Shown here one piece after another: positions 1-32,000 of a DNA stretch of 32,000 nucleotides. Source of the stretch: Dickeya dadantii NCPPB 898. GTDB taxonomy: Bacteria; Pseudomonadota; Gammaproteobacteria; Enterobacterales; Enterobacteriaceae. The stretch lies in the NCBI RefSeq assembly GCF_000406145.1, contig NZ_CM001976.1, positions 414,830 through 446,829 of the forward strand, given 5' to 3'. How positions within the stretch are numbered: position 1 is the stretch's first letter; each line of letters opens with the position of its first letter. The notes below the pieces were generated by a model. It was not told the origin of the DNA, searched no databases, and worked only from the letters and a program-made list of their open reading frames with translations. Both the position numbers and the translations under genes were made by a program.

Positions 1-320
1 TCACGTTCTGGAGCGTCTGGCGCGGCGAGCAGATCGCCGGTATAGGAGCGCTGAAAATGCTGCCGGACGGCAGCGGAGAGCTGAAATCGATGCGTACCCA
101 CCCGCAGTGCCTGCGTCAGGGGGTGGCCGCGTGCCTGCTGGCCCATATTCTGGCCGAAGCGCGTCGGCGCGGCTTGCACCGCCTGAGTCTGGAAACCGGC
201 AGCGGTTCGGCGTTTGAACCGGCGCTGGCGCTGTATCGTCGGCACGGTTTTGTGAATGGCGAGGCATTTGCTGAGTATACGGCCAGCGAATTCAACCAGT
301 TTCTGCATCTGCCGCTGTAG
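1..320 (+). CDS. GNAT-family N-acetyltransferase, C-terminal part (5' end lies outside the window)
   Basis: The frame is open from position 3: TFWSVWRGEQIAGIGALKMLPDGSGELKSMRTHPQCLRQGVAACLLAHILAEARRRGLHRLSLETGS...YRRHGF. It shows an acetyl-CoA-binding-type RQGVA motif and the GNAT beta4-alpha3 pattern. Stop codon at 318-320. An acetyltransferase gene sits at the equivalent position near valS in E. coli. Confidence 0.7.
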   Translation, partial: TFWSVWRGEQIAGIGALKMLPDGSGELKSMRTHPQCLRQGVAACLLAHILAEARRRGLHRLSLETGSGSAFEPALALYRRHGFVNGEAFAEYTASEFNQFLHLPL

Positions 321-603
321 AGGATGGCCCGGTTTCTCTCTTTAACCTTCGCGCACAGGCGACAATATCGGCAACCGGAGGGTAACGGCGGGCTTTCTCT
401 GCGGTGAGCGGCGCATGCCTGAACAGAATCAGGACACGGATTGTTTCATGAGTATTGTTCAGGACTAAATTATATGCCGCGATAACTAAAATTGGCGGCA
501 TATAATTATTTTTTCAATGATTAGCAGGCGAGCATTATTGGGATATTTTACAGGAAACATTAACATCAGGGTCCCCCGCCTATGATTATGGAAGAGTTGT
601 TCT

Positions 604-1671
604 ATGGTTAATCGCTTGTTGTCTGGACTGGCTGGTCTGATTTTTCTGTTGGTTTTATCCCCTTTTTCGACCGCACAAACGCTACAACCACAAGAAGGGA
701 ATTGGGCCGCGCCTGAATTCCGATTCCATACCGGAGAAACCGTCAACAATCTCCGTATTCATTATTACACGTTGGGCGACAGTAAAAAGCCGGCCGTATT
801 ATTGCTGCACGGCACTAATCAGCCGATCGGCGCCTTATTGGCCGCCGGTTTTGGCGGCGAATTATTTGGTCCCGGCCAGCCGTTGGACACCAGCAAATAT
901 TTCATCATTATTCCTGAAAGCATCGGTTCAGGAAAATCCGCCAAGCCGTCTGACGGCCTGCGCACTAAATTCCCGCAATATAACTACGATGACATGGTGC
1001 TGGCGCAATACCGCTTGCTGACAGAAGGGCTCGGCATTACGCATCTGCGTCTGGTGATGGGATATTCGATGGGCGGCATGCATACCTGGATGTGGGGCGA
1101 AAAATACCCGGACATGATGGATGCGCTGGTGCCGATGGCGTCGCAGCCGAATGAACTGTCGGGCCGCAACTGGATGTTGCGCCGTATGCTGATTGAAACC
1201 ATCAAGCGCGATCCGGCGTGGAAAAACGGCGATTACACCACCCAGCCGCCGTCGCTGCAGACCGCCAACATCATGTTCAGCATCGCCACCACCGGCGGTA
1301 CGCTGGCCTACCAGAGCAAAGCGCCGACTCGTGCCCTGGCGGACAAACTGGTGGATGAGCGCTTAGCCGCGCCGGTCACCAGCGATGCCAACGACTTTAT
1401 TTATATCTGGAATTCTTCGGCGGATTATAACGCGTCGCCGGAATTGGCCCGTATCAAGGCGCCGTTGCTGGTGATTAATTCCGCCGATGATGAACGTAAT
1501 CCGGTTGAAACAGGAATATTGGAAAGTGAACTGAAAAAGGTAAAACACGCCGAGCTGTTTTTGATTCCGGCAAGTAAGGAAACCAGCGGTCATGCCACCA
1601 TGATGTCGGCGAAGTTTTACAAAAATAAATTGGGTGAGTTTTTGGCAGCGGTTCCACCCCATAATAAATAA
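604..1671 (+). CDS. Secreted alpha/beta-fold hydrolase
   Basis: 355-aa ORF with a signal-peptide-like N-terminus (MVNRLLSGLAGLIFLLVLSPFSTAQT). It has an oxyanion LLLHGT, a nucleophile elbow GYSMGG, and later an acidic SADDERNP and SGHAT that could complete a Ser-Asp-His triad. Confidence 0.8.
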   Translation: MVNRLLSGLAGLIFLLVLSPFSTAQTLQPQEGNWAAPEFRFHTGETVNNLRIHYYTLGDSKKPAVLLLHGTNQPIGALLAAGFGGELFGPGQPLDTSKYFIIIPESIGSGKSAKPSDGLRTKFPQYNYDDMVLAQYRLLTEGLGITHLRLVMGYSMGGMHTWMWGEKYPDMMDALVPMASQPNELSGRNWMLRRMLIETIKRDPAWKNGDYTTQPPSLQTANIMFSIATTGGTLAYQSKAPTRALADKLVDERLAAPVTSDANDFIYIWNSSADYNASPELARIKAPLLVINSADDERNPVETGILESELKKVKHAELFLIPASKETSGHATMMSAKFYKNKLGEFLAAVPPHNK

Positions 1672-1689
1672 CAGAAATTAACCGCGTCG

Positions 1690-1729
1690 GGCCGACGATA
1701 ACGACACAATAACGTCGGCCTTTCCTTTC
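1690..1729 (+). terminator. Putative rho-independent terminator after the hydrolase gene
   Basis: GGCCGACG (1690-1697) pairs with CGTCGGCC (1713-1720) and is followed by TTTCCTTTC. An alternative short palindrome CGTCGG-G-CCGACG lies at 1685-1697. Confidence 0.45.
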
Positions 1730-1812
1730 ATGATATTTCCTTTTCATTTTTGTTGCGGTTTACGTGTGAGCTGAAGCTCATGGTTTCTTATTACCAAACA
1801 ACAGGGACAATT

Positions 1813-3432
1813 ATGTTTCGTAAGATAAAGATCCGCACAACGCTCAGTATTATGGTGTTCTCTCTGGCGGTGCTGTCATTGATTGTGGGCGTCCTGGGGT
1901 TGGTGGCCGTCCAGTCGGGTAATAAATCGTTTGCGCATGTGGATAACGTGGTGTTGCCGGGGTTGGTGGCGCTGAATGAAAGCTCGGAATTGTTATTGCG
2001 CGCTCGTCTGGATTTACGGCTGTACGAATCCCTGATGGGGAAAGGGGACAAGGATGCCGCCACGGTGGCGCTTAAGCGCGCCAGAGGCAAAATTGATGAT
2101 GCCGGCAAGAAGTGGCAGGAGTACCTGACCTATCCGCAATTCGAACAGGAAAAGATCATTTCTTCCGATATGGCGGCGAAACGCGACACCCTGATGAATG
2201 AGTTCATCAACCCGGCGTTTATCGCGCTGGAAGCCGGCAATCTGGATGACTATCGCCAGCGGGCGGGGAAATCCACCACGCTGTACGCCGATTTTGACGG
2301 CGCGGCGAAAAAACTGGTGCAGTACAAGCGCCAGAGCATCGACGAGGCTTACAGTGACTCGAATGCGCGCGTTAGCCGTATGCAGATGATCCTGTCGGTG
2401 GTGATTGTGTGCGCGCTGGTGCTGGCGGCGCTGGCCTGGTCTATCCTGACCAATCTGGTGGTGAAACCGCTCAATCAGGCGATTACCGTATTTGACCGGA
2501 TTGCTGAGGGCGACCTGCGCGCCAAAATCGATATTCGCGGCAATAATGAAATCGCCCAGCTGTTTGGTGCGGTGCAACATATGCGCGACGGGCTGGAAAA
2601 TATGGTGCGGGCGGTGCGCAACGGCACCGACGCCATCAGTGTCGGCGTTGAGGAGATCGCCTCCGGCAACATTGATTTGTCCAGCCGTACCGAGCAGCAG
2701 GCCGCGTCGCTGGATGAAACCGCCGCCAGTATGGAACAGATTCTGTCGACGGTGGGCAACAATGAAGACAACACCCGCAAGGCGAACGATCTGGCGAAGA
2801 AAGCGTCGGATTCCGCTTCTCGCGGCGGTAACGTGGTGACGGAAGTGGTGGATACCATGCGGTCTATCCAGCAGAGTTCGGCCCGCATTTCCGACATCGT
2901 GGGCGTGATCGACGGCATCGCCTTCCAGACCAACCTGCTGGCGCTGAACGCGGCGGTGGAGGCCGCACGGGCGGGCGAACAGGGGAAAGGGTTCGCGGTG
3001 GTGGCATCCGAAGTGCGCACGCTGGCGCAGCGCAGCGCCACGGCGGCCAAAGAGATCGGCACCATGATCGATAATTCACTGAACCGTATCGAAAAAGGCG
3101 CCGGGCTAGTGGAAGTGGCCGGCAAGACGATGGATGAAATCCTGTCGGATGTTCGCAAAGTGGTGGATATCATGGGCGAAATCATGCTGTCTTCCGGCGA
3201 GCAGAGCCGGGGTATTTCGCAGATTAATATCGCCATCAACCAGATGGACGGCGTGACCCAGCAGAACGCCAGCCTGGTGGCGGAGGTGGCGACCGCCGCC
3301 AGTTCGCTGCAGGCCCAGGTGACGCATCTGCAACAGTCGATCGCCAGCTTCCGTCTCGACAGCGAGACGCAACCGATGCTGACCGGTAGCCTCAATGCAC
3401 AGCCGCGCGTGGCGCTGGTCGGCGCGCGCTAA
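1813..3432 (+). CDS. Methyl-accepting chemotaxis protein (4-helix-bundle sensor, HAMP, MA signalling domain)
   Basis: I chose the ATG at 1813 (MFRKIKIRTT, AGGGA upstream) over the TTG at 1750 in the ORF track. There are two TM segments (LSIMVFSLAVLSLIVGVLGLVAV; ILSVVIVCALVLAALAWSIL), a HAMP region (PLNQAITVFDRIAEGDL...) and the invariant signalling hairpin IAFQTNLLALNAAVEAARAGEQGKGFAVVASEVRTLAQRS. Confidence 0.9.
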   Translation: MFRKIKIRTTLSIMVFSLAVLSLIVGVLGLVAVQSGNKSFAHVDNVVLPGLVALNESSELLLRARLDLRLYESLMGKGDKDAATVALKRARGKIDDAGKKWQEYLTYPQFEQEKIISSDMAAKRDTLMNEFINPAFIALEAGNLDDYRQRAGKSTTLYADFDGAAKKLVQYKRQSIDEAYSDSNARVSRMQMILSVVIVCALVLAALAWSILTNLVVKPLNQAITVFDRIAEGDLRAKIDIRGNNEIAQLFGAVQHMRDGLENMVRAVRNGTDAISVGVEEIASGNIDLSSRTEQQAASLDETAASMEQILSTVGNNEDNTRKANDLAKKASDSASRGGNVVTEVVDTMRSIQQSSARISDIVGVIDGIAFQTNLLALNAAVEAARAGEQGKGFAVVASEVRTLAQRSATAAKEIGTMIDNSLNRIEKGAGLVEVAGKTMDEILSDVRKVVDIMGEIMLSSGEQSRGISQINIAINQMDGVTQQNASLVAEVATAASSLQAQVTHLQQSIASFRLDSETQPMLTGSLNAQPRVALVGAR

Positions 3433-3466
3433 CCCATAGATAGACGTTAGAATTACATCAATAAAA

Positions 3467-3496
3467 AGCCCCGCGATAACAAGCGGGGCTTTTACT
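3467..3496. terminator. Bidirectional rho-independent terminator between the MCP gene and valS
   Basis: AGCCCCGC (3467-3474) pairs with GCGGGGCT (3483-3490). An A-run lies upstream and a T-run downstream. The site sits between convergent genes. Confidence 0.6.
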
Positions 3497-3569
3497 TTTT
3501 GTCTCTCTCAGGCAAACACGGCATCAATCAAGACCGACGCAGCGTTGACTGCGTCAGTCGGCGACCTGA

Positions 3570-6437
3570 TTACAGCGCGGCGATGGTGGCCTGTTGTTCC
3601 AGCAGTTTGGCTTTGGCAACCGCGTAACCGTCGCGTTTTTCGCGCTCTTTGGCGACGACCGCTTCCGGCGCGCGCGCGACAAAGCCTTCGTTAGACAGCT
3701 TGCTGTCGATGCGGCTGATTTCCAGTTCAAGCTTCGCCACTTCTTTTGCCAGACGATCCAGCTCGGCCACTTTGTCGATAAGACCCGCCATCGGGATCAG
3801 CAGCTCAGCGCCATCCACCAGTTTGGTGACGGATACCGGGCCTTTGTCGCCGGCTGGCAACAGCGTGATGCTCTCCAGACGCGCCAGCGTCTGAATAAAA
3901 CCGAGGTTGTCCTGCACGCGGCGGGTAGCATCGGCGGACGCATCGCGCAGCAGCAGCGTCAGTGGCTTGCTGGGCGCAATGTTCATTTCGGCGCGGATGT
4001 TGCGTACCGCGACGATCGCCTGTTTGATCCACTCCAGATCGTTGAACGCCTGCTCGTCTTCCAGCGTGGCGTCAAAAGCCGGGAACGGCTGCAGCATAAT
4101 GGTGTCGGCGGTCACGCCTTTCAGCACTTTCACCCGTTGCCAGATGGTTTCGGTAATGAACGGAATGATCGGGTGCGCCAGACGCAGCAGCGCTTCCAGC
4201 ACGGTGACCAGCGTATGGCGGGTGCCGCGCAGTTCCGCGTCGCTGCCGCCGGTCATCACCGGCTTGGTCAGTTCCAGATACCAGTCGCAGAACTGGTTCC
4301 AGGTGAACTCGTACAGCACGTTGGCGGCCAGATCGAAACGATAGCCGTCCAACGCTTCGCGGTAGGTTTTTACCGTGCGGTTGAATTCCGCCAGAATCCA
4401 GCGGTCGGCCAGCGACAGCACTTTTTCCCCGCCGCCAGTAAAGCCGCAGTCCTGGTCTTCGGTGTTCATCAGCACGAAGCGGCTGGCGTTCCACAGCTTG
4501 TTGCAGAAGTTGCGGTAACCTTCCAGACGTTTCATGTCCCAGTTGATGTCGCGGCCGGTAGAAGCCAGCGCCGCCAGCGTAAAGCGCAGCGCGTCGGTGC
4601 CGTGCGGTTCGATGCCGTTCGGGAACTGTTTCTCGGTGCGCTTGCGGATTTTCTCCGCCAGCTGTGGCTGCATCATGTTGCCGGTGCGTTTTTCCAGCAG
4701 CGCTTCCAGCGAAATACCGTCCACCATATCCAGCGGGTCAATCACGTTACCCTTGGATTTGGACATCTTCTGGCCTTCCTCATCGCGGATCAGGCCGGTC
4801 ATGTACACAGTGTGGAACGGCACCTGCGGCTTGCCGTCTTCATCTTTGATGAAGTGCATGGTCAGCATGATCATGCGGGCAATCCAGAAGAAGATGATGT
4901 CGAAGCCGCTGACCATCACGCTGCTCGGATGGAAGGCTTTCAGCTCCGGCGTCTGTTCCGGCCAGCCTAGGGTGGAGAAGGTCCACAACCCGGAGGAGAA
5001 CCAGGTGTCCAGTACGTCTTCGTCCTGATGCAATGCTACATCGGCGCTCAGGTTGTTGTCGCGGCGCACTTCGGCTTCATCACGGCCGACATACACCTTG
5101 CCGTTATCGTCGTACCACGCCGGAATACGGTGGCCCCACCACAGCTGGCGGGAGATACACCAGTCCTGAATGTCGCGCATCCAACTGAAGTACATGTTTT
5201 CGTACTGCTTCGGCACGAACTGAATACGGCCGTCTTCCACCGCTTCGACGGCCGGCTTGGCCAGCACGCCGGCACGGACGTACCACTGGTCGGTCAGCAT
5301 CGGTTCGATGACTACGCCGCCGCGGTCGCCGTAGGGCACGGTCAGGTCGTGTGCTTTGATTTCTTCCAGCAGGCCCAGTTCGTCAAAAGCGGCCACCACC
5401 GCTTTACGGGCGGCAAAACGTTCCAGTCCGCGGAAAGCCTCCGGAATGTCGCTGCTGTAGGCGGTGTTGGCTTCACCGTTGCTGCTGAAGACTTCCGCTT
5501 CCTGACGGATATCGCCGTCAAAAGTCAGGATGTTGATCATCGGCAATTGATGGCGCTTGCCGACTTCGTAGTCGTTGAAGTCATGCGCCGGGGTGATCTT
5601 CACGCAGCCGGTGCCTTTTTCCATATCGGCGTGTTCGTCGCCGACGATCGGAATGCGGCGGCCGACCAGCGGCAGGATCAGGAATTTGCCGATCAGATCC
5701 TTGTAGCGCGGATCTTCCGGGTTCACCGCCACGCCGGTATCGCCCAGCACGGTTTCCGGACGGGTGGTCGCCACCACCAGATAATCGTTGCCGTCGGCGG
5801 TTTTAGCGCCGTCCGCCAGCGGGTAGCGCAGGTGCCACATCGAGCCTTTGACGTCGCGGTTTTCCACTTCCAGATCGGAAATGGCGGTGCGCAGTTTCGG
5901 ATCCCAGTTCACCAGGCGTTTGCCGCGGTAGATCAGGTCTTCTTTATACAGGCGAACGAACACTTCCTTCACCGCGTTGGACAAGCCGTCGTCCATGGTG
6001 AAGCGCTCGCGCTCCCAGTCTACCGAGTTGCCCAGACGGCGCATCTGACGGGTAATGGTGCCGCCGGATTCCGCCTTCCACTGCCAGATTTTATCGATAA
6101 ACGCATCGCGGCCGTAATCGTGACGGGTTTTGCCCTCTTCGGCGGCGATCTTGCGCTCCACTACCATCTGGGTGGCGATACCGGCGTGGTCGGTCCCAGC
6201 CTGCCACAGGGTGTTTTTACCCTGCATACGCTGGTAGCGGATCATCGTGTCCATAATGGTTTGCTGGAAAGCATGACCCATGTGCAGGCTGCCGGTGACG
6301 TTGGGCGGCGGGATCATGATGCTGAAGCTTTCCTGGCTGGTGTCGCCATGGGGCTTGAAGTAGCCCTGTTTTTCCCAGTGCTCGTACAGCGGCTGCTCAA
6401 TGTCGTGCGGGTTGTATGTCTTTTCCATTATGCTCAA
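3570..6437 (-). CDS. valS: Valine--tRNA ligase
   Basis: 955-aa ORF with class I synthetase motifs [13 protein letters not shown] (HIGH) and [11 protein letters not shown] (KMSKS) and a C-terminal coiled coil. Length and sequence resemble E. coli ValRS. The holC gene lies 4 nt upstream, as in E. coli. Confidence 0.97.
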
Positions 6438-6441
6438 AAAG

Positions 6442-6891
6442 TCAGTGAGTTGGCGGCGTCGCCGTGGTCAATTGGAAGCCGACGCTGCGATAGGCCTTGT
6501 AGCGGTCGCGCGCCAACTGTTTCAGAGATTCTTCGTAAGGGACGAAGTCTATCACTTCATGGAAAGCGGTGGCAAAATCTGCGAACTGCGGCTGCAGGCT
6601 GATCAACAGGTCGCGCGGCGCGTTGCCGCGCTTCTGCGGCCAGGCCAGCTCCACCGGCGCGCCTTGCCGCGGCCCTTCTCCCGCCAGATTATGCGGCACG
6701 AATTCGTGAGGTTCGCGTTGCCACAGCGCCTCGTCCAGCCTCAATGCCTGCTGTTCATCCTCGCAGGCGATCAACACTCGCTGACCGGCACGCCAGCGCG
6801 CCGCCGCCAGGGAGCAGGCCAGCGCTTCGCAGGCGTTCAGCTCGCCGCTGGGGCGATCGTGATCAATAAGATAGAAGGTCGCGTTTTTCAT
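6442..6891 (-). CDS. holC: DNA polymerase III subunit chi
   Basis: The start is trimmed to the ATG at 6891. [12 protein letters not shown]...[19 protein letters not shown]...[11 protein letters not shown]...[33 protein letters not shown] closely parallels E. coli HolC as I recall it. The holC-valS arrangement is conserved. Confidence 0.93.
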
Positions 6892-7005
6892 GGTGCTCCG
6901 CATACCGATGAGGGTCACAGACAGAATAACAAATCCCCGCAAGCGCGGGGATCAGGCCGTAAAGGGATGAATACGCCACCGGCCGGCGGTGGCGATTGCC
7001 GATGA

Positions 7006-8697
<1,692 letters not shown>

Positions 8698-8797
8698 TTA
8701 GCTACGAAGGTTGCCACAAATGAGTGTAAATGGCGAGTTAGCGAAAAAACTATCGACTTTCCTGCAAAAATACAAGTTTTCACAGGCGTAATTAAGC

Positions 8798-9916
8798 GTG
8801 ATCATCATTCGATATCTGGTACGGGAAACCTTCAAGAGCCAGGTGGCCATTCTGTTTATCCTGTTACTGATTTTTTTCTGTCAGAAACTGGTGCGGATAC
8901 TGGGCGCTGCCGTGGACGGCGACATCCCGACAAACCTGGTTTTGTCCCTGCTGGGGCTGGGCGTGCCCGCGATGGCGCAACTGATTCTGCCGTTGAGCCT
9001 GTTCCTCGGGCTGCTGATGACCTTCGGGCGGCTCTACGCTGAAAGCGAAATCACCGTAATGCATGCCTGCGGGCTGAGCAAAGGCGTATTGCTTAAGGCC
9101 GCGCTGTTGCTGTCGCTGCTGACGGCGTCGTTCGCCGCCGCGAATGTGTTGTGGCTGAGCCCCTGGTCGTCGCGCCATCAGGACGAAGTGCTGGCGGAGG
9201 CGCGCGCCAACCCTGGCATGGCGTCGCTGGCGGAAGGCCAGTTCCAACAGACGCAGGACGGCAACTCGGTACTGTTCGTCGGCAAGGCGAATGGCAGTGA
9301 TTTTGAACGGGTGTTCCTGGCGCAATTGCATCCGCGCGAGAACACCCGGCCATCGGTAGTGGTGGCCGATCGCGGAACGGTCGCGGCACGCGGCGACGGC
9401 TCCCAGGTGGTGACGCTGAGCAAGGGGACGCGCTATGAAGGCACGGCGATGCTGCGGGATTTCCGTATCACCGATTTCATCGATTATCAGGCGATTATCG
9501 GCTACCAGCCGGTTGCGCTCGATCCGAACAACGTCGACCAGATGGATATGCAAACACTGTGGCGTTCGTCGGATATCGCCGCCCGAGCCGAGTTTCACTG
9601 GCGGTTGACGCTGATTCTGTCGGTGTTAGTCATGGCCATCATGGTGGTGCCGCTGAGTGTGGTTAACCCGCGTCAGGGCCGGGTGCTGAGCATGCTGCCC
9701 GCCATGCTGCTGTATCTGGTGTTCTTCCTGTTGCAGAGTTCGCTGCGCTCCAACGCCGGTAAAGGTAAGCTTGACCCGTTGGTGTGGATGTGGCTGACCA
9801 ATCTGGGCTATTTTGCGCTGGCTATCGCCCTGAATCTGTGGGACAGCCTGCCGGCGCGTAAAATTCGCGCCAGCCTGAAATCAGCCAACGGCCAGAAAAC
9901 GAAAGGAGCGGCCTAA
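8798..9916 (+). CDS. lptF: LPS export ABC transporter permease LptF
   Basis: GTG start. MIIIRYLVRETFKSQVAILFILLLIFFCQKLVRILGAAVDGDIP matches E. coli LptF (YjgP). The gene is divergent from pepA and is followed 1 nt later by lptG. Confidence 0.93.
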   Translation: MIIIRYLVRETFKSQVAILFILLLIFFCQKLVRILGAAVDGDIPTNLVLSLLGLGVPAMAQLILPLSLFLGLLMTFGRLYAESEITVMHACGLSKGVLLKAALLLSLLTASFAAANVLWLSPWSSRHQDEVLAEARANPGMASLAEGQFQQTQDGNSVLFVGKANGSDFERVFLAQLHPRENTRPSVVVADRGTVAARGDGSQVVTLSKGTRYEGTAMLRDFRITDFIDYQAIIGYQPVALDPNNVDQMDMQTLWRSSDIAARAEFHWRLTLILSVLVMAIMVVPLSVVNPRQGRVLSMLPAMLLYLVFFLLQSSLRSNAGKGKLDPLVWMWLTNLGYFALAIALNLWDSLPARKIRASLKSANGQKTKGAA

Positions 9917-9917
9917 G

Positions 9918-10988
9918 ATGTTTCGCGTACTGGACCGCTATATCGGTAAAACCATTTTCAACACCATCATGATGACGTTGTTCATGTTGGTGTCGCTGTC
10001 CGGCATCATCAAGTTTGTCGATCAGCTACGTAAAGTCGGGCAGGGCGGTTACTCGGTGATGGGCGCCGGGCTGTATACGCTGCTCAGCGTGCCGAAAGAC
10101 ATTGAGATTTTCTTCCCGATGGCTGCGCTGTTGGGCGCGCTGCTCGGGCTTGGCACCCTCGCCACCCGCAGCGAGCTGGTGGTGATGCAGGCTTCCGGCT
10201 TTACCCGCTTGCAGATTGCCGCCGCGGTGATGAAAACCGCCATTCCGCTGGTGTTGCTGACTATGGCGATTGGCGAATGGATGGCACCGGCGGGCGAGCA
10301 GATGGCCCGCAACTACCGTTCCCAGATGATGTACGGCGGCTCGATGCTCTCGACCCAAGGCGGGTTATGGGCCAAAGACGGCAATGATTTTGTCTACATC
10401 CAGCGGGTGGCGGGAGAAAACGAACTAGCCGGCGTCAATATCTACCACTTCGACAAACAAAGTAAACTGTTGTCGATACGCTACGCCGCATCGGCCCTGT
10501 ATGAGAACGGCACCTGGAAACTGTCTCAGGTTGAAGAGTCCGACCTGCGCGACAGCAAACAGATTGGCGGCAGCCAGACGGTGAGCGGCGAATGGAAAAC
10601 CAACCTGACGCCGGACAAGCTCGGCGTGGTGGCGCTGGATCCGGACGCGCTATCGATCCGCGGTCTGTTCGACTATATCAACTACTTGCACCAGAGCGGC
10701 CAGGAAGCGAGCCGCTATCAGCTCAACATGTGGAGCAAGCTGTTCGCCCCGCTGTCGGTGGCGGTGATGATGCTGATGGCGCTGTCATTTATTTTCGGCC
10801 CGCTACGCAGCGTGCCGGCCGGCGTGCGTATCGTGATCGGCATCAGCTTTGGTTTTCTGTTCTACGTGCTGGACCAAATCTTCGGCCCGCTCAGTCTGGT
10901 GTACCACATTCCGCCGGTGCTGGGGGCGTCGCTGCCGAGCGCACTGTTCCTGTTTATCAGCATCATGCTGCTGCTGAAACGGCGCTGA
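9918..10988 (+). CDS. lptG: LPS export ABC transporter permease LptG
   Basis: MFRVLDRYIGKTIFNTIMMTLFMLVSLSGIIKFVDQLRKVG is a YjgQ/LptG-type N-terminus. The product is a multi-TM protein. The gene lies immediately after lptF, as in the conserved operon. Confidence 0.93.
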   Translation: MFRVLDRYIGKTIFNTIMMTLFMLVSLSGIIKFVDQLRKVGQGGYSVMGAGLYTLLSVPKDIEIFFPMAALLGALLGLGTLATRSELVVMQASGFTRLQIAAAVMKTAIPLVLLTMAIGEWMAPAGEQMARNYRSQMMYGGSMLSTQGGLWAKDGNDFVYIQRVAGENELAGVNIYHFDKQSKLLSIRYAASALYENGTWKLSQVEESDLRDSKQIGGSQTVSGEWKTNLTPDKLGVVALDPDALSIRGLFDYINYLHQSGQEASRYQLNMWSKLFAPLSVAVMMLMALSFIFGPLRSVPAGVRIVIGISFGFLFYVLDQIFGPLSLVYHIPPVLGASLPSALFLFISIMLLLKRR

Positions 10989-11003
10989 TTCACCTTTCCC
11001 ACT

Positions 11004-11036
11004 AAACGGGTGAGCTGCGGCTCGCCCGTTTTTTTA
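11004..11036 (+). terminator. Rho-independent terminator of lptFG
   Basis: CGGGTGAGC (11007-11015) pairs with GCTCGCCCG (11020-11028), with one G-U pair and loop TGCG. It is followed by T8 (11029-11036). Confidence 0.7.
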
Positions 11037-11291
11037 TCAGCGCTAAACCGCTGCGTTGGGCGTGGCGATGGTTGGTCTTCCATCGGTGCATGCCGGCAGT
11101 GATGAGGCGTGTTGTCCGGTATCAATGATGAAGGTCTGCCGCATCGCCGGGTGTGTCTTTTTAACGCGCGCCATTGCTCGCTGGCTTCAGGACACGTCGG
11201 GAATAATGCTACGACGGCAAGGCATTAAGACGATGAAACCTCGACAACGGCGATTTTTTCAGCGCTCGCAACGCCATACGACGGATTGGGG

Positions 11292-11319
11292 TTGCGCCGG
11301 GCCCGCACCACGGTATAAT
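11292..11319 (+). promoter_or_regulatory. Putative sigma-70 promoter of tRNA-Leu
   Basis: A perfect TATAAT lies at 11314-11319, 31 nt before the mature tRNA 5' end. A weak -35 TTGCGC at 11292-11297 is separated by a 16-nt spacer. A GC-rich discriminator (CCACCACG) follows, as is typical of stable-RNA promoters. Confidence 0.5.
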
Positions 11320-11350
11320 CCACCACGTTTTCCGCAAAGTACTACTTCGT

Positions 11351-11435
11351 GCCGAAGTGGCGAAATCGGTAGACGCAGTTGATTCAAAATCAACCGTAGA
11401 AATACGTGCCGGTTCGAGTCCGGCCTTCGGCACCA
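11351..11435 (+). tRNA. leuX: tRNA-Leu (anticodon CAA)
   Basis: GCCGAAGTGGCGAAATCGGTAGACGCAGTTGATTCAAAATCAACCGTAGAAATACGTGCCGGTTCGAGTCCGGCCTTCGGCACCA has an acceptor stem GCCGAAG/CTTCGGC, anticodon loop TTCAAAA, a long variable arm and an encoded CCA. It matches E. coli leuX as I recall it. Confidence 0.93.
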
Positions 11436-11466
11436 AAATTCAAAAATCAAGCCATCTTCGGGTGGC
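11413..11466 (+). repeat. Direct repeat DR1 (attL): tRNA-Leu 3' end plus downstream hairpin
   Basis: TTCGAGTCCGGCCTTCGGCACCAAAATTCAAAAATCAAGCCATCTTCGGGTGGC recurs at 31948-32000 with one 1-nt deletion and one substitution. Its core recurs at 17594-17611. Confidence 0.85.
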
Positions 11467-11473
11467 TTTTTTT
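11451..11473 (+). terminator. tRNA-Leu terminator
   Basis: GCCATC-TTCG-GGTGGC hairpin followed by T7. Confidence 0.6.
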
Positions 11474-11654
11474 GTGTCCGCTATCGTCCATTGACTTCCA
11501 TATATCATTGTTAAATAACTATTTATCCTGATTTTATTGTCTGGGTGGATTGTGCGTTTTTTCCACAGTGGTCTTTTTGCATCCGTTGTAATCCAGATTA
11601 TTTGGGGGTCAAGATAAGGGTCAATTCGCTTCGATTATGAGTTGACCCCCAATT

Positions 11655-12923
11655 ATGGCCCTGACTGACGTTGTTGCTCGTACCGCTAAGCCCCGCGAGA
11701 AAGCCTACAAGCTTGCGGATGCACATGGCCTGTACCTTCTGGTGAGTCCTAACGGTTCTAAGCGCTGGTATCTCAAGTACCGTTTCGACGGTAAGGAAAG
11801 CCGGATTGCTTTCGGTGCCTACCCGCTGATCTCGCTGGCGAAGGCCAGGGAGAAACGCAACGAGGTGCGATTACTGCTGTCAGAAGGCATCCACCCAACG
11901 GAAAAGCGGGAAGAAGAGAAAGAACAGGCACAGGATGCACTGAACACCTTTGAAAAGGTGGCAAGAGACTGGCACCGAAACATCAGCCAAAACCGATGGT
12001 CACAAACACACGCCGGACGGGTATGGCGTGACATGGAGCGCAATATTCTGCCTGCCATCGGCCAGCGCCACATCGCTGACCTGAAAACCAAAGACCTGCT
12101 TGAACCGCTTAAAGCCGTGGAGCAAAACGGCCATCTTGATTTGGCGTCGCGGCTACGCCAGCGCGTTACCGATATCATGCGTTACGCGGTACAAAATGAC
12201 CTGATAGAGCGCAACCCGGCGCAGGATCTCACCGGGGCGATAGCTGCGCCAAAGGCAACGCATCGGCCAGCCTTGAAGCTCGATAAACTGCCTGGCTTTC
12301 TGGCACGGATTGAACGCTACAAAGGGCGAGCGTTAACCCGATTGGCTTTAAAACTCACCCTGTGCGTTTTTATCCGTTCCAGTGAGCTACGCTTTGCCCG
12401 TTGGCCGGAAATCGACTTTAAACGTGCGATGTGGACGATACCGCCCGAACGTGAAGCCATCCCCGGAGTGAAACACTCACAGCGTGGTGCAAAGATGCGC
12501 TCTGAACATTTGGTGCCGTTATCCCGACAGGCTTTAGCACTGTTGGAAGAGATTAAGGCTATCAGCGGCGCTCACGAACTGATCTTCCCCGGCGACCACC
12601 GACCAACCAAACCGATGAGTGAAAACACCATCAACAGTGCATTGCGAACAATGGGCTATGACACTACCACCGAAGTATGCGGACACGGCTTCCGCACGAT
12701 GGCCTGTAGCGCGTTGGTTGAGTCCGGTCAGTGGTCGCGGGATGCGGTAGAGCGGCAAATGAGCCATCAGGAACGCAATGGCGTCCGTGCTGCTTATATC
12801 TATAAAGCGGAACATCTTGAGGAACGCAAGCTGATGCTGCAATGGTGGGCAGATTATCTGGATGCCAACCGGGAAGAGCATGTCGTGCCGTATGAGTTTA
12901 TAAATCGTGGTGTAAAAGCATAA
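11655..12923 (+). CDS. P4-type tyrosine integrase (DUF4102 N-terminal domain plus phage integrase catalytic domain)
   Basis: MALTDVVARTAKPREKAYKLADAHGLYLLVSPNGSKRWYLKYRF is a typical P4/CP4 integrase N-terminus. The C-terminal catalytic signature is HGFRTMACSALVESG...RQMSH...VRAAYIYKAEHLEERKLMLQWWADYLD. The gene lies next to the tRNA. Confidence 0.93.
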   Translation: MALTDVVARTAKPREKAYKLADAHGLYLLVSPNGSKRWYLKYRFDGKESRIAFGAYPLISLAKAREKRNEVRLLLSEGIHPTEKREEEKEQAQDALNTFEKVARDWHRNISQNRWSQTHAGRVWRDMERNILPAIGQRHIADLKTKDLLEPLKAVEQNGHLDLASRLRQRVTDIMRYAVQNDLIERNPAQDLTGAIAAPKATHRPALKLDKLPGFLARIERYKGRALTRLALKLTLCVFIRSSELRFARWPEIDFKRAMWTIPPEREAIPGVKHSQRGAKMRSEHLVPLSRQALALLEEIKAISGAHELIFPGDHRPTKPMSENTINSALRTMGYDTTTEVCGHGFRTMACSALVESGQWSRDAVERQMSHQERNGVRAAYIYKAEHLEERKLMLQWWADYLDANREEHVVPYEFINRGVKA

Positions 12924-13021
12924 AAGACAATTATTTATAACAATAAATCATAACTAATTAACGTTTATCTTTTCCCGATATTCTACTATTAGATAATAGT
13001 AATCATGGAAAGGTAAATGCT

Positions 13022-14239
13022 ATGTATAATGAAGACGTTAAGGAATTTGCGAAAGAAGAAGAGAAAAAACTATTAAGCTTGGACTGTCGCTACTTTACCG
13101 AAGATAGTCGGCGTTCAGTTGATAGAGATCCATTTATGCGTGATTACGCACGGATTCTTTATTCGTCATCTTTTCGGCGCTTACAGGGAAAGATGCAACT
13201 TTTAGATATAGATCCAAGCAAATTTACAAGAAATAGATTAACGCATAGCTTAGAGGTTGCGCAAATTGCACGCTCAATAGCTACAGATTTAGGCTTAGAA
13301 AACCCCGTGGTTGCTGAATCAGCATCTTTAGCTCATGATCTTGGTAATCCACCATTCGGCCATAATGGTGAAAAAATTTTAAATGAACTTATAAAAGATC
13401 AAGGCGGATTTGAGGGTAATGCACAGACGTTTAGGATATTAAGAATACTAGAAAAAAAACATCATTCTTTTTCCGGATTAAATCTTACTCTTCGAACAAT
13501 GCTGTCAGTAACTAAATATTTTAATAGGAAGGGATTAAGTAATAAAAAATTTATTTATGATGATGATTTTCAGTTCTTAAGTGATGAATTAAATAAAAGG
13601 AACATAGGTATTATTAAAAGTATTGATGCTCAGATTATGGATATTGCCGATGAAATTGCTTATGCTGCGCATGATTTAGAGGATGCTTTAAGCATGAATT
13701 ATATAACTATGGGCGAGCTTTTGCATGAGTTTAAGATAAGTGTTGAATTTAAGGATGCGTTTGATGATATAAGTGAGATATATGAAATGGTTCATAAGGA
13801 TGCGTTATTATCTCATAGGCTTTGTACTTCTGAAGAATTTGCGTTGATTGAAAGAAAAGAATTGACTTCAAATATAGTTAATGTTCTCTGTAATGATATA
13901 GATATAGTCAAAGATGATAATAGTATATCCTTGTTAGGATATAGAACGAAAAGTAAGTTAGCTGTAGGCTTGAAGAAGCTTTTGTTTAAAGCTGTTTTGA
14001 GAAAAAGAAATATACAATTTTATGAGTTAAAGGGTGAGAATATAATTAAAGGTCTTTTTGAAGTTTATACTAGTGCATTAAATAGGAATAATCTATTATT
14101 TCCCCCTGAGATAAGAAATTTACCTGATTCTAAGGAAAAGTTAGCTATAGATCATATCGCAGGTATGATGGATTCGTTTGCTATTCAGGAGTATGAACGA
14201 TTCTTTGGCATTGGTAGCGCTAATATAATAATGAAATAA
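13022..14239 (+). CDS. Dgt-like HD-domain dNTP triphosphohydrolase (dGTPase family)
   Basis: 405-aa ORF with an RBS GGAAAGG upstream. Motifs are DPFMRDYARILYSSSFRRLQGKMQL, RNRLTHSLEVAQIARSIA (His of HD) and ASLAHDLGNPPFGHNGE (HD plus GHxGE), characteristic of the dGTPase/SAMHD1-like family. Later IMDIADEIAYAAHDLEDAL is also present. Confidence 0.85.
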   Translation: MYNEDVKEFAKEEEKKLLSLDCRYFTEDSRRSVDRDPFMRDYARILYSSSFRRLQGKMQLLDIDPSKFTRNRLTHSLEVAQIARSIATDLGLENPVVAESASLAHDLGNPPFGHNGEKILNELIKDQGGFEGNAQTFRILRILEKKHHSFSGLNLTLRTMLSVTKYFNRKGLSNKKFIYDDDFQFLSDELNKRNIGIIKSIDAQIMDIADEIAYAAHDLEDALSMNYITMGELLHEFKISVEFKDAFDDISEIYEMVHKDALLSHRLCTSEEFALIERKELTSNIVNVLCNDIDIVKDDNSISLLGYRTKSKLAVGLKKLLFKAVLRKRNIQFYELKGENIIKGLFEVYTSALNRNNLLFPPEIRNLPDSKEKLAIDHIAGMMDSFAIQEYERFFGIGSANIIMK

Positions 14240-14282
14240 TTGCCATTTGGTTTTTATAAAAACAAATAAAATGAGATATTAT

Positions 14283-15911
14283 ATGAAAAAACCTCAACCT
14301 AGAAAGGAAAAGCTTTCTATATATCTCGTAAGAAATGCCAATAAAAAAGATGATGAATTCATAAAAATAGATAAGGCTAAAAATGGAATTGAGATAAAAT
14401 TAGATGGAGTTGATTATGCATTTCTATATGCAAAAAATAGTTTTAAAAATACTCCATCTTGGACAAAATTGTTTACTCATTATGAGCATATAAATGCAGA
14501 TTATTTTGGTATGTCTAGCAACGTTGGTGCTGTTTTTGTTGTTAGAGCTTTTGGGTATGCTTTTATTTTATCATTTGGTTCCGGTTTTCACTTAATAAAA
14601 GATGAAGAAATAGAAAGGGACTTCGGTTTAAGAGTAACATTAAATTCAGTTGATCCAGACAAACTGAGAAGCTTAGATAAAGCTAGTTATGATCATAATC
14701 CTTTAAATTCCCGAACGCAAAGTACAAAAGATGTAGATATTTTTAATCTTCATTTAGATTCAGAGTCAGAGTTGCTTTACGCAGTAACTGGGACTTCTTT
14801 GGTTAAAGAATTTGGTAGTCAAGTTACTGGGAGAGATGCTCTCACACTTGCAGTTGATATTACTTTGGAACAAATATCAGGAATTCTTCATGAAGCAATT
14901 TCGAGATATAAGAAAAAACTACCTGATAAGTTTTCTTGGGTTGAGAATATCAACAGGGTTCGTGATCAAGATGAAATTGATATTCTTGATTTGGAGTTGG
15001 ATGACTATTTTTCATCTGGGTGTTATACCAATTTTTGGTTAGGAGAACCTGAGATAGTTGATTGGGAGGGGCAAGTTGGATATTCGTTTGATATGTATCC
15101 CAGAACACCTAGGTATATTATTTTGACATTAGATGATTATATAGAATATCTTAATGGTGAGCCCATTTCTGTATTCAGGCTTAAGGGTGACGTTATTCAT
15201 ATAAATAATAGTGATTTTATATCAACCAAATCTTGGTCTGTATATAGATGTTTGTATGCTGAAATAATTTTTGGTGATGCGTATTATATATTAAGAAATG
15301 GAGTGTGGTATAAAATAAATCAAGATTTTGTTAACTCTGTTGATGAATATCTCGTTGATTTAAGTGATTATGATTTTGATTTTCCTATCTATGATCATGA
15401 AAGAGAAGATATTTATAACGATTACCTTTGTAAAAATTATTCTAACTTTTCTTTAATGGATAAAAAGAATATAGCAATAGGTGGAGTATACGATAAATTG
15501 GAACATTGTGATCTTATTCGAAATGGATGTGATTTTATTCATGTTAAATATTACAGAAGCTCTGGTACATTAAGTCATTTATTCTTTCAAGGTATGGTTG
15601 CCGCAGAAGCATTCATTAAGGACAAAGATTATAGAAAAAAGTTAAACCCTAAATTGCCTGAATCCATAAGATTAGATGATGTAAACTCAAGGCCAAATCC
15701 CAATAAATATAAAGTTGTTTATGCTATAGCGACAGTTAAGAACCTGCCACAGGAATTACCTTTCTTTTCTAAAGTAACATTAAAAAACACTCTAAAGACA
15801 TTAAAGGCCTTGGGTTATATTGTATCAATAGCAAGAATTGATATATCTCCTATAATTCTTAAGATTAAGAAATGCAAGCCTAAAAAATATCATCTTAATA
15901 ATTTTAATTAA
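14283..15911 (+). CDS. Uncharacterised large protein, possibly the TIGR04141/DUF6119 'sporadically distributed' family (unverified)
   Basis: The ORF is open from 14247 (TTG). ATG 14283 (MKKPQPRKEKLSIYLV) or ATG 14271 is a more plausible start. It begins less than 50 nt after the dNTPase stop, on the same strand, with the same extreme AT-richness. Conserved-looking blocks are FGSGFHLIKDEEIERDFGLRVTLNSVDPDKLRSLDK and, in the C-terminal half, LEHCDLIRNGCDFIHVKYY...FFQG. The family name comes from memory only. Confidence 0.7.
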   Translation: MKKPQPRKEKLSIYLVRNANKKDDEFIKIDKAKNGIEIKLDGVDYAFLYAKNSFKNTPSWTKLFTHYEHINADYFGMSSNVGAVFVVRAFGYAFILSFGSGFHLIKDEEIERDFGLRVTLNSVDPDKLRSLDKASYDHNPLNSRTQSTKDVDIFNLHLDSESELLYAVTGTSLVKEFGSQVTGRDALTLAVDITLEQISGILHEAISRYKKKLPDKFSWVENINRVRDQDEIDILDLELDDYFSSGCYTNFWLGEPEIVDWEGQVGYSFDMYPRTPRYIILTLDDYIEYLNGEPISVFRLKGDVIHINNSDFISTKSWSVYRCLYAEIIFGDAYYILRNGVWYKINQDFVNSVDEYLVDLSDYDFDFPIYDHEREDIYNDYLCKNYSNFSLMDKKNIAIGGVYDKLEHCDLIRNGCDFIHVKYYRSSGTLSHLFFQGMVAAEAFIKDKDYRKKLNPKLPESIRLDDVNSRPNPNKYKVVYAIATVKNLPQELPFFSKVTLKNTLKTLKALGYIVSIARIDISPIILKIKKCKPKKYHLNNFN

Positions 15912-15995
15912 TATAAATTTAATGAGGATATTCGGAATGACTTTAAATTTTTAAAAATCATTGCGTTGATTTTTTAATCAATTTGTTCTTGTTTC

Positions 15996-16037
15996 CACCG
16001 CGCCCGCCCCCTCCCCAAAAAGGGGGCGGGCGCGGTG
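15996..16037. terminator. Perfect GC-rich hairpin between convergent genes (bidirectional terminator or module junction)
   Basis: CACCGCGCCCGCCCCC (15996-16011) is the exact reverse complement of GGGGGCGGGCGCGGTG (16022-16037), with loop TCCCCAAAAA. It is embedded in AT-rich DNA. Confidence 0.6.
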
Positions 16038-16134
16038 CCAGACGCTATCATGATTGGCAAACCATAAGGTCTGGTTGCTACTAATAACGTTAATTGGTTG
16101 GCTTTCGACTAATACTGATGGGAAATGACGCCAT

Positions 16135-16536
16135 TTATTTTAAATCAGCATGCTTAAATGTTTGTTCGCCAGCCTGGCTATTTGTCATTTTTAGCATGCT
16201 ATTCTCTTCTGTATAAGTGATTAAGGCGTCATTCGGGTTATCTCGCCAACGGCCTATGTAGTTAGGTTCCGAATCACTTCCAGCGGTTCGCCATAGCACT
16301 CGTGACCCTTCTATCATCTTGCACTGATATTTCCACAGGCTATTATCACTTGGCCTGTGATATTGCAAATTAACGAGATCCCCATTCACTTTTGTTTTCA
16401 TTATTTTGGGTTCTTTTGCGAACTCCATTGACATGGCTGCTTTACAGATTTCAGCATTCGAGAAGGGAGCTGAAAAAGCGGGAATAGCCATTAATGAGGT
16501 ACTTAAAATCAGAGAGAACTTAATTAAATGCTTCAT
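16135..16536 (-). CDS. Small secreted/periplasmic protein of unknown function
   Basis: 133-aa ORF with a Sec signal peptide MKHLIKFSLILSTSLMAIPAFS/AP and two Cys residues in the mature part. I recognise no family. Confidence 0.65.
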   Translation of the reverse strand: MKHLIKFSLILSTSLMAIPAFSAPFSNAEICKAAMSMEFAKEPKIMKTKVNGDLVNLQYHRPSDNSLWKYQCKMIEGSRVLWRTAGSDSEPNYIGRWRDNPNDALITYTEENSMLKMTNSQAGEQTFKHADLK

Positions 16537-16564
16537 AAACCCTCTTTATTTTGATAAAAATTTA

Positions 16565-17044
16565 TTACCATAACGATAATAATAAGGTGTGTTCCTGTAT
16601 TTCTGACGGGACAAAACCCCAGTATTGGTAGAACGCTTTTGCCTCATCAGATAACGCATGTACCAATAACGCTTTGTTGCCTACCTGCTGCGCTACATTG
16701 CGGGAGCGGAGTACCGCATCTTTCAGAAGCCCGGCACCGATCCCCATACGTTGATAACGTTCATCAACGGCTAATCGGCCAAGTACCAGAACAGGAATGG
16801 GGTCAGGCATATTGCGCCGGAATGCGCCCGGTGCAACCTGACGCTGGATGCTACCCGACGCGAGGGCATAGAACCCCACCACACGCTGTGTACCGGCTTC
16901 ACACACCACGAAGGTGCGTGAAGCGCCCAGCGTCTGATTTTTTAACGCCTTGCGTTTCAGCCATTCATTCAATGACGGCTCGGAACAATGAAAATCCACA
17001 ACTGCATGTTGAGGCAGCAATAATTCAGGTGCCGTTATTCCCAC
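16565..17044 (-). CDS. GNAT-family acetyltransferase toxin (TacT/KacT-like type II toxin)
   Basis: 159-aa ORF with a GNAT core (RLAVDERYQRMGIGAGLLKDAV...AFYQYWGF). It overlaps the upstream DUF1778-type antitoxin gene by 10 nt, the canonical TacAT arrangement. Confidence 0.85.
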   Translation of the reverse strand: MGITAPELLLPQHAVVDFHCSEPSLNEWLKRKALKNQTLGASRTFVVCEAGTQRVVGFYALASGSIQRQVAPGAFRRNMPDPIPVLVLGRLAVDERYQRMGIGAGLLKDAVLRSRNVAQQVGNKALLVHALSDEAKAFYQYWGFVPSEIQEHTLLLSLW

Positions 17045-17307
17045 GGAGATTTCCTGTTCAGTAATGCATTCACACGCGGATTATCTGTGACTGGTGATTC
17101 CAACACCTGAATGAAAGCATCATATTGTTCATCATTGACCAGAAACAGCCTTTGATCCAACAACACATCCTCAGCCTCACGGCAGGCAGCATCAAGGATA
17201 AACTCTGTTCTTGATTTCGACAGCAATTTAGCGGCGACATCAATCAGCTCCCGCTGTGATGCTTTAGCACGAATATTAATCGGCATTTCTTTTGGCTCTG
17301 TTCGCAT
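17035..17307 (-). CDS. DUF1778-family (TacA/KacA-like) antitoxin
   Basis: The start is trimmed to the ATG at 17307 (RBS AGAGAGG). MRTEPKEMPINIRAKASQRELIDVAAKLLSKSRTEFILDAACREAEDVLLDQRLFLVNDEQYDAFIQVLESP is a ribbon-helix-helix type and matches the DUF1778 pattern (I.lR......li..AA...g.s.teFil..a...A..vl.d). Confidence 0.85.
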   Translation of the reverse strand: MRTEPKEMPINIRAKASQRELIDVAAKLLSKSRTEFILDAACREAEDVLLDQRLFLVNDEQYDAFIQVLESPVTDNPRVNALLNRKSPWE

Positions 17308-17593
17308 CGTGACCTCTCTGTGTAGCGAATAGCTATACATCCAGTATAGTGAACGGTACAGCAAATAGCCACACGCCATTCATGAACAACATTTTCGTCA
17401 TAGCGGGGTTGGGTTAGGATCTGTTACACGGAATCGAACCGGAACGGATAAGAATTAATCTTATTGATAAAATGACGTGATATAGCTCATTGAAAACATG
17501 GGCTAAAAATGAAGTGGGGGCATAAAAGGGGGCACCTAAATTAGGTTGGTGAGTATTAAATTTTATTATTCAATCAATTACATCATTTTGCGT

Positions 17594-17611
17594 GTCCGGC
17601 CTTCGCACCAA
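17594..17611 (+). repeat. Direct repeat DR2: 18-nt remnant of the tRNA-Leu 3' end (junction of segments A and B)
   Basis: GTCCGGCCTTCGCACCAA equals tRNA positions 11418-11436 minus one G. It carries the same 1-nt deletion as DR3. Confidence 0.75.
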
Positions 17612-17623
17612 CAGTATATAAAT

Positions 17624-17647
17624 AGACGTCAACCGACGTCTTTTTTT
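17624..17647 (+). terminator. Hairpin plus T-run following DR2
   Basis: AGACGTC-AACC-GACGTCT followed by T7 (17641-17647). It occupies the position a tRNA terminator would. Confidence 0.5.
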
Positions 17648-17796
17648 ATGCCTGAAATCCAGTATTTACCCGCCTTTCCCGCTATATTCATTCTCTCAGG
17701 GTCAACCGACATCTATGTACATCTACCAACAGTTGTTGGTACAGCTGATGGTATTTTCGGTTCGATAATGCTTGTACCAACGGGGAGGAAATAAGT

Positions 17797-18255
17797 ATGG
17801 CGCTCACTGATATCAAAGTCAGAACAGCCAAGCCTTCGGATAAGCAATACAAGCTGACCGACGGCAATGGTATGCATCTGCTGGTTCATCCCAATGGCTC
17901 AAAGTATTGGCGCTTTCGTTTCGGTGGTAAACAGCACCTGATAGCGTTTGGCGTCTATCCCGAAGTTTCACTGGCTGATGCCAGACATAAAAGAGAAGCT
18001 GCCAGTGGACTGACCCCGCCACGGCTTTCGCACCATGGCCTGTAGCTTACTGATTGAATCAGGATTATGGTCGAGGGATGCGATGGAACGGCAGATGAGC
18101 CACATGGAGCGCAACTCGGTACGAGCGGCGTATATCCTAAAGCTGAGTATCTGGATGAGCGTAAGCTTATGCTGCAATGGTGGGCAGATTTTCTGGATGC
18201 TAATAGGGAAAAGGCGGTGAGTGCGTTTGATTTTGGTAAGATAAAAAGTCGTTAG
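17797..18255 (+). pseudogene. P4-type integrase pseudogene (large internal deletion plus frameshift)
   Basis: The N-terminal roughly 65 aa (MALTDIKVRTAKPSDKQYKLTDGNGMHLLVHPNGSKYW...SLADARHKREAA) align with the intact integrase at 11655. At about 18000-18030 the sequence jumps to the C-terminal HGFRTMACSLLIESGLWSRDAMERQMSHMERNSVRAAYI, which is in another frame. A further frameshift near 18135 precedes AEYLDERKLMLQWWADFLDANRE. Confidence 0.85.
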
Positions 18256-18281
18256 ACACGTATTCTGAATCAGGGGATATT

Positions 18282-19139
18282 ATGTATACGGATGAGTTAT
18301 TGGCTATTCAATCTGATTGGTCAAAAAAATCATTGTTATTAATGAGAAAACTTCTAACATTAATGACTCCGGTTGCTTTATTTGACCAATGGACTAAAGA
18401 AGAGCAAAGTACGATTGGTTTTTTGCTTGCTGCATCAGCAAGGTCAACAGAAAGTCTATTTTTATTGACCTCATATGGGCAGCTTTGGGACGCAGAAATG
18501 ATGCAAAGGGCTATCATTGAAGCATCGTTAAAATTTGTATTTCTTCTTGAATCTAGAGAAACATTTAAAGATAGGTTTAATGAATACTCAACAGCGCAAT
18601 ACGAGATATCCCTACTCAAGGATGATAATAAGGTTTTAGAGCTATTAAGCATCCTGCCTAACTCTGATGATGAAAAATGGCTCCCTTTGCGGGAACGTTT
18701 GCTTGCTGATGAGGAAAGAAAAATGATTAATGAAACGTACGATAAAAGTTATCGCAGATCTCTTGAAACGCGATGGGGGTTTACTAGTATTATAGGAAGT
18801 TTGACCCGTAGCGGAAAACTATTTCATGGGTTAAGTGAATTATCATATGGGTACTCTGTATCAAGCCATGTTCTACATGCCGATTATTTAGGGGTAGTAC
18901 TACCGATTGAAAGAGATAGTAGAGAGCATGAGAATCGATCTGCTTTACATTTGGCTCATTTGAGTAGACATATCTCTGATGCTTTCACATGCCTGATCAT
19001 GCGACTATATGCTGGATATCGATTTGTCGGGATAGATACGGCGGCCATAAATGAAGCTATTAAGAAAATAGATGATCTACAGGTACCATTTCGTGAAGAA
19101 TATAATAAATGGATAGATATAGAATACGGAGGTAAATAG
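18282..19139 (+). CDS. Hypothetical protein (AT-rich orphan)
   Basis: 285-aa ORF with an RBS AGGGGA upstream. It looks helical by eye and has no signal peptide. I cannot assign a family with confidence. Confidence 0.65.
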   Translation: MYTDELLAIQSDWSKKSLLLMRKLLTLMTPVALFDQWTKEEQSTIGFLLAASARSTESLFLLTSYGQLWDAEMMQRAIIEASLKFVFLLESRETFKDRFNEYSTAQYEISLLKDDNKVLELLSILPNSDDEKWLPLRERLLADEERKMINETYDKSYRRSLETRWGFTSIIGSLTRSGKLFHGLSELSYGYSVSSHVLHADYLGVVLPIERDSREHENRSALHLAHLSRHISDAFTCLIMRLYAGYRFVGIDTAAINEAIKKIDDLQVPFREEYNKWIDIEYGGK

Positions 19140-19685
19140 AATTAAGAACGAGCCTGTCCACTAATGCTGGGTAATATCATGAATGCAGTCCATTTTCAGA
19201 TAGTGAAAAAAATTCCACGCAAGCATTATCATAACAACAACCCTTGACACTCATACCGCCTCGAAAATTATGTTGTATCAACCAACTAATAAGGTAAAAG
19301 ATAACTATGCACAATAATATCGCAAGAACCTTTGAAAATGGTTCGTCGAGTCCATAGTAATTTTTTGTTATTAAATCAATTAATTATTAAAACTATGAGT
19401 TACATCAATATATTAGACTCTAAATTGTTCAAACTTGGTTTTTTGTGGATTTGATGGGTTAGTATACTTCAATTACACAATTGGCATGGCACTGAAGTAA
19501 GCACCGTTAGCCTTAGTAAGCTCCTTGGGACATTAGCAAGAGCTTCGCCATTCTCGGTAAAGGCAATATCGGTTAGTCCTTGGGGCACTTATACCGAGTT
19601 GAAGGGTTATCTTTGCATCGTTTACGAGGCAAAGAATATGATGTCATTCCTTTTCCTGTGAGGATGACGTTGTGTACTGATTTAT

Positions 19686-21887
19686 ATGGGGTCTCGAACT
19701 TTGGATAGCATTGTGGGAAAGCTCAATCCGCTATTGCGGCTAGCAGCCATCTCGGGCGTCGAAGCTGCGATCACATTCCATATTCTTCGGGGTGATGACT
19801 TGGATGCCCGCGATAGCAGTGGCTCAACGCCTCTGATCCTCGCCGCATCTAGGAGAAACAGCGGGGCTGTAAGGCTTCTACTTGACGCGGGGGCAAATCC
19901 GACACTTGTCGATCCAGAAGGGATGAATGCTCTAGCGCATGCCTTACGAGCCAATTGCCTAGAGACAATTGAGATACTAAGTGAGGCATTCAATATGCCA
20001 CCCTTGGAGGCCACTGAGTCAGATGAAGTAATTACCAACAATCAGGAAAAGATATCCTCTTGCTTCGATAAAATATCTGATGGCCAGGCATCGGGGAGCG
20101 AATCCCACGCAGTGGGCAAGAATATCCCTACCTCTCCTGAATATCACTTCGAGCCCATTTCCCCCAAGGCAACGACTCGATATATTTTTGAAGTCGATTC
20201 CCTTTCTCTAGATCCTCTTTCCTTGGATGCTGAATTTGAGGACAACTGGGAAGTTGAGATTAACCCTGTTGCGCCTGTTGGTGACCAACATGTTGCAGAG
20301 GCCGTCAAGAATGTTTACAAGGCGATAGGTCAACATAAGGCAGTAGATAACGACGAGGACTGGGGTGATATCGATCTCTATCTTCCTGTAATAAAATCCA
20401 TTTTAGACCATGAGGGCGTTGATTATACCCTCCGGGTTTTCCTCCTTGCAGCAATCCGCGATGGGATTATTTCTGAAGAAAACCTTGTTGAACTTTGCTT
20501 AAACGCCAACGGATCACGCAATGAAGATTTTGAGAGATTCATTGGTATTGCTGCAGGAGAGCTTGGTGCGATTGTGGACGAACAGAGTGGAGTCACTATA
20601 AATGATACCTCTCTCGATGAGTCGTCTCTTGAGGAAAAACTCCTTCTCGATGAAGCAATTGAGTTCATCAAGGATCTAGCCTCGGATCACAATGAACCGT
20701 TCAGATTTTATTCCAAGGATATCCGATGCAGGCTTCTTGAGGCCAAAGAAGAGATCGCTCTTAGTCGAGAGATGGAAGAGGCTTGGCAAGATGTGCTATC
20801 GGTCCTTGCTCAATGGCCAGAAGGACTCGCGGTGTTATTTGACTGTGCTGAAAAGGTTTTGAGAGGGGAGGTTGATGCTGGAGCGTTCAGCACTGGACCT
20901 GATTTGCTCCTAGAAGATGGGGCAACAGAACTGGAGGATGTGTACGATGAGGATGAAGAGGAAAAAGAGCATGATGCCGGCTCAGCATTTATGACTGCTA
21001 TAGCAGCCGTTCGGAGTAAGATTGGAGACTTCCAGCGAACCAAAGAAGCATTAGAAGCGGCTAAGCTAACTCGCGGATTTCTTTTTGAGCTAGCCGAACG
21101 AGCCAAAGATGATTCTAATGCAAAGGGCCTTACTGATGCTCTTGAGCGGCAGTCCTATGCTCGGGATCGCTTGATTCAGTGTAATCTTAGACTCGCTTTA
21201 TCCATTGCCAAGAAGCACCGGTGGTCAGGAGTGCCGATGGACGATCTTGTTCAAGAGGCAAACATTGGCCTTATAAAAGCGGTTGAACGCTACGACTGGC
21301 GCAGAGGTTTTCGCTTCTCTACATACGCAACGTGGTGGATTCGTCAACAGATAACACGTTCCATTGCTGACAAAAGTAGGAGTGTTAGGGCACCGGTACA
21401 CGTTCAGGATAAGGCTTGGAAGATCATACGGGAGCGCAATGAGATCGAGTTGCAGAGAGGGTACCCTGAGCGTGATATCGACACAGCTTCGCGGCTCGGA
21501 ATTCCGCTATCAAAAATATGGATTCTCCTGTCGATATTTGATGATGCAGAGTCTCTTGATGAGATCGATTTGAATATGAGTTGTGCTCGAGTGGAGCTTC
21601 TCGTGAATCGGAATGCCTCGGCACCATTTAAGCTTGTTGAGAATTCGTCTCTCTCCTCTACGCTCTCGGGAATGCTGGAAGAGTTAGATGAAAGGTCTCG
21701 CACAGTGATTATGTATCGCTTTGGATTAGGCAACATTGACGCGATGACCTTGGAAGAGGTAGGGCAGATCTTCGGGGTTACACGTGAGCGTATCCGCCAA
21801 ATAGAGTCCAAAGCGATGCAGAAACTTTCTAGTGAGAAAAGGAAGGAGATCTTGGCTTCCTTTATGAGCGAGGATGATTATCAATAA
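19686..21887 (+). CDS. Ankyrin-repeat / sigma-70-family (RpoD/RpoS-like, regions 1.2-2-3-4) fusion protein
   Basis: N-terminal ANK consensus: GSTPLILAASRRNSGAVRLLLDAGANPTLVDPEGMNALAHALRANCLETIEIL (nt about 19815-19975). Region 1.2-like: FRFYSKDIRCRLLEAKEEIALSREME. Region 2: LIQCNLRLALSIAKKH...DLVQEANIGLIKAVERYDWRRGFRFSTYATWWIRQQITRSIADKSRSVRAPVHV (nt about 21170-21400), near-identical in pattern to E. coli sigma-70 region 2. Region 4.2: TLEEVGQIFGVTRERIRQIESKAMQKL (nt about 21747-21825). Its stop codon overlaps the next gene's ATG (TAATG, 21885-21889). Confidence 0.85.
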   Translation: MGSRTLDSIVGKLNPLLRLAAISGVEAAITFHILRGDDLDARDSSGSTPLILAASRRNSGAVRLLLDAGANPTLVDPEGMNALAHALRANCLETIEILSEAFNMPPLEATESDEVITNNQEKISSCFDKISDGQASGSESHAVGKNIPTSPEYHFEPISPKATTRYIFEVDSLSLDPLSLDAEFEDNWEVEINPVAPVGDQHVAEAVKNVYKAIGQHKAVDNDEDWGDIDLYLPVIKSILDHEGVDYTLRVFLLAAIRDGIISEENLVELCLNANGSRNEDFERFIGIAAGELGAIVDEQSGVTINDTSLDESSLEEKLLLDEAIEFIKDLASDHNEPFRFYSKDIRCRLLEAKEEIALSREMEEAWQDVLSVLAQWPEGLAVLFDCAEKVLRGEVDAGAFSTGPDLLLEDGATELEDVYDEDEEEKEHDAGSAFMTAIAAVRSKIGDFQRTKEALEAAKLTRGFLFELAERAKDDSNAKGLTDALERQSYARDRLIQCNLRLALSIAKKHRWSGVPMDDLVQEANIGLIKAVERYDWRRGFRFSTYATWWIRQQITRSIADKSRSVRAPVHVQDKAWKIIRERNEIELQRGYPERDIDTASRLGIPLSKIWILLSIFDDAESLDEIDLNMSCARVELLVNRNASAPFKLVENSSLSSTLSGMLEELDERSRTVIMYRFGLGNIDAMTLEEVGQIFGVTRERIRQIESKAMQKLSSEKRKEILASFMSEDDYQ

Positions 21888-23380
21888 TGCAGAAAACCAG
21901 ATATGCGCCGCCGAAAGCCAATGCAATGATGGAGGCTCTCAGAGGGCTCGGTTATTCAACCGCAGCAGCCTTGGCTGATGTTGTAGACAACGCTGTGTCT
22001 GCAGGTTCTGCAGAGGTGTATCTGCGATTTGAATGGGATGGAACGCAAAGCTGTATTTCGATACTAGATGATGGTCATGGAATGACTGATACCGAGCTTG
22101 AGACTGCCATGACCCTTGGGACGATAAATCCTTTGGATGAAAGGACTGCGACTGATCTCGGACGTTTTGGTATGGGTCTGAAGACTGCCTCGTTTTCCCA
22201 ATGCCGTAGGCTTACTGTTGCTTCCAAGCGAGAAGGCGGAGTTCTGGTTTGTTTACGCTGGGACTTGGACGCTATCGCTACAGATCCGCAGGTTGGTTGG
22301 CGTATGTTCGAGGGACCAGCATTAGGCTCCGAGCGGTTCTTTGAACCGCTAAACGACTTAAGCTCGGGGACGCTCGTTCTTTGGGAATTAATGGACAGAG
22401 TTGTCATGCCCGGTACGAACTTGGATCACTTTGCCGACCTAATTGATGATGTGGAATCCCGTTTATCGATGACCTTCCATCGCCTTATTGAGGGGCCTCG
22501 CCCAGATTTCCGCCTGTTCATCAATGGCAAACTGGTGGTCCCTTGGGATCCGTTCATGGTTGGCCACCCTGCTAAAGCCTTGGAATCTCCCATAGAGCGC
22601 AGAATCACTCAGTCAGGAGTTTTGGAGGTCCAATGCCATGTTCTCCCGCACAAAGATAAATTATCTGACGAGGATCTTTTCAAGGCTGGCGGCCCTGACG
22701 GCTGGATATCTCAGCAAGGGTTCTATGTCTATCGTAACAAAAGACTCCTTCTGGCCGGTAGTTGGCTAGGGCTTGGAAGAGGGAGAGCATGGAGCAGGGA
22801 TGAATCGCATCGACTTGCGAGAATCCGGGTTGATATGCCGAATACCGCCGACGCAGATTGGAAGATCGATGTTAAGAAGTCCACTGCCCGACCACCGGTT
22901 TTTGTCCGTAACTGGTTGACTGGAATAGCAGAAAACACGAGAGACAGAGCTCGTAAGGTATTCGCCTTCCGAGGATCGCCGACGTCTAGGTTGAGCAGTG
23001 CTCCCATCGAGCAGACTTGGCGGGTTGAACATCTGAAGAGCGGCGTTCGATACCGCATAGATGAGACGCACCCTGCCGTCGCGGCAGTTATTGAGGTTTG
23101 TTCAGACCGAAAGCATCTTGTTAGAGCGATGCTCCGGGTTATTGAGGAGACAGTCCCTGTCCAACGGATATGGCTCGATACTGCCGAGAACAAGGACACT
23201 CCTAGAACAGGGTTTGATGGGGAACCGAACGAAGCTGTTATACAGGTTGCGAGTGTCCTTTTTAATGATTTGATCGAGCGCAAGGGACTGAGTGTTGAGG
23301 AAGCCCGTAAGTCAATGCTCAAGACTGAGCCCTTCCAAAAATATCCCTCACTAATTGCAAATTTACAGAGAGATGAATGA
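21887..23380 (+). CDS. MORC-like GHKL (HATPase_c_3-type) ATPase
   Basis: Bergerat-fold motifs are an N-box ALADVVDNAVSAGS (nt about 21974-22006), a G1 box DDGHGM (22068-22085) and a G2 box GRFGMGLKTAS. Start and stop are coupled to the neighbouring genes (TAATG upstream, ATGA downstream). Confidence 0.85.
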   Translation: MQKTRYAPPKANAMMEALRGLGYSTAAALADVVDNAVSAGSAEVYLRFEWDGTQSCISILDDGHGMTDTELETAMTLGTINPLDERTATDLGRFGMGLKTASFSQCRRLTVASKREGGVLVCLRWDLDAIATDPQVGWRMFEGPALGSERFFEPLNDLSSGTLVLWELMDRVVMPGTNLDHFADLIDDVESRLSMTFHRLIEGPRPDFRLFINGKLVVPWDPFMVGHPAKALESPIERRITQSGVLEVQCHVLPHKDKLSDEDLFKAGGPDGWISQQGFYVYRNKRLLLAGSWLGLGRGRAWSRDESHRLARIRVDMPNTADADWKIDVKKSTARPPVFVRNWLTGIAENTRDRARKVFAFRGSPTSRLSSAPIEQTWRVEHLKSGVRYRIDETHPAVAAVIEVCSDRKHLVRAMLRVIEETVPVQRIWLDTAENKDTPRTGFDGEPNEAVIQVASVLFNDLIERKGLSVEEARKSMLKTEPFQKYPSLIANLQRDE

Positions 23381-26286
23381 ACATGATGGAAGAGGTTGGC
23401 TTGCAAGCTGAGCTACTAGAAAACGTCATCGCCACGGCTCAACGGCTAGTAAAGGCAGAGAAAGATAAATCTAAGATAACCCCGGCGTTCATTGCTGAGA
23501 AGGTGAGTTTTGCCACGAAGATGTTTGCTGATGACTCACTTCACTCGGTGGATCAAAATCAGGCTATTGCCATACTAATTCAGCGTTTCAGTCACCGAAT
23601 CGGTAAGCCAACCACGTTGAAGAACGATGTAGACCATGTCGACTGGCTTTCTGCAGCGAGAAAACGTGATTGGCGCTATTGGCGTCGATATGGAGACTAC
23701 TTGGAATCCAAGCTTTCCGACGTTGTAGTCGAGGGGCTTAACGAGACCACTGATGATATCCTCAGCCTCCTGGAGGATCCAGAAAGATCGGACTCATGGG
23801 ATCGTAGGGGGCTTGTTGTCGGGCATGTGCAATCAGGCAAGACCAGCAACTACTCAGGACTAATTTGTAAGGCAGCTGATGCTGGCTATAAGATTATCAT
23901 CGTCCTTGCAGGCATGCATAATAACTTGAGGTCGCAAACTCAGATGCGGCTAGAAGAGAGTTTTCTTGGCTACGAGACGACCACTGATCGTGATGTCGGT
24001 ATACCAATAGGTGTTGCAGAGTTCGGTGATGACCTGAAGACCAACTCTGCAACAACGCGGGCTGAGAACGGTGATTTTAGTAAAGCGATTGCGAGGCGAT
24101 TTCACGGTATATCTCCAGAGGAGAGGCCATGGCTTTTCGTTGTAAAGAAGCAAAAGACCGTCCTCACAGCTCTGTTGGACTGGATTCAAAAACGAGTAGC
24201 GGACAGCACCGACTCAATTGATGGTCGCAAGCTTGTGACTAAACTTCCGCTTCTAATGATCGACGACGAGGCAGATAACGCGTCAGTTGATACTGGAGAG
24301 CAGATATTCAAGGATGATGGTACACCTGACGAAGAGCATCAGCCTAAGACTATTAACAGTCTTATTCGTCAGATCCTTCATACCTTCACTAGGAAGGCGT
24401 ATGTTGGCTATACTGCAACGCCTTTTGCCAACATTTTTATCCACCACAAAGGTGCAACAGCGAAGGAAGGCCCTGATCTTTTCCCTCGTTCGTTCATCAT
24501 CAATTTAGCAGCTCCATCCAATTACGTTGGTCCTACGCAGATGTTTGGCAAGATGACGAAGGATGGCCGTACGGAGGGGCTGCCTCTATCTAGAAACATC
24601 TGTGATCATTACGACCCCAAGTCAGAGTCTGGGTGGATGCCACCAAAGCACAAGAAGACTCATATCCCTAATTACAACGGCGAAGAGGCGATTCCTCCAT
24701 CGTTGCAGCAAGCTATCTACACGTTCATTTTGTCATGTGCTGCCCGTCAATTACGAGGGCAAGGCACCCAACATAGCTCCATGCTGATTCACGTCACCCG
24801 TTTCGTTGATGTTCAAAAGCTCGTGTGCGAACAGGTCGATAAGACGGTACGTCGCATGCGGCAGCGTATAACTCGAGGAATGGGGGCGGAGGAGATTCTG
24901 GGACAGTTGCACCAACTTTGGAACGATGACTTTCTTCCTGTTCGAGACAAAGTTGCAGTGCTCCTACCAAAAGAGGAGTGTCCTCCGAAAATGCCGACTT
25001 GGAATGATATTCTCGCTGTTCTGCCTGAGGTGCTGGAGGATATAGAGGTTCGCTCTATTAATGGTACTGCCAAGGATGCTCTCGATTATGCAACACTAGG
25101 TGCGGCTTTGAAAGTAATTGCGATAGGGGGCGACAAGCTTGCTCGTGGACTTACGTTGGAAGGGCTATGTGTAAGCTACTTTGTGCGCACAACGAAGATG
25201 TATGACACGCTAATGCAGATGGGGCGCTGGTTCGGTTATCGCCCTGGTTATCTGGACTTATGTAGACTGTACACATCCCCCGACTTGGTGAGATGGTTTG
25301 GGCATATTGCTGATGCTTCGGAGGAACTCCGTGATGAGTTCGATTTCATGGCAGAAGCAAAGCTCACTCCAGAGCAGTATGGGCTTAAAGTGATGTCACA
25401 TGATGTTATGACTGTAACTTCCCCCTTGAAGATGCGTAATTCACAGACTCTTTCATTTACTTATAGTGGAGCGCGATCCCAAACTATCCTCTTTCATCGT
25501 GATTCCAAAATTCAGCAGCAAAATCTCGATGCTACAGATGCTTTGGTTATGTCTCTTGGCACCTATTGGATAGAATCACCGAAATATGAACGCGAAGGAA
25601 ACCCTGATTCTTGGCCTGATGCACGTCTTTGGAGGGATGTAGGTGTTTCCAAAGTTCTTGATTTTCTCAACACCTATTCAACGTATCCTGCGCCCCGCGC
25701 AAATGCAGCTGTATTGTCCGAATTTATCTCGAAAATGGTTGATACAGGCCAATTAACCAAATGGAGTGTCGCTTTGCTCGGGGGCGGTAATGGCAATGGG
25801 GAAATCCATACTTTCCCCGGAGGAGTTCCCTCAAAGAAGTACTTAATCCGTAAAACCGAAGAATTGGGGTCGCTTGACCAGCAGGAGGCTAAGACCTTCG
25901 CTATTGGCGTGCTTACTGACCCGAAAGATGAAAGTATAGATCTTAGCGATGACATTTGGCATAAAGCCTTAAATTTAACTCGTGCTGCTTGGAAACCGGA
26001 CCCTGCTCGTGGCCGCGACAAACAACCAGATTTTCCAAGCGGCAAAGGTATCCGAGAGATTCGTGGGAAGCTCGGTGGTGAGACTGACAGAGGACTACTG
26101 CTACTCTACCCACTTTCCCCCCATTCGTCCTACAAAGGTAAACAACAGGACGAGTTAATTGTTCCCGGATGGAATAAACCAATCATGGCTTTCGCTATTG
26201 CTTTCCCTGCTAGCGACAAAGCGATTGAGGTGGAGTACAAAGCTAACCTGCTTTATTGGATGCAAGAATATGGCCCGTCAGAGTGA
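23377..26286 (+). CDS. Z1-domain protein with SF2-type NTPase core
   Basis: Walker A GHVQSGKTSNYSG (23821-23847). DEAD-like Walker B LMIDDEADNAS (24256-24276). Motif III-like GYTATPFAN. ARGLTLEGLCVSYF and QMGRWFGYRPGY resemble motif VI and the Z1 signature. The ATGA overlaps the ATPase stop (23377-23380). Confidence 0.85.
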   Translation: MNMMEEVGLQAELLENVIATAQRLVKAEKDKSKITPAFIAEKVSFATKMFADDSLHSVDQNQAIAILIQRFSHRIGKPTTLKNDVDHVDWLSAARKRDWRYWRRYGDYLESKLSDVVVEGLNETTDDILSLLEDPERSDSWDRRGLVVGHVQSGKTSNYSGLICKAADAGYKIIIVLAGMHNNLRSQTQMRLEESFLGYETTTDRDVGIPIGVAEFGDDLKTNSATTRAENGDFSKAIARRFHGISPEERPWLFVVKKQKTVLTALLDWIQKRVADSTDSIDGRKLVTKLPLLMIDDEADNASVDTGEQIFKDDGTPDEEHQPKTINSLIRQILHTFTRKAYVGYTATPFANIFIHHKGATAKEGPDLFPRSFIINLAAPSNYVGPTQMFGKMTKDGRTEGLPLSRNICDHYDPKSESGWMPPKHKKTHIPNYNGEEAIPPSLQQAIYTFILSCAARQLRGQGTQHSSMLIHVTRFVDVQKLVCEQVDKTVRRMRQRITRGMGAEEILGQLHQLWNDDFLPVRDKVAVLLPKEECPPKMPTWNDILAVLPEVLEDIEVRSINGTAKDALDYATLGAALKVIAIGGDKLARGLTLEGLCVSYFVRTTKMYDTLMQMGRWFGYRPGYLDLCRLYTSPDLVRWFGHIADASEELRDEFDFMAEAKLTPEQYGLKVMSHDVMTVTSPLKMRNSQTLSFTYSGARSQTILFHRDSKIQQQNLDATDALVMSLGTYWIESPKYEREGNPDSWPDARLWRDVGVSKVLDFLNTYSTYPAPRANAAVLSEFISKMVDTGQLTKWSVALLGGGNGNGEIHTFPGGVPSKKYLIRKTEELGSLDQQEAKTFAIGVLTDPKDESIDLSDDIWHKALNLTRAAWKPDPARGRDKQPDFPSGKGIREIRGKLGGETDRGLLLLYPLSPHSSYKGKQQDELIVPGWNKPIMAFAIAFPASDKAIEVEYKANLLYWMQEYGPSE

Positions 26287-27283
26287 AGAATTCATTTTAG
26301 CTTGGCTGTCGCTCTCCAGTGACAGTGAAGTTCCAGGCTGGCAGGCTATTTCGCTACCGTCTTCAGGGGCCGTCGAGCTTCAGGCTGGTCGGCGCTTGCC
26401 GGATAACGCTGAGGCAGTTTTGTTCTCTTTCCCTACAGCGCGTTTAGCTCGTGCTGAGAAGCTGCCCGAGGGCAAGGGATTCTTGGTGGAGAAGGCAGAA
26501 GCTATGGGGACGAATGATCTCCTATTAGCATTGACCCGACAGGAGGAAGGGAACTTAGAGTTGTTTACTTTAATGGTCTGCGATGTTGTTGGTGCAATAG
26601 ATGAAGGAGTTGCTGAAGGCGTTGCAGAGTCTGGCCTCTTGCGAATTCTGGTCAGACGAGTACTTGCGTGGCAACAGTTTATGTCTCGCGGTTTGAGCCC
26701 TCTAGGTCCTGAAGCAGAGTTGGGCCTTATGGGAGAGCTCTACTTTATGACCCTTCTTCTTGATTTGCAGTTGCCGCCCATGGAGGTTCTGAGTGCATGG
26801 GTTGGTCCCGATGATGCGCCTCAAGATTTCCTTCTAGGTGATGGGGCAATCGAAGTGAAAGCGACTATGTCTTCCTCTGGCTTTCCCGTTAGGATAAGTT
26901 CGCTGGAGCAATTAGACGACGCTGTCTCTTCGCCATTGTTCTTGGCGGCTATCAGGTTTATCAGGCTGGAGGAAGGGTTTACCTTGCCAGAGATAGTTGC
27001 CGAGATTGAGCAACGTCTTAAAGGCCAGCCCGCATCGGTCAACTTTTTTTGTGAGCGGCTCATGCTTGTTGGATACTCTTGGGCTCATATGAGCAACTAC
27101 ACTCGAAGATTTAAACCAAAAGAGAAACTTTATTTTTCAATATCCGAAGGTTTTCCTCGTTTAACTCTAGGATCCGTCCCCATCGGAGTGACGCGAGCGC
27201 AGTACGAAATAAACTTGGACCATGCTAGGGACTTCCTTACTGAGCTTGATGTGGTTCTCAAAAAACTAGGAGTTAGTGGATGA
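26270..27283 (+). CDS. PD-(D/E)XK-motif protein (putative nuclease)
   Basis: The start is trimmed to the ATG at 26270 (MARQSEEFILAW), which overlaps the Z1 gene by 17 nt. The motif PQDFLLGDGAIEVKAT has the D codon at 26825 and E-V-K at 26852-26860, i.e. D-x10-E-x-K. Confidence 0.75.
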   Translation: MARQSEEFILAWLSLSSDSEVPGWQAISLPSSGAVELQAGRRLPDNAEAVLFSFPTARLARAEKLPEGKGFLVEKAEAMGTNDLLLALTRQEEGNLELFTLMVCDVVGAIDEGVAEGVAESGLLRILVRRVLAWQQFMSRGLSPLGPEAELGLMGELYFMTLLLDLQLPPMEVLSAWVGPDDAPQDFLLGDGAIEVKATMSSSGFPVRISSLEQLDDAVSSPLFLAAIRFIRLEEGFTLPEIVAEIEQRLKGQPASVNFFCERLMLVGYSWAHMSNYTRRFKPKEKLYFSISEGFPRLTLGSVPIGVTRAQYEINLDHARDFLTELDVVLKKLGVSG

Positions 27284-29106
27284 CCCTTGATGATTTTCTG
27301 TCTGAAACCCGGGCTGAAATAGCGGCTCAAATGAGCGATGGTTCTTCCTTCACGGAATTGATCTTTTGTGAGGTGGTGATGCAACACCTCATGGAAGCAG
27401 GAATGACTTTTGAACCCGTTGTTTGTCATTTTCAAGGGAAAGTCGGTAATGCGAATCTGAGGCTGAGTGGCTACACCATTTCTGAAGATCTTGACCAACT
27501 TGACCTGTTTGTCAGTCTCTACGAGGGATTCGAGGTTCTAACGCCGATCCAAGAGCAAGATACAAAGATGGCCGCTCAGCATTGTGTTCGCTTTCTTGAA
27601 CTTTGTGCAACGGGCCGTCTTCTGAACAAACTCGATCCATCAAGCGATGTCTACTCACTCGCCCTTATTATCAGCGAGATATATGATAGTTTGGAACAAG
27701 TACGTGTATTTGTTCTCACGGATGGCGTTGCCAAGTCCAAGAGTTTTAAACCCCGTGATGTTGGAGGTAAGACAGTTCGACTCGAGGTTATGGACATAGA
27801 GCGACTCTTTCGACATCGTTCCGAGGGCAAGCCGCGCGACGAACTTGTGATCGACTTCAAGGATGTTTCAGGTTCCCCACTTCCGTGTGTTTATATTCCT
27901 GGAGATACAGGAGATTACGATTACGCACTGACCGCCATCCCTGGTGAGGCTTTGCGGTTCATCTACGAGAAGTTTGGCCCTAGGCTCCTTGAAGCCAACG
28001 TACGGTCTTTTCTTAGCGTCAAATCTAGAGGGGTCAATGCAGGTATCCAAAACACCTTACGCTCAGCACCAGAACGCTTTATGGCCTTCAACAATGGCAT
28101 CGTTCTTGTGGCCGACGAGATGAAGCTCGAACGGGCTAATGACGGCTCTCCTGGAATCATTTGGTTACGTGGAATGCAGATAGTGAACGGTGGTCAAACT
28201 ACTGCCTCTATCTATTTCGCAAAGAAGAAATACTCGGATACCGACTTAAGCAAGGTCAGGGTCCCTGCAAAGATCATTGTCATTAAGGAGGCTGACCCTA
28301 CAAAAGAAGAATCGCTAGTCTCCGATATCTCACGATATGCTAACTCCCAAAATTCAGTGCGGCAGTCGGATCTCTCAGCGAATAAGCCATTCCATGTTGA
28401 GGTAGAGAGACAGTCACTGGCAATTTATTGTCCAGATGGTGTTGGCCGTTGGTTTTATGAGCGAGCAGCGGGAAGCTACAATACACTTCTCATCCGTGAG
28501 GGAACAACCCCAGCTAGGCTTCGTGCACTGAAGGATTCTGTGCCAACATCTCGCAAGATCACCAAGACCGAGTTGGCGAAATATTTCATGGCTTGGGATG
28601 TTAGACCGGAGATAGTTAGCCTTGGAACGCAGAAGTGTTTTGAGCGCTTCATGACTATGCTCAGTGAGGTTGAAGCGGCTGGGAAACCTATTGTATCAGA
28701 TTCAGTTTTCTTTAAAACGTTAGTTGCCAAAGCCATTGTGTTCAAGATCGTTCACAAAACGGCCCGTCCGCACGTTTCCGCTTTCCTTGCAAACGTTGCT
28801 GCTTACACCGTAGCAGTTGTGGCCGATTACTATCGCGATACCTTTGATTTGGAGAAAGTTTGGCTTCGACAGAGTGTTTCACCACAATTAATAGAGCAAG
28901 TCAAGGTCTGGTCCCTTGAGGTGAACAACCGTCTTCACGAGACAGCCAAAGGAAAGATGATTTCGGAATGGGCCAAACGACCCGAATGCCGGGAGGAAAT
29001 GTTTGCACGTCCTTTCTCTCCACCGTCAGTGGATATTCCTGAATTACGTCGACCTGAATTTGTTCAAGTGAGGCAAGAACATTCAGAAATTCCCGCAGAG
29101 GATTGA
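27280..29106 (+). CDS. AIPR-family (abortive infection phage resistance-like) protein
   Basis: 608-aa ORF. ...FNNGIVLVADEM...GMQIVNGGQTTASIYF, with the VNGGQT motif at 28186-28200, is typical of the AIPR/Abi-like family. The ATGA overlaps the previous gene (27280-27283). Confidence 0.8.
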   Translation: MTLDDFLSETRAEIAAQMSDGSSFTELIFCEVVMQHLMEAGMTFEPVVCHFQGKVGNANLRLSGYTISEDLDQLDLFVSLYEGFEVLTPIQEQDTKMAAQHCVRFLELCATGRLLNKLDPSSDVYSLALIISEIYDSLEQVRVFVLTDGVAKSKSFKPRDVGGKTVRLEVMDIERLFRHRSEGKPRDELVIDFKDVSGSPLPCVYIPGDTGDYDYALTAIPGEALRFIYEKFGPRLLEANVRSFLSVKSRGVNAGIQNTLRSAPERFMAFNNGIVLVADEMKLERANDGSPGIIWLRGMQIVNGGQTTASIYFAKKKYSDTDLSKVRVPAKIIVIKEADPTKEESLVSDISRYANSQNSVRQSDLSANKPFHVEVERQSLAIYCPDGVGRWFYERAAGSYNTLLIREGTTPARLRALKDSVPTSRKITKTELAKYFMAWDVRPEIVSLGTQKCFERFMTMLSEVEAAGKPIVSDSVFFKTLVAKAIVFKIVHKTARPHVSAFLANVAAYTVAVVADYYRDTFDLEKVWLRQSVSPQLIEQVKVWSLEVNNRLHETAKGKMISEWAKRPECREEMFARPFSPPSVDIPELRRPEFVQVRQEHSEIPAED

Positions 29107-29203
29107 GTGCCAAATATTGATTAGCTACAGCCATTACAAGCTATTTACTGAAGCAATGGCTGATATATAAACTGTCTATAATGGGGCGTAGGCCTTGGAA
29201 CTT

Positions 29204-30775
29204 CTACGCTAAAATATTGGCTACAATTCCTGCGATTTGGTTTGCCAAAAATGGAGGAACGGCATTCCCGACTTGGTGATACTGCTGAGTTCTTCCACCT
29301 TGGAAAAAATAGTTATCTGGGAATGTTTGCAATCTGGCAGCCTCCCTTACTGTCAAGCTTCTACATTGTAATAGGTCGTAATGTATGAAGTAGTGGCCAT
29401 CTTTCGATATGTGGCTCGTGATTGTTGTTGATGGACTATTTTCAATTTGCACTCTAAATCGGTCTGAAAATTTACCTGTTTTCCAGTTTTTATGCGCTGG
29501 GGCTAAACCTGGCAAGTTAAATTCTTTGTGCCCTTTAGGAGAACGCTTATGAATTGATGCAAAGCATGCTGCATAACCGTAGCGTGCCAGATCGTCTATA
29601 CGATGCCCACGAGCCTCATGGTTTAGCCAGACTTTCAGCCGTGGCTCCAAAAACCATTTATCTAGATAGTCATGAGCAGTCTGACCGGAAGAATCACCTT
29701 TAGGCATCCGTGTACCACCAGTGTTAGTAACATGGCCAATTTCATTCGAAGCTTTTTCCAATCGGCTTGATAAAGTTTTTTCGTGTCCCGGAAACTTGGC
29801 GGCGTGTTTGGCAAGCTGGTGTAATTGCCAACGAACCTGATTTTTCCATTGTTCGCTAGTATCTTCTTGTCTACTCAAAAGGCTTCTTAAGGGCGGAAGG
29901 TTTCCAATCGCCTCTTTAACGCTCACTGTAGCTTGCGCTAACAATTTCGGTAGTTTTTCTTTGTAGCGATTTTCTCGGATCCCTAACAAAATGACTCTGT
30001 GACGGGCTTGAGGTACACCATACTCTTCAGTACGAATGATATACTTCGTAGCATCTAATTGGCTTGGGTCATCACCATCACAGAACTCCTGCTCGCTCAC
30101 TAATGAAACGATTCGATAGCACTGTCCATTTGAGGAGGAGTGGAGCGCGGCACTTGGGTTGGCTAGATCTTTCAAAATTTGATTGAATATTTTTTCGCCA
30201 TTTATTTTGGACGAAAGAATTCCCTTCACATTTTCCATCACAAAAATATCAGGCTGGTAACTCTGGATAATTCGGAGATACTCACGATAGAGGAAGTGAC
30301 GGTGATCCTCTTCTGGTTTGTAATCGGCAATTCCTTTGTTTCTGGCTCTACCAACAAGTGAGTAGGCTTGACAAGGTGGACCGCCTATCAAAACCCAAGG
30401 CTGGTCAGTTCCATGTTTTTCCTGCATTTCTTGAATGGCTTCATCGAGAGCTGTATTTCCGTTCGGACTACCGATTTCAATGCACATTGCTTCTTTGCCA
30501 GCTAGCTCCCAGAGATCTTTCGTCTCGGTGCTGAATGGTGTGTCTGCCTCACCATTACAAAAGCGATAATAGTCATCGAGATTGTCTGGTCTATTGTTAG
30601 TCAACAATCTATAGAACGCTCTGAGGCGGAGTGTTTGATGGGCGATAGAATCTTTTTCAGCAGAAACAGCAATTTGAAAAACATCGCCATTTTTAAATGA
30701 TGAAAAGCCTTCCCCTAATCCTCCTGGTCCGGCAAAAAGGTCTACTACAGGAATCGGCAACAAAATGCTACTCAT
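29204..30775 (-). CDS. DNA (cytosine-5)-methyltransferase
   Basis: Canonical C5-MTase motifs are I DLFAGPGGLGEGF, IV GGPPCQAYS (nt about 30361-30387), VI ENVKG, VIII QARHRVILLG and X QVGNAVPPFLA, with a long variable (TRD) region. Convergent with the AIPR gene. Confidence 0.93.
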   Translation of the reverse strand: MSSILLPIPVVDLFAGPGGLGEGFSSFKNGDVFQIAVSAEKDSIAHQTLRLRAFYRLLTNNRPDNLDDYYRFCNGEADTPFSTETKDLWELAGKEAMCIEIGSPNGNTALDEAIQEMQEKHGTDQPWVLIGGPPCQAYSLVGRARNKGIADYKPEEDHRHFLYREYLRIIQSYQPDIFVMENVKGILSSKINGEKIFNQILKDLANPSAALHSSSNGQCYRIVSLVSEQEFCDGDDPSQLDATKYIIRTEEYGVPQARHRVILLGIRENRYKEKLPKLLAQATVSVKEAIGNLPPLRSLLSRQEDTSEQWKNQVRWQLHQLAKHAAKFPGHEKTLSSRLEKASNEIGHVTNTGGTRMPKGDSSGQTAHDYLDKWFLEPRLKVWLNHEARGHRIDDLARYGYAACFASIHKRSPKGHKEFNLPGLAPAHKNWKTGKFSDRFRVQIENSPSTTITSHISKDGHYFIHYDLLQCRSLTVREAARLQTFPDNYFFQGGRTQQYHQVGNAVPPFLANQIAGIVANILA

Positions 30776-30797
30776 GGTATATATCGGTGGGTTTAGT

Positions 30798-30812
30798 GGT
30801 ATCCAGGATACC
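30798..30812. promoter_or_regulatory. Perfect 15-bp palindrome in the 65-bp MTase/vsr divergent intergenic region (candidate operator)
   Basis: GGTATCC-A-GGATACC. It contains CCAGG at 30803-30807, and a second CCAGG follows at 30811-30815. It lies 23 nt from the MTase ATG and 29 nt from the vsr ATG. Confidence 0.35.
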
Positions 30813-30840
30813 AGGAAGAGAAGCGAACGGAAAGAAATCT

Positions 30841-31299
30841 ATGGATGTCGTCGATCGTAAGACTCGTTCCCGCATGATGTCCGGTATTAAGGGAAAAAAT
30901 ACACAACCGGAATTGATGATACGGAAATTTTTGCATGCACAAGGTTTTAGGTACCGTTTGCATGTAAGCAGTCTACCGGGTAAACCTGATATCGTCTTGC
31001 CACGGTACAAATTGTGCATTTTTGTCCACGGTTGCTTCTGGCATCGTCATGATGGATGCAGGTATGCTACGACCCCAAAAACCAGACCAGAATTCTGGAT
31101 GAAAAAATTTGCTGTCAATAGGCAGCGTGATATCCAAGTCAAAATGCAGCTACATGCTGCGGGATGGCGTGTATTCGAAATCTGGGAATGTGGTTTCAGA
31201 GACCAAAGCGATGAGTCTATCAATTGGCTGCCAGAGTATATTAACAGTGATATCGCGATGCTCAGTTGGCCAGACTATGTTTGTAGTGGGGATCGATGA
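30841..31299 (+). CDS. vsr: Very short patch repair endonuclease
   Basis: The start is trimmed to the ATG at 30841. MDVVDRKTRSRMMSGIKGKNTQPELMIRKFLHAQGFRYRLHVSSLPGKPDIVLPRYKLCIFVHGCFWHRH...TRPEFWMKKF..NRQRD...GWRVFEIWEC aligns with E. coli Vsr blocks (TRSKNM, LPGRPDFV, FTHGCFWHHH, TEFW, GWRVLIVWEC). Confidence 0.9.
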   Translation: MDVVDRKTRSRMMSGIKGKNTQPELMIRKFLHAQGFRYRLHVSSLPGKPDIVLPRYKLCIFVHGCFWHRHDGCRYATTPKTRPEFWMKKFAVNRQRDIQVKMQLHAAGWRVFEIWECGFRDQSDESINWLPEYINSDIAMLSWPDYVCSGDR

Positions 31300-31547
31300 C
31301 TATCTGCGTTCTGATCCTGAATATGCTCGAGCCATAACTGGCTTAATTAAAGATGTCGGCGCAATGGTTTATCCGGTGATAAACAGCAAAAACATGAGTC
31401 CTAGCTGTATTTGGAAACGGTTCAAAGAATGTTTACGATGAAAGGCGTTAACCATTTTAGCAAAACTCAAGATGTATTGGTCCAATATCCTGTAGTTTTT
31501 CACTACAATTCTGACTAAACTTTCTGCGCGACCCGGCGGTGATATAG

Positions 31548-31821
31548 ATATTATTACTTGCCGAAATATCGGCGACGCACAAATTCGTACCGGATGCGTT
31601 TATCGAACGGTTCAACCGGGCGTACCGTACAGAAATACTGGATCTTTACCTGTTCAGGACGCTGAATGAAGCCCGGGAAATCATAGAGCTCTGGCTGGCT
31701 GAATATAACAGCGAGCGGCCCCATGAATCCCTGAATAACCTGACGCCGGAAGAGTACCGGCTGATGGCTGAAAAACCGGAAATCTCAAAAAGTGCGTGGA
31801 ACTAAAACGGGTGTGCTTACA
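31548..31821 (+). mobile_element. IS3-family transposase C-terminal remnant (5'-truncated) with probable right IS end
   Basis: The frame ending at TAA 31803-31805 reads ...PDAFIERFNRAYRTEILDLYLFRTLNEAREIIELWLAEYNSERPHESLNNLTPEEYRLMAEKPEISKSAWN. This is the tail of an rve (DDE) domain in IS3-type OrfB. There is no upstream catalytic region, and in-frame stops lie at 31512 and 31545. The sequence ends ...CTTACA near 31821. Confidence 0.75.
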
Positions 31822-31947
31822 GTATGACTTTATACCTACGAATAACGTCTATTTTTTGTGCGGATTTTGACTCGCGGGTACAAGTGCGGGTATAACTATT
31901 TATTCCTGCTAATAAACTACATTTATATCAGTCTATTAGGTGTGAAA

Positions 31948-32000
31948 TTCGAGTCCGGCCTTCGCACCAAAATTCAAAAATCAAGCCACCTTCGGGTGGC
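31948..32000 (+). repeat. Direct repeat DR3 (attR): displaced tRNA-Leu 3' end plus terminator hairpin, running to the window edge
   Basis: TTCGAGTCCGGCCTTCGCACCAAAATTCAAAAATCAAGCCACCTTCGGGTGGC. Relative to DR1 it has one G deleted (CTTCGGCACC to CTTCGCACC) and one T to C change that perfects the hairpin GCCACC/GGTGGC. Confidence 0.85.

Follow-up and report, generated by a model that had tools for sequence, protein, structure and literature searches.

A Vdg-class dGTPase gene and a DUF6119 gene as probable independent cargo of a small tRNA-Leu(CAA) island in Dickeya dadantii

Two adjacent, AT-rich genes in a 32,000-nt stretch of Dickeya dadantii NCPPB 898 (GCF_000406145.1, NZ_CM001976.1:414830-446829; the whole stretch is referred to here as the window) encode a dGTP triphosphohydrolase and a DUF6119/TIGR04141 protein. 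An initial annotation of this DNA had proposed that the two genes form a dedicated two-component variant of dGTPase-based defense. Our analysis instead favors a ~6.2-kb integrative island that carries two stacked cargo modules of one gene each, which act independently; we regard this as probably the best explanation of the locus as a whole, and we hold the independence of the dGTPase and the DUF6119 protein with high confidence. Their probable cotranscription here would reflect nothing more than their capture next to each other in a single island lineage. The features of the pair are as follows.

13022..14239, + strand: Vdg-type dGTP triphosphohydrolase, 405 aa (ORF with HD and HD_assoc domains, TIGR01353, PADLOC dGTPase)
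14283..15911, + strand: DUF6119/TIGR04141 protein, 542 aa from ATG (PF19614, TIGR04141; start inferred by homologue alignment)
15360..15911, + strand: C-terminal domain of the DUF6119 protein, residues 372-554 in ORF numbering (AF2 model, invariant residues, weak Foldseek matches)

The physical description given in the initial annotation was confirmed. The first ORF (13022..14239, + strand) encodes the expected 405-aa HD-domain dGTPase with its motifs, THSLEVAQIARS and AHDLGNPPFGHNGE, intact. Called mechanically, the DUF6119 ORF runs from 14247 to 15911 and comprises 554 aa from a TTG codon; because DUF6119 homologues are ~538 aa long and their alignment begins at MKKPQ, the ATG at 14283 is the likely start. 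The gap that follows the dGTPase stop codon (14239) is 7 nt if the TTG is used or 43 nt if the ATG is used, within the 50 nt claimed for a same-strand partner ORF. A terminator was looked for between the two genes and not found, and the gap is 26 to 44 nt in pair-bearing loci. The pair spans 2.9 kb and begins 99 nt past the stop codon of a 422-aa integrase, which it had been said to follow directly. Its GC content is 31.0% overall, with values of 27 to 37% in 500-nt windows over positions 13001 to 16000 (first estimated at 22 to 33%), versus 55 to 66% for most 500-nt windows, and 46 to 47% for a few, in the flanking core at positions 1 to 11000 (first estimated at ~60%).

The region downstream of the core has the marks of tRNA-targeting integrative islands: a tRNA-Leu(CAA) gene, an adjacent tyrosine integrase gene, and bounding direct repeats.

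11351..11435, + strand: tRNA-Leu(CAA), integration target of the islands (ARAGORN)
11413-11466: attL, the tRNA-Leu(CAA) 3' end plus downstream bases (direct repeats)
11655..12923, + strand: P4-type tyrosine integrase of island 1, 422 aa (ORF; identity to Brenneria and Edaphovirga integrases)
16135..16536, - strand: 133-aa ORF of island 1 with a hydrophobic, signal-peptide-like N terminus (ORF)
16565-17044, - strand: GNAT acetyltransferase toxin-like gene (Acetyltransf_7, _10, and _1)
17035-17379, - strand: TacA-like antitoxin gene (Pfam TacA1, 1.7e-21)
17589..17621, + strand: degenerate copy of the tRNA-Leu 3' end, 67% identity (direct-repeat family D4)
19686-21887: MzaA, island 2 (PADLOC, 3.5e-62)
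21887-23380: MzaB, island 2 (PADLOC, 1.1e-173)
23377-26286: MzaC, island 2 (PADLOC, 2.7e-302)
26159-27283: MzaD, island 2 (PADLOC, 1.4e-55)
27280-29106: MzaE, island 2 (PADLOC, 6.5e-208)
29204-30775, - strand: C5 DNA methyltransferase, island 2
31948..32000, + strand: attR, a further copy of the tRNA-Leu 3' end with the bases that follow it, bounding the tandem islands on their outer side (direct-repeat families D3, 97%, and D4, 79%)

Island 1 ends distally in a toxin-antitoxin pair formed by the TacA-like and GNAT genes (16565..17379). The repeat at 17589..17621 marks its junction with an older island 2. Beyond this repeat, the segments 17797-18045 and 18020-18234 are remnants of an integrase gene and match positions 12684-12899 at 74 to 76%. 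The intact integrase of island 1 is 94% identical to the integrase found at the same position in Brenneria, where the protein has Arm-DNA-bind_3, Phage_int_M, and Phage_integrase domains, and 90% identical to that in Edaphovirga. The 133-aa ORF had no match in Pfam, PHROG, or PADLOC and is not in the locus fetched from either genus, of which the Brenneria locus ends ~590 bp past the DUF6119 gene. The DUF6119 gene of the window lies between the dGTPase gene and the toxin-antitoxin pair, and the tandem island carries a complete Mza system (MzaA to MzaE and the C5 methyltransferase), which is context outside the pair.

Judged from its sequence, the first gene clearly belongs to the recently described Vdg class, as a divergent member in which all functional residues that we checked are intact. 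The encoded protein matched Pfam HD (PF01966, 7.5e-13) and HD_assoc (PF13286, 9.8e-12), the TIGR01353 dGTP_triPase model (1.5e-98, 330.9 bits against a cutoff of 152), and the PADLOC dGTPase model (1.9e-110). Among proteins of known structure, it is closest to Vdg (PDB 9VWA; E = 6e-153, 60% identity), an experimentally validated antiphage enzyme, in keeping with the earlier assignment of this gene as a defense-type dGTPase. Vdg is an octameric dGTPase of Vibrio cholerae O1 (PDB 9VWA, 9VWC, and 9VWG); Escherichia coli cells carrying Vdg alone were protected against T2, T4, T5, T6, T7, and phiX174, the H114A substitution removed protection, dAMP activates the enzyme, and the residues of the dGTP and dAMP pockets were defined (Shi et al., Nat Commun 2026, PMC13519002). 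The two proteins have the same domain architecture and similar lengths (405 versus 402 aa), and all 23 residues checked are identical between them: 6 catalytic or metal-binding residues (H75, H105, D106, H114, E117, and D207), 9 in the dGTP pocket (Q59, L60, N133, K165, Y166, K176, Y214, D218, and E330), and 8 in the dAMP pocket (R31, R35, R40, R44, Y47, Q81, K146, and V286). At the octamer interface, 9 of 14 positions are identical (H235, E236, S270, E271, R322, K323, E342, Y344, and E386); three others differ from Vdg conservatively (K324 to R, A264 to S, and Y382 to F) and two do not (Y374 to H, and D346 to a gap). The residues C127, C366, and N364, which stack the Vdg octamer, are replaced by Q, S, and P in the Dickeya protein, in which, relative to Vdg, 5 residues are inserted near residue 297.

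A Vdg-like mechanism for the first gene is, on these grounds, very likely. By homology, the product would assemble as an octamer and hydrolyze dGTP to deoxyguanosine and triphosphate by means of the His114/Glu117 dyad and the HD metal site, with dAMP at the dimer interface tuning its activity allosterically; the resulting drain on dGTP would block phage DNA replication, and no partner would be required. The octameric state and the stand-alone activity are extrapolated from Vdg to this protein, whose own branch is divergent. The genomic solitude of clade members supports the autonomy of Vdg-type dGTPases, and the single-gene protection is that of Vdg only.

The proposal of a dedicated two-gene system did not survive a census of both families. 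In a sample of 75 DUF6119 loci, a dGTPase gene lay within 8 kb of the DUF6119 gene in only 1; because this sample took one genome per species and was dominated by Proteobacteria, rarer pairings could have been missed. Conversely, DUF6119 was near none of 80 metagenome dGTPase loci, was absent near all seven members of the Vdg clade whose genome or metagenome contigs we inspected (Vibrionaceae, Yersinia ruckeri, Pseudomonas guariconensis, Neptuniibacter, Colwellia, and two metagenome contigs), and was absent from both E. coli contexts inspected among 382 genomes with a related dGTPase. The pair-bearing genomes are those of D. dadantii (the window), Brenneria goodwinii (locus L082), and Edaphovirga (locus L001, the one positive among the 75), and in all three the tRNA end and the integrase, dGTPase, and DUF6119 genes make up one collinear 4.7-kb unit (87% and 77% nucleotide identity). 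Since all pair-bearing genomes share one collinear island, the pair has a single origin. In the loci sampled, homologues of the two genes do not colocalize across unrelated genomes, the outcome that the initial annotation had itself named as refuting its proposal, and we therefore rejected the two-component interpretation.

Each gene can also occupy the same site without the other. In two closely matching Janthinobacterium-type backgrounds, whose flanks are 88 to 95% identical, the amj-purL site is occupied by just one of the two genes, the dGTPase gene in L177 and the DUF6119 gene in L031. The comparison illustrates how accidental neighbors can be told apart from partners when a single hotspot is found with alternative occupants. 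Clustering of DUF6119 neighbors revealed no recurrent partner: one neighbor family recurred (12 loci, at varied positions), and it includes a 417-aa ORF of the Edaphovirga locus that is 90% identical to the window integrase, while the 26 tight same-strand neighbors found in 23 of 73 loci were all different. The low GC content that the two genes have in common is no evidence that they belong together: nearly wherever they occur, DUF6119 genes are lower in GC than the surrounding DNA, by a median of 11 points. To our knowledge, Clover (see below) is the only described defensive dGTPase with a dedicated partner, and a true partnership here would have been a second kind of partnered dGTPase defense. 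The comparative evidence spares a costly two-gene characterization on a false premise.

Profile searches bore out the family of the second protein, which the initial annotation had suggested: it matched PF19614 (DUF6119) over profile positions 1 to 524 of 524 (6.6e-128, 428 bits; cutoff, 27) and TIGR04141 over positions 1 to 516 of 516 (4e-158, 527 bits; cutoff, 35). The function of these families is listed as unknown in the family libraries. DUF6119 comprises ~5,442 representative clusters, and the best 150 of these were all 490 to 571 aa long and matched end to end, with no fusions. DUF6119 is a very large, uniform, partner-less, and horizontally mobile family. Because it has a hotspot in common with a defense gene and has an invariant cluster of acidic and lysine residues, it is a reasonable candidate for a single-gene defense or anti-mobile-element protein. 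That the family is an unrecognized single-gene defense system is a possibility to which we give somewhat less than even weight.

The second gene very likely acts alone, and our best guess is that its product is a self-contained sensor-plus-effector protein, in which the N-terminal two-thirds would recognize a target and a C-terminal restriction-endonuclease-like domain (E387, E419, D422, H432-x-K434, and Q448) would cut nucleic acid, serving defense or competition between mobile elements. We propose this nuclease-type defense role tentatively. The initial annotation had pointed to a nuclease-like pattern, HCD-x10-FIHVK...Q; the pattern is present and its residues are invariant in the family, but the spacer has 7 residues rather than 10 (EHCD-x7-FIHVK...Q). 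Invariant polar residues of the protein are concentrated in the C-terminal domain, and E387, E419, D422, K434, and Q448 are invariant across 35 diverse members, down to ~30% identity. The AF2 model of this domain is a confident alpha/beta fold (pLDDT, 95.3), for which Foldseek returned weak matches (E = 6e-3 to 0.2; TM, 0.24 to 0.33) to nuclease domains of CdiA-CT from E. coli EC869 and Yersinia pseudotuberculosis (4G6U and 4ZQU) and of Hef and XPF (1J24 and 2BGW). We take the CdiA-CT and Hef/XPF domains to have a restriction-endonuclease-type fold. Matches in BFVD included phage proteins annotated as PD-(D/E)XK or restriction endonuclease (E = 0.06 to 0.1). The resemblance of the domain to restriction-endonuclease-fold nucleases is weak and suggestive only, and we refer to it as a putative nuclease domain.

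A somewhat unlikely alternative is that the protein is not a nuclease, that its C-terminal residues bind a ligand or catalyze another reaction, and that the fold similarity is fortuitous. Despite the high pLDDT of the model, the best PDB fold match had an E value of 5.9e-3 and none reached 1e-3; profile searches gave no sequence-level tie to any nuclease family, and a profile search of PDB sequences found nothing. The PD-(D/E)XK core is alpha-beta-beta-beta-alpha-beta with a D...(D/E)-x-K motif, in which D or E is usual where the DUF6119 protein has H432, and the DUF6119 protein has ~370 further N-terminal residues without recognizable relatives, unlike the PD-(D/E)XK domains compared. Against this alternative, nuclease domains and PD-(D/E)XK or restriction endonuclease annotations recurred near the top of three fold searches, and the order in the model, helix (E387), strand (D422), strand (H432-x-K434), and helix (Q448), fits the general layout of the superfamily, in which E, D, x-K, and Q are conserved in comparable order.

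It is unlikely, though less so than a link between the two genes, that they are independent but that DUF6119 is not antiphage and serves the mobile element (maintenance, competitor exclusion, or an addiction-type toxin) or an unrelated cellular role. The family is common on large rhizobial plasmids and chromids; it is on 23 plasmid-collection records, 11 of which were typed conjugative, and in Enterobacterales it adjoins ParB/RepB-like genes and serine recombinases. It had no PADLOC match and is absent from PADLOC 2.0, and none of the literature that mentions the DUF6119 or TIGR04141 names ties the family to defense. Weighing against such a role, DUF6119 is an alternative occupant of a hotspot with a bona fide defense gene, and its settings are rich in defense: its neighbors include restriction-modification genes (methyltransferases and Mrr), with a CBASS pair near one member and the dGTPase, toxin-antitoxin pair, and tandem Mza system here. 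Integrase and recombinase genes also adjoin members of the family. In one Pseudomonas phage, the gene sits between two integrase genes, and its strong AT richness relative to flanks is that of much horizontally moving cargo.

Cooperation of the two proteins in this island lineage only is quite improbable, although several observations are compatible with it. The genes are on the same strand with a 43-nt gap and no terminator, and their adjacency has been retained in three genera despite protein divergence to about 75 to 77% identity (~75% between Dickeya and Edaphovirga). Tight linkage on a minimal island explains this kept adjacency; selection for joint function could explain it as well. DUF6119 might sense or restrain the dGTPase, as CloB does in Clover, a precedent for a dGTPase with a regulatory partner (PMC12265719), or a DUF6119 nuclease might yield dNMPs, including dAMP, that switch on the dGTPase allosterically, given that dAMP activates Vdg and that 8 of 8 dAMP-pocket residues are kept. 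In addition, a distant DUF6119 gene (L074) is followed, 12 nt on, by a dCMP-deaminase-family gene, encoding another nucleotide-pool enzyme; however, this is a single case, and the deaminase scored 81 bits against a cutoff of 400 for the antiphage dCTP deaminase. Colocalization is restricted to one island lineage (1 of 75 loci), and each gene is found alone at the same hotspot in near-identical backgrounds. Neither protein has an extra domain, a change in length, or a loss of invariant residues relative to its solitary relatives, and DUF6119 lacks a nucleotidyltransferase signature. Moreover, Vdg needs no second gene to function in E. coli, whereas CloA is toxic by itself (PMC12265719). Less probable still is the full relay, in which a DUF6119 nuclease would attack invading (or host) DNA upon infection and the deoxynucleoside monophosphates released, dAMP above all, would bind the fully conserved allosteric pocket of the dGTPase and switch on dGTP depletion, so that DNA degradation would come first and nucleotide starvation second; a single-gene defense role for DUF6119 is more probable.

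Independent cargo remains our preferred reading. Clover is an operon of ~2.2 kb that encodes the dGTPase CloA and the nucleotidyltransferase (NTase) CloB; the latter is small, belongs to the Pol-beta superfamily, and carries a [D/E]h[D/E]...h[D/E]h motif (Yamaguchi et al., bioRxiv 2025, PMC12265719). The pair resembles Clover in having two genes, an HD-domain dGTPase first, and a defense island setting, but the second protein here is a 542-aa DUF6119 protein and the pair occupies 2.9 kb. DUF6119 had no NTase family match even at E <= 10 (three segments searched), and no NTase was among its fold matches. The CloA structures (9P8S-V) matched the dGTPase at only E = 4.5e-24 to 6e-22, versus 6e-153 for Vdg. 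With a partner that lacks an NTase signature and a dGTPase outside the CloA clade, membership in Clover was rejected. More than 650 related dNTPase-NTase systems occur across diverse lineages (PMC12265719), whereas dGTPase-DUF6119 adjacency is limited to one island lineage.

The Shewanella putrefaciens CN-32 dGTPase (PDB 9P8W), a stand-alone defense enzyme credited to Tal et al. 2022, belongs to the same superfamily and is likewise a single-gene, nucleotide-depleting, antiphage protein (E = 6.6e-44 to our dGTPase). It differs in being described as a hexamer rather than an octamer and in its length of 462 aa, and it is far more distant than Vdg. Within the Vdg clade, relatives are single-gene cargo in variable regions; the Dickeya protein forms a divergent branch (60% identity to Vdg, versus 74 to 87% for other, solitary members) and has DUF6119 downstream, unlike the clade genes examined elsewhere. 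Its presence on a small tRNA-Leu(CAA) island extends the Vdg class to the plant-pathogenic Pectobacteriaceae.

The core of the window is mostly 55 to 66% GC, with a few 500-nt windows at 46 to 47%, and gives way after a tRNA-Leu gene to two islands; the whole locus is a defence island. Island 1 (~6.2 kb) holds the integrase, the dGTPase, DUF6119, a 133-aa open reading frame (ORF), and a TacA-like/GNAT toxin-antitoxin pair, and island 2 (~14.3 kb) holds a DUF5677 gene, a complete MzaABCDE system, and a C5 methyltransferase.

Features of the core end and the two islands (window coordinates).
8798-10988: lptF and lptG, end of the core
11351-11435: tRNA-Leu(CAA), end of the core, after lptF/lptG
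11655-12923: tyrosine integrase, 422 aa, after tRNA-Leu(CAA)
13022-14239, + strand: dGTPase, 405 aa, with HD and HD_assoc domains, TIGR01353 above cut-off, and PADLOC dGTPase at 1.9e-110
14247-15911, + strand: DUF6119 ORF, full-length match to Pfam DUF6119 (6.6e-128) and NCBIfam TIGR04141 (4e-158)
16135-16536, - strand: 133-aa ORF, N-terminus hydrophobic and resembling a signal peptide (MKHLIKFSLILSTSLMAIPAFSAP...)
16565-17379, - strand: TacAT-type toxin-antitoxin pair, the TacA-like antitoxin gene overlapping the GNAT acetyltransferase gene
18282-19139: DUF5677 protein, 285 aa, AT-rich (33 to 44% GC), start of island 2
19686-30775: complete MzaABCDE and C5 DNA methyltransferase, island 2

The 3' end of the tRNA-Leu gene and the bases that follow it (11413-11466) are repeated at 31948-32000 (identity reaching 97%), and 17589-17621 is a degenerate version of the tRNA-Leu 3' end. 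Behind the degenerate copy are remnants of a second P4-type integrase, namely, an N-terminal stretch of 82 aa (17797-18045) and a C-terminal stretch (18020-18234) that matches 12684-12899 at 74 to 76% identity. The internal repeat and the second-integrase remnants mark two islands in tandem, which indicates that island 1 was inserted ahead of an older island. The 133-aa ORF had no match in Pfam, PHROGs, or PADLOC, and the DUF5677 protein had none in PADLOC. In MzaA of island 2 (733 aa), N-terminal ankyrin repeats are fused to sigma-70 regions 2 and 4.

The initial annotation had described an AT-rich pair directly after the integrase, and this description held: GC content is 27 to 37% across 13001-16000 and 31.0% over the two-gene segment. 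The dGTPase motifs that it quoted are present in the first ORF, in agreement with the domain matches, and its suggestion that the partner resembled TIGR04141/DUF6119 proved right over the full length of the protein. Since homologues are ~538 aa long and align from MKKPQ, DUF6119 likely starts at the ATG at 14283, from which it would be 542 aa long and begin 43 nt past the dGTPase stop. A terminator scan found no terminator between the two genes, and promoter and terminator scans were uninformative, giving the same counts as shuffled sequence. A Dickeya dadantii record 100% identical to the dGTPase protein exists; an exact look-up of the protein in the contig index returned no entry.

The further inference that the two genes form a two-component system was not supported. 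Comparative genomics shows that DUF6119 needs no dGTPase and that dGTPases of the Vdg type (Vdg being the octameric dGTPase of Vibrio cholerae) need no DUF6119. Our census of DUF6119 took one genome per species and covered 75 loci, each with flanking sequence of at most 8 kb per side; the source genomes are Gamma-, Beta-, and Alphaproteobacteria together with a single member of the Coriobacteriia and an Acidobacteriaceae metagenome-assembled genome (MAG). Using tblastn with the window dGTPase, which found relatives down to ~31% identity in other loci, we detected a dGTPase at 1 of the 75 loci, that of Edaphovirga cremea, whose DUF6119 is the closest relative in the set. Brenneria goodwinii, located via an 87%-identical DUF6119, shows the same gene order (pepA, lptF, lptG, integrase, dGTPase, DUF6119). 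The Dickeya segment is collinear over ~4.7 kb with those of Brenneria (87% nucleotide identity) and Edaphovirga (77%), and the respective protein identities are 94 and 90% for the integrase, 91 and 75% for the dGTPase, and 87 and 77% for DUF6119. The three segments represent one island lineage, and the adjacency thus has a single origin. No homologue of the TacAT-type pair was found in the fetched Brenneria and Edaphovirga loci, the former of which stops ~590 bp past DUF6119.

Joint capture on a minimal island would best explain the tight spacing of the two genes in this lineage. The alternative is a relay specific to the lineage, running via dAMP between DUF6119, acting as a DNase, and the dGTPase. 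The pair has been kept together while its proteins diverged to ~75% identity, and dAMP, the activator of Vdg, is also the final release product of a DNase; retention of the pair and the eventual DNase product together make such a relay conceivable, if improbable.

Clustering of DUF6119 neighbours, up to four genes away in each direction, at 73 loci yielded no recurrent partner. The sole recurrent neighbour family, an integrase-like one, occurs at 12 of these loci, in varying positions, and includes the Edaphovirga island integrase. The 123 neighbours surveyed with Pfam and PADLOC comprise integrases, resolvases, ParB/RepB, type I and II methyltransferases, Mrr, Fic, and unrelated genes. A tight same-strand neighbour (gap of at most 60 nt) is present at 23 of the 73 loci and is different each time; a model of DUF6119 with interchangeable effectors was rejected because these neighbours, among them housekeeping genes and an integrase, are mutually unrelated. 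Shared low GC was likewise rejected as a sign of a unit, because in most hosts DUF6119 has a lower GC content than its flanks (median of 39.6% GC versus 54.7%, with a deficit of more than 5 points at 57 of 72 loci). A conserved small ORF upstream of DUF6119 in six enterobacterial loci was set aside, as it looked like spurious low-complexity frames. In the Acidobacteriaceae MAG (L074:8022-10172), 12 nt separate a distant DUF6119 (32% identity) from a downstream same-strand gene for a 189-aa protein of the dCMP deaminase family. This protein is ComEB-like (1.9e-24) and aligns with the deaminase portion of the model for anti-phage dCTP deaminase at 81 bits, far short of the cut-off of 400. Apart from it and the dGTPase, no nucleotide-pool enzyme was seen adjoining a DUF6119 gene; the case is a curiosity rather than a pattern.

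The converse searches, starting from the dGTPase, returned no DUF6119. None was found at 80 metagenome loci encoding dGTPase relatives, a statistic that is weak on its own, since only 3 of these loci are close (at least 55% identity) and the rest are mostly distant. Nor was DUF6119 found beside the individually examined genes of the Vdg clade from Vibrionaceae, Yersinia, Pseudomonas, Neptuniibacter, Colwellia, and two metagenome contigs. In Vibrionaceae the dGTPase stands alone in three contexts, one of which resembles an array of short same-strand cassettes, and it is also alone on the two metagenome contigs. In Yersinia ruckeri it is convergent with a 700-aa ORC/CDC6-like gene. Same-strand neighbours are a radical-SAM gene 41 nt upstream in Pseudomonas guariconensis (L166:2589-5221), a SIR2_2 gene 36 nt upstream in Neptuniibacter (L168:3176-5212), and a CAP12-PCTIR TIR-like gene ~400 nt downstream in Colwellia (L174:3501-5937). 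The solitary enzymes are 74 to 87% identical to Vdg and thus nearer to it than the window dGTPase (60%). A related 408-aa accessory dGTPase occurs in 382 of 5,426 complete Escherichia coli genomes, and none of these matches extends into DUF6119. Of two E. coli contexts inspected (L172 and L173), one is a defence island in which the dGTPase lies beside Avs3 and a CHAT-domain gene, and in the other it is next to an integrase, within what appears to be a prophage that has entered near yjjG.

The two genes also alternate at a single site. A metagenome contig (L177, 2598-8221) and Janthinobacterium kumbetense (L031, 7099-13908) share flanks of 88 to 95% nucleotide identity (PurL, 98%, and Amj, 92%, at the protein level), and between amj and purL the former carries only a Vdg-type dGTPase, whereas the latter carries only DUF6119. 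They therefore behave as interchangeable single-gene occupants of one hotspot, which argues directly for the autonomy of both and suggests by association that DUF6119 and defence genes are cargo of one kind.

A DUF6119 profile built from 35 diverse members found 5,442 representative clusters at an E value of ≤1e-3, 2,759 of them at ≤1e-30. The best 150 of the 5,442 are all 490 to 571 aa long and match end to end; there is thus one architecture, with no fusions, among those 150. Among plasmid-collection records, 23 carry DUF6119; they are mainly rhizobial replicons, and 11 of the 23 are typed as conjugative. Elsewhere, DUF6119 lies directly behind a small HTH gene. It matches a PHROG of function unknown, and Pseudomonas phage vB_PaeS-D14B (BK061476.1, 38375-40084; L171:4992-6701) encodes a homologue (26% identity, 90% coverage) that is annotated as hypothetical and sits between two integrase genes near the record end. 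At another locus (L170:5001-9973), a CBASS pair (DncV-like nucleotidyltransferase and SAVED effector) is encoded on the opposite strand, two to three genes past a distant DUF6119 on its downstream side; upstream of this DUF6119 are an HNH gene and a number of ORFs that match no family. The window DUF6119 had no PADLOC match, and no relevant literature on DUF6119/TIGR04141 was found. Sequence searches (phmmer, profile against PDB, and Pfam at E ≤ 10 with three segments) gave no link to PDB chains or other Pfam families.

We tentatively regard DUF6119 as a self-contained protein whose C-terminal domain might cut nucleic acid, for defence or for competition between elements. The full-length AF2 model is moderate (pLDDT of 73.6), and a fold search with it found nothing significant. 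Residues 138 to 184 (numbered from the TTG at 14247; window 14658-14798; KLRSLDKASYDHNPLNSRTQS...DSE) are the most sequence-invariant stretch yet have a pLDDT of <50 and may stay unfolded until a ligand, nucleic acid, or another subunit is bound. The C-terminal domain (372 to 554) modelled alone reached a pLDDT of 95.3. Among members down to ~30% identity, E387, Y390, E419, D422, K434, S439, LSHLF (442 to 446), Q448, G449, P505, and F507 are invariant, and H432 is nearly so. The model places E387 in a helix, D422 at a strand start, H432-x-K434 in the next strand, and Q448 in the following helix. Such conserved residues are expected in the order helix-strand-strand-helix in a restriction-endonuclease-like core, with which the predicted order would fit. 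The domain model had no PDB match at E ≤ 1e-3; CdiA-CT nuclease domains (E of 0.067 with the full-length model and 5.9e-3 with the domain model) and Hef/XPF (E of 0.07 to 0.2) both had TM scores of ≤0.33. A viral library returned one uncharacterised match (8.6e-4) and proteins annotated as PD-(D/E)XK or restriction endonucleases at E of 0.06 to 0.1. A nuclease function of the domain is plausible, with weak fold support. A Pol-beta-like reading (G-[SG]...D-x-D) of the N-terminal FGSG...ERD was rejected by eye, since distant members do not retain the acidic residues.

The closest solved relative of the window dGTPase is Vdg (PDB 9VWA/9VWC/9VWG; E of 6e-153, full length), a square octamer from V. 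cholerae O1 described in 2026 (PMC13519002). Vdg hydrolyses dGTP, is regulated allosterically by dAMP, and by itself shields E. coli from T2, T4, T5, T6, T7, and phiX174, protection that H114A abolishes (PMC13519002). When the functional residues from that study were mapped onto the window dGTPase, all 6 catalytic/metal, 9 dGTP-pocket, and 8 dAMP-pocket residues were identical. By homology, the enzyme thus lacks none of the residues required to hydrolyse dGTP and respond to dAMP as Vdg does. At the octamer interface, 9 of 14 positions are identical and 3 more are conservatively changed, whereas 3 of the 4 octamer-stacking residues, which are dispensable (PMC13519002), differ. The enzyme would probably assemble as an octamer and drain dGTP during infection without a helper. 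The Shewanella defence dGTPase (9P8W; E of 7e-44) and CloA of Clover (9P8S-V; E of ~1e-22 to 1e-24) are far more distant than Vdg. The data availability statement of the Clover preprint (PMC12265719) prints the CloA codes as 8P9S-8P9V; the matching "DNTP triphosphohydrolase" chains are 9P8S-9P8V, so two characters seem to have been swapped in print. Membership in Clover, the only partnered defence dGTPase system described, was rejected because the window partner is not a nucleotidyltransferase and the dGTPase is not CloA-like. The dGTPase is a member of the already known Vdg kind, and DUF6119 remains as the orphan candidate of interest.

Follow-up and report, generated by a model that had tools for sequence, protein, structure and literature searches.

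The gene at positions 19686-21887 of the window, which is the whole 32,000-nucleotide stretch of Dickeya dadantii DNA analyzed here, is almost certainly mzaA, the first gene of an mzaABCDE operon, which belongs to a diverged clade with its own Dcm and Vsr, in an integrase-bearing tRNA-Leu island. The best reading of the product, held tentatively and at somewhat less than even confidence, is that of a working sigma factor that would couple the restriction machinery to the RNA polymerase, with the binding of the polymerase, the contacts with the other Mza proteins, and the coupling itself all being deduced from sequence. The new elements here are the apparent retention of a region 1.1-like domain, the invariant or nearly invariant residues of the predicted sigma factor, the status of mzaA as the fastest-evolving gene of the operon, and the linkage in which the sigma gene comes first.

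The genes are arranged in the order sigma factor, GHKL ATPase, Z1, PD-(D/E)XK (DUF4420), and AIPR, all co-oriented at 19686-29106 (+), with overlapping or abutting ends. The features of the locus are the following:

19244-19271, + strand: candidate sigma-70-type promoter TTGACA-16-AATTAT, the best regional match, ~430 nt upstream of the start (consensus match only)
19686-21887, + strand: mzaA, ankyrin-repeat / sigma-70-family protein (longest open reading frame, 733 aa)
21887-23380, + strand: mzaB, MORC-like GHKL ATPase (Pfam HATPase_c_3; PADLOC MzaB, E 1e-173; NCBIfam MzaB, 711 bits)
23377-26286, + strand: mzaC, Z1-domain helicase-like protein (Pfam, PADLOC, NCBIfam)
26270-27283, + strand: mzaD, PD-(D/E)XK nuclease (DUF4420), with ATG 26270 chosen from the comparison of orthologs
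27280-29106, + strand: mzaE, AIPR protein (Pfam, PADLOC, NCBIfam)
29204-30775, - strand: dcm, C5 cytosine DNA methyltransferase (Pfam DNA_methylase, E 3e-46), convergent with mzaE
30697-31299, + strand: vsr, very-short-patch repair endonuclease (Pfam Vsr, E 1e-31), given as the longest open reading frame, with a true start that is probably later than 30697

All five proteins match MzaA-E in PADLOC (E 3.5e-62 to 2.7e-302), and the top NCBIfam match of each is the corresponding MzaA-E model. The model of MzaA (NF041931), titled [quoted passage not shown], is covered end to end, with aa 12-729 aligned to profile positions 1-716 of 726. The Dickeya proteins do not reach the equivalog cut-offs of NCBIfam (MzaA 470.9 against 800, MzaB 711 against 850, MzaC 1156.7 against 1500, MzaD 335.7 against 420, and MzaE 891.6 against 1050), and, given that the Mza models are the best matches and nearly end to end even below these cut-offs, the locus is read as a diverged clade of MZA rather than an exact equivalog. 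The Pfam domains of the downstream genes (HATPase_c_3, Z1, DUF4420, and AIPR) are those proposed in the earlier note. No relatives of MzaC or MzaE were recovered from the PDB, and MzaE is 77-96% identical to its best 120 homologs, all of which are close relatives.

This identification overturns the claim that no sigma factor had been described in a cluster of this type, given that MzaA is already known from the literature, has PADLOC and NCBIfam models of its own, and has the same architecture in E. coli. PMC9523054, which cites Gao et al. 2020, names mzaA as the sigma factor of a validated anti-phage system, for which protection from phages has been demonstrated only in Salmonella and E. coli. 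The locus is thus an ordinary, automatically recognizable member of a published defense system. A search of the literature found no published role for the MZA sigma factor.

The alignments with the housekeeping sigma factors predict that MzaA is a complete housekeeping-like sigma factor, with a region 1.1-like domain, region 1.2, an insert like the non-conserved region, and regions 2, 3, and 4. Within the open reading frame, the parts are distributed as follows:

19719-19985, + strand: three ankyrin repeats, aa 12-100 (Pfam Ank_2, AlphaFold, conservation)
19986-20240, + strand: variable linker, predicted to be disordered, aa 101-185 (pLDDT <50)
20241-20408, + strand: MzaA signature segment, very acidic, aa 186-241 (motifs W-E-x-E...P and DEDWGDxDLxLP)
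20409-20585, + strand: region 1.1-like domain, aa 242-300 (hhalign, fold match)
20691-20783, + strand: sigma region 1.2, aa 336-366 (weak Pfam match; aligned with RpoD 95-123)
20784-21140, + strand: insert like the sigma-70 non-conserved region, aa 367-485, with an acidic loop at ~413-429 (RpoD alignment)
21141-21395, + strand: sigma domain 2 (regions 2.1-2.4), predicted core binding and -10 recognition/melting (Pfam Sigma70_r2)
21396-21635, + strand: sigma domain 3, diverged (collinear with RpoD)
21636-21869, + strand: sigma domain 4 (regions 4.1-4.2), predicted -35 recognition and flap binding (Pfam Sigma70_r4)

Over residues 356-612 of the E. coli RpoD, the C-terminal half shows an identity of 39% (E 1e-49), the profile of the MzaA family is collinear with RpoD 46-612 (hhalign E 7e-61), and the RpoD_Cterm model of NCBIfam is matched at positions 1-237 of 238. 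The top Foldseek matches of the MzaA model are sigma-70 in RNA polymerase complexes (E ~1e-16). Pfam places Sigma70_r2 at aa 496-565 (E 1.4e-20) and Sigma70_r4 at aa 664-714 (E 2.5e-17), and the E. coli MzaA is annotated with Ank, Sigma70_r2, and Sigma70_r4. The earlier description of a complete group 1/2 sigma factor, for which Pfam matches to the ankyrin repeats and to sigma regions 1.2, 2, 3, and 4 were expected, is borne out by the collinear profile and by the matches to Ank_2, Sigma70_r2, and Sigma70_r4, while in this protein region 3 is absent from the Pfam results at E<=0.01 and region 1.2 is below the cut-off (15.8 bits against 22, when the fragment of aa 336-495 is scanned alone). These two regions are backed by the collinear profile alignment, and pass the cut-offs in relatives.

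The replacement of region 1.1 by the ankyrin repeats and an acidic linker, as proposed in the earlier note, is probably wrong, given that a region 1.1-like domain appears to be kept at aa 242-300. In hhalign, MzaA 242-370 aligns with RpoD 2-130 with a probability of 94% (E 1e-7), and the region 1.1-like part alone scores 17.8, which is only marginally above the shuffled sequences (10.2 +/- 2.1, maximum 17.7). The best local fold match of this domain is the sigma1.1 of B. subtilis (5mww), with a TM of 0.60, which is not significant (E 5.6); Foldseek recovered no significant match for the separate model of the mid-domain, and Pfam did not match region 1.1 in the isolated mid-region. The apparent retention of this domain implies that the ankyrin module was probably added to region 1.1, rather than being substituted for it. 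Part of the acidic sequence considered previously to be unassignable can also be placed, since the stretch EDVYDEDEEEKEHD (aa 416-429), which falls after region 1.2 and before region 2, lines up with the loop of acidic residues in the sigma-70 non-conserved region; a weak match to Sigma70_ner was found in one relative. In region 3, the tip of the 3.2 finger, which is acidic in RpoD (DDEDSHL), is replaced by LNMSCAR in the Dickeya MzaA and by PDSGLSR in the family consensus, and an RpoD-like region 3 is present in two family members.

The N-terminal ankyrin repeats are supported by Pfam (Ank_2 at aa 18-100, E 2.7e-11) and by the AlphaFold model, in which three helix pairs form three repeats at aa 15-102 (pLDDT 79-92), and the mean consensus frequency of this segment among the 127 family members is 0.79. 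The linker at aa 101-185 varies in length, with an identity of 5-9% to Azonexus and other distant orthologs. In the signature segment, W188, P197, W226, L231, L233, and P234 are invariant, and the motif is also present in the MzaA of E. coli, Burkholderia, and the alphaproteobacteria. The marks of the MzaA family are all present in the single Dickeya polypeptide, namely the ankyrin repeats, the acidic signature W...DEDWxDxDLxLP, and regions 2 and 4 of sigma-70, and every clade conserves both the repeats and the motifs of the signature. When the N-terminal 335 aa were used in an exhaustive HMMER search, the results were dominated by eukaryotic multi-ankyrin proteins; every match that spanned the mid-domain came from an ankyrin-sigma protein, whole or fragmentary, and no mid-domain was seen without sigma domains. 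This N-terminus, conserved in all the clades, is inferred to be a protein-docking module.

The near-RpoD character of the promoter-recognition blocks, as claimed in the earlier note, is real in the residue table of the 127 members. In 127/127 members, the RpoD residue is kept at the positions equivalent to D403, Q406, and N409 (core binding), Y430, W433, and W434 (melting), Q437 and R441 (reading of -12), and R584, E585, R586, and R588 (reading of -35); for E407 and Q589, this holds in 126/127. Recent conversion by rpoD was rejected as the origin of the sigma-70-like blocks, as the identity of the third codon positions is only 27-41%.

The neighborhoods of the gene were drawn from contigs encoding homologs, together with plasmid and E. 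coli collections; in a contig scan with the alignment patterns of the most conserved sigma blocks of MzaA, 78 of the 80 loci were housekeeping sigma genes, and two (L002 and L003) were useful. The survey proposed in the earlier note, on how often a sigma/ankyrin gene leads a GHKL-Z1-PD-(D/E)XK-AIPR cluster, found the sigma gene in first place in all 17 of the mzaABCDE lineages examined, which span the Alpha-, Beta-, and Gammaproteobacteria and the Verrucomicrobiota, and include 3/3 loci found by starting from MzaE. In the complete E. coli genomes (n=5426), mzaA and mzaBCDE are each present in 55, and co-occur in 55/55. The TAA stop of the Dickeya mzaA (21885-21887) has one base in common with the ATG of mzaB (21887-21889) in the sequence TAATG, as noted previously, and the stop and start overlap in nine of the 17 lineages; the other eight have a gap of 43-365 nt, and translational coupling is thus not universal. 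The overlap, the first position in every lineage, and the co-occurrence in E. coli uphold the view of mzaA as a member of the operon rather than a neighbor, and the conservation of this linkage led to the rejection of the chance adjacency of a housekeeping sigma paralog.

The position of dcm is conserved in 10 other lineages of the Dickeya-type clade, and vsr adjoins dcm in most of the related loci. Outside E. coli, all of the lineages examined, Dickeya included, have this linkage of dcm and vsr, and the E. coli-type MZA systems have no adjoining methylase.

The open reading frame of 733 aa exists as described, and the true start of mzaA is probably TTG 19701 or GTG 19713, to judge from the orthologs. 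The ATG at 19686 is not conserved in Yersinia, where the ortholog begins at the equivalent of the TTG, and a 100% identical protein of Dickeya dadantii is annotated as 724 aa. The TTGACA-16-AATTAT element is also kept in Pectobacterium and Yersinia, that is, in three enterobacterial loci in all. Neither the promoter and terminator scan of the window nor the search 5' of mzaA in 14 loci yielded counts above those of shuffled sequence, and this enterobacterial element is the only one that is conserved. Rfam recovered no match at positions 16000-32000, which indicates that the conserved 550-nt leader resembles no known RNA family.

The conservation of this element in the three loci is consistent with a rival reading, in which MzaA acts solely as a dedicated transcription factor of the mza operon, and perhaps of dcm and vsr. 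In a variant of this reading, MzaA would perhaps control its own gene, and MzaB-E or a cue from the phage would switch it through the ankyrin module, much as an anti-sigma factor does. To our knowledge, transcription initiation is the sole activity of the sigma-70-family proteins, and all the residues required for this activity are conserved in MzaA, which, in addition, is encoded at the head of the operon. Related systems that lack mzaA are reported to have a "putative transcriptional regulator" instead, which suggests a functional equivalence of mzaA with a regulator, and the ECF sigma factor DdvS controls a CBASS/CRISPR island (PMC11506125), just as CalpS acts in a type III CRISPR system. 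However, the housekeeping-type DNA-reading residues leave no private promoter class, so that a private regulon cannot be defined by MzaA, and the idea of a "private" sigma factor, as raised in the earlier note, is weakened. No common strong promoter was found 5' of mzaA across 14 loci, and a protein of 730 aa with conserved ankyrin and signature modules exceeds the needs of a regulator, for which the co-occurrence with mzaBCDE in every E. coli genome that carries mzaA is also unexpected. At one locus, mzaA is retained even though a separate WYL/BrxR-type regulator is encoded immediately 5' of it, which argues that MzaA is more than a regulator. A role restricted to transcription is, on balance, rather unlikely.

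In the preferred reading, of a sigma factor coupled to the restriction machinery, MzaA would bind the core RNA polymerase and open ordinary -35/-10 promoters as sigma-70 does, while its N-terminal ankyrin/signature module would grip other Mza proteins, of which MzaE (AIPR) and MzaB (the GHKL ATPase) are the best candidates. A Burkholderia plasmid hints at this partner, given that the sigma gene is found there beside an AIPR protein that is 58% identical to MzaE, with the GHKL ATPase also kept, and with an HNH endonuclease and a DEAD-box helicase in place of the helicase and nuclease. The ATPase-helicase-nuclease machinery would thereby be physically tied to the transcription initiation complexes, and this coupling could either load the machinery onto transcribed DNA or gate its activity. 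In the Dickeya-type clade, methylation by Dcm is presumed to be the self mark, with Vsr repairing the resulting T:G mismatches. We know of no case of a sigma factor that acts as a tether. The sigma factors known from defense systems, DdvS (PMC11506125) and CalpS, are regulators of transcription.

The rate of evolution of mzaA, with a dN/dS of 0.22 against 0.05-0.15 for the rest of the operon, is the fastest of the five genes, and would also fit a loosely constrained regulator. Within the sigma part, the dN/dS is 0.03-0.04 in domain 2, 0.03-0.12 across domains 2 and 4, and 0.33-0.43 in domain 3, and the fast-evolving surface parts are the region 1.1-like domain, the insert like the non-conserved region, region 3, and the region 4 patch. 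In the Dickeya clade, this patch, a contact site of activators and of T4 AsiA, is changed (R596Q, R599S, and H600S). Over 29 aa, region 4.2 of the E. coli-type MzaA does not differ from sigma-70 (residues 572-600), and the identity of only 39% at the third codon positions indicates that this reflects selection, rather than recent gene conversion.

A rapid rate is typical of a phage-facing component, and would suit a decoy or guard, in which MzaA mimics sigma-70, is bound by the phage proteins that bind or appropriate sigma-70, and so releases or activates the MzaBCDE nuclease machinery. The selected identity of region 4.2 in the E. coli-type proteins and the RpoD-like region 3 of two members point in the same direction, and the need for some activation switch follows from the lack of an adjoining methylase in the E. 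coli-type systems, combined with the non-specific cutting of DNA by purified MzaD in an E. coli study. A pure decoy, however, needs no invariant melting and base-reading residues across 127 members and several phyla, and the region 4 patch is altered in the Dickeya clade. For many of the MZA hosts, we know of no phages that target sigma. In the E. coli study, growth arrest was not seen, and the defense was sensitive to DNA modification, which points to direct restriction. On balance, the decoy is improbable.

The same fast-evolving surfaces, together with the housekeeping promoter specificity, might be expected of a spare sigma factor resistant to takeover, which would replace the phage-disabled sigma-70 on the core polymerase and keep the host and defense genes transcribed. 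This reading accounts neither for the conserved ankyrin module nor for the fact that the gene is strictly linked, and often translationally coupled, to a nuclease system with proteins that are already made prior to infection, and is very improbable.

Given this, the question of the role of the sigma factor in MZA is narrowed by the residues that are kept, the linkage to the nuclease genes, the conserved module with a putative docking function, and the faster evolution in comparison with its partners. It is conceivable, if doubtful, that a housekeeping-type sigma factor is a working part of immunity, either through open complexes of the RNA polymerase and MzaA at -35/-10 promoters, as the step that would load the MORC-like ATPase/helicase/nuclease machinery onto foreign DNA or license it against such DNA, or through a sigma look-alike that reports phage attack, and either of these, if true, would represent a new mode of sensing or targeting invaders. 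If the sigma factor is the targeting or sensing subunit, restriction would be linked to the initiation of transcription, in a bacterial parallel to the promoter-directed silencing by the eukaryotic MORC ATPases.

In comparison with RpoD, MzaA is collinear from the putative region 1.1-like domain to the C-terminus, including an acidic loop in the insert that separates region 1.2 from region 2, and has identical core-binding, -10, and -35 residues, whereas it has ~240 extra N-terminal residues (the ankyrin repeats, linker, and signature segment) and a diverged region 3, in which the finger has no acidic tip, and is encoded by a mobile defense operon, with its dN/dS of 0.22. The closest known system is the MZA, or "Gao_Mza", of Salmonella enterica and E. 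coli, in which MzaA likewise combines ankyrin repeats and the signature segment with sigma regions 1.2, 2, 3, and 4, and is encoded by the first gene ahead of the GHKL ATPase, Z1, PD-(D/E)XK, and AIPR genes. The Dickeya protein is only 24% identical to these proteins in the N-terminal half and 40% in the sigma part, and its clade differs from the E. coli type in the region 4 surface patch and in having dcm and vsr beside the operon, neither of which is present at the E. coli loci.

The downstream genes and the linkage with Dcm and Vsr are shared with the operons of MORC/paraMORC GHKL, SF2 helicase, restriction-fold nuclease, AIPR, Dcm, and Vsr (Iyer, Abhiman, Aravind 2008, PMC2292703), which, as described there, include no mention of a sigma factor or ankyrin protein, unlike the Dickeya locus. 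A sigma-70-family protein inside an anti-phage locus is also found in DdvS/DdvA (PMC11506125) and in the CalpS of CalpL-CalpT-CalpS. DdvS and CalpS are small group 4 ECF sigma factors that act as regulators, with private promoters and cognate anti-sigma factors, whereas MzaA is group-1-like, with housekeeping specificity, a fusion to ankyrin repeats, and no recognizable anti-sigma factor.

The open reading frame at the head of the operon is real:

19686-21887, + strand, mzaA, 733 aa

The product was matched by the Pfam models Ank_2 (aa 18-100, E 2.7e-11), Sigma70_r2 (aa 496-565, E 1.4e-20) and Sigma70_r4 (aa 664-714, E 2.5e-17), and over the C-terminal 260 aa it shares 39% identity with E. coli RpoD 356-612 (E 1e-49), which bears out the fusion of ankyrin repeats to a sigma-70 factor proposed in the earlier note. 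Its closest relatives of solved structure, by sequence, are RpoD/SigA chains, and in the AlphaFold model (mean pLDDT 66.9) three helix pairs at aa 15-102 point to three ankyrin repeats. The proposed coupling to the GHKL-Z1-PD-(D/E)XK-AIPR genes also held, as the mzaA stop and the ATG of the next gene have one base in common (TAATG, 21885-21889), and the genes 3' of mzaA encode HATPase_c_3, Z1, DUF4420 and AIPR domains (Pfam), followed by a convergent C5 methyltransferase and then a Vsr endonuclease. The longest mzaD ORF begins at TTG 26159 (window 26159-26286); orthologues place the start at ATG 26270 (MARQSEEF...), with a 17-nt overlap with the end of mzaC.

The suggestion that a sigma factor was an undescribed component of such clusters is refuted, given that the protein is MzaA, from a defence system already published and curated in databases. 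The five proteins were identified by PADLOC as MzaA, MzaB, MzaC, MzaD and MzaE (E 3.5e-62 to 2.7e-302), and the top NCBIfam model for each is the corresponding MZA model, with NF041931 ([quoted passage not shown]) covering MzaA aa 12-729. In a passage of a Nature Communications paper (PMC9523054), mzaABCDE is termed “recently discovered” and validated, with “mzaA (a sigma factor)”, citing Gao et al. 2020. The E. coli version was validated in a preprint, in which purified MzaD cuts T4 DNA and growth does not stop in infected cells. The RefSeq annotation of E. coli includes mzaA-E, with ankyrin repeats, Sigma70_r2 and Sigma70_r4 also in its MzaA (683 aa), and the fusion is therefore the defining feature of the known system, rather than a new one.

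The layout of MzaA was derived from 20-sequence and 128-sequence alignments:

aa 12-100, ankyrin repeats, strongly conserved
aa 101-185, linker, variable and disordered
aa 186-241, acidic signature segment, motifs W-E-x-E...P and DEDWGDxDLxLP
aa 242-300, region 1.1-like segment
aa 336-366, region 1.2
aa 367-485, insert like the sigma-70 non-conserved region, with an acidic loop
aa 486-728, regions 2, 3 and 4

All clades, E. coli and a Burkholderia variant among them, have the signature motifs, and the conserved N-terminus is a putative docking module. In profile comparisons, MzaA 288-728 aligns with RpoD 46-612 (E 7e-61), and MzaA 242-370 with RpoD 2-130 (probability 94%), although the region 1.1-like part alone is marginal (score 17.8 vs. 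10.2 +/- 2.1 for shuffles, maximum 17.7). The best local fold match to a separate model of the mid-region was the B. subtilis sigma1.1 domain, at a non-significant TM of 0.60. The ankyrin module is thus probably an addition to a complete sigma, and not, with the acidic linker, a replacement of region 1.1 as had been thought; the acidic run considered unassignable is matched in the alignment by the acidic loop in sigma-70's non-conserved region.

In sigma-70, the core is bound by D403, Q406, E407 and N409, the strands are separated by Y430, W433 and W434, position -12 is read by Q437 and R441, and -35 by R584, E585, R586, R588 and Q589. The equivalents of these residues are identical in 127/127 MzaA members, except those of E407 and Q589 (126/127 each), and MzaA has determinants of the housekeeping type in what is probably a complete sigma. 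Comparison with the orthologues of Pectobacterium and Yersinia gave a dN/dS of 0.03-0.04 in domain 2 and 0.07-0.12 in domain 4. Identity between mzaA and rpoD at third codon positions is only 27-41%, which rules out recent gene conversion from rpoD and implies that the sigma blocks are conserved by selection. In place of DDEDSHL, the acidic tip of the finger in region 3.2, the family consensus has PDSGLSR and the window LNMSCAR. From its sequence, MzaA would bind core polymerase and recognise ordinary -35/-10 promoters, which argues against both a “private” promoter class and a purely passive decoy; a role as a sigma-70 decoy or guard is improbable overall, and one as a spare sigma resistant to takeover very improbable. 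In E. coli MzaA (L084:5052-7103), region 4.2 equals sigma-70 572-600 over 29 aa, activator-contact patch included, with only 39% of third codon positions identical to rpoD (L001); this patch is altered in the window's clade (R596Q, R599S, H600S).

The fastest-evolving gene of the operon is mzaA, its dN/dS being 0.22 and that of its partners 0.05-0.15. Where both proteins come from the same contigs, identity is 46-65% for MzaA and 85-87% for MzaE, and the E. coli alleles share 89.8% of nucleotides in mzaA and 94.8% in mzaBCDE. Change is quick in the linkers, in the region 1.1-like domain and in the insert, as well as in region 3. Two homologues, P0110 and P0117, look like mosaics with a housekeeping sigma, their region 3 being clearly RpoD-like, unlike the remaining family (in P0110, Sigma70_r3 E 9e-30, motif DDEDSHLGDFIED). 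Many homologues of ~880-900 aa (including P0056, P0031 and P0094) carry an extra C-terminal domain of ~150 aa (conserved motif ...GGELRIVAP...AFGRRL..GF...RDVF), which the window protein lacks.

The linkage of mzaA to the nuclease system is obligatory. As the proposed neighbourhood survey confirmed, the ankyrin-sigma gene is first in 17/17 lineages with the full mzaABCDE operon, drawn from the Alpha-, Beta- and Gammaproteobacteria and Verrucomicrobiota (for three loci, the starting point was MzaE, not MzaA), and its stop overlaps the mzaB start in nine. Among 5426 complete E. coli genomes, mzaA is found in 55 and mzaBCDE in 55, plus one mzaE remnant. IS421 interrupts mzaB, but neither mzaA nor mzaCDE, in L083 and about 10/55 E. 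coli genomes. In one lineage (L102), a WYL/BrxR-type regulator (465-1364) lies directly 5' of mzaA, with an 8-nt overlap with its start. That MzaA is purely a regulator of the operon is rather unlikely. A variant system (L094) is found on a Burkholderia plasmid:

NZ_AP022320.1 1946-13937, Burkholderia sp. THE68 plasmid: dcm, vsr, GHKL ATPase, HNH endonuclease, DEAD/DEAH helicase, EcoRII-N domain protein, ankyrin-sigma, AIPR

Here, the sigma adjoins an AIPR protein that shares 58% identity with MzaE, and a GHKL ATPase (31% to MzaB) is also retained, with the HNH endonuclease and DEAD-box helicase in place of Z1 and DUF4420. The sigma-AIPR pair has survived the helicase and nuclease swap, a hint at AIPR and/or the ATPase as partners of the sigma. 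The tentatively preferred reading is of a holoenzyme between MzaA and core polymerase, in which the MzaA N-terminus would tie MzaB-E to initiation complexes, so that they are loaded or gated.

Two tandem islands appear to lie at tRNA-Leu(CAA), which follows lptG (window 11351-18045):

11351-11435, tRNA-Leu(CAA)
11655-12923, P4-type integrase, start of the first island
13022-14239, anti-phage dGTPase, low GC (about 0.31)
14247-15911, TIGR04141 protein, same low-GC block
16565-17379, - strand, GNAT toxin/TacA antitoxin pair, end of the first island
17797-18045, integrase Arm-DNA-binding fragment, probably once part of the older mza island
18282-19139, DUF5677 protein, directly upstream of mzaA

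After the DUF5677 gene comes mzaABCDE-dcm-vsr, and the mza island occupies the same site in Pectobacterium and Yersinia. The DUF5677 protein has a 92% identical copy in Pectobacterium and is probably outside the MZA system, since it is absent from Yersinia and Aeromonas. The AT-rich 550 nt upstream of mzaA (19140-19700) are conserved in Pectobacterium and Yersinia, and matched no Rfam family. They include a direct repeat, TCCTTGGGACATTA (19522-19535) and TCCTTGGGGCACTTA (19577-19591), and a Yersinia deletion ends exactly at its two copies. An mza-dcm-vsr locus in L101 is adjoined by a cluster resembling Zorya (14820-21779; ZorA-like, MotB_plug, EH_Signature, SNF2 helicase), a typical defence-island context.

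The window MzaA has a 100% match in a Dickeya dadantii entry and shares only 24-40% identity with its E. coli counterpart; all five Mza proteins fall below the NCBIfam equivalog cut-offs, and the copy belongs to a diverged clade. This clade is widespread, with dcm, mostly with vsr, adjoining mzaE. A 2008 description of the operon core (PMC2292703) names no sigma or ankyrin protein; it lists a MORC-like GHKL ATPase, an SF2 helicase, a nuclease of the restriction fold and an AIPR protein, to which Dcm and Vsr are often added. The E. coli MZA loci have neither dcm nor vsr, whereas the window's clade has dcm and usually vsr, and its self DNA would be marked by Dcm. The window locus is a diverged, new member of an already known defence system, and its remaining interest lies in the role of the sigma factor in MZA.

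Follow-up and report, generated by a model that had tools for sequence, protein, structure and literature searches.

A Dickeya dadantii tRNA-Leu island operon linked to a C5-methylase and Vsr is very probably a diverged Mza anti-phage system

The window analyzed here, a 32,000-nucleotide stretch of Dickeya dadantii NCPPB 898, holds a forward-strand operon of five genes, mzaA (19686-21887, 733 aa), mzaB (21887-23380, 497 aa), mzaC (23377-26286, 969 aa), mzaD (26270-27283, 337 aa from its ATG; the longest ORF begins at TTG 26159), and mzaE (27280-29106, 608 aa). The reverse-strand gene dcm (29204-30775, 523 aa) converges on the operon, with 97 nt between its stop codon and that of mzaE, and the forward-strand gene vsr diverges from dcm, starting at ATG 30841 or 30697 and ending at 31299. 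We prefer the start at 30841 because the TIGR00632 alignment begins at ORF residue 49; this leaves a dcm-vsr spacer of 65 nt. Direct reading of the junctions gives TAATG for mzaA/mzaB (21885-21889), ATGA for mzaB/mzaC (23377-23380), a 17-nt overlap for mzaC/mzaD (26270-26286), and ATGA for mzaD/mzaE (27280-27283). The mzaD start was set at ATG 26270, and the resulting 17-nt overlap matches those of Escherichia coli and Yersinia rohdei. The same pattern of coupling is found throughout these homologous operons, whose annotated or called overlaps are 4, 4, 17, and 14 nt in E. coli and 1, 4, 17, and 4 nt in Y. rohdei. The gene order recurs in 80 loci from many phyla; given this recurrence and the shared overlaps, the arrangement is not due to chance. 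All seven genes, the four start/stop overlaps, and the 97-nt convergent gap lie where a sequence-only reading had placed them, and domain matches to all seven proteins bear out its domain calls.

Two islands lie in tandem at tRNA-Leu next to lptG, and the second, an integrative island of roughly 14 kb, carries the system as cargo. The left end of this island (17589-18234, forward), recognized from repeat families D1, D2, and D4, consists of a degenerate tRNA-Leu 3'-end copy (17589-21) followed by a decayed P4-type integrase (Arm-DNA-bind_3, 1e-20) with stop codons within 17797-18234. The right end, attR (31948-32000, forward), directly repeats the tRNA-Leu 3' end together with the sequence after it: positions 31964-32000 are 97% identical to 11430-11466, and 31948-31980 matches 11413-11445. 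Between vsr and the island end lies a C-terminal transposase fragment (rve_3, 1.8e-19; 31548-31802, forward). The proposed tRNA linkage and neighboring defense cargo are confirmed, the cargo being a dGTPase and a TacA/GNAT toxin-antitoxin pair.

We assign the operon with high confidence to the Mza (MzaABCDE) anti-phage family, as a diverged member of the common form that carries a C5-methylase and Vsr and as cargo of a tRNA-Leu island. The PADLOC models for MzaA-E match all five proteins (3.5e-62 to 2.7e-302), as do the NCBIfam models (NF041931-NF041935) over nearly their full length, with all five NCBIfam scores below the equivalog (naming) cut-offs. Identity to the proteins of the T4-restricting E. 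coli system is 37-52%, the 40% for MzaA covering the sigma part only, and NCBI gives the name MzaE to proteins ~60% identical to the Dickeya MzaE. The catalytic motifs of the Mza enzymes are all invariant across 50 loci. The system of E. coli and Salmonella enterica (PADLOC "Mza", "Gao_Mza" in surveys) agrees with the Dickeya operon in the order of the five genes and in the domain that each encodes, including ankyrin and sigma-70 parts in MzaA, and has matching overlaps such as the 17-nt mzaC/mzaD one; the RefSeq-annotated E. coli copy likewise belongs to an integrase-bearing island at tRNA-Leu. Unlike the tested enterobacterial systems, the Dickeya copy is accompanied by Vsr and a convergent C5-methylase. 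Mza is already known as an anti-phage system with tested homologues, and mzaABCDE is credited by PMC9523054 to Gao et al. 2020 (Science 369:1077). What we add is quantification of the methylase/Vsr linkage, evidence for swapping of that cassette, the retained promoter-reading residues of MzaA, a modeled fold for the MzaE N-domain, and the tandem-island setting.

MzaB is a MORC/MutL-like GHKL ATPase (HATPase_c_3, 1.5e-28; NCBIfam 5e-214, 711 bits, cut-off 850; PADLOC 1e-173) whose nearest solved structures are human MORC4 and MORC2; its N-box D..DN, DxGxG, and GRFGxGxK are unchanged in the 50 loci, as are the Walker A GxVQSGKT, DDEAD, GYTATPFAN, and QMGRWFGYR of MzaC. The latter is a Z1-domain superfamily-2 NTPase and putative translocase or helicase (Z1, 7e-85; NCBIfam E=0, 1157 bits, cut-off 1500), for which sequence search found no solved structural relative. 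MzaD is a DUF4420 PD-(D/E)XK nuclease (DUF4420, 4e-67; NCBIfam 2.6e-100, 336 bits, cut-off 420) with an invariant D...EVK in the same loci. MzaE is an AIPR protein (AIPR_N, 7e-48; AIPR, 2e-89; NCBIfam 2e-268, 892 bits, cut-off 1050), with NNG..D, VNGGQT, and D..N..H invariant in its central AIPR core and a helical C-terminal region. Its N-domain (residues 1-190; AF2 pLDDT 87, pTM 0.84) models, on weak evidence, as a restriction-endonuclease-like fold: the best structural matches are nearly all nucleases of that fold, with FokI, MspJI, AF1548, McrC, DdmD, and HamA as the top Foldseek matches (weak, E at least 0.013 and TM at most 0.42), and none of the domain's residues was assigned to a canonical catalytic motif. 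The five proteins co-evolve (Spearman 0.61-0.86), as would fit a complex. The overlapping codons had been read as implying one stoichiometric complex; they show co-expression, and reading a complex from them is an overreach.

MzaA comprises ankyrin repeats (residues ~14-100), a conserved middle, an acidic stretch, and sigma-70 regions 2-4 (~480-730), with Ank_2, Sigma70_r2, and Sigma70_r4 found by Pfam; the repeats take the place of sigma-70 region 1.1. It matches the NCBIfam model at 1e-140 over positions 1-716 of 726 (471 bits, cut-off 800) and the PADLOC model at 3.5e-62. Against residues 356-611 of E. coli RpoD it is 39% identical, and regions 2.3/2.4 and 4.2 are nearly identical, so that the residues reading the -10 and -35 promoter elements are, judged by alignment, retained. 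This gene had been taken for an extra sigma gene of the Dickeya copy, which does not hold: the ankyrin-sigma protein is canonical MzaA, with the combined architecture in 49 of 55 relatives, and nearly all relatives have it in translational coupling with mzaB, most loci showing the overlap. Of the Mza proteins it also evolves fastest (57% identity when MzaB-E are at ~89%). Most likely MzaA would control or insulate expression, or serve as a sensor of infection.

The phenotype, previously described as not experimentally defined, is in fact known from E. coli homologues, and the anti-phage role proposed for the locus is supported. E. coli mzaABCDE protects 10^3-10^4-fold against T4(C) and T4(hmC), and less against glucosylated T4; purified MzaD cleaves phage DNA in vitro, nuclease activity toward that DNA tracked defense, and the cells showed no growth arrest at any MOI with any T4 variant (bioRxiv 10.1101/2022.06.16.496414). 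These last observations bear on abortive infection, in which the AIPR protein, related to AbiU, would kill or arrest the infected cell with the other proteins as sensors. The central region of MzaE does match PADLOC AbiU (6.6e-24), and the AIPR family name derives from abortive-infection genes (PMC2292703), but the lack of growth arrest and the tracking of defense by nuclease activity make this explanation unlikely. Mutation of the MzaD active site abolished protection against glucosylated T4 only (bioRxiv 10.1101/2022.06.16.496414), which together with the nuclease-fold matches of the MzaE N-domain makes a second effector beside MzaD plausible.

The dcm product is a C5 cytosine DNA methyltransferase (DNA_methylase, 3e-46; TIGR00675, 139 bits, above the cut-off of 101) showing the motifs FAGPGG, PPCQ, ENV, QARHR, and GNAVPP; the protein is identical to a Dcm annotated in Dickeya dadantii. 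The vsr product is a very-short-patch (T:G mismatch) repair endonuclease (Vsr, 1e-31; TIGR00632, 140 bits, above the cut-off of 98). Their spacer contains the palindrome GGTATCC-A-GGATACC (30797-30811) with CCAGG at its center, and a second CCAGG (30809-30813) overlaps its right end. The palindrome is kept in Y. rohdei, and its right half only in Aeromonas; it may be an operator or a methylation-sensitive site.

Co-occurrence of GHKL, Z1, PD-(D/E)XK, and AIPR proteins with Dcm and Vsr, noted in the sequence-only reading, is stated for the MORC/paraMORC neighborhoods of Iyer, Abhiman and Aravind 2008 (PMC2292703), which share with this locus the GHKL ATPase, a distinct superfamily-II helicase, restriction-fold nuclease, AIPR protein, cytosine methylase, and Vsr; a text search of that paper finds no mention of the word "sigma". 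We have quantified it in 80 loci, where a C5-methylase occurs in 69 and Vsr in 65. Only 5 of 74 related loci lack both, three of them cut by contig ends and two from Enterobacter/Mixta, to whose clade the tested E. coli-type system belongs. Usually vsr lies 2-49 nt behind mzaE on the same strand, an arrangement seen in more than 20 loci. The analogy with MutL, UvrD, and Vsr put forward in that purely comparative paper (PMC2292703), and the frequent co-orientation of vsr with the operon, could suggest, in place of a defense system, a self-contained mobile repair module in which the MutL-like ATPase, helicase, nucleases, and Vsr perform very-short-patch repair for the attached methylase. We consider this quite improbable: homologues free of dcm and vsr give three to four orders of magnitude of phage protection, the locus lies in a defense island beside the dGTPase and toxin-antitoxin pair, and a repair module has no place for a sigma factor or an AIPR protein.

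The cassette is found in many positions and orientations, and Dcm identity follows Mza identity only loosely (correlation 0.13-0.42). One pair of loci (L060 and L070) has MzaB-E 87-92% identical and Dcm only 43%, indicating, from these comparisons, that methylase-Vsr cassettes are exchanged while the Mza core stays almost constant. No Mza protein tracks methylase type, and classical restriction-modification with matched specificity is therefore not supported, nor was any 5-methylcytosine-reading domain identified; what the core senses is probably not a matched sequence but whether or how densely DNA is methylated, or some other general DNA feature. The only systems tested, those of the E. coli/Salmonella clade, are not linked to a methylase or Vsr, yet are tolerated and active in E. 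coli, so a dedicated methylase is not universally needed. Unmodified-cytosine T4 from E. coli is still strongly restricted, and host Dcm methylation, if present on that DNA, therefore gave no protection. In Listeria, Mza with a methylase coincides with genome-wide GCWGC modification.

The sequence-only reading left two options, a protective methylase or effectors dependent on methylation. The second option is unlikely because a system killing methylated DNA would not carry its own methylase, and the one here looks active from its sequence. Type IV-like restriction of methylated or hypermodified foreign DNA, to which the MspJI and McrC matches of MzaE and the link of eukaryotic MORC-type ATPases to DNA methylation might point, is also hard to reconcile with the E. 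coli system restricting plain-cytosine T4 at least as well as modified T4; we rate it the least probable explanation. A possible, if less favored, alternative is that Mza is blind to methylation and switched on by infection, for example by MzaA or another subunit sensing a phage protein or DNA end. Dcm-Vsr would then be a traveling companion, an orphan methylase that blunts other restriction systems, stabilizes the island, or alters gene expression. The activity of E. coli-type systems without dcm and vsr, the independent swapping of the cassette, and the fast evolution of MzaA, which fits an arms race with phage factors, all favor it. A companion with no functional tie, however, would not stay within 10 kb in ~69 of 74 loci across many phyla, and the close co-directional placement of vsr behind mzaE is unexpected for one.

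The most likely mechanism, to which we give about an even chance, is a restriction-like complex, driven by ATP, that degrades DNA and takes methylation as the mark of self, and we lean modestly toward this mechanism combined with Mza identity as the best overall explanation. MzaB as a MORC/MutL-like clamp, MzaC as a Z1 superfamily-2 motor, the MzaD nuclease, and MzaE, perhaps bringing a second nuclease-like domain, would act jointly on DNA and degrade incoming phage DNA directly, without killing the cell. Dcm would place 5-methylcytosine on the host chromosome as the self signal; Vsr would repair the T:G mismatches left by its deamination, and may also work with MutL-like MzaB.

In type II restriction-modification systems with controller (C) proteins, such as PvuII and Esp1396I, the gene for the regulator precedes the nuclease genes and overlaps them, and mzaA is placed likewise relative to the effector genes. 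Those systems share with the Dickeya locus a regulator in first position and a methylase transcribed separately and convergently, and they too are mobile, needing methylation to be set up in a new host before restriction. Their regulator is a small helix-turn-helix protein, whereas that of Dickeya is a full sigma-70-type factor with ankyrin repeats, and the Dickeya effector is a four-protein ATP-dependent machine for which no matched sequence specificity was found. DISARM class 2 is also a multi-gene, helicase-containing defense with a C5-methylase, and in DISARM methylation is not simple on/off protection. The best PADLOC match of Dcm is DrmMII (1.8e-95); apart from it, none of the seven proteins matched the DISARM models in PADLOC, and the class 2 effector proteins are unrelated to those of Dickeya. 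SDIC2, a Mza-like candidate from Serratia LptG-YjiA islands that protects E. coli and Serratia (bioRxiv 10.1101/2024.01.28.577318), resembles the Dickeya locus, compared by description only, in its lptG-flanked hotspot and Mza-like domain composition; it was drawn from genes unclassified by PADLOC, whereas the Dickeya locus matches the PADLOC Mza models strongly.

The five co-directional genes mzaA (19686–21887), mzaB (21887–23380), mzaC (23377–26286), mzaD (26270–27283), and mzaE (27280–29106), all on the forward strand, encode in that order a sigma factor, a GHKL ATPase, a Z1 NTPase, a PD-(D/E)XK protein, and an AIPR protein, the gene order that characterizes Mza; as in that system, MzaA belongs to the sigma-70 family and has ankyrin repeats at its N-terminus. 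The PADLOC search that the sequence-only reading had called for matched all five proteins to the MzaA–MzaE models (E-values 3.5e-62 to 2.7e-302). Alignments to the NCBIfam “MZA anti-phage system” models cover, for MzaA to MzaE, positions 1–716 of 726, 1–478 of 480, 6–795 of 806, 2–326 of 326, and 1–593 of 593, with scores of 471, 711, 1157, 336, and 892 that all fall below the respective equivalog cut-offs of 800, 850, 1500, 420, and 1050, the thresholds by which NCBI gives the Mza name. Identical Dickeya dadantii proteins therefore carry generic NCBI names only (“sigma-70 family”, “AIPR family”, etc.). These cut-offs are suited to the Salmonella/E. coli clade; NCBI gives the MzaE name to proteins ∼60% identical to the window MzaE, and RefSeq annotates mzaABCDE in 55 of 5,426 complete E. 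coli genomes. Identity to the E. coli proteins is 40% for MzaA (sigma part only), 50% for MzaB, 49% for MzaC, 37% for MzaD, and 52% for MzaE, and the E. coli annotation has gene overlaps comparable to those of the window, the 17-nt mzaC/mzaD overlap among them. An exact-sequence look-up of MzaC gave no match. The sigma gene had been taken as an extra of this copy, but ankyrin repeats ahead of sigma-70 regions 2 and 4 are likewise seen in MzaA of E. coli and of 49 of 55 relatives, so mzaA is no addition peculiar to the window.

The module is thus a diverged member of a known, validated family whose setting had already been described by comparative genomics. The citing passages of PMC9523054 attribute Mza to Gao et al. 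2020, in agreement with the NCBIfam names, and term the system “validated”. Neighborhoods combining MORC-like GHKL ATPases, a distinct superfamily-II helicase, restriction-fold nucleases, AIPR proteins, cytosine methylases, and Vsr were described by Iyer, Abhiman and Aravind 2008 (PMC2292703), who drew a parallel to MutL, UvrD, and Vsr; the co-occurrence of GHKL, Z1, and AIPR proteins with methylases that the sequence-only reading named is found there, and also in our comparison set described below.

The seven ORFs, which include dcm (29204–30775, reverse strand) and vsr (30841–31299, forward strand), lie precisely where they had first been placed, Pfam recovers every domain that had been named, and direct reading of the junctions bears out the reported codon overlaps and the 97-nt gap between the operon end and the convergent methylase. 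The mzaA stop and mzaB start have one base in common in TAATG (21885–21889), mzaB/mzaC and mzaD/mzaE overlap by ATGA (23377 and 27280), and mzaC and mzaD share 17 nt given an mzaD start at ATG 26270, a few residues after which the MzaD NCBIfam alignment begins. The vsr gene diverges from the methylase, and its start is placed at ATG 30841 instead of 30697 because Vsr homology starts at ORF residue 49; this leaves 65 nt between it and the methylase start. Within this spacer is a perfect palindrome, GGTATCC-A-GGATACC (30797–30811), with CCAGG at its center and a second CCAGG (30809–30813) overlapping its right end. CCAGG is the E. coli Dcm site. The palindrome is kept in Yersinia rohdei (locus L086, 15533–15547) and half of it is kept in Aeromonas. 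Its function could be that of an operator or of a promoter element sensitive to methylation. The catalytic motifs are intact in the window: the GHKL N-, G1-, and G2-boxes, Walker A, DEAD, and motifs III and VI, and D...ExK.

Homologues of MzaC at 75–92% identity occur in Yersinia, Aeromonas, Pseudomonas, Achromobacter, Limnobacter, and many metagenomes. For comparison we used 80 loci whose MzaC is 47–81% identical to that of the window, from Proteobacteria, Acidobacteria, Chloroflexi, Firmicutes, Bacteroidetes, Verrucomicrobia, and Spirochaetes. These loci and E. coli have the genes in the conserved order from mzaA to mzaE, with mzaA overlapping mzaB in most loci. The three GHKL boxes, the MzaC Walker A, DDEAD, TAT, and QMGRWFGYR motifs, the MzaD D...EVK, and three AIPR motifs are invariant in 50 of 50 complete loci. 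MzaA is the fastest-evolving core protein. Two related loci (L030 and L024) have MzaB at 69–75% and MzaE at 80–84% identity to the window, yet MzaC at only 52–54%, while a third (L001) has MzaC at 81%; by these discordant identities the operon is mosaic, and mzaC seems to recombine independently of its neighbors.

When all ORFs of the 80 loci were searched with iterative profiles, a C5-methylase was found in 69 and Vsr in 65. Both are absent in only 5 of the 74 loci having mzaB and mzaE; three of these five end ≤444 nt from mzaE, and the other two are Enterobacter and Mixta, of the E. coli-type clade. In the commonest arrangement vsr is co-directional with mzaE and 2–49 nt behind it, and a convergent methylase comes next, while the window layout (mzaE, convergent dcm, divergent vsr) is seen again in seven loci and in Yersinia rohdei. 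Dcm identities correlate with those of Vsr at 0.58 but with those of the Mza proteins at only 0.13–0.42, as compared to 0.61–0.86 among MzaA–MzaE themselves, and pairs of loci with MzaB–MzaE 87–92% identical have methylases only 28–47% identical, different size classes included. Judged by these comparisons, the methylase-Vsr pair is an interchangeable cassette beneath an almost constant Mza core. A co-varying specificity subunit among MzaA–MzaE was rejected, as no Mza protein tracks Dcm, and we discounted the automated “BspRI” label on one Serratia methylase homologue as evidence for a target sequence. In Yersinia rohdei (L086, 15579–16800) vsr encodes a product of 39 residues and is closely followed by IS21-type genes (IstB and a Mu-transposase-like protein), so that it was probably cut by this insertion; in Aeromonas (locus L087, 15380–16100) no vsr was called after the methylase. 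Vsr can thus go while the methylase and Mza remain.

The weak Dcm-Mza correlation departs from the shared specificity and co-variation of classical restriction-modification (types I–III), whose restriction genes would moreover be expected only together with a methylase, whereas mzaABCDE of E. coli (one locus inspected), Enterobacter, and Mixta has no dcm or vsr within 6–12 kb of the operon; these hosts may have a chromosomal Dcm elsewhere. Type IV restriction has no cognate methylase and needs modified DNA, whereas here a C5-methylase lies within the locus and the E. coli homologue restricts T4 with unmodified cytosine. The DISARM set of DrmA helicase, DrmB (DUF1998), and DrmC or DrmD/E plus methylase is not found: the methylase alone matches (DrmMII), and the other six window proteins match no DISARM model in PADLOC. 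MzaE partially matches the PADLOC AbiU model (6.6e-24), but abortive infection entails death or arrest of infected cells, and the E. coli Mza system acts without growth arrest.

That phenotype is documented in a 2022 preprint (bioRxiv 10.1101/2022.06.16.496414), in which the evidence for phage protection by Mza concerns the E. coli homologue. Cloned E. coli mzaABCDE protected 10^3–10^4-fold against T4 with cytosine or hydroxymethylcytosine and less well against glucosylated T4, with growth arrest absent at every multiplicity of infection; purified MzaD cuts DNA, and MzaD active-site mutants lose protection only against glucosylated T4. The sequence-only reading had held both mechanism and phenotype to be undefined; this does not apply to the phenotype, since the E. 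coli homologue protects; on the mechanism, our literature search found no paper. Listeria with “methyltransferase-encoding mza” shows genome-wide GCWGC modification.

The closest solved structures to MzaB are human MORC4 and MORC2; PDB sequence searches with MzaC, MzaD, and MzaE gave no matches, nor did an MzaE profile. The AlphaFold model of full-length MzaE (pLDDT 72, pTM 0.39) has low confidence in the central AIPR core and gave only weak matches in a fold search. The N-terminal 190 residues are modeled well (pLDDT 87, pTM 0.84), and their structural matches, though individually weak (E at least 0.013), are nearly all of the restriction-endonuclease fold: FokI, MspJI, AF1548, McrC, DdmD, HamA, R2 endonuclease, and N.BspD6I. 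On this model we tentatively regard the domain as a second nuclease-like module, tentatively because no canonical catalytic motif could be assigned; such a module would explain the residual defense of MzaD mutants. Acidic residues of the domain that are invariant include D75, D148, E169, and D172. We found no support for the MzaE VNGGQT motif as a mark of a ParB/DUF262-like NTPase.

Residues 471–727 of MzaA are 39% identical to E. coli RpoD 356–611, with nearly unchanged stretches FSTYATWWIRQ.ITRSIAD (regions 2.3/2.4) and TLEEVG..F.VTRERIRQIE (region 4.2). These regions of sigma-70 hold the residues recognizing the −10 and −35 elements. Their retention suggests that MzaA should bind the polymerase core and recognize ordinary promoters. 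In an alignment of 55 MzaA proteins, very strong matches to the sigma-70 “non-essential region” model occur in seven (best 1.2e-61) and matches to region 1.2 in 19, so that some MzaA lineages look recently derived from the housekeeping sigma. In two alphaproteobacterial loci, of Paracoccaceae (L059, 5692–8481) and Rhodovulum (L062, 6013–8472), the C-terminus of MzaA additionally matches GcrA in its N-terminal DNA-binding part (1.7e-15 and 2.7e-17). Caulobacter GcrA binds sigma-70 and prefers methylated promoters.

We propose that Mza would be a direct, ATP-dependent, DNA-degrading restriction-like machine, with MzaB as clamp, MzaC as motor, MzaD as nuclease, and MzaE as an accessory or second nuclease. 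Dcm methylation would serve as a self-mark, Vsr would limit its mutational cost and might in addition work together with the MutL-like MzaB, and MzaA may control or insulate expression, or sense infection. Since cassettes swap freely, any read-out of methylation could not require that target sequences match. The principal rival explanation, that Mza is wholly indifferent to methylation, is supported by the function of E. coli-type systems without a methylase and opposed by the near-universal methylase linkage outside them. Both views would be reconciled if, speculatively, E. coli and Salmonella Mza lean on the host’s own Dcm-Vsr; a mild argument against such reliance is that T4 with cytosine is strongly restricted when grown in E. 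coli. Returning to Dcm methylation as self-mark, a broader combination can be framed in which the MORC-type clamp and motor read cytosine methylation independently of the methylase target, making any Dcm-Vsr cassette pluggable, the tested methylase-less E. coli and Salmonella systems outsource self-marking to chromosomal Dcm-Vsr, and MzaA is a decoy or sensor for phage factors targeting sigma-70. We consider this combination, taken whole, improbable; if true, it would provide a bacterial precedent for the MORC-DNA methylation link of eukaryotes.

The window locus itself, an unannotated, diverged copy of a catalogued defense system, is useful for annotation and unsurprising. The comparative result is worth more: the tested Mza systems come from one clade without the methylase-Vsr pair, whereas almost all other family members have the pair, in interchangeable versions. 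This contrast bears on how Mza discriminates self from non-self, and on the idea, put forward for the origin of eukaryotic MORCs, that MORC-type ATPases of prokaryotes read DNA methylation. The moderate interest of the system rests on this near-universal yet interchangeable cassette and on the sigma-70 look-alike, which raises the question of why such a factor is encoded within an immune operon.

The tRNA-linked setting with defense-type cargo proposed at first sight was recovered. In the window lptF-lptG is followed by tRNA-Leu(CAA), and three copies of the tRNA 3′ end (11413–11466, 17589–17621, and 31948–32000) delimit two tandem islands. Island 1 (11351–17621), a separate tRNA-Leu island, holds an intact P4-type integrase (11655–12923), a defense-type dGTPase (13022–14239; PADLOC 1.9e-110), a DUF6119 protein gene (14247–15911), and a TacA antitoxin/GNAT toxin pair (16565–17379, reverse strand); the dGTPase and DUF6119 genes have low GC (about 30%) and may form a two-gene unit. 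Island 2 carries a decayed integrase, a DUF5677 gene, mzaABCDE, dcm, vsr, and a transposase fragment. This cargo occupies the same site in Yersinia rohdei, where the integrase is intact. In Serratia, Mza was reported to be over-represented in a hotspot that is also flanked by lptG (bioRxiv 10.1101/2024.01.28.577318). The DUF5677 gene (18282–19139) and the 546-nt AT-rich spacer between it and mzaA (together 18282–19685) have no counterpart beside Mza in the 80 loci and so do not belong to the system; the idea of a conserved element upstream of mzaA was rejected on the same grounds. The best sigma-70-like promoter match of this region (TTGACA-16-AATTAT, 19244–19271) lies in the spacer, such matches being no commoner than chance; a scan of 19000–32000 gave 13 promoter and 7 terminator sites against 16.1 and 12.1 expected. 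An Rfam search of the window gave no match within the Mza locus, matching only the tRNA-Leu and, in the chromosomal backbone upstream of lptF, the Yersinia antisense small RNA Ysr276 (7765–7956; 181 bits, E 1e-54).
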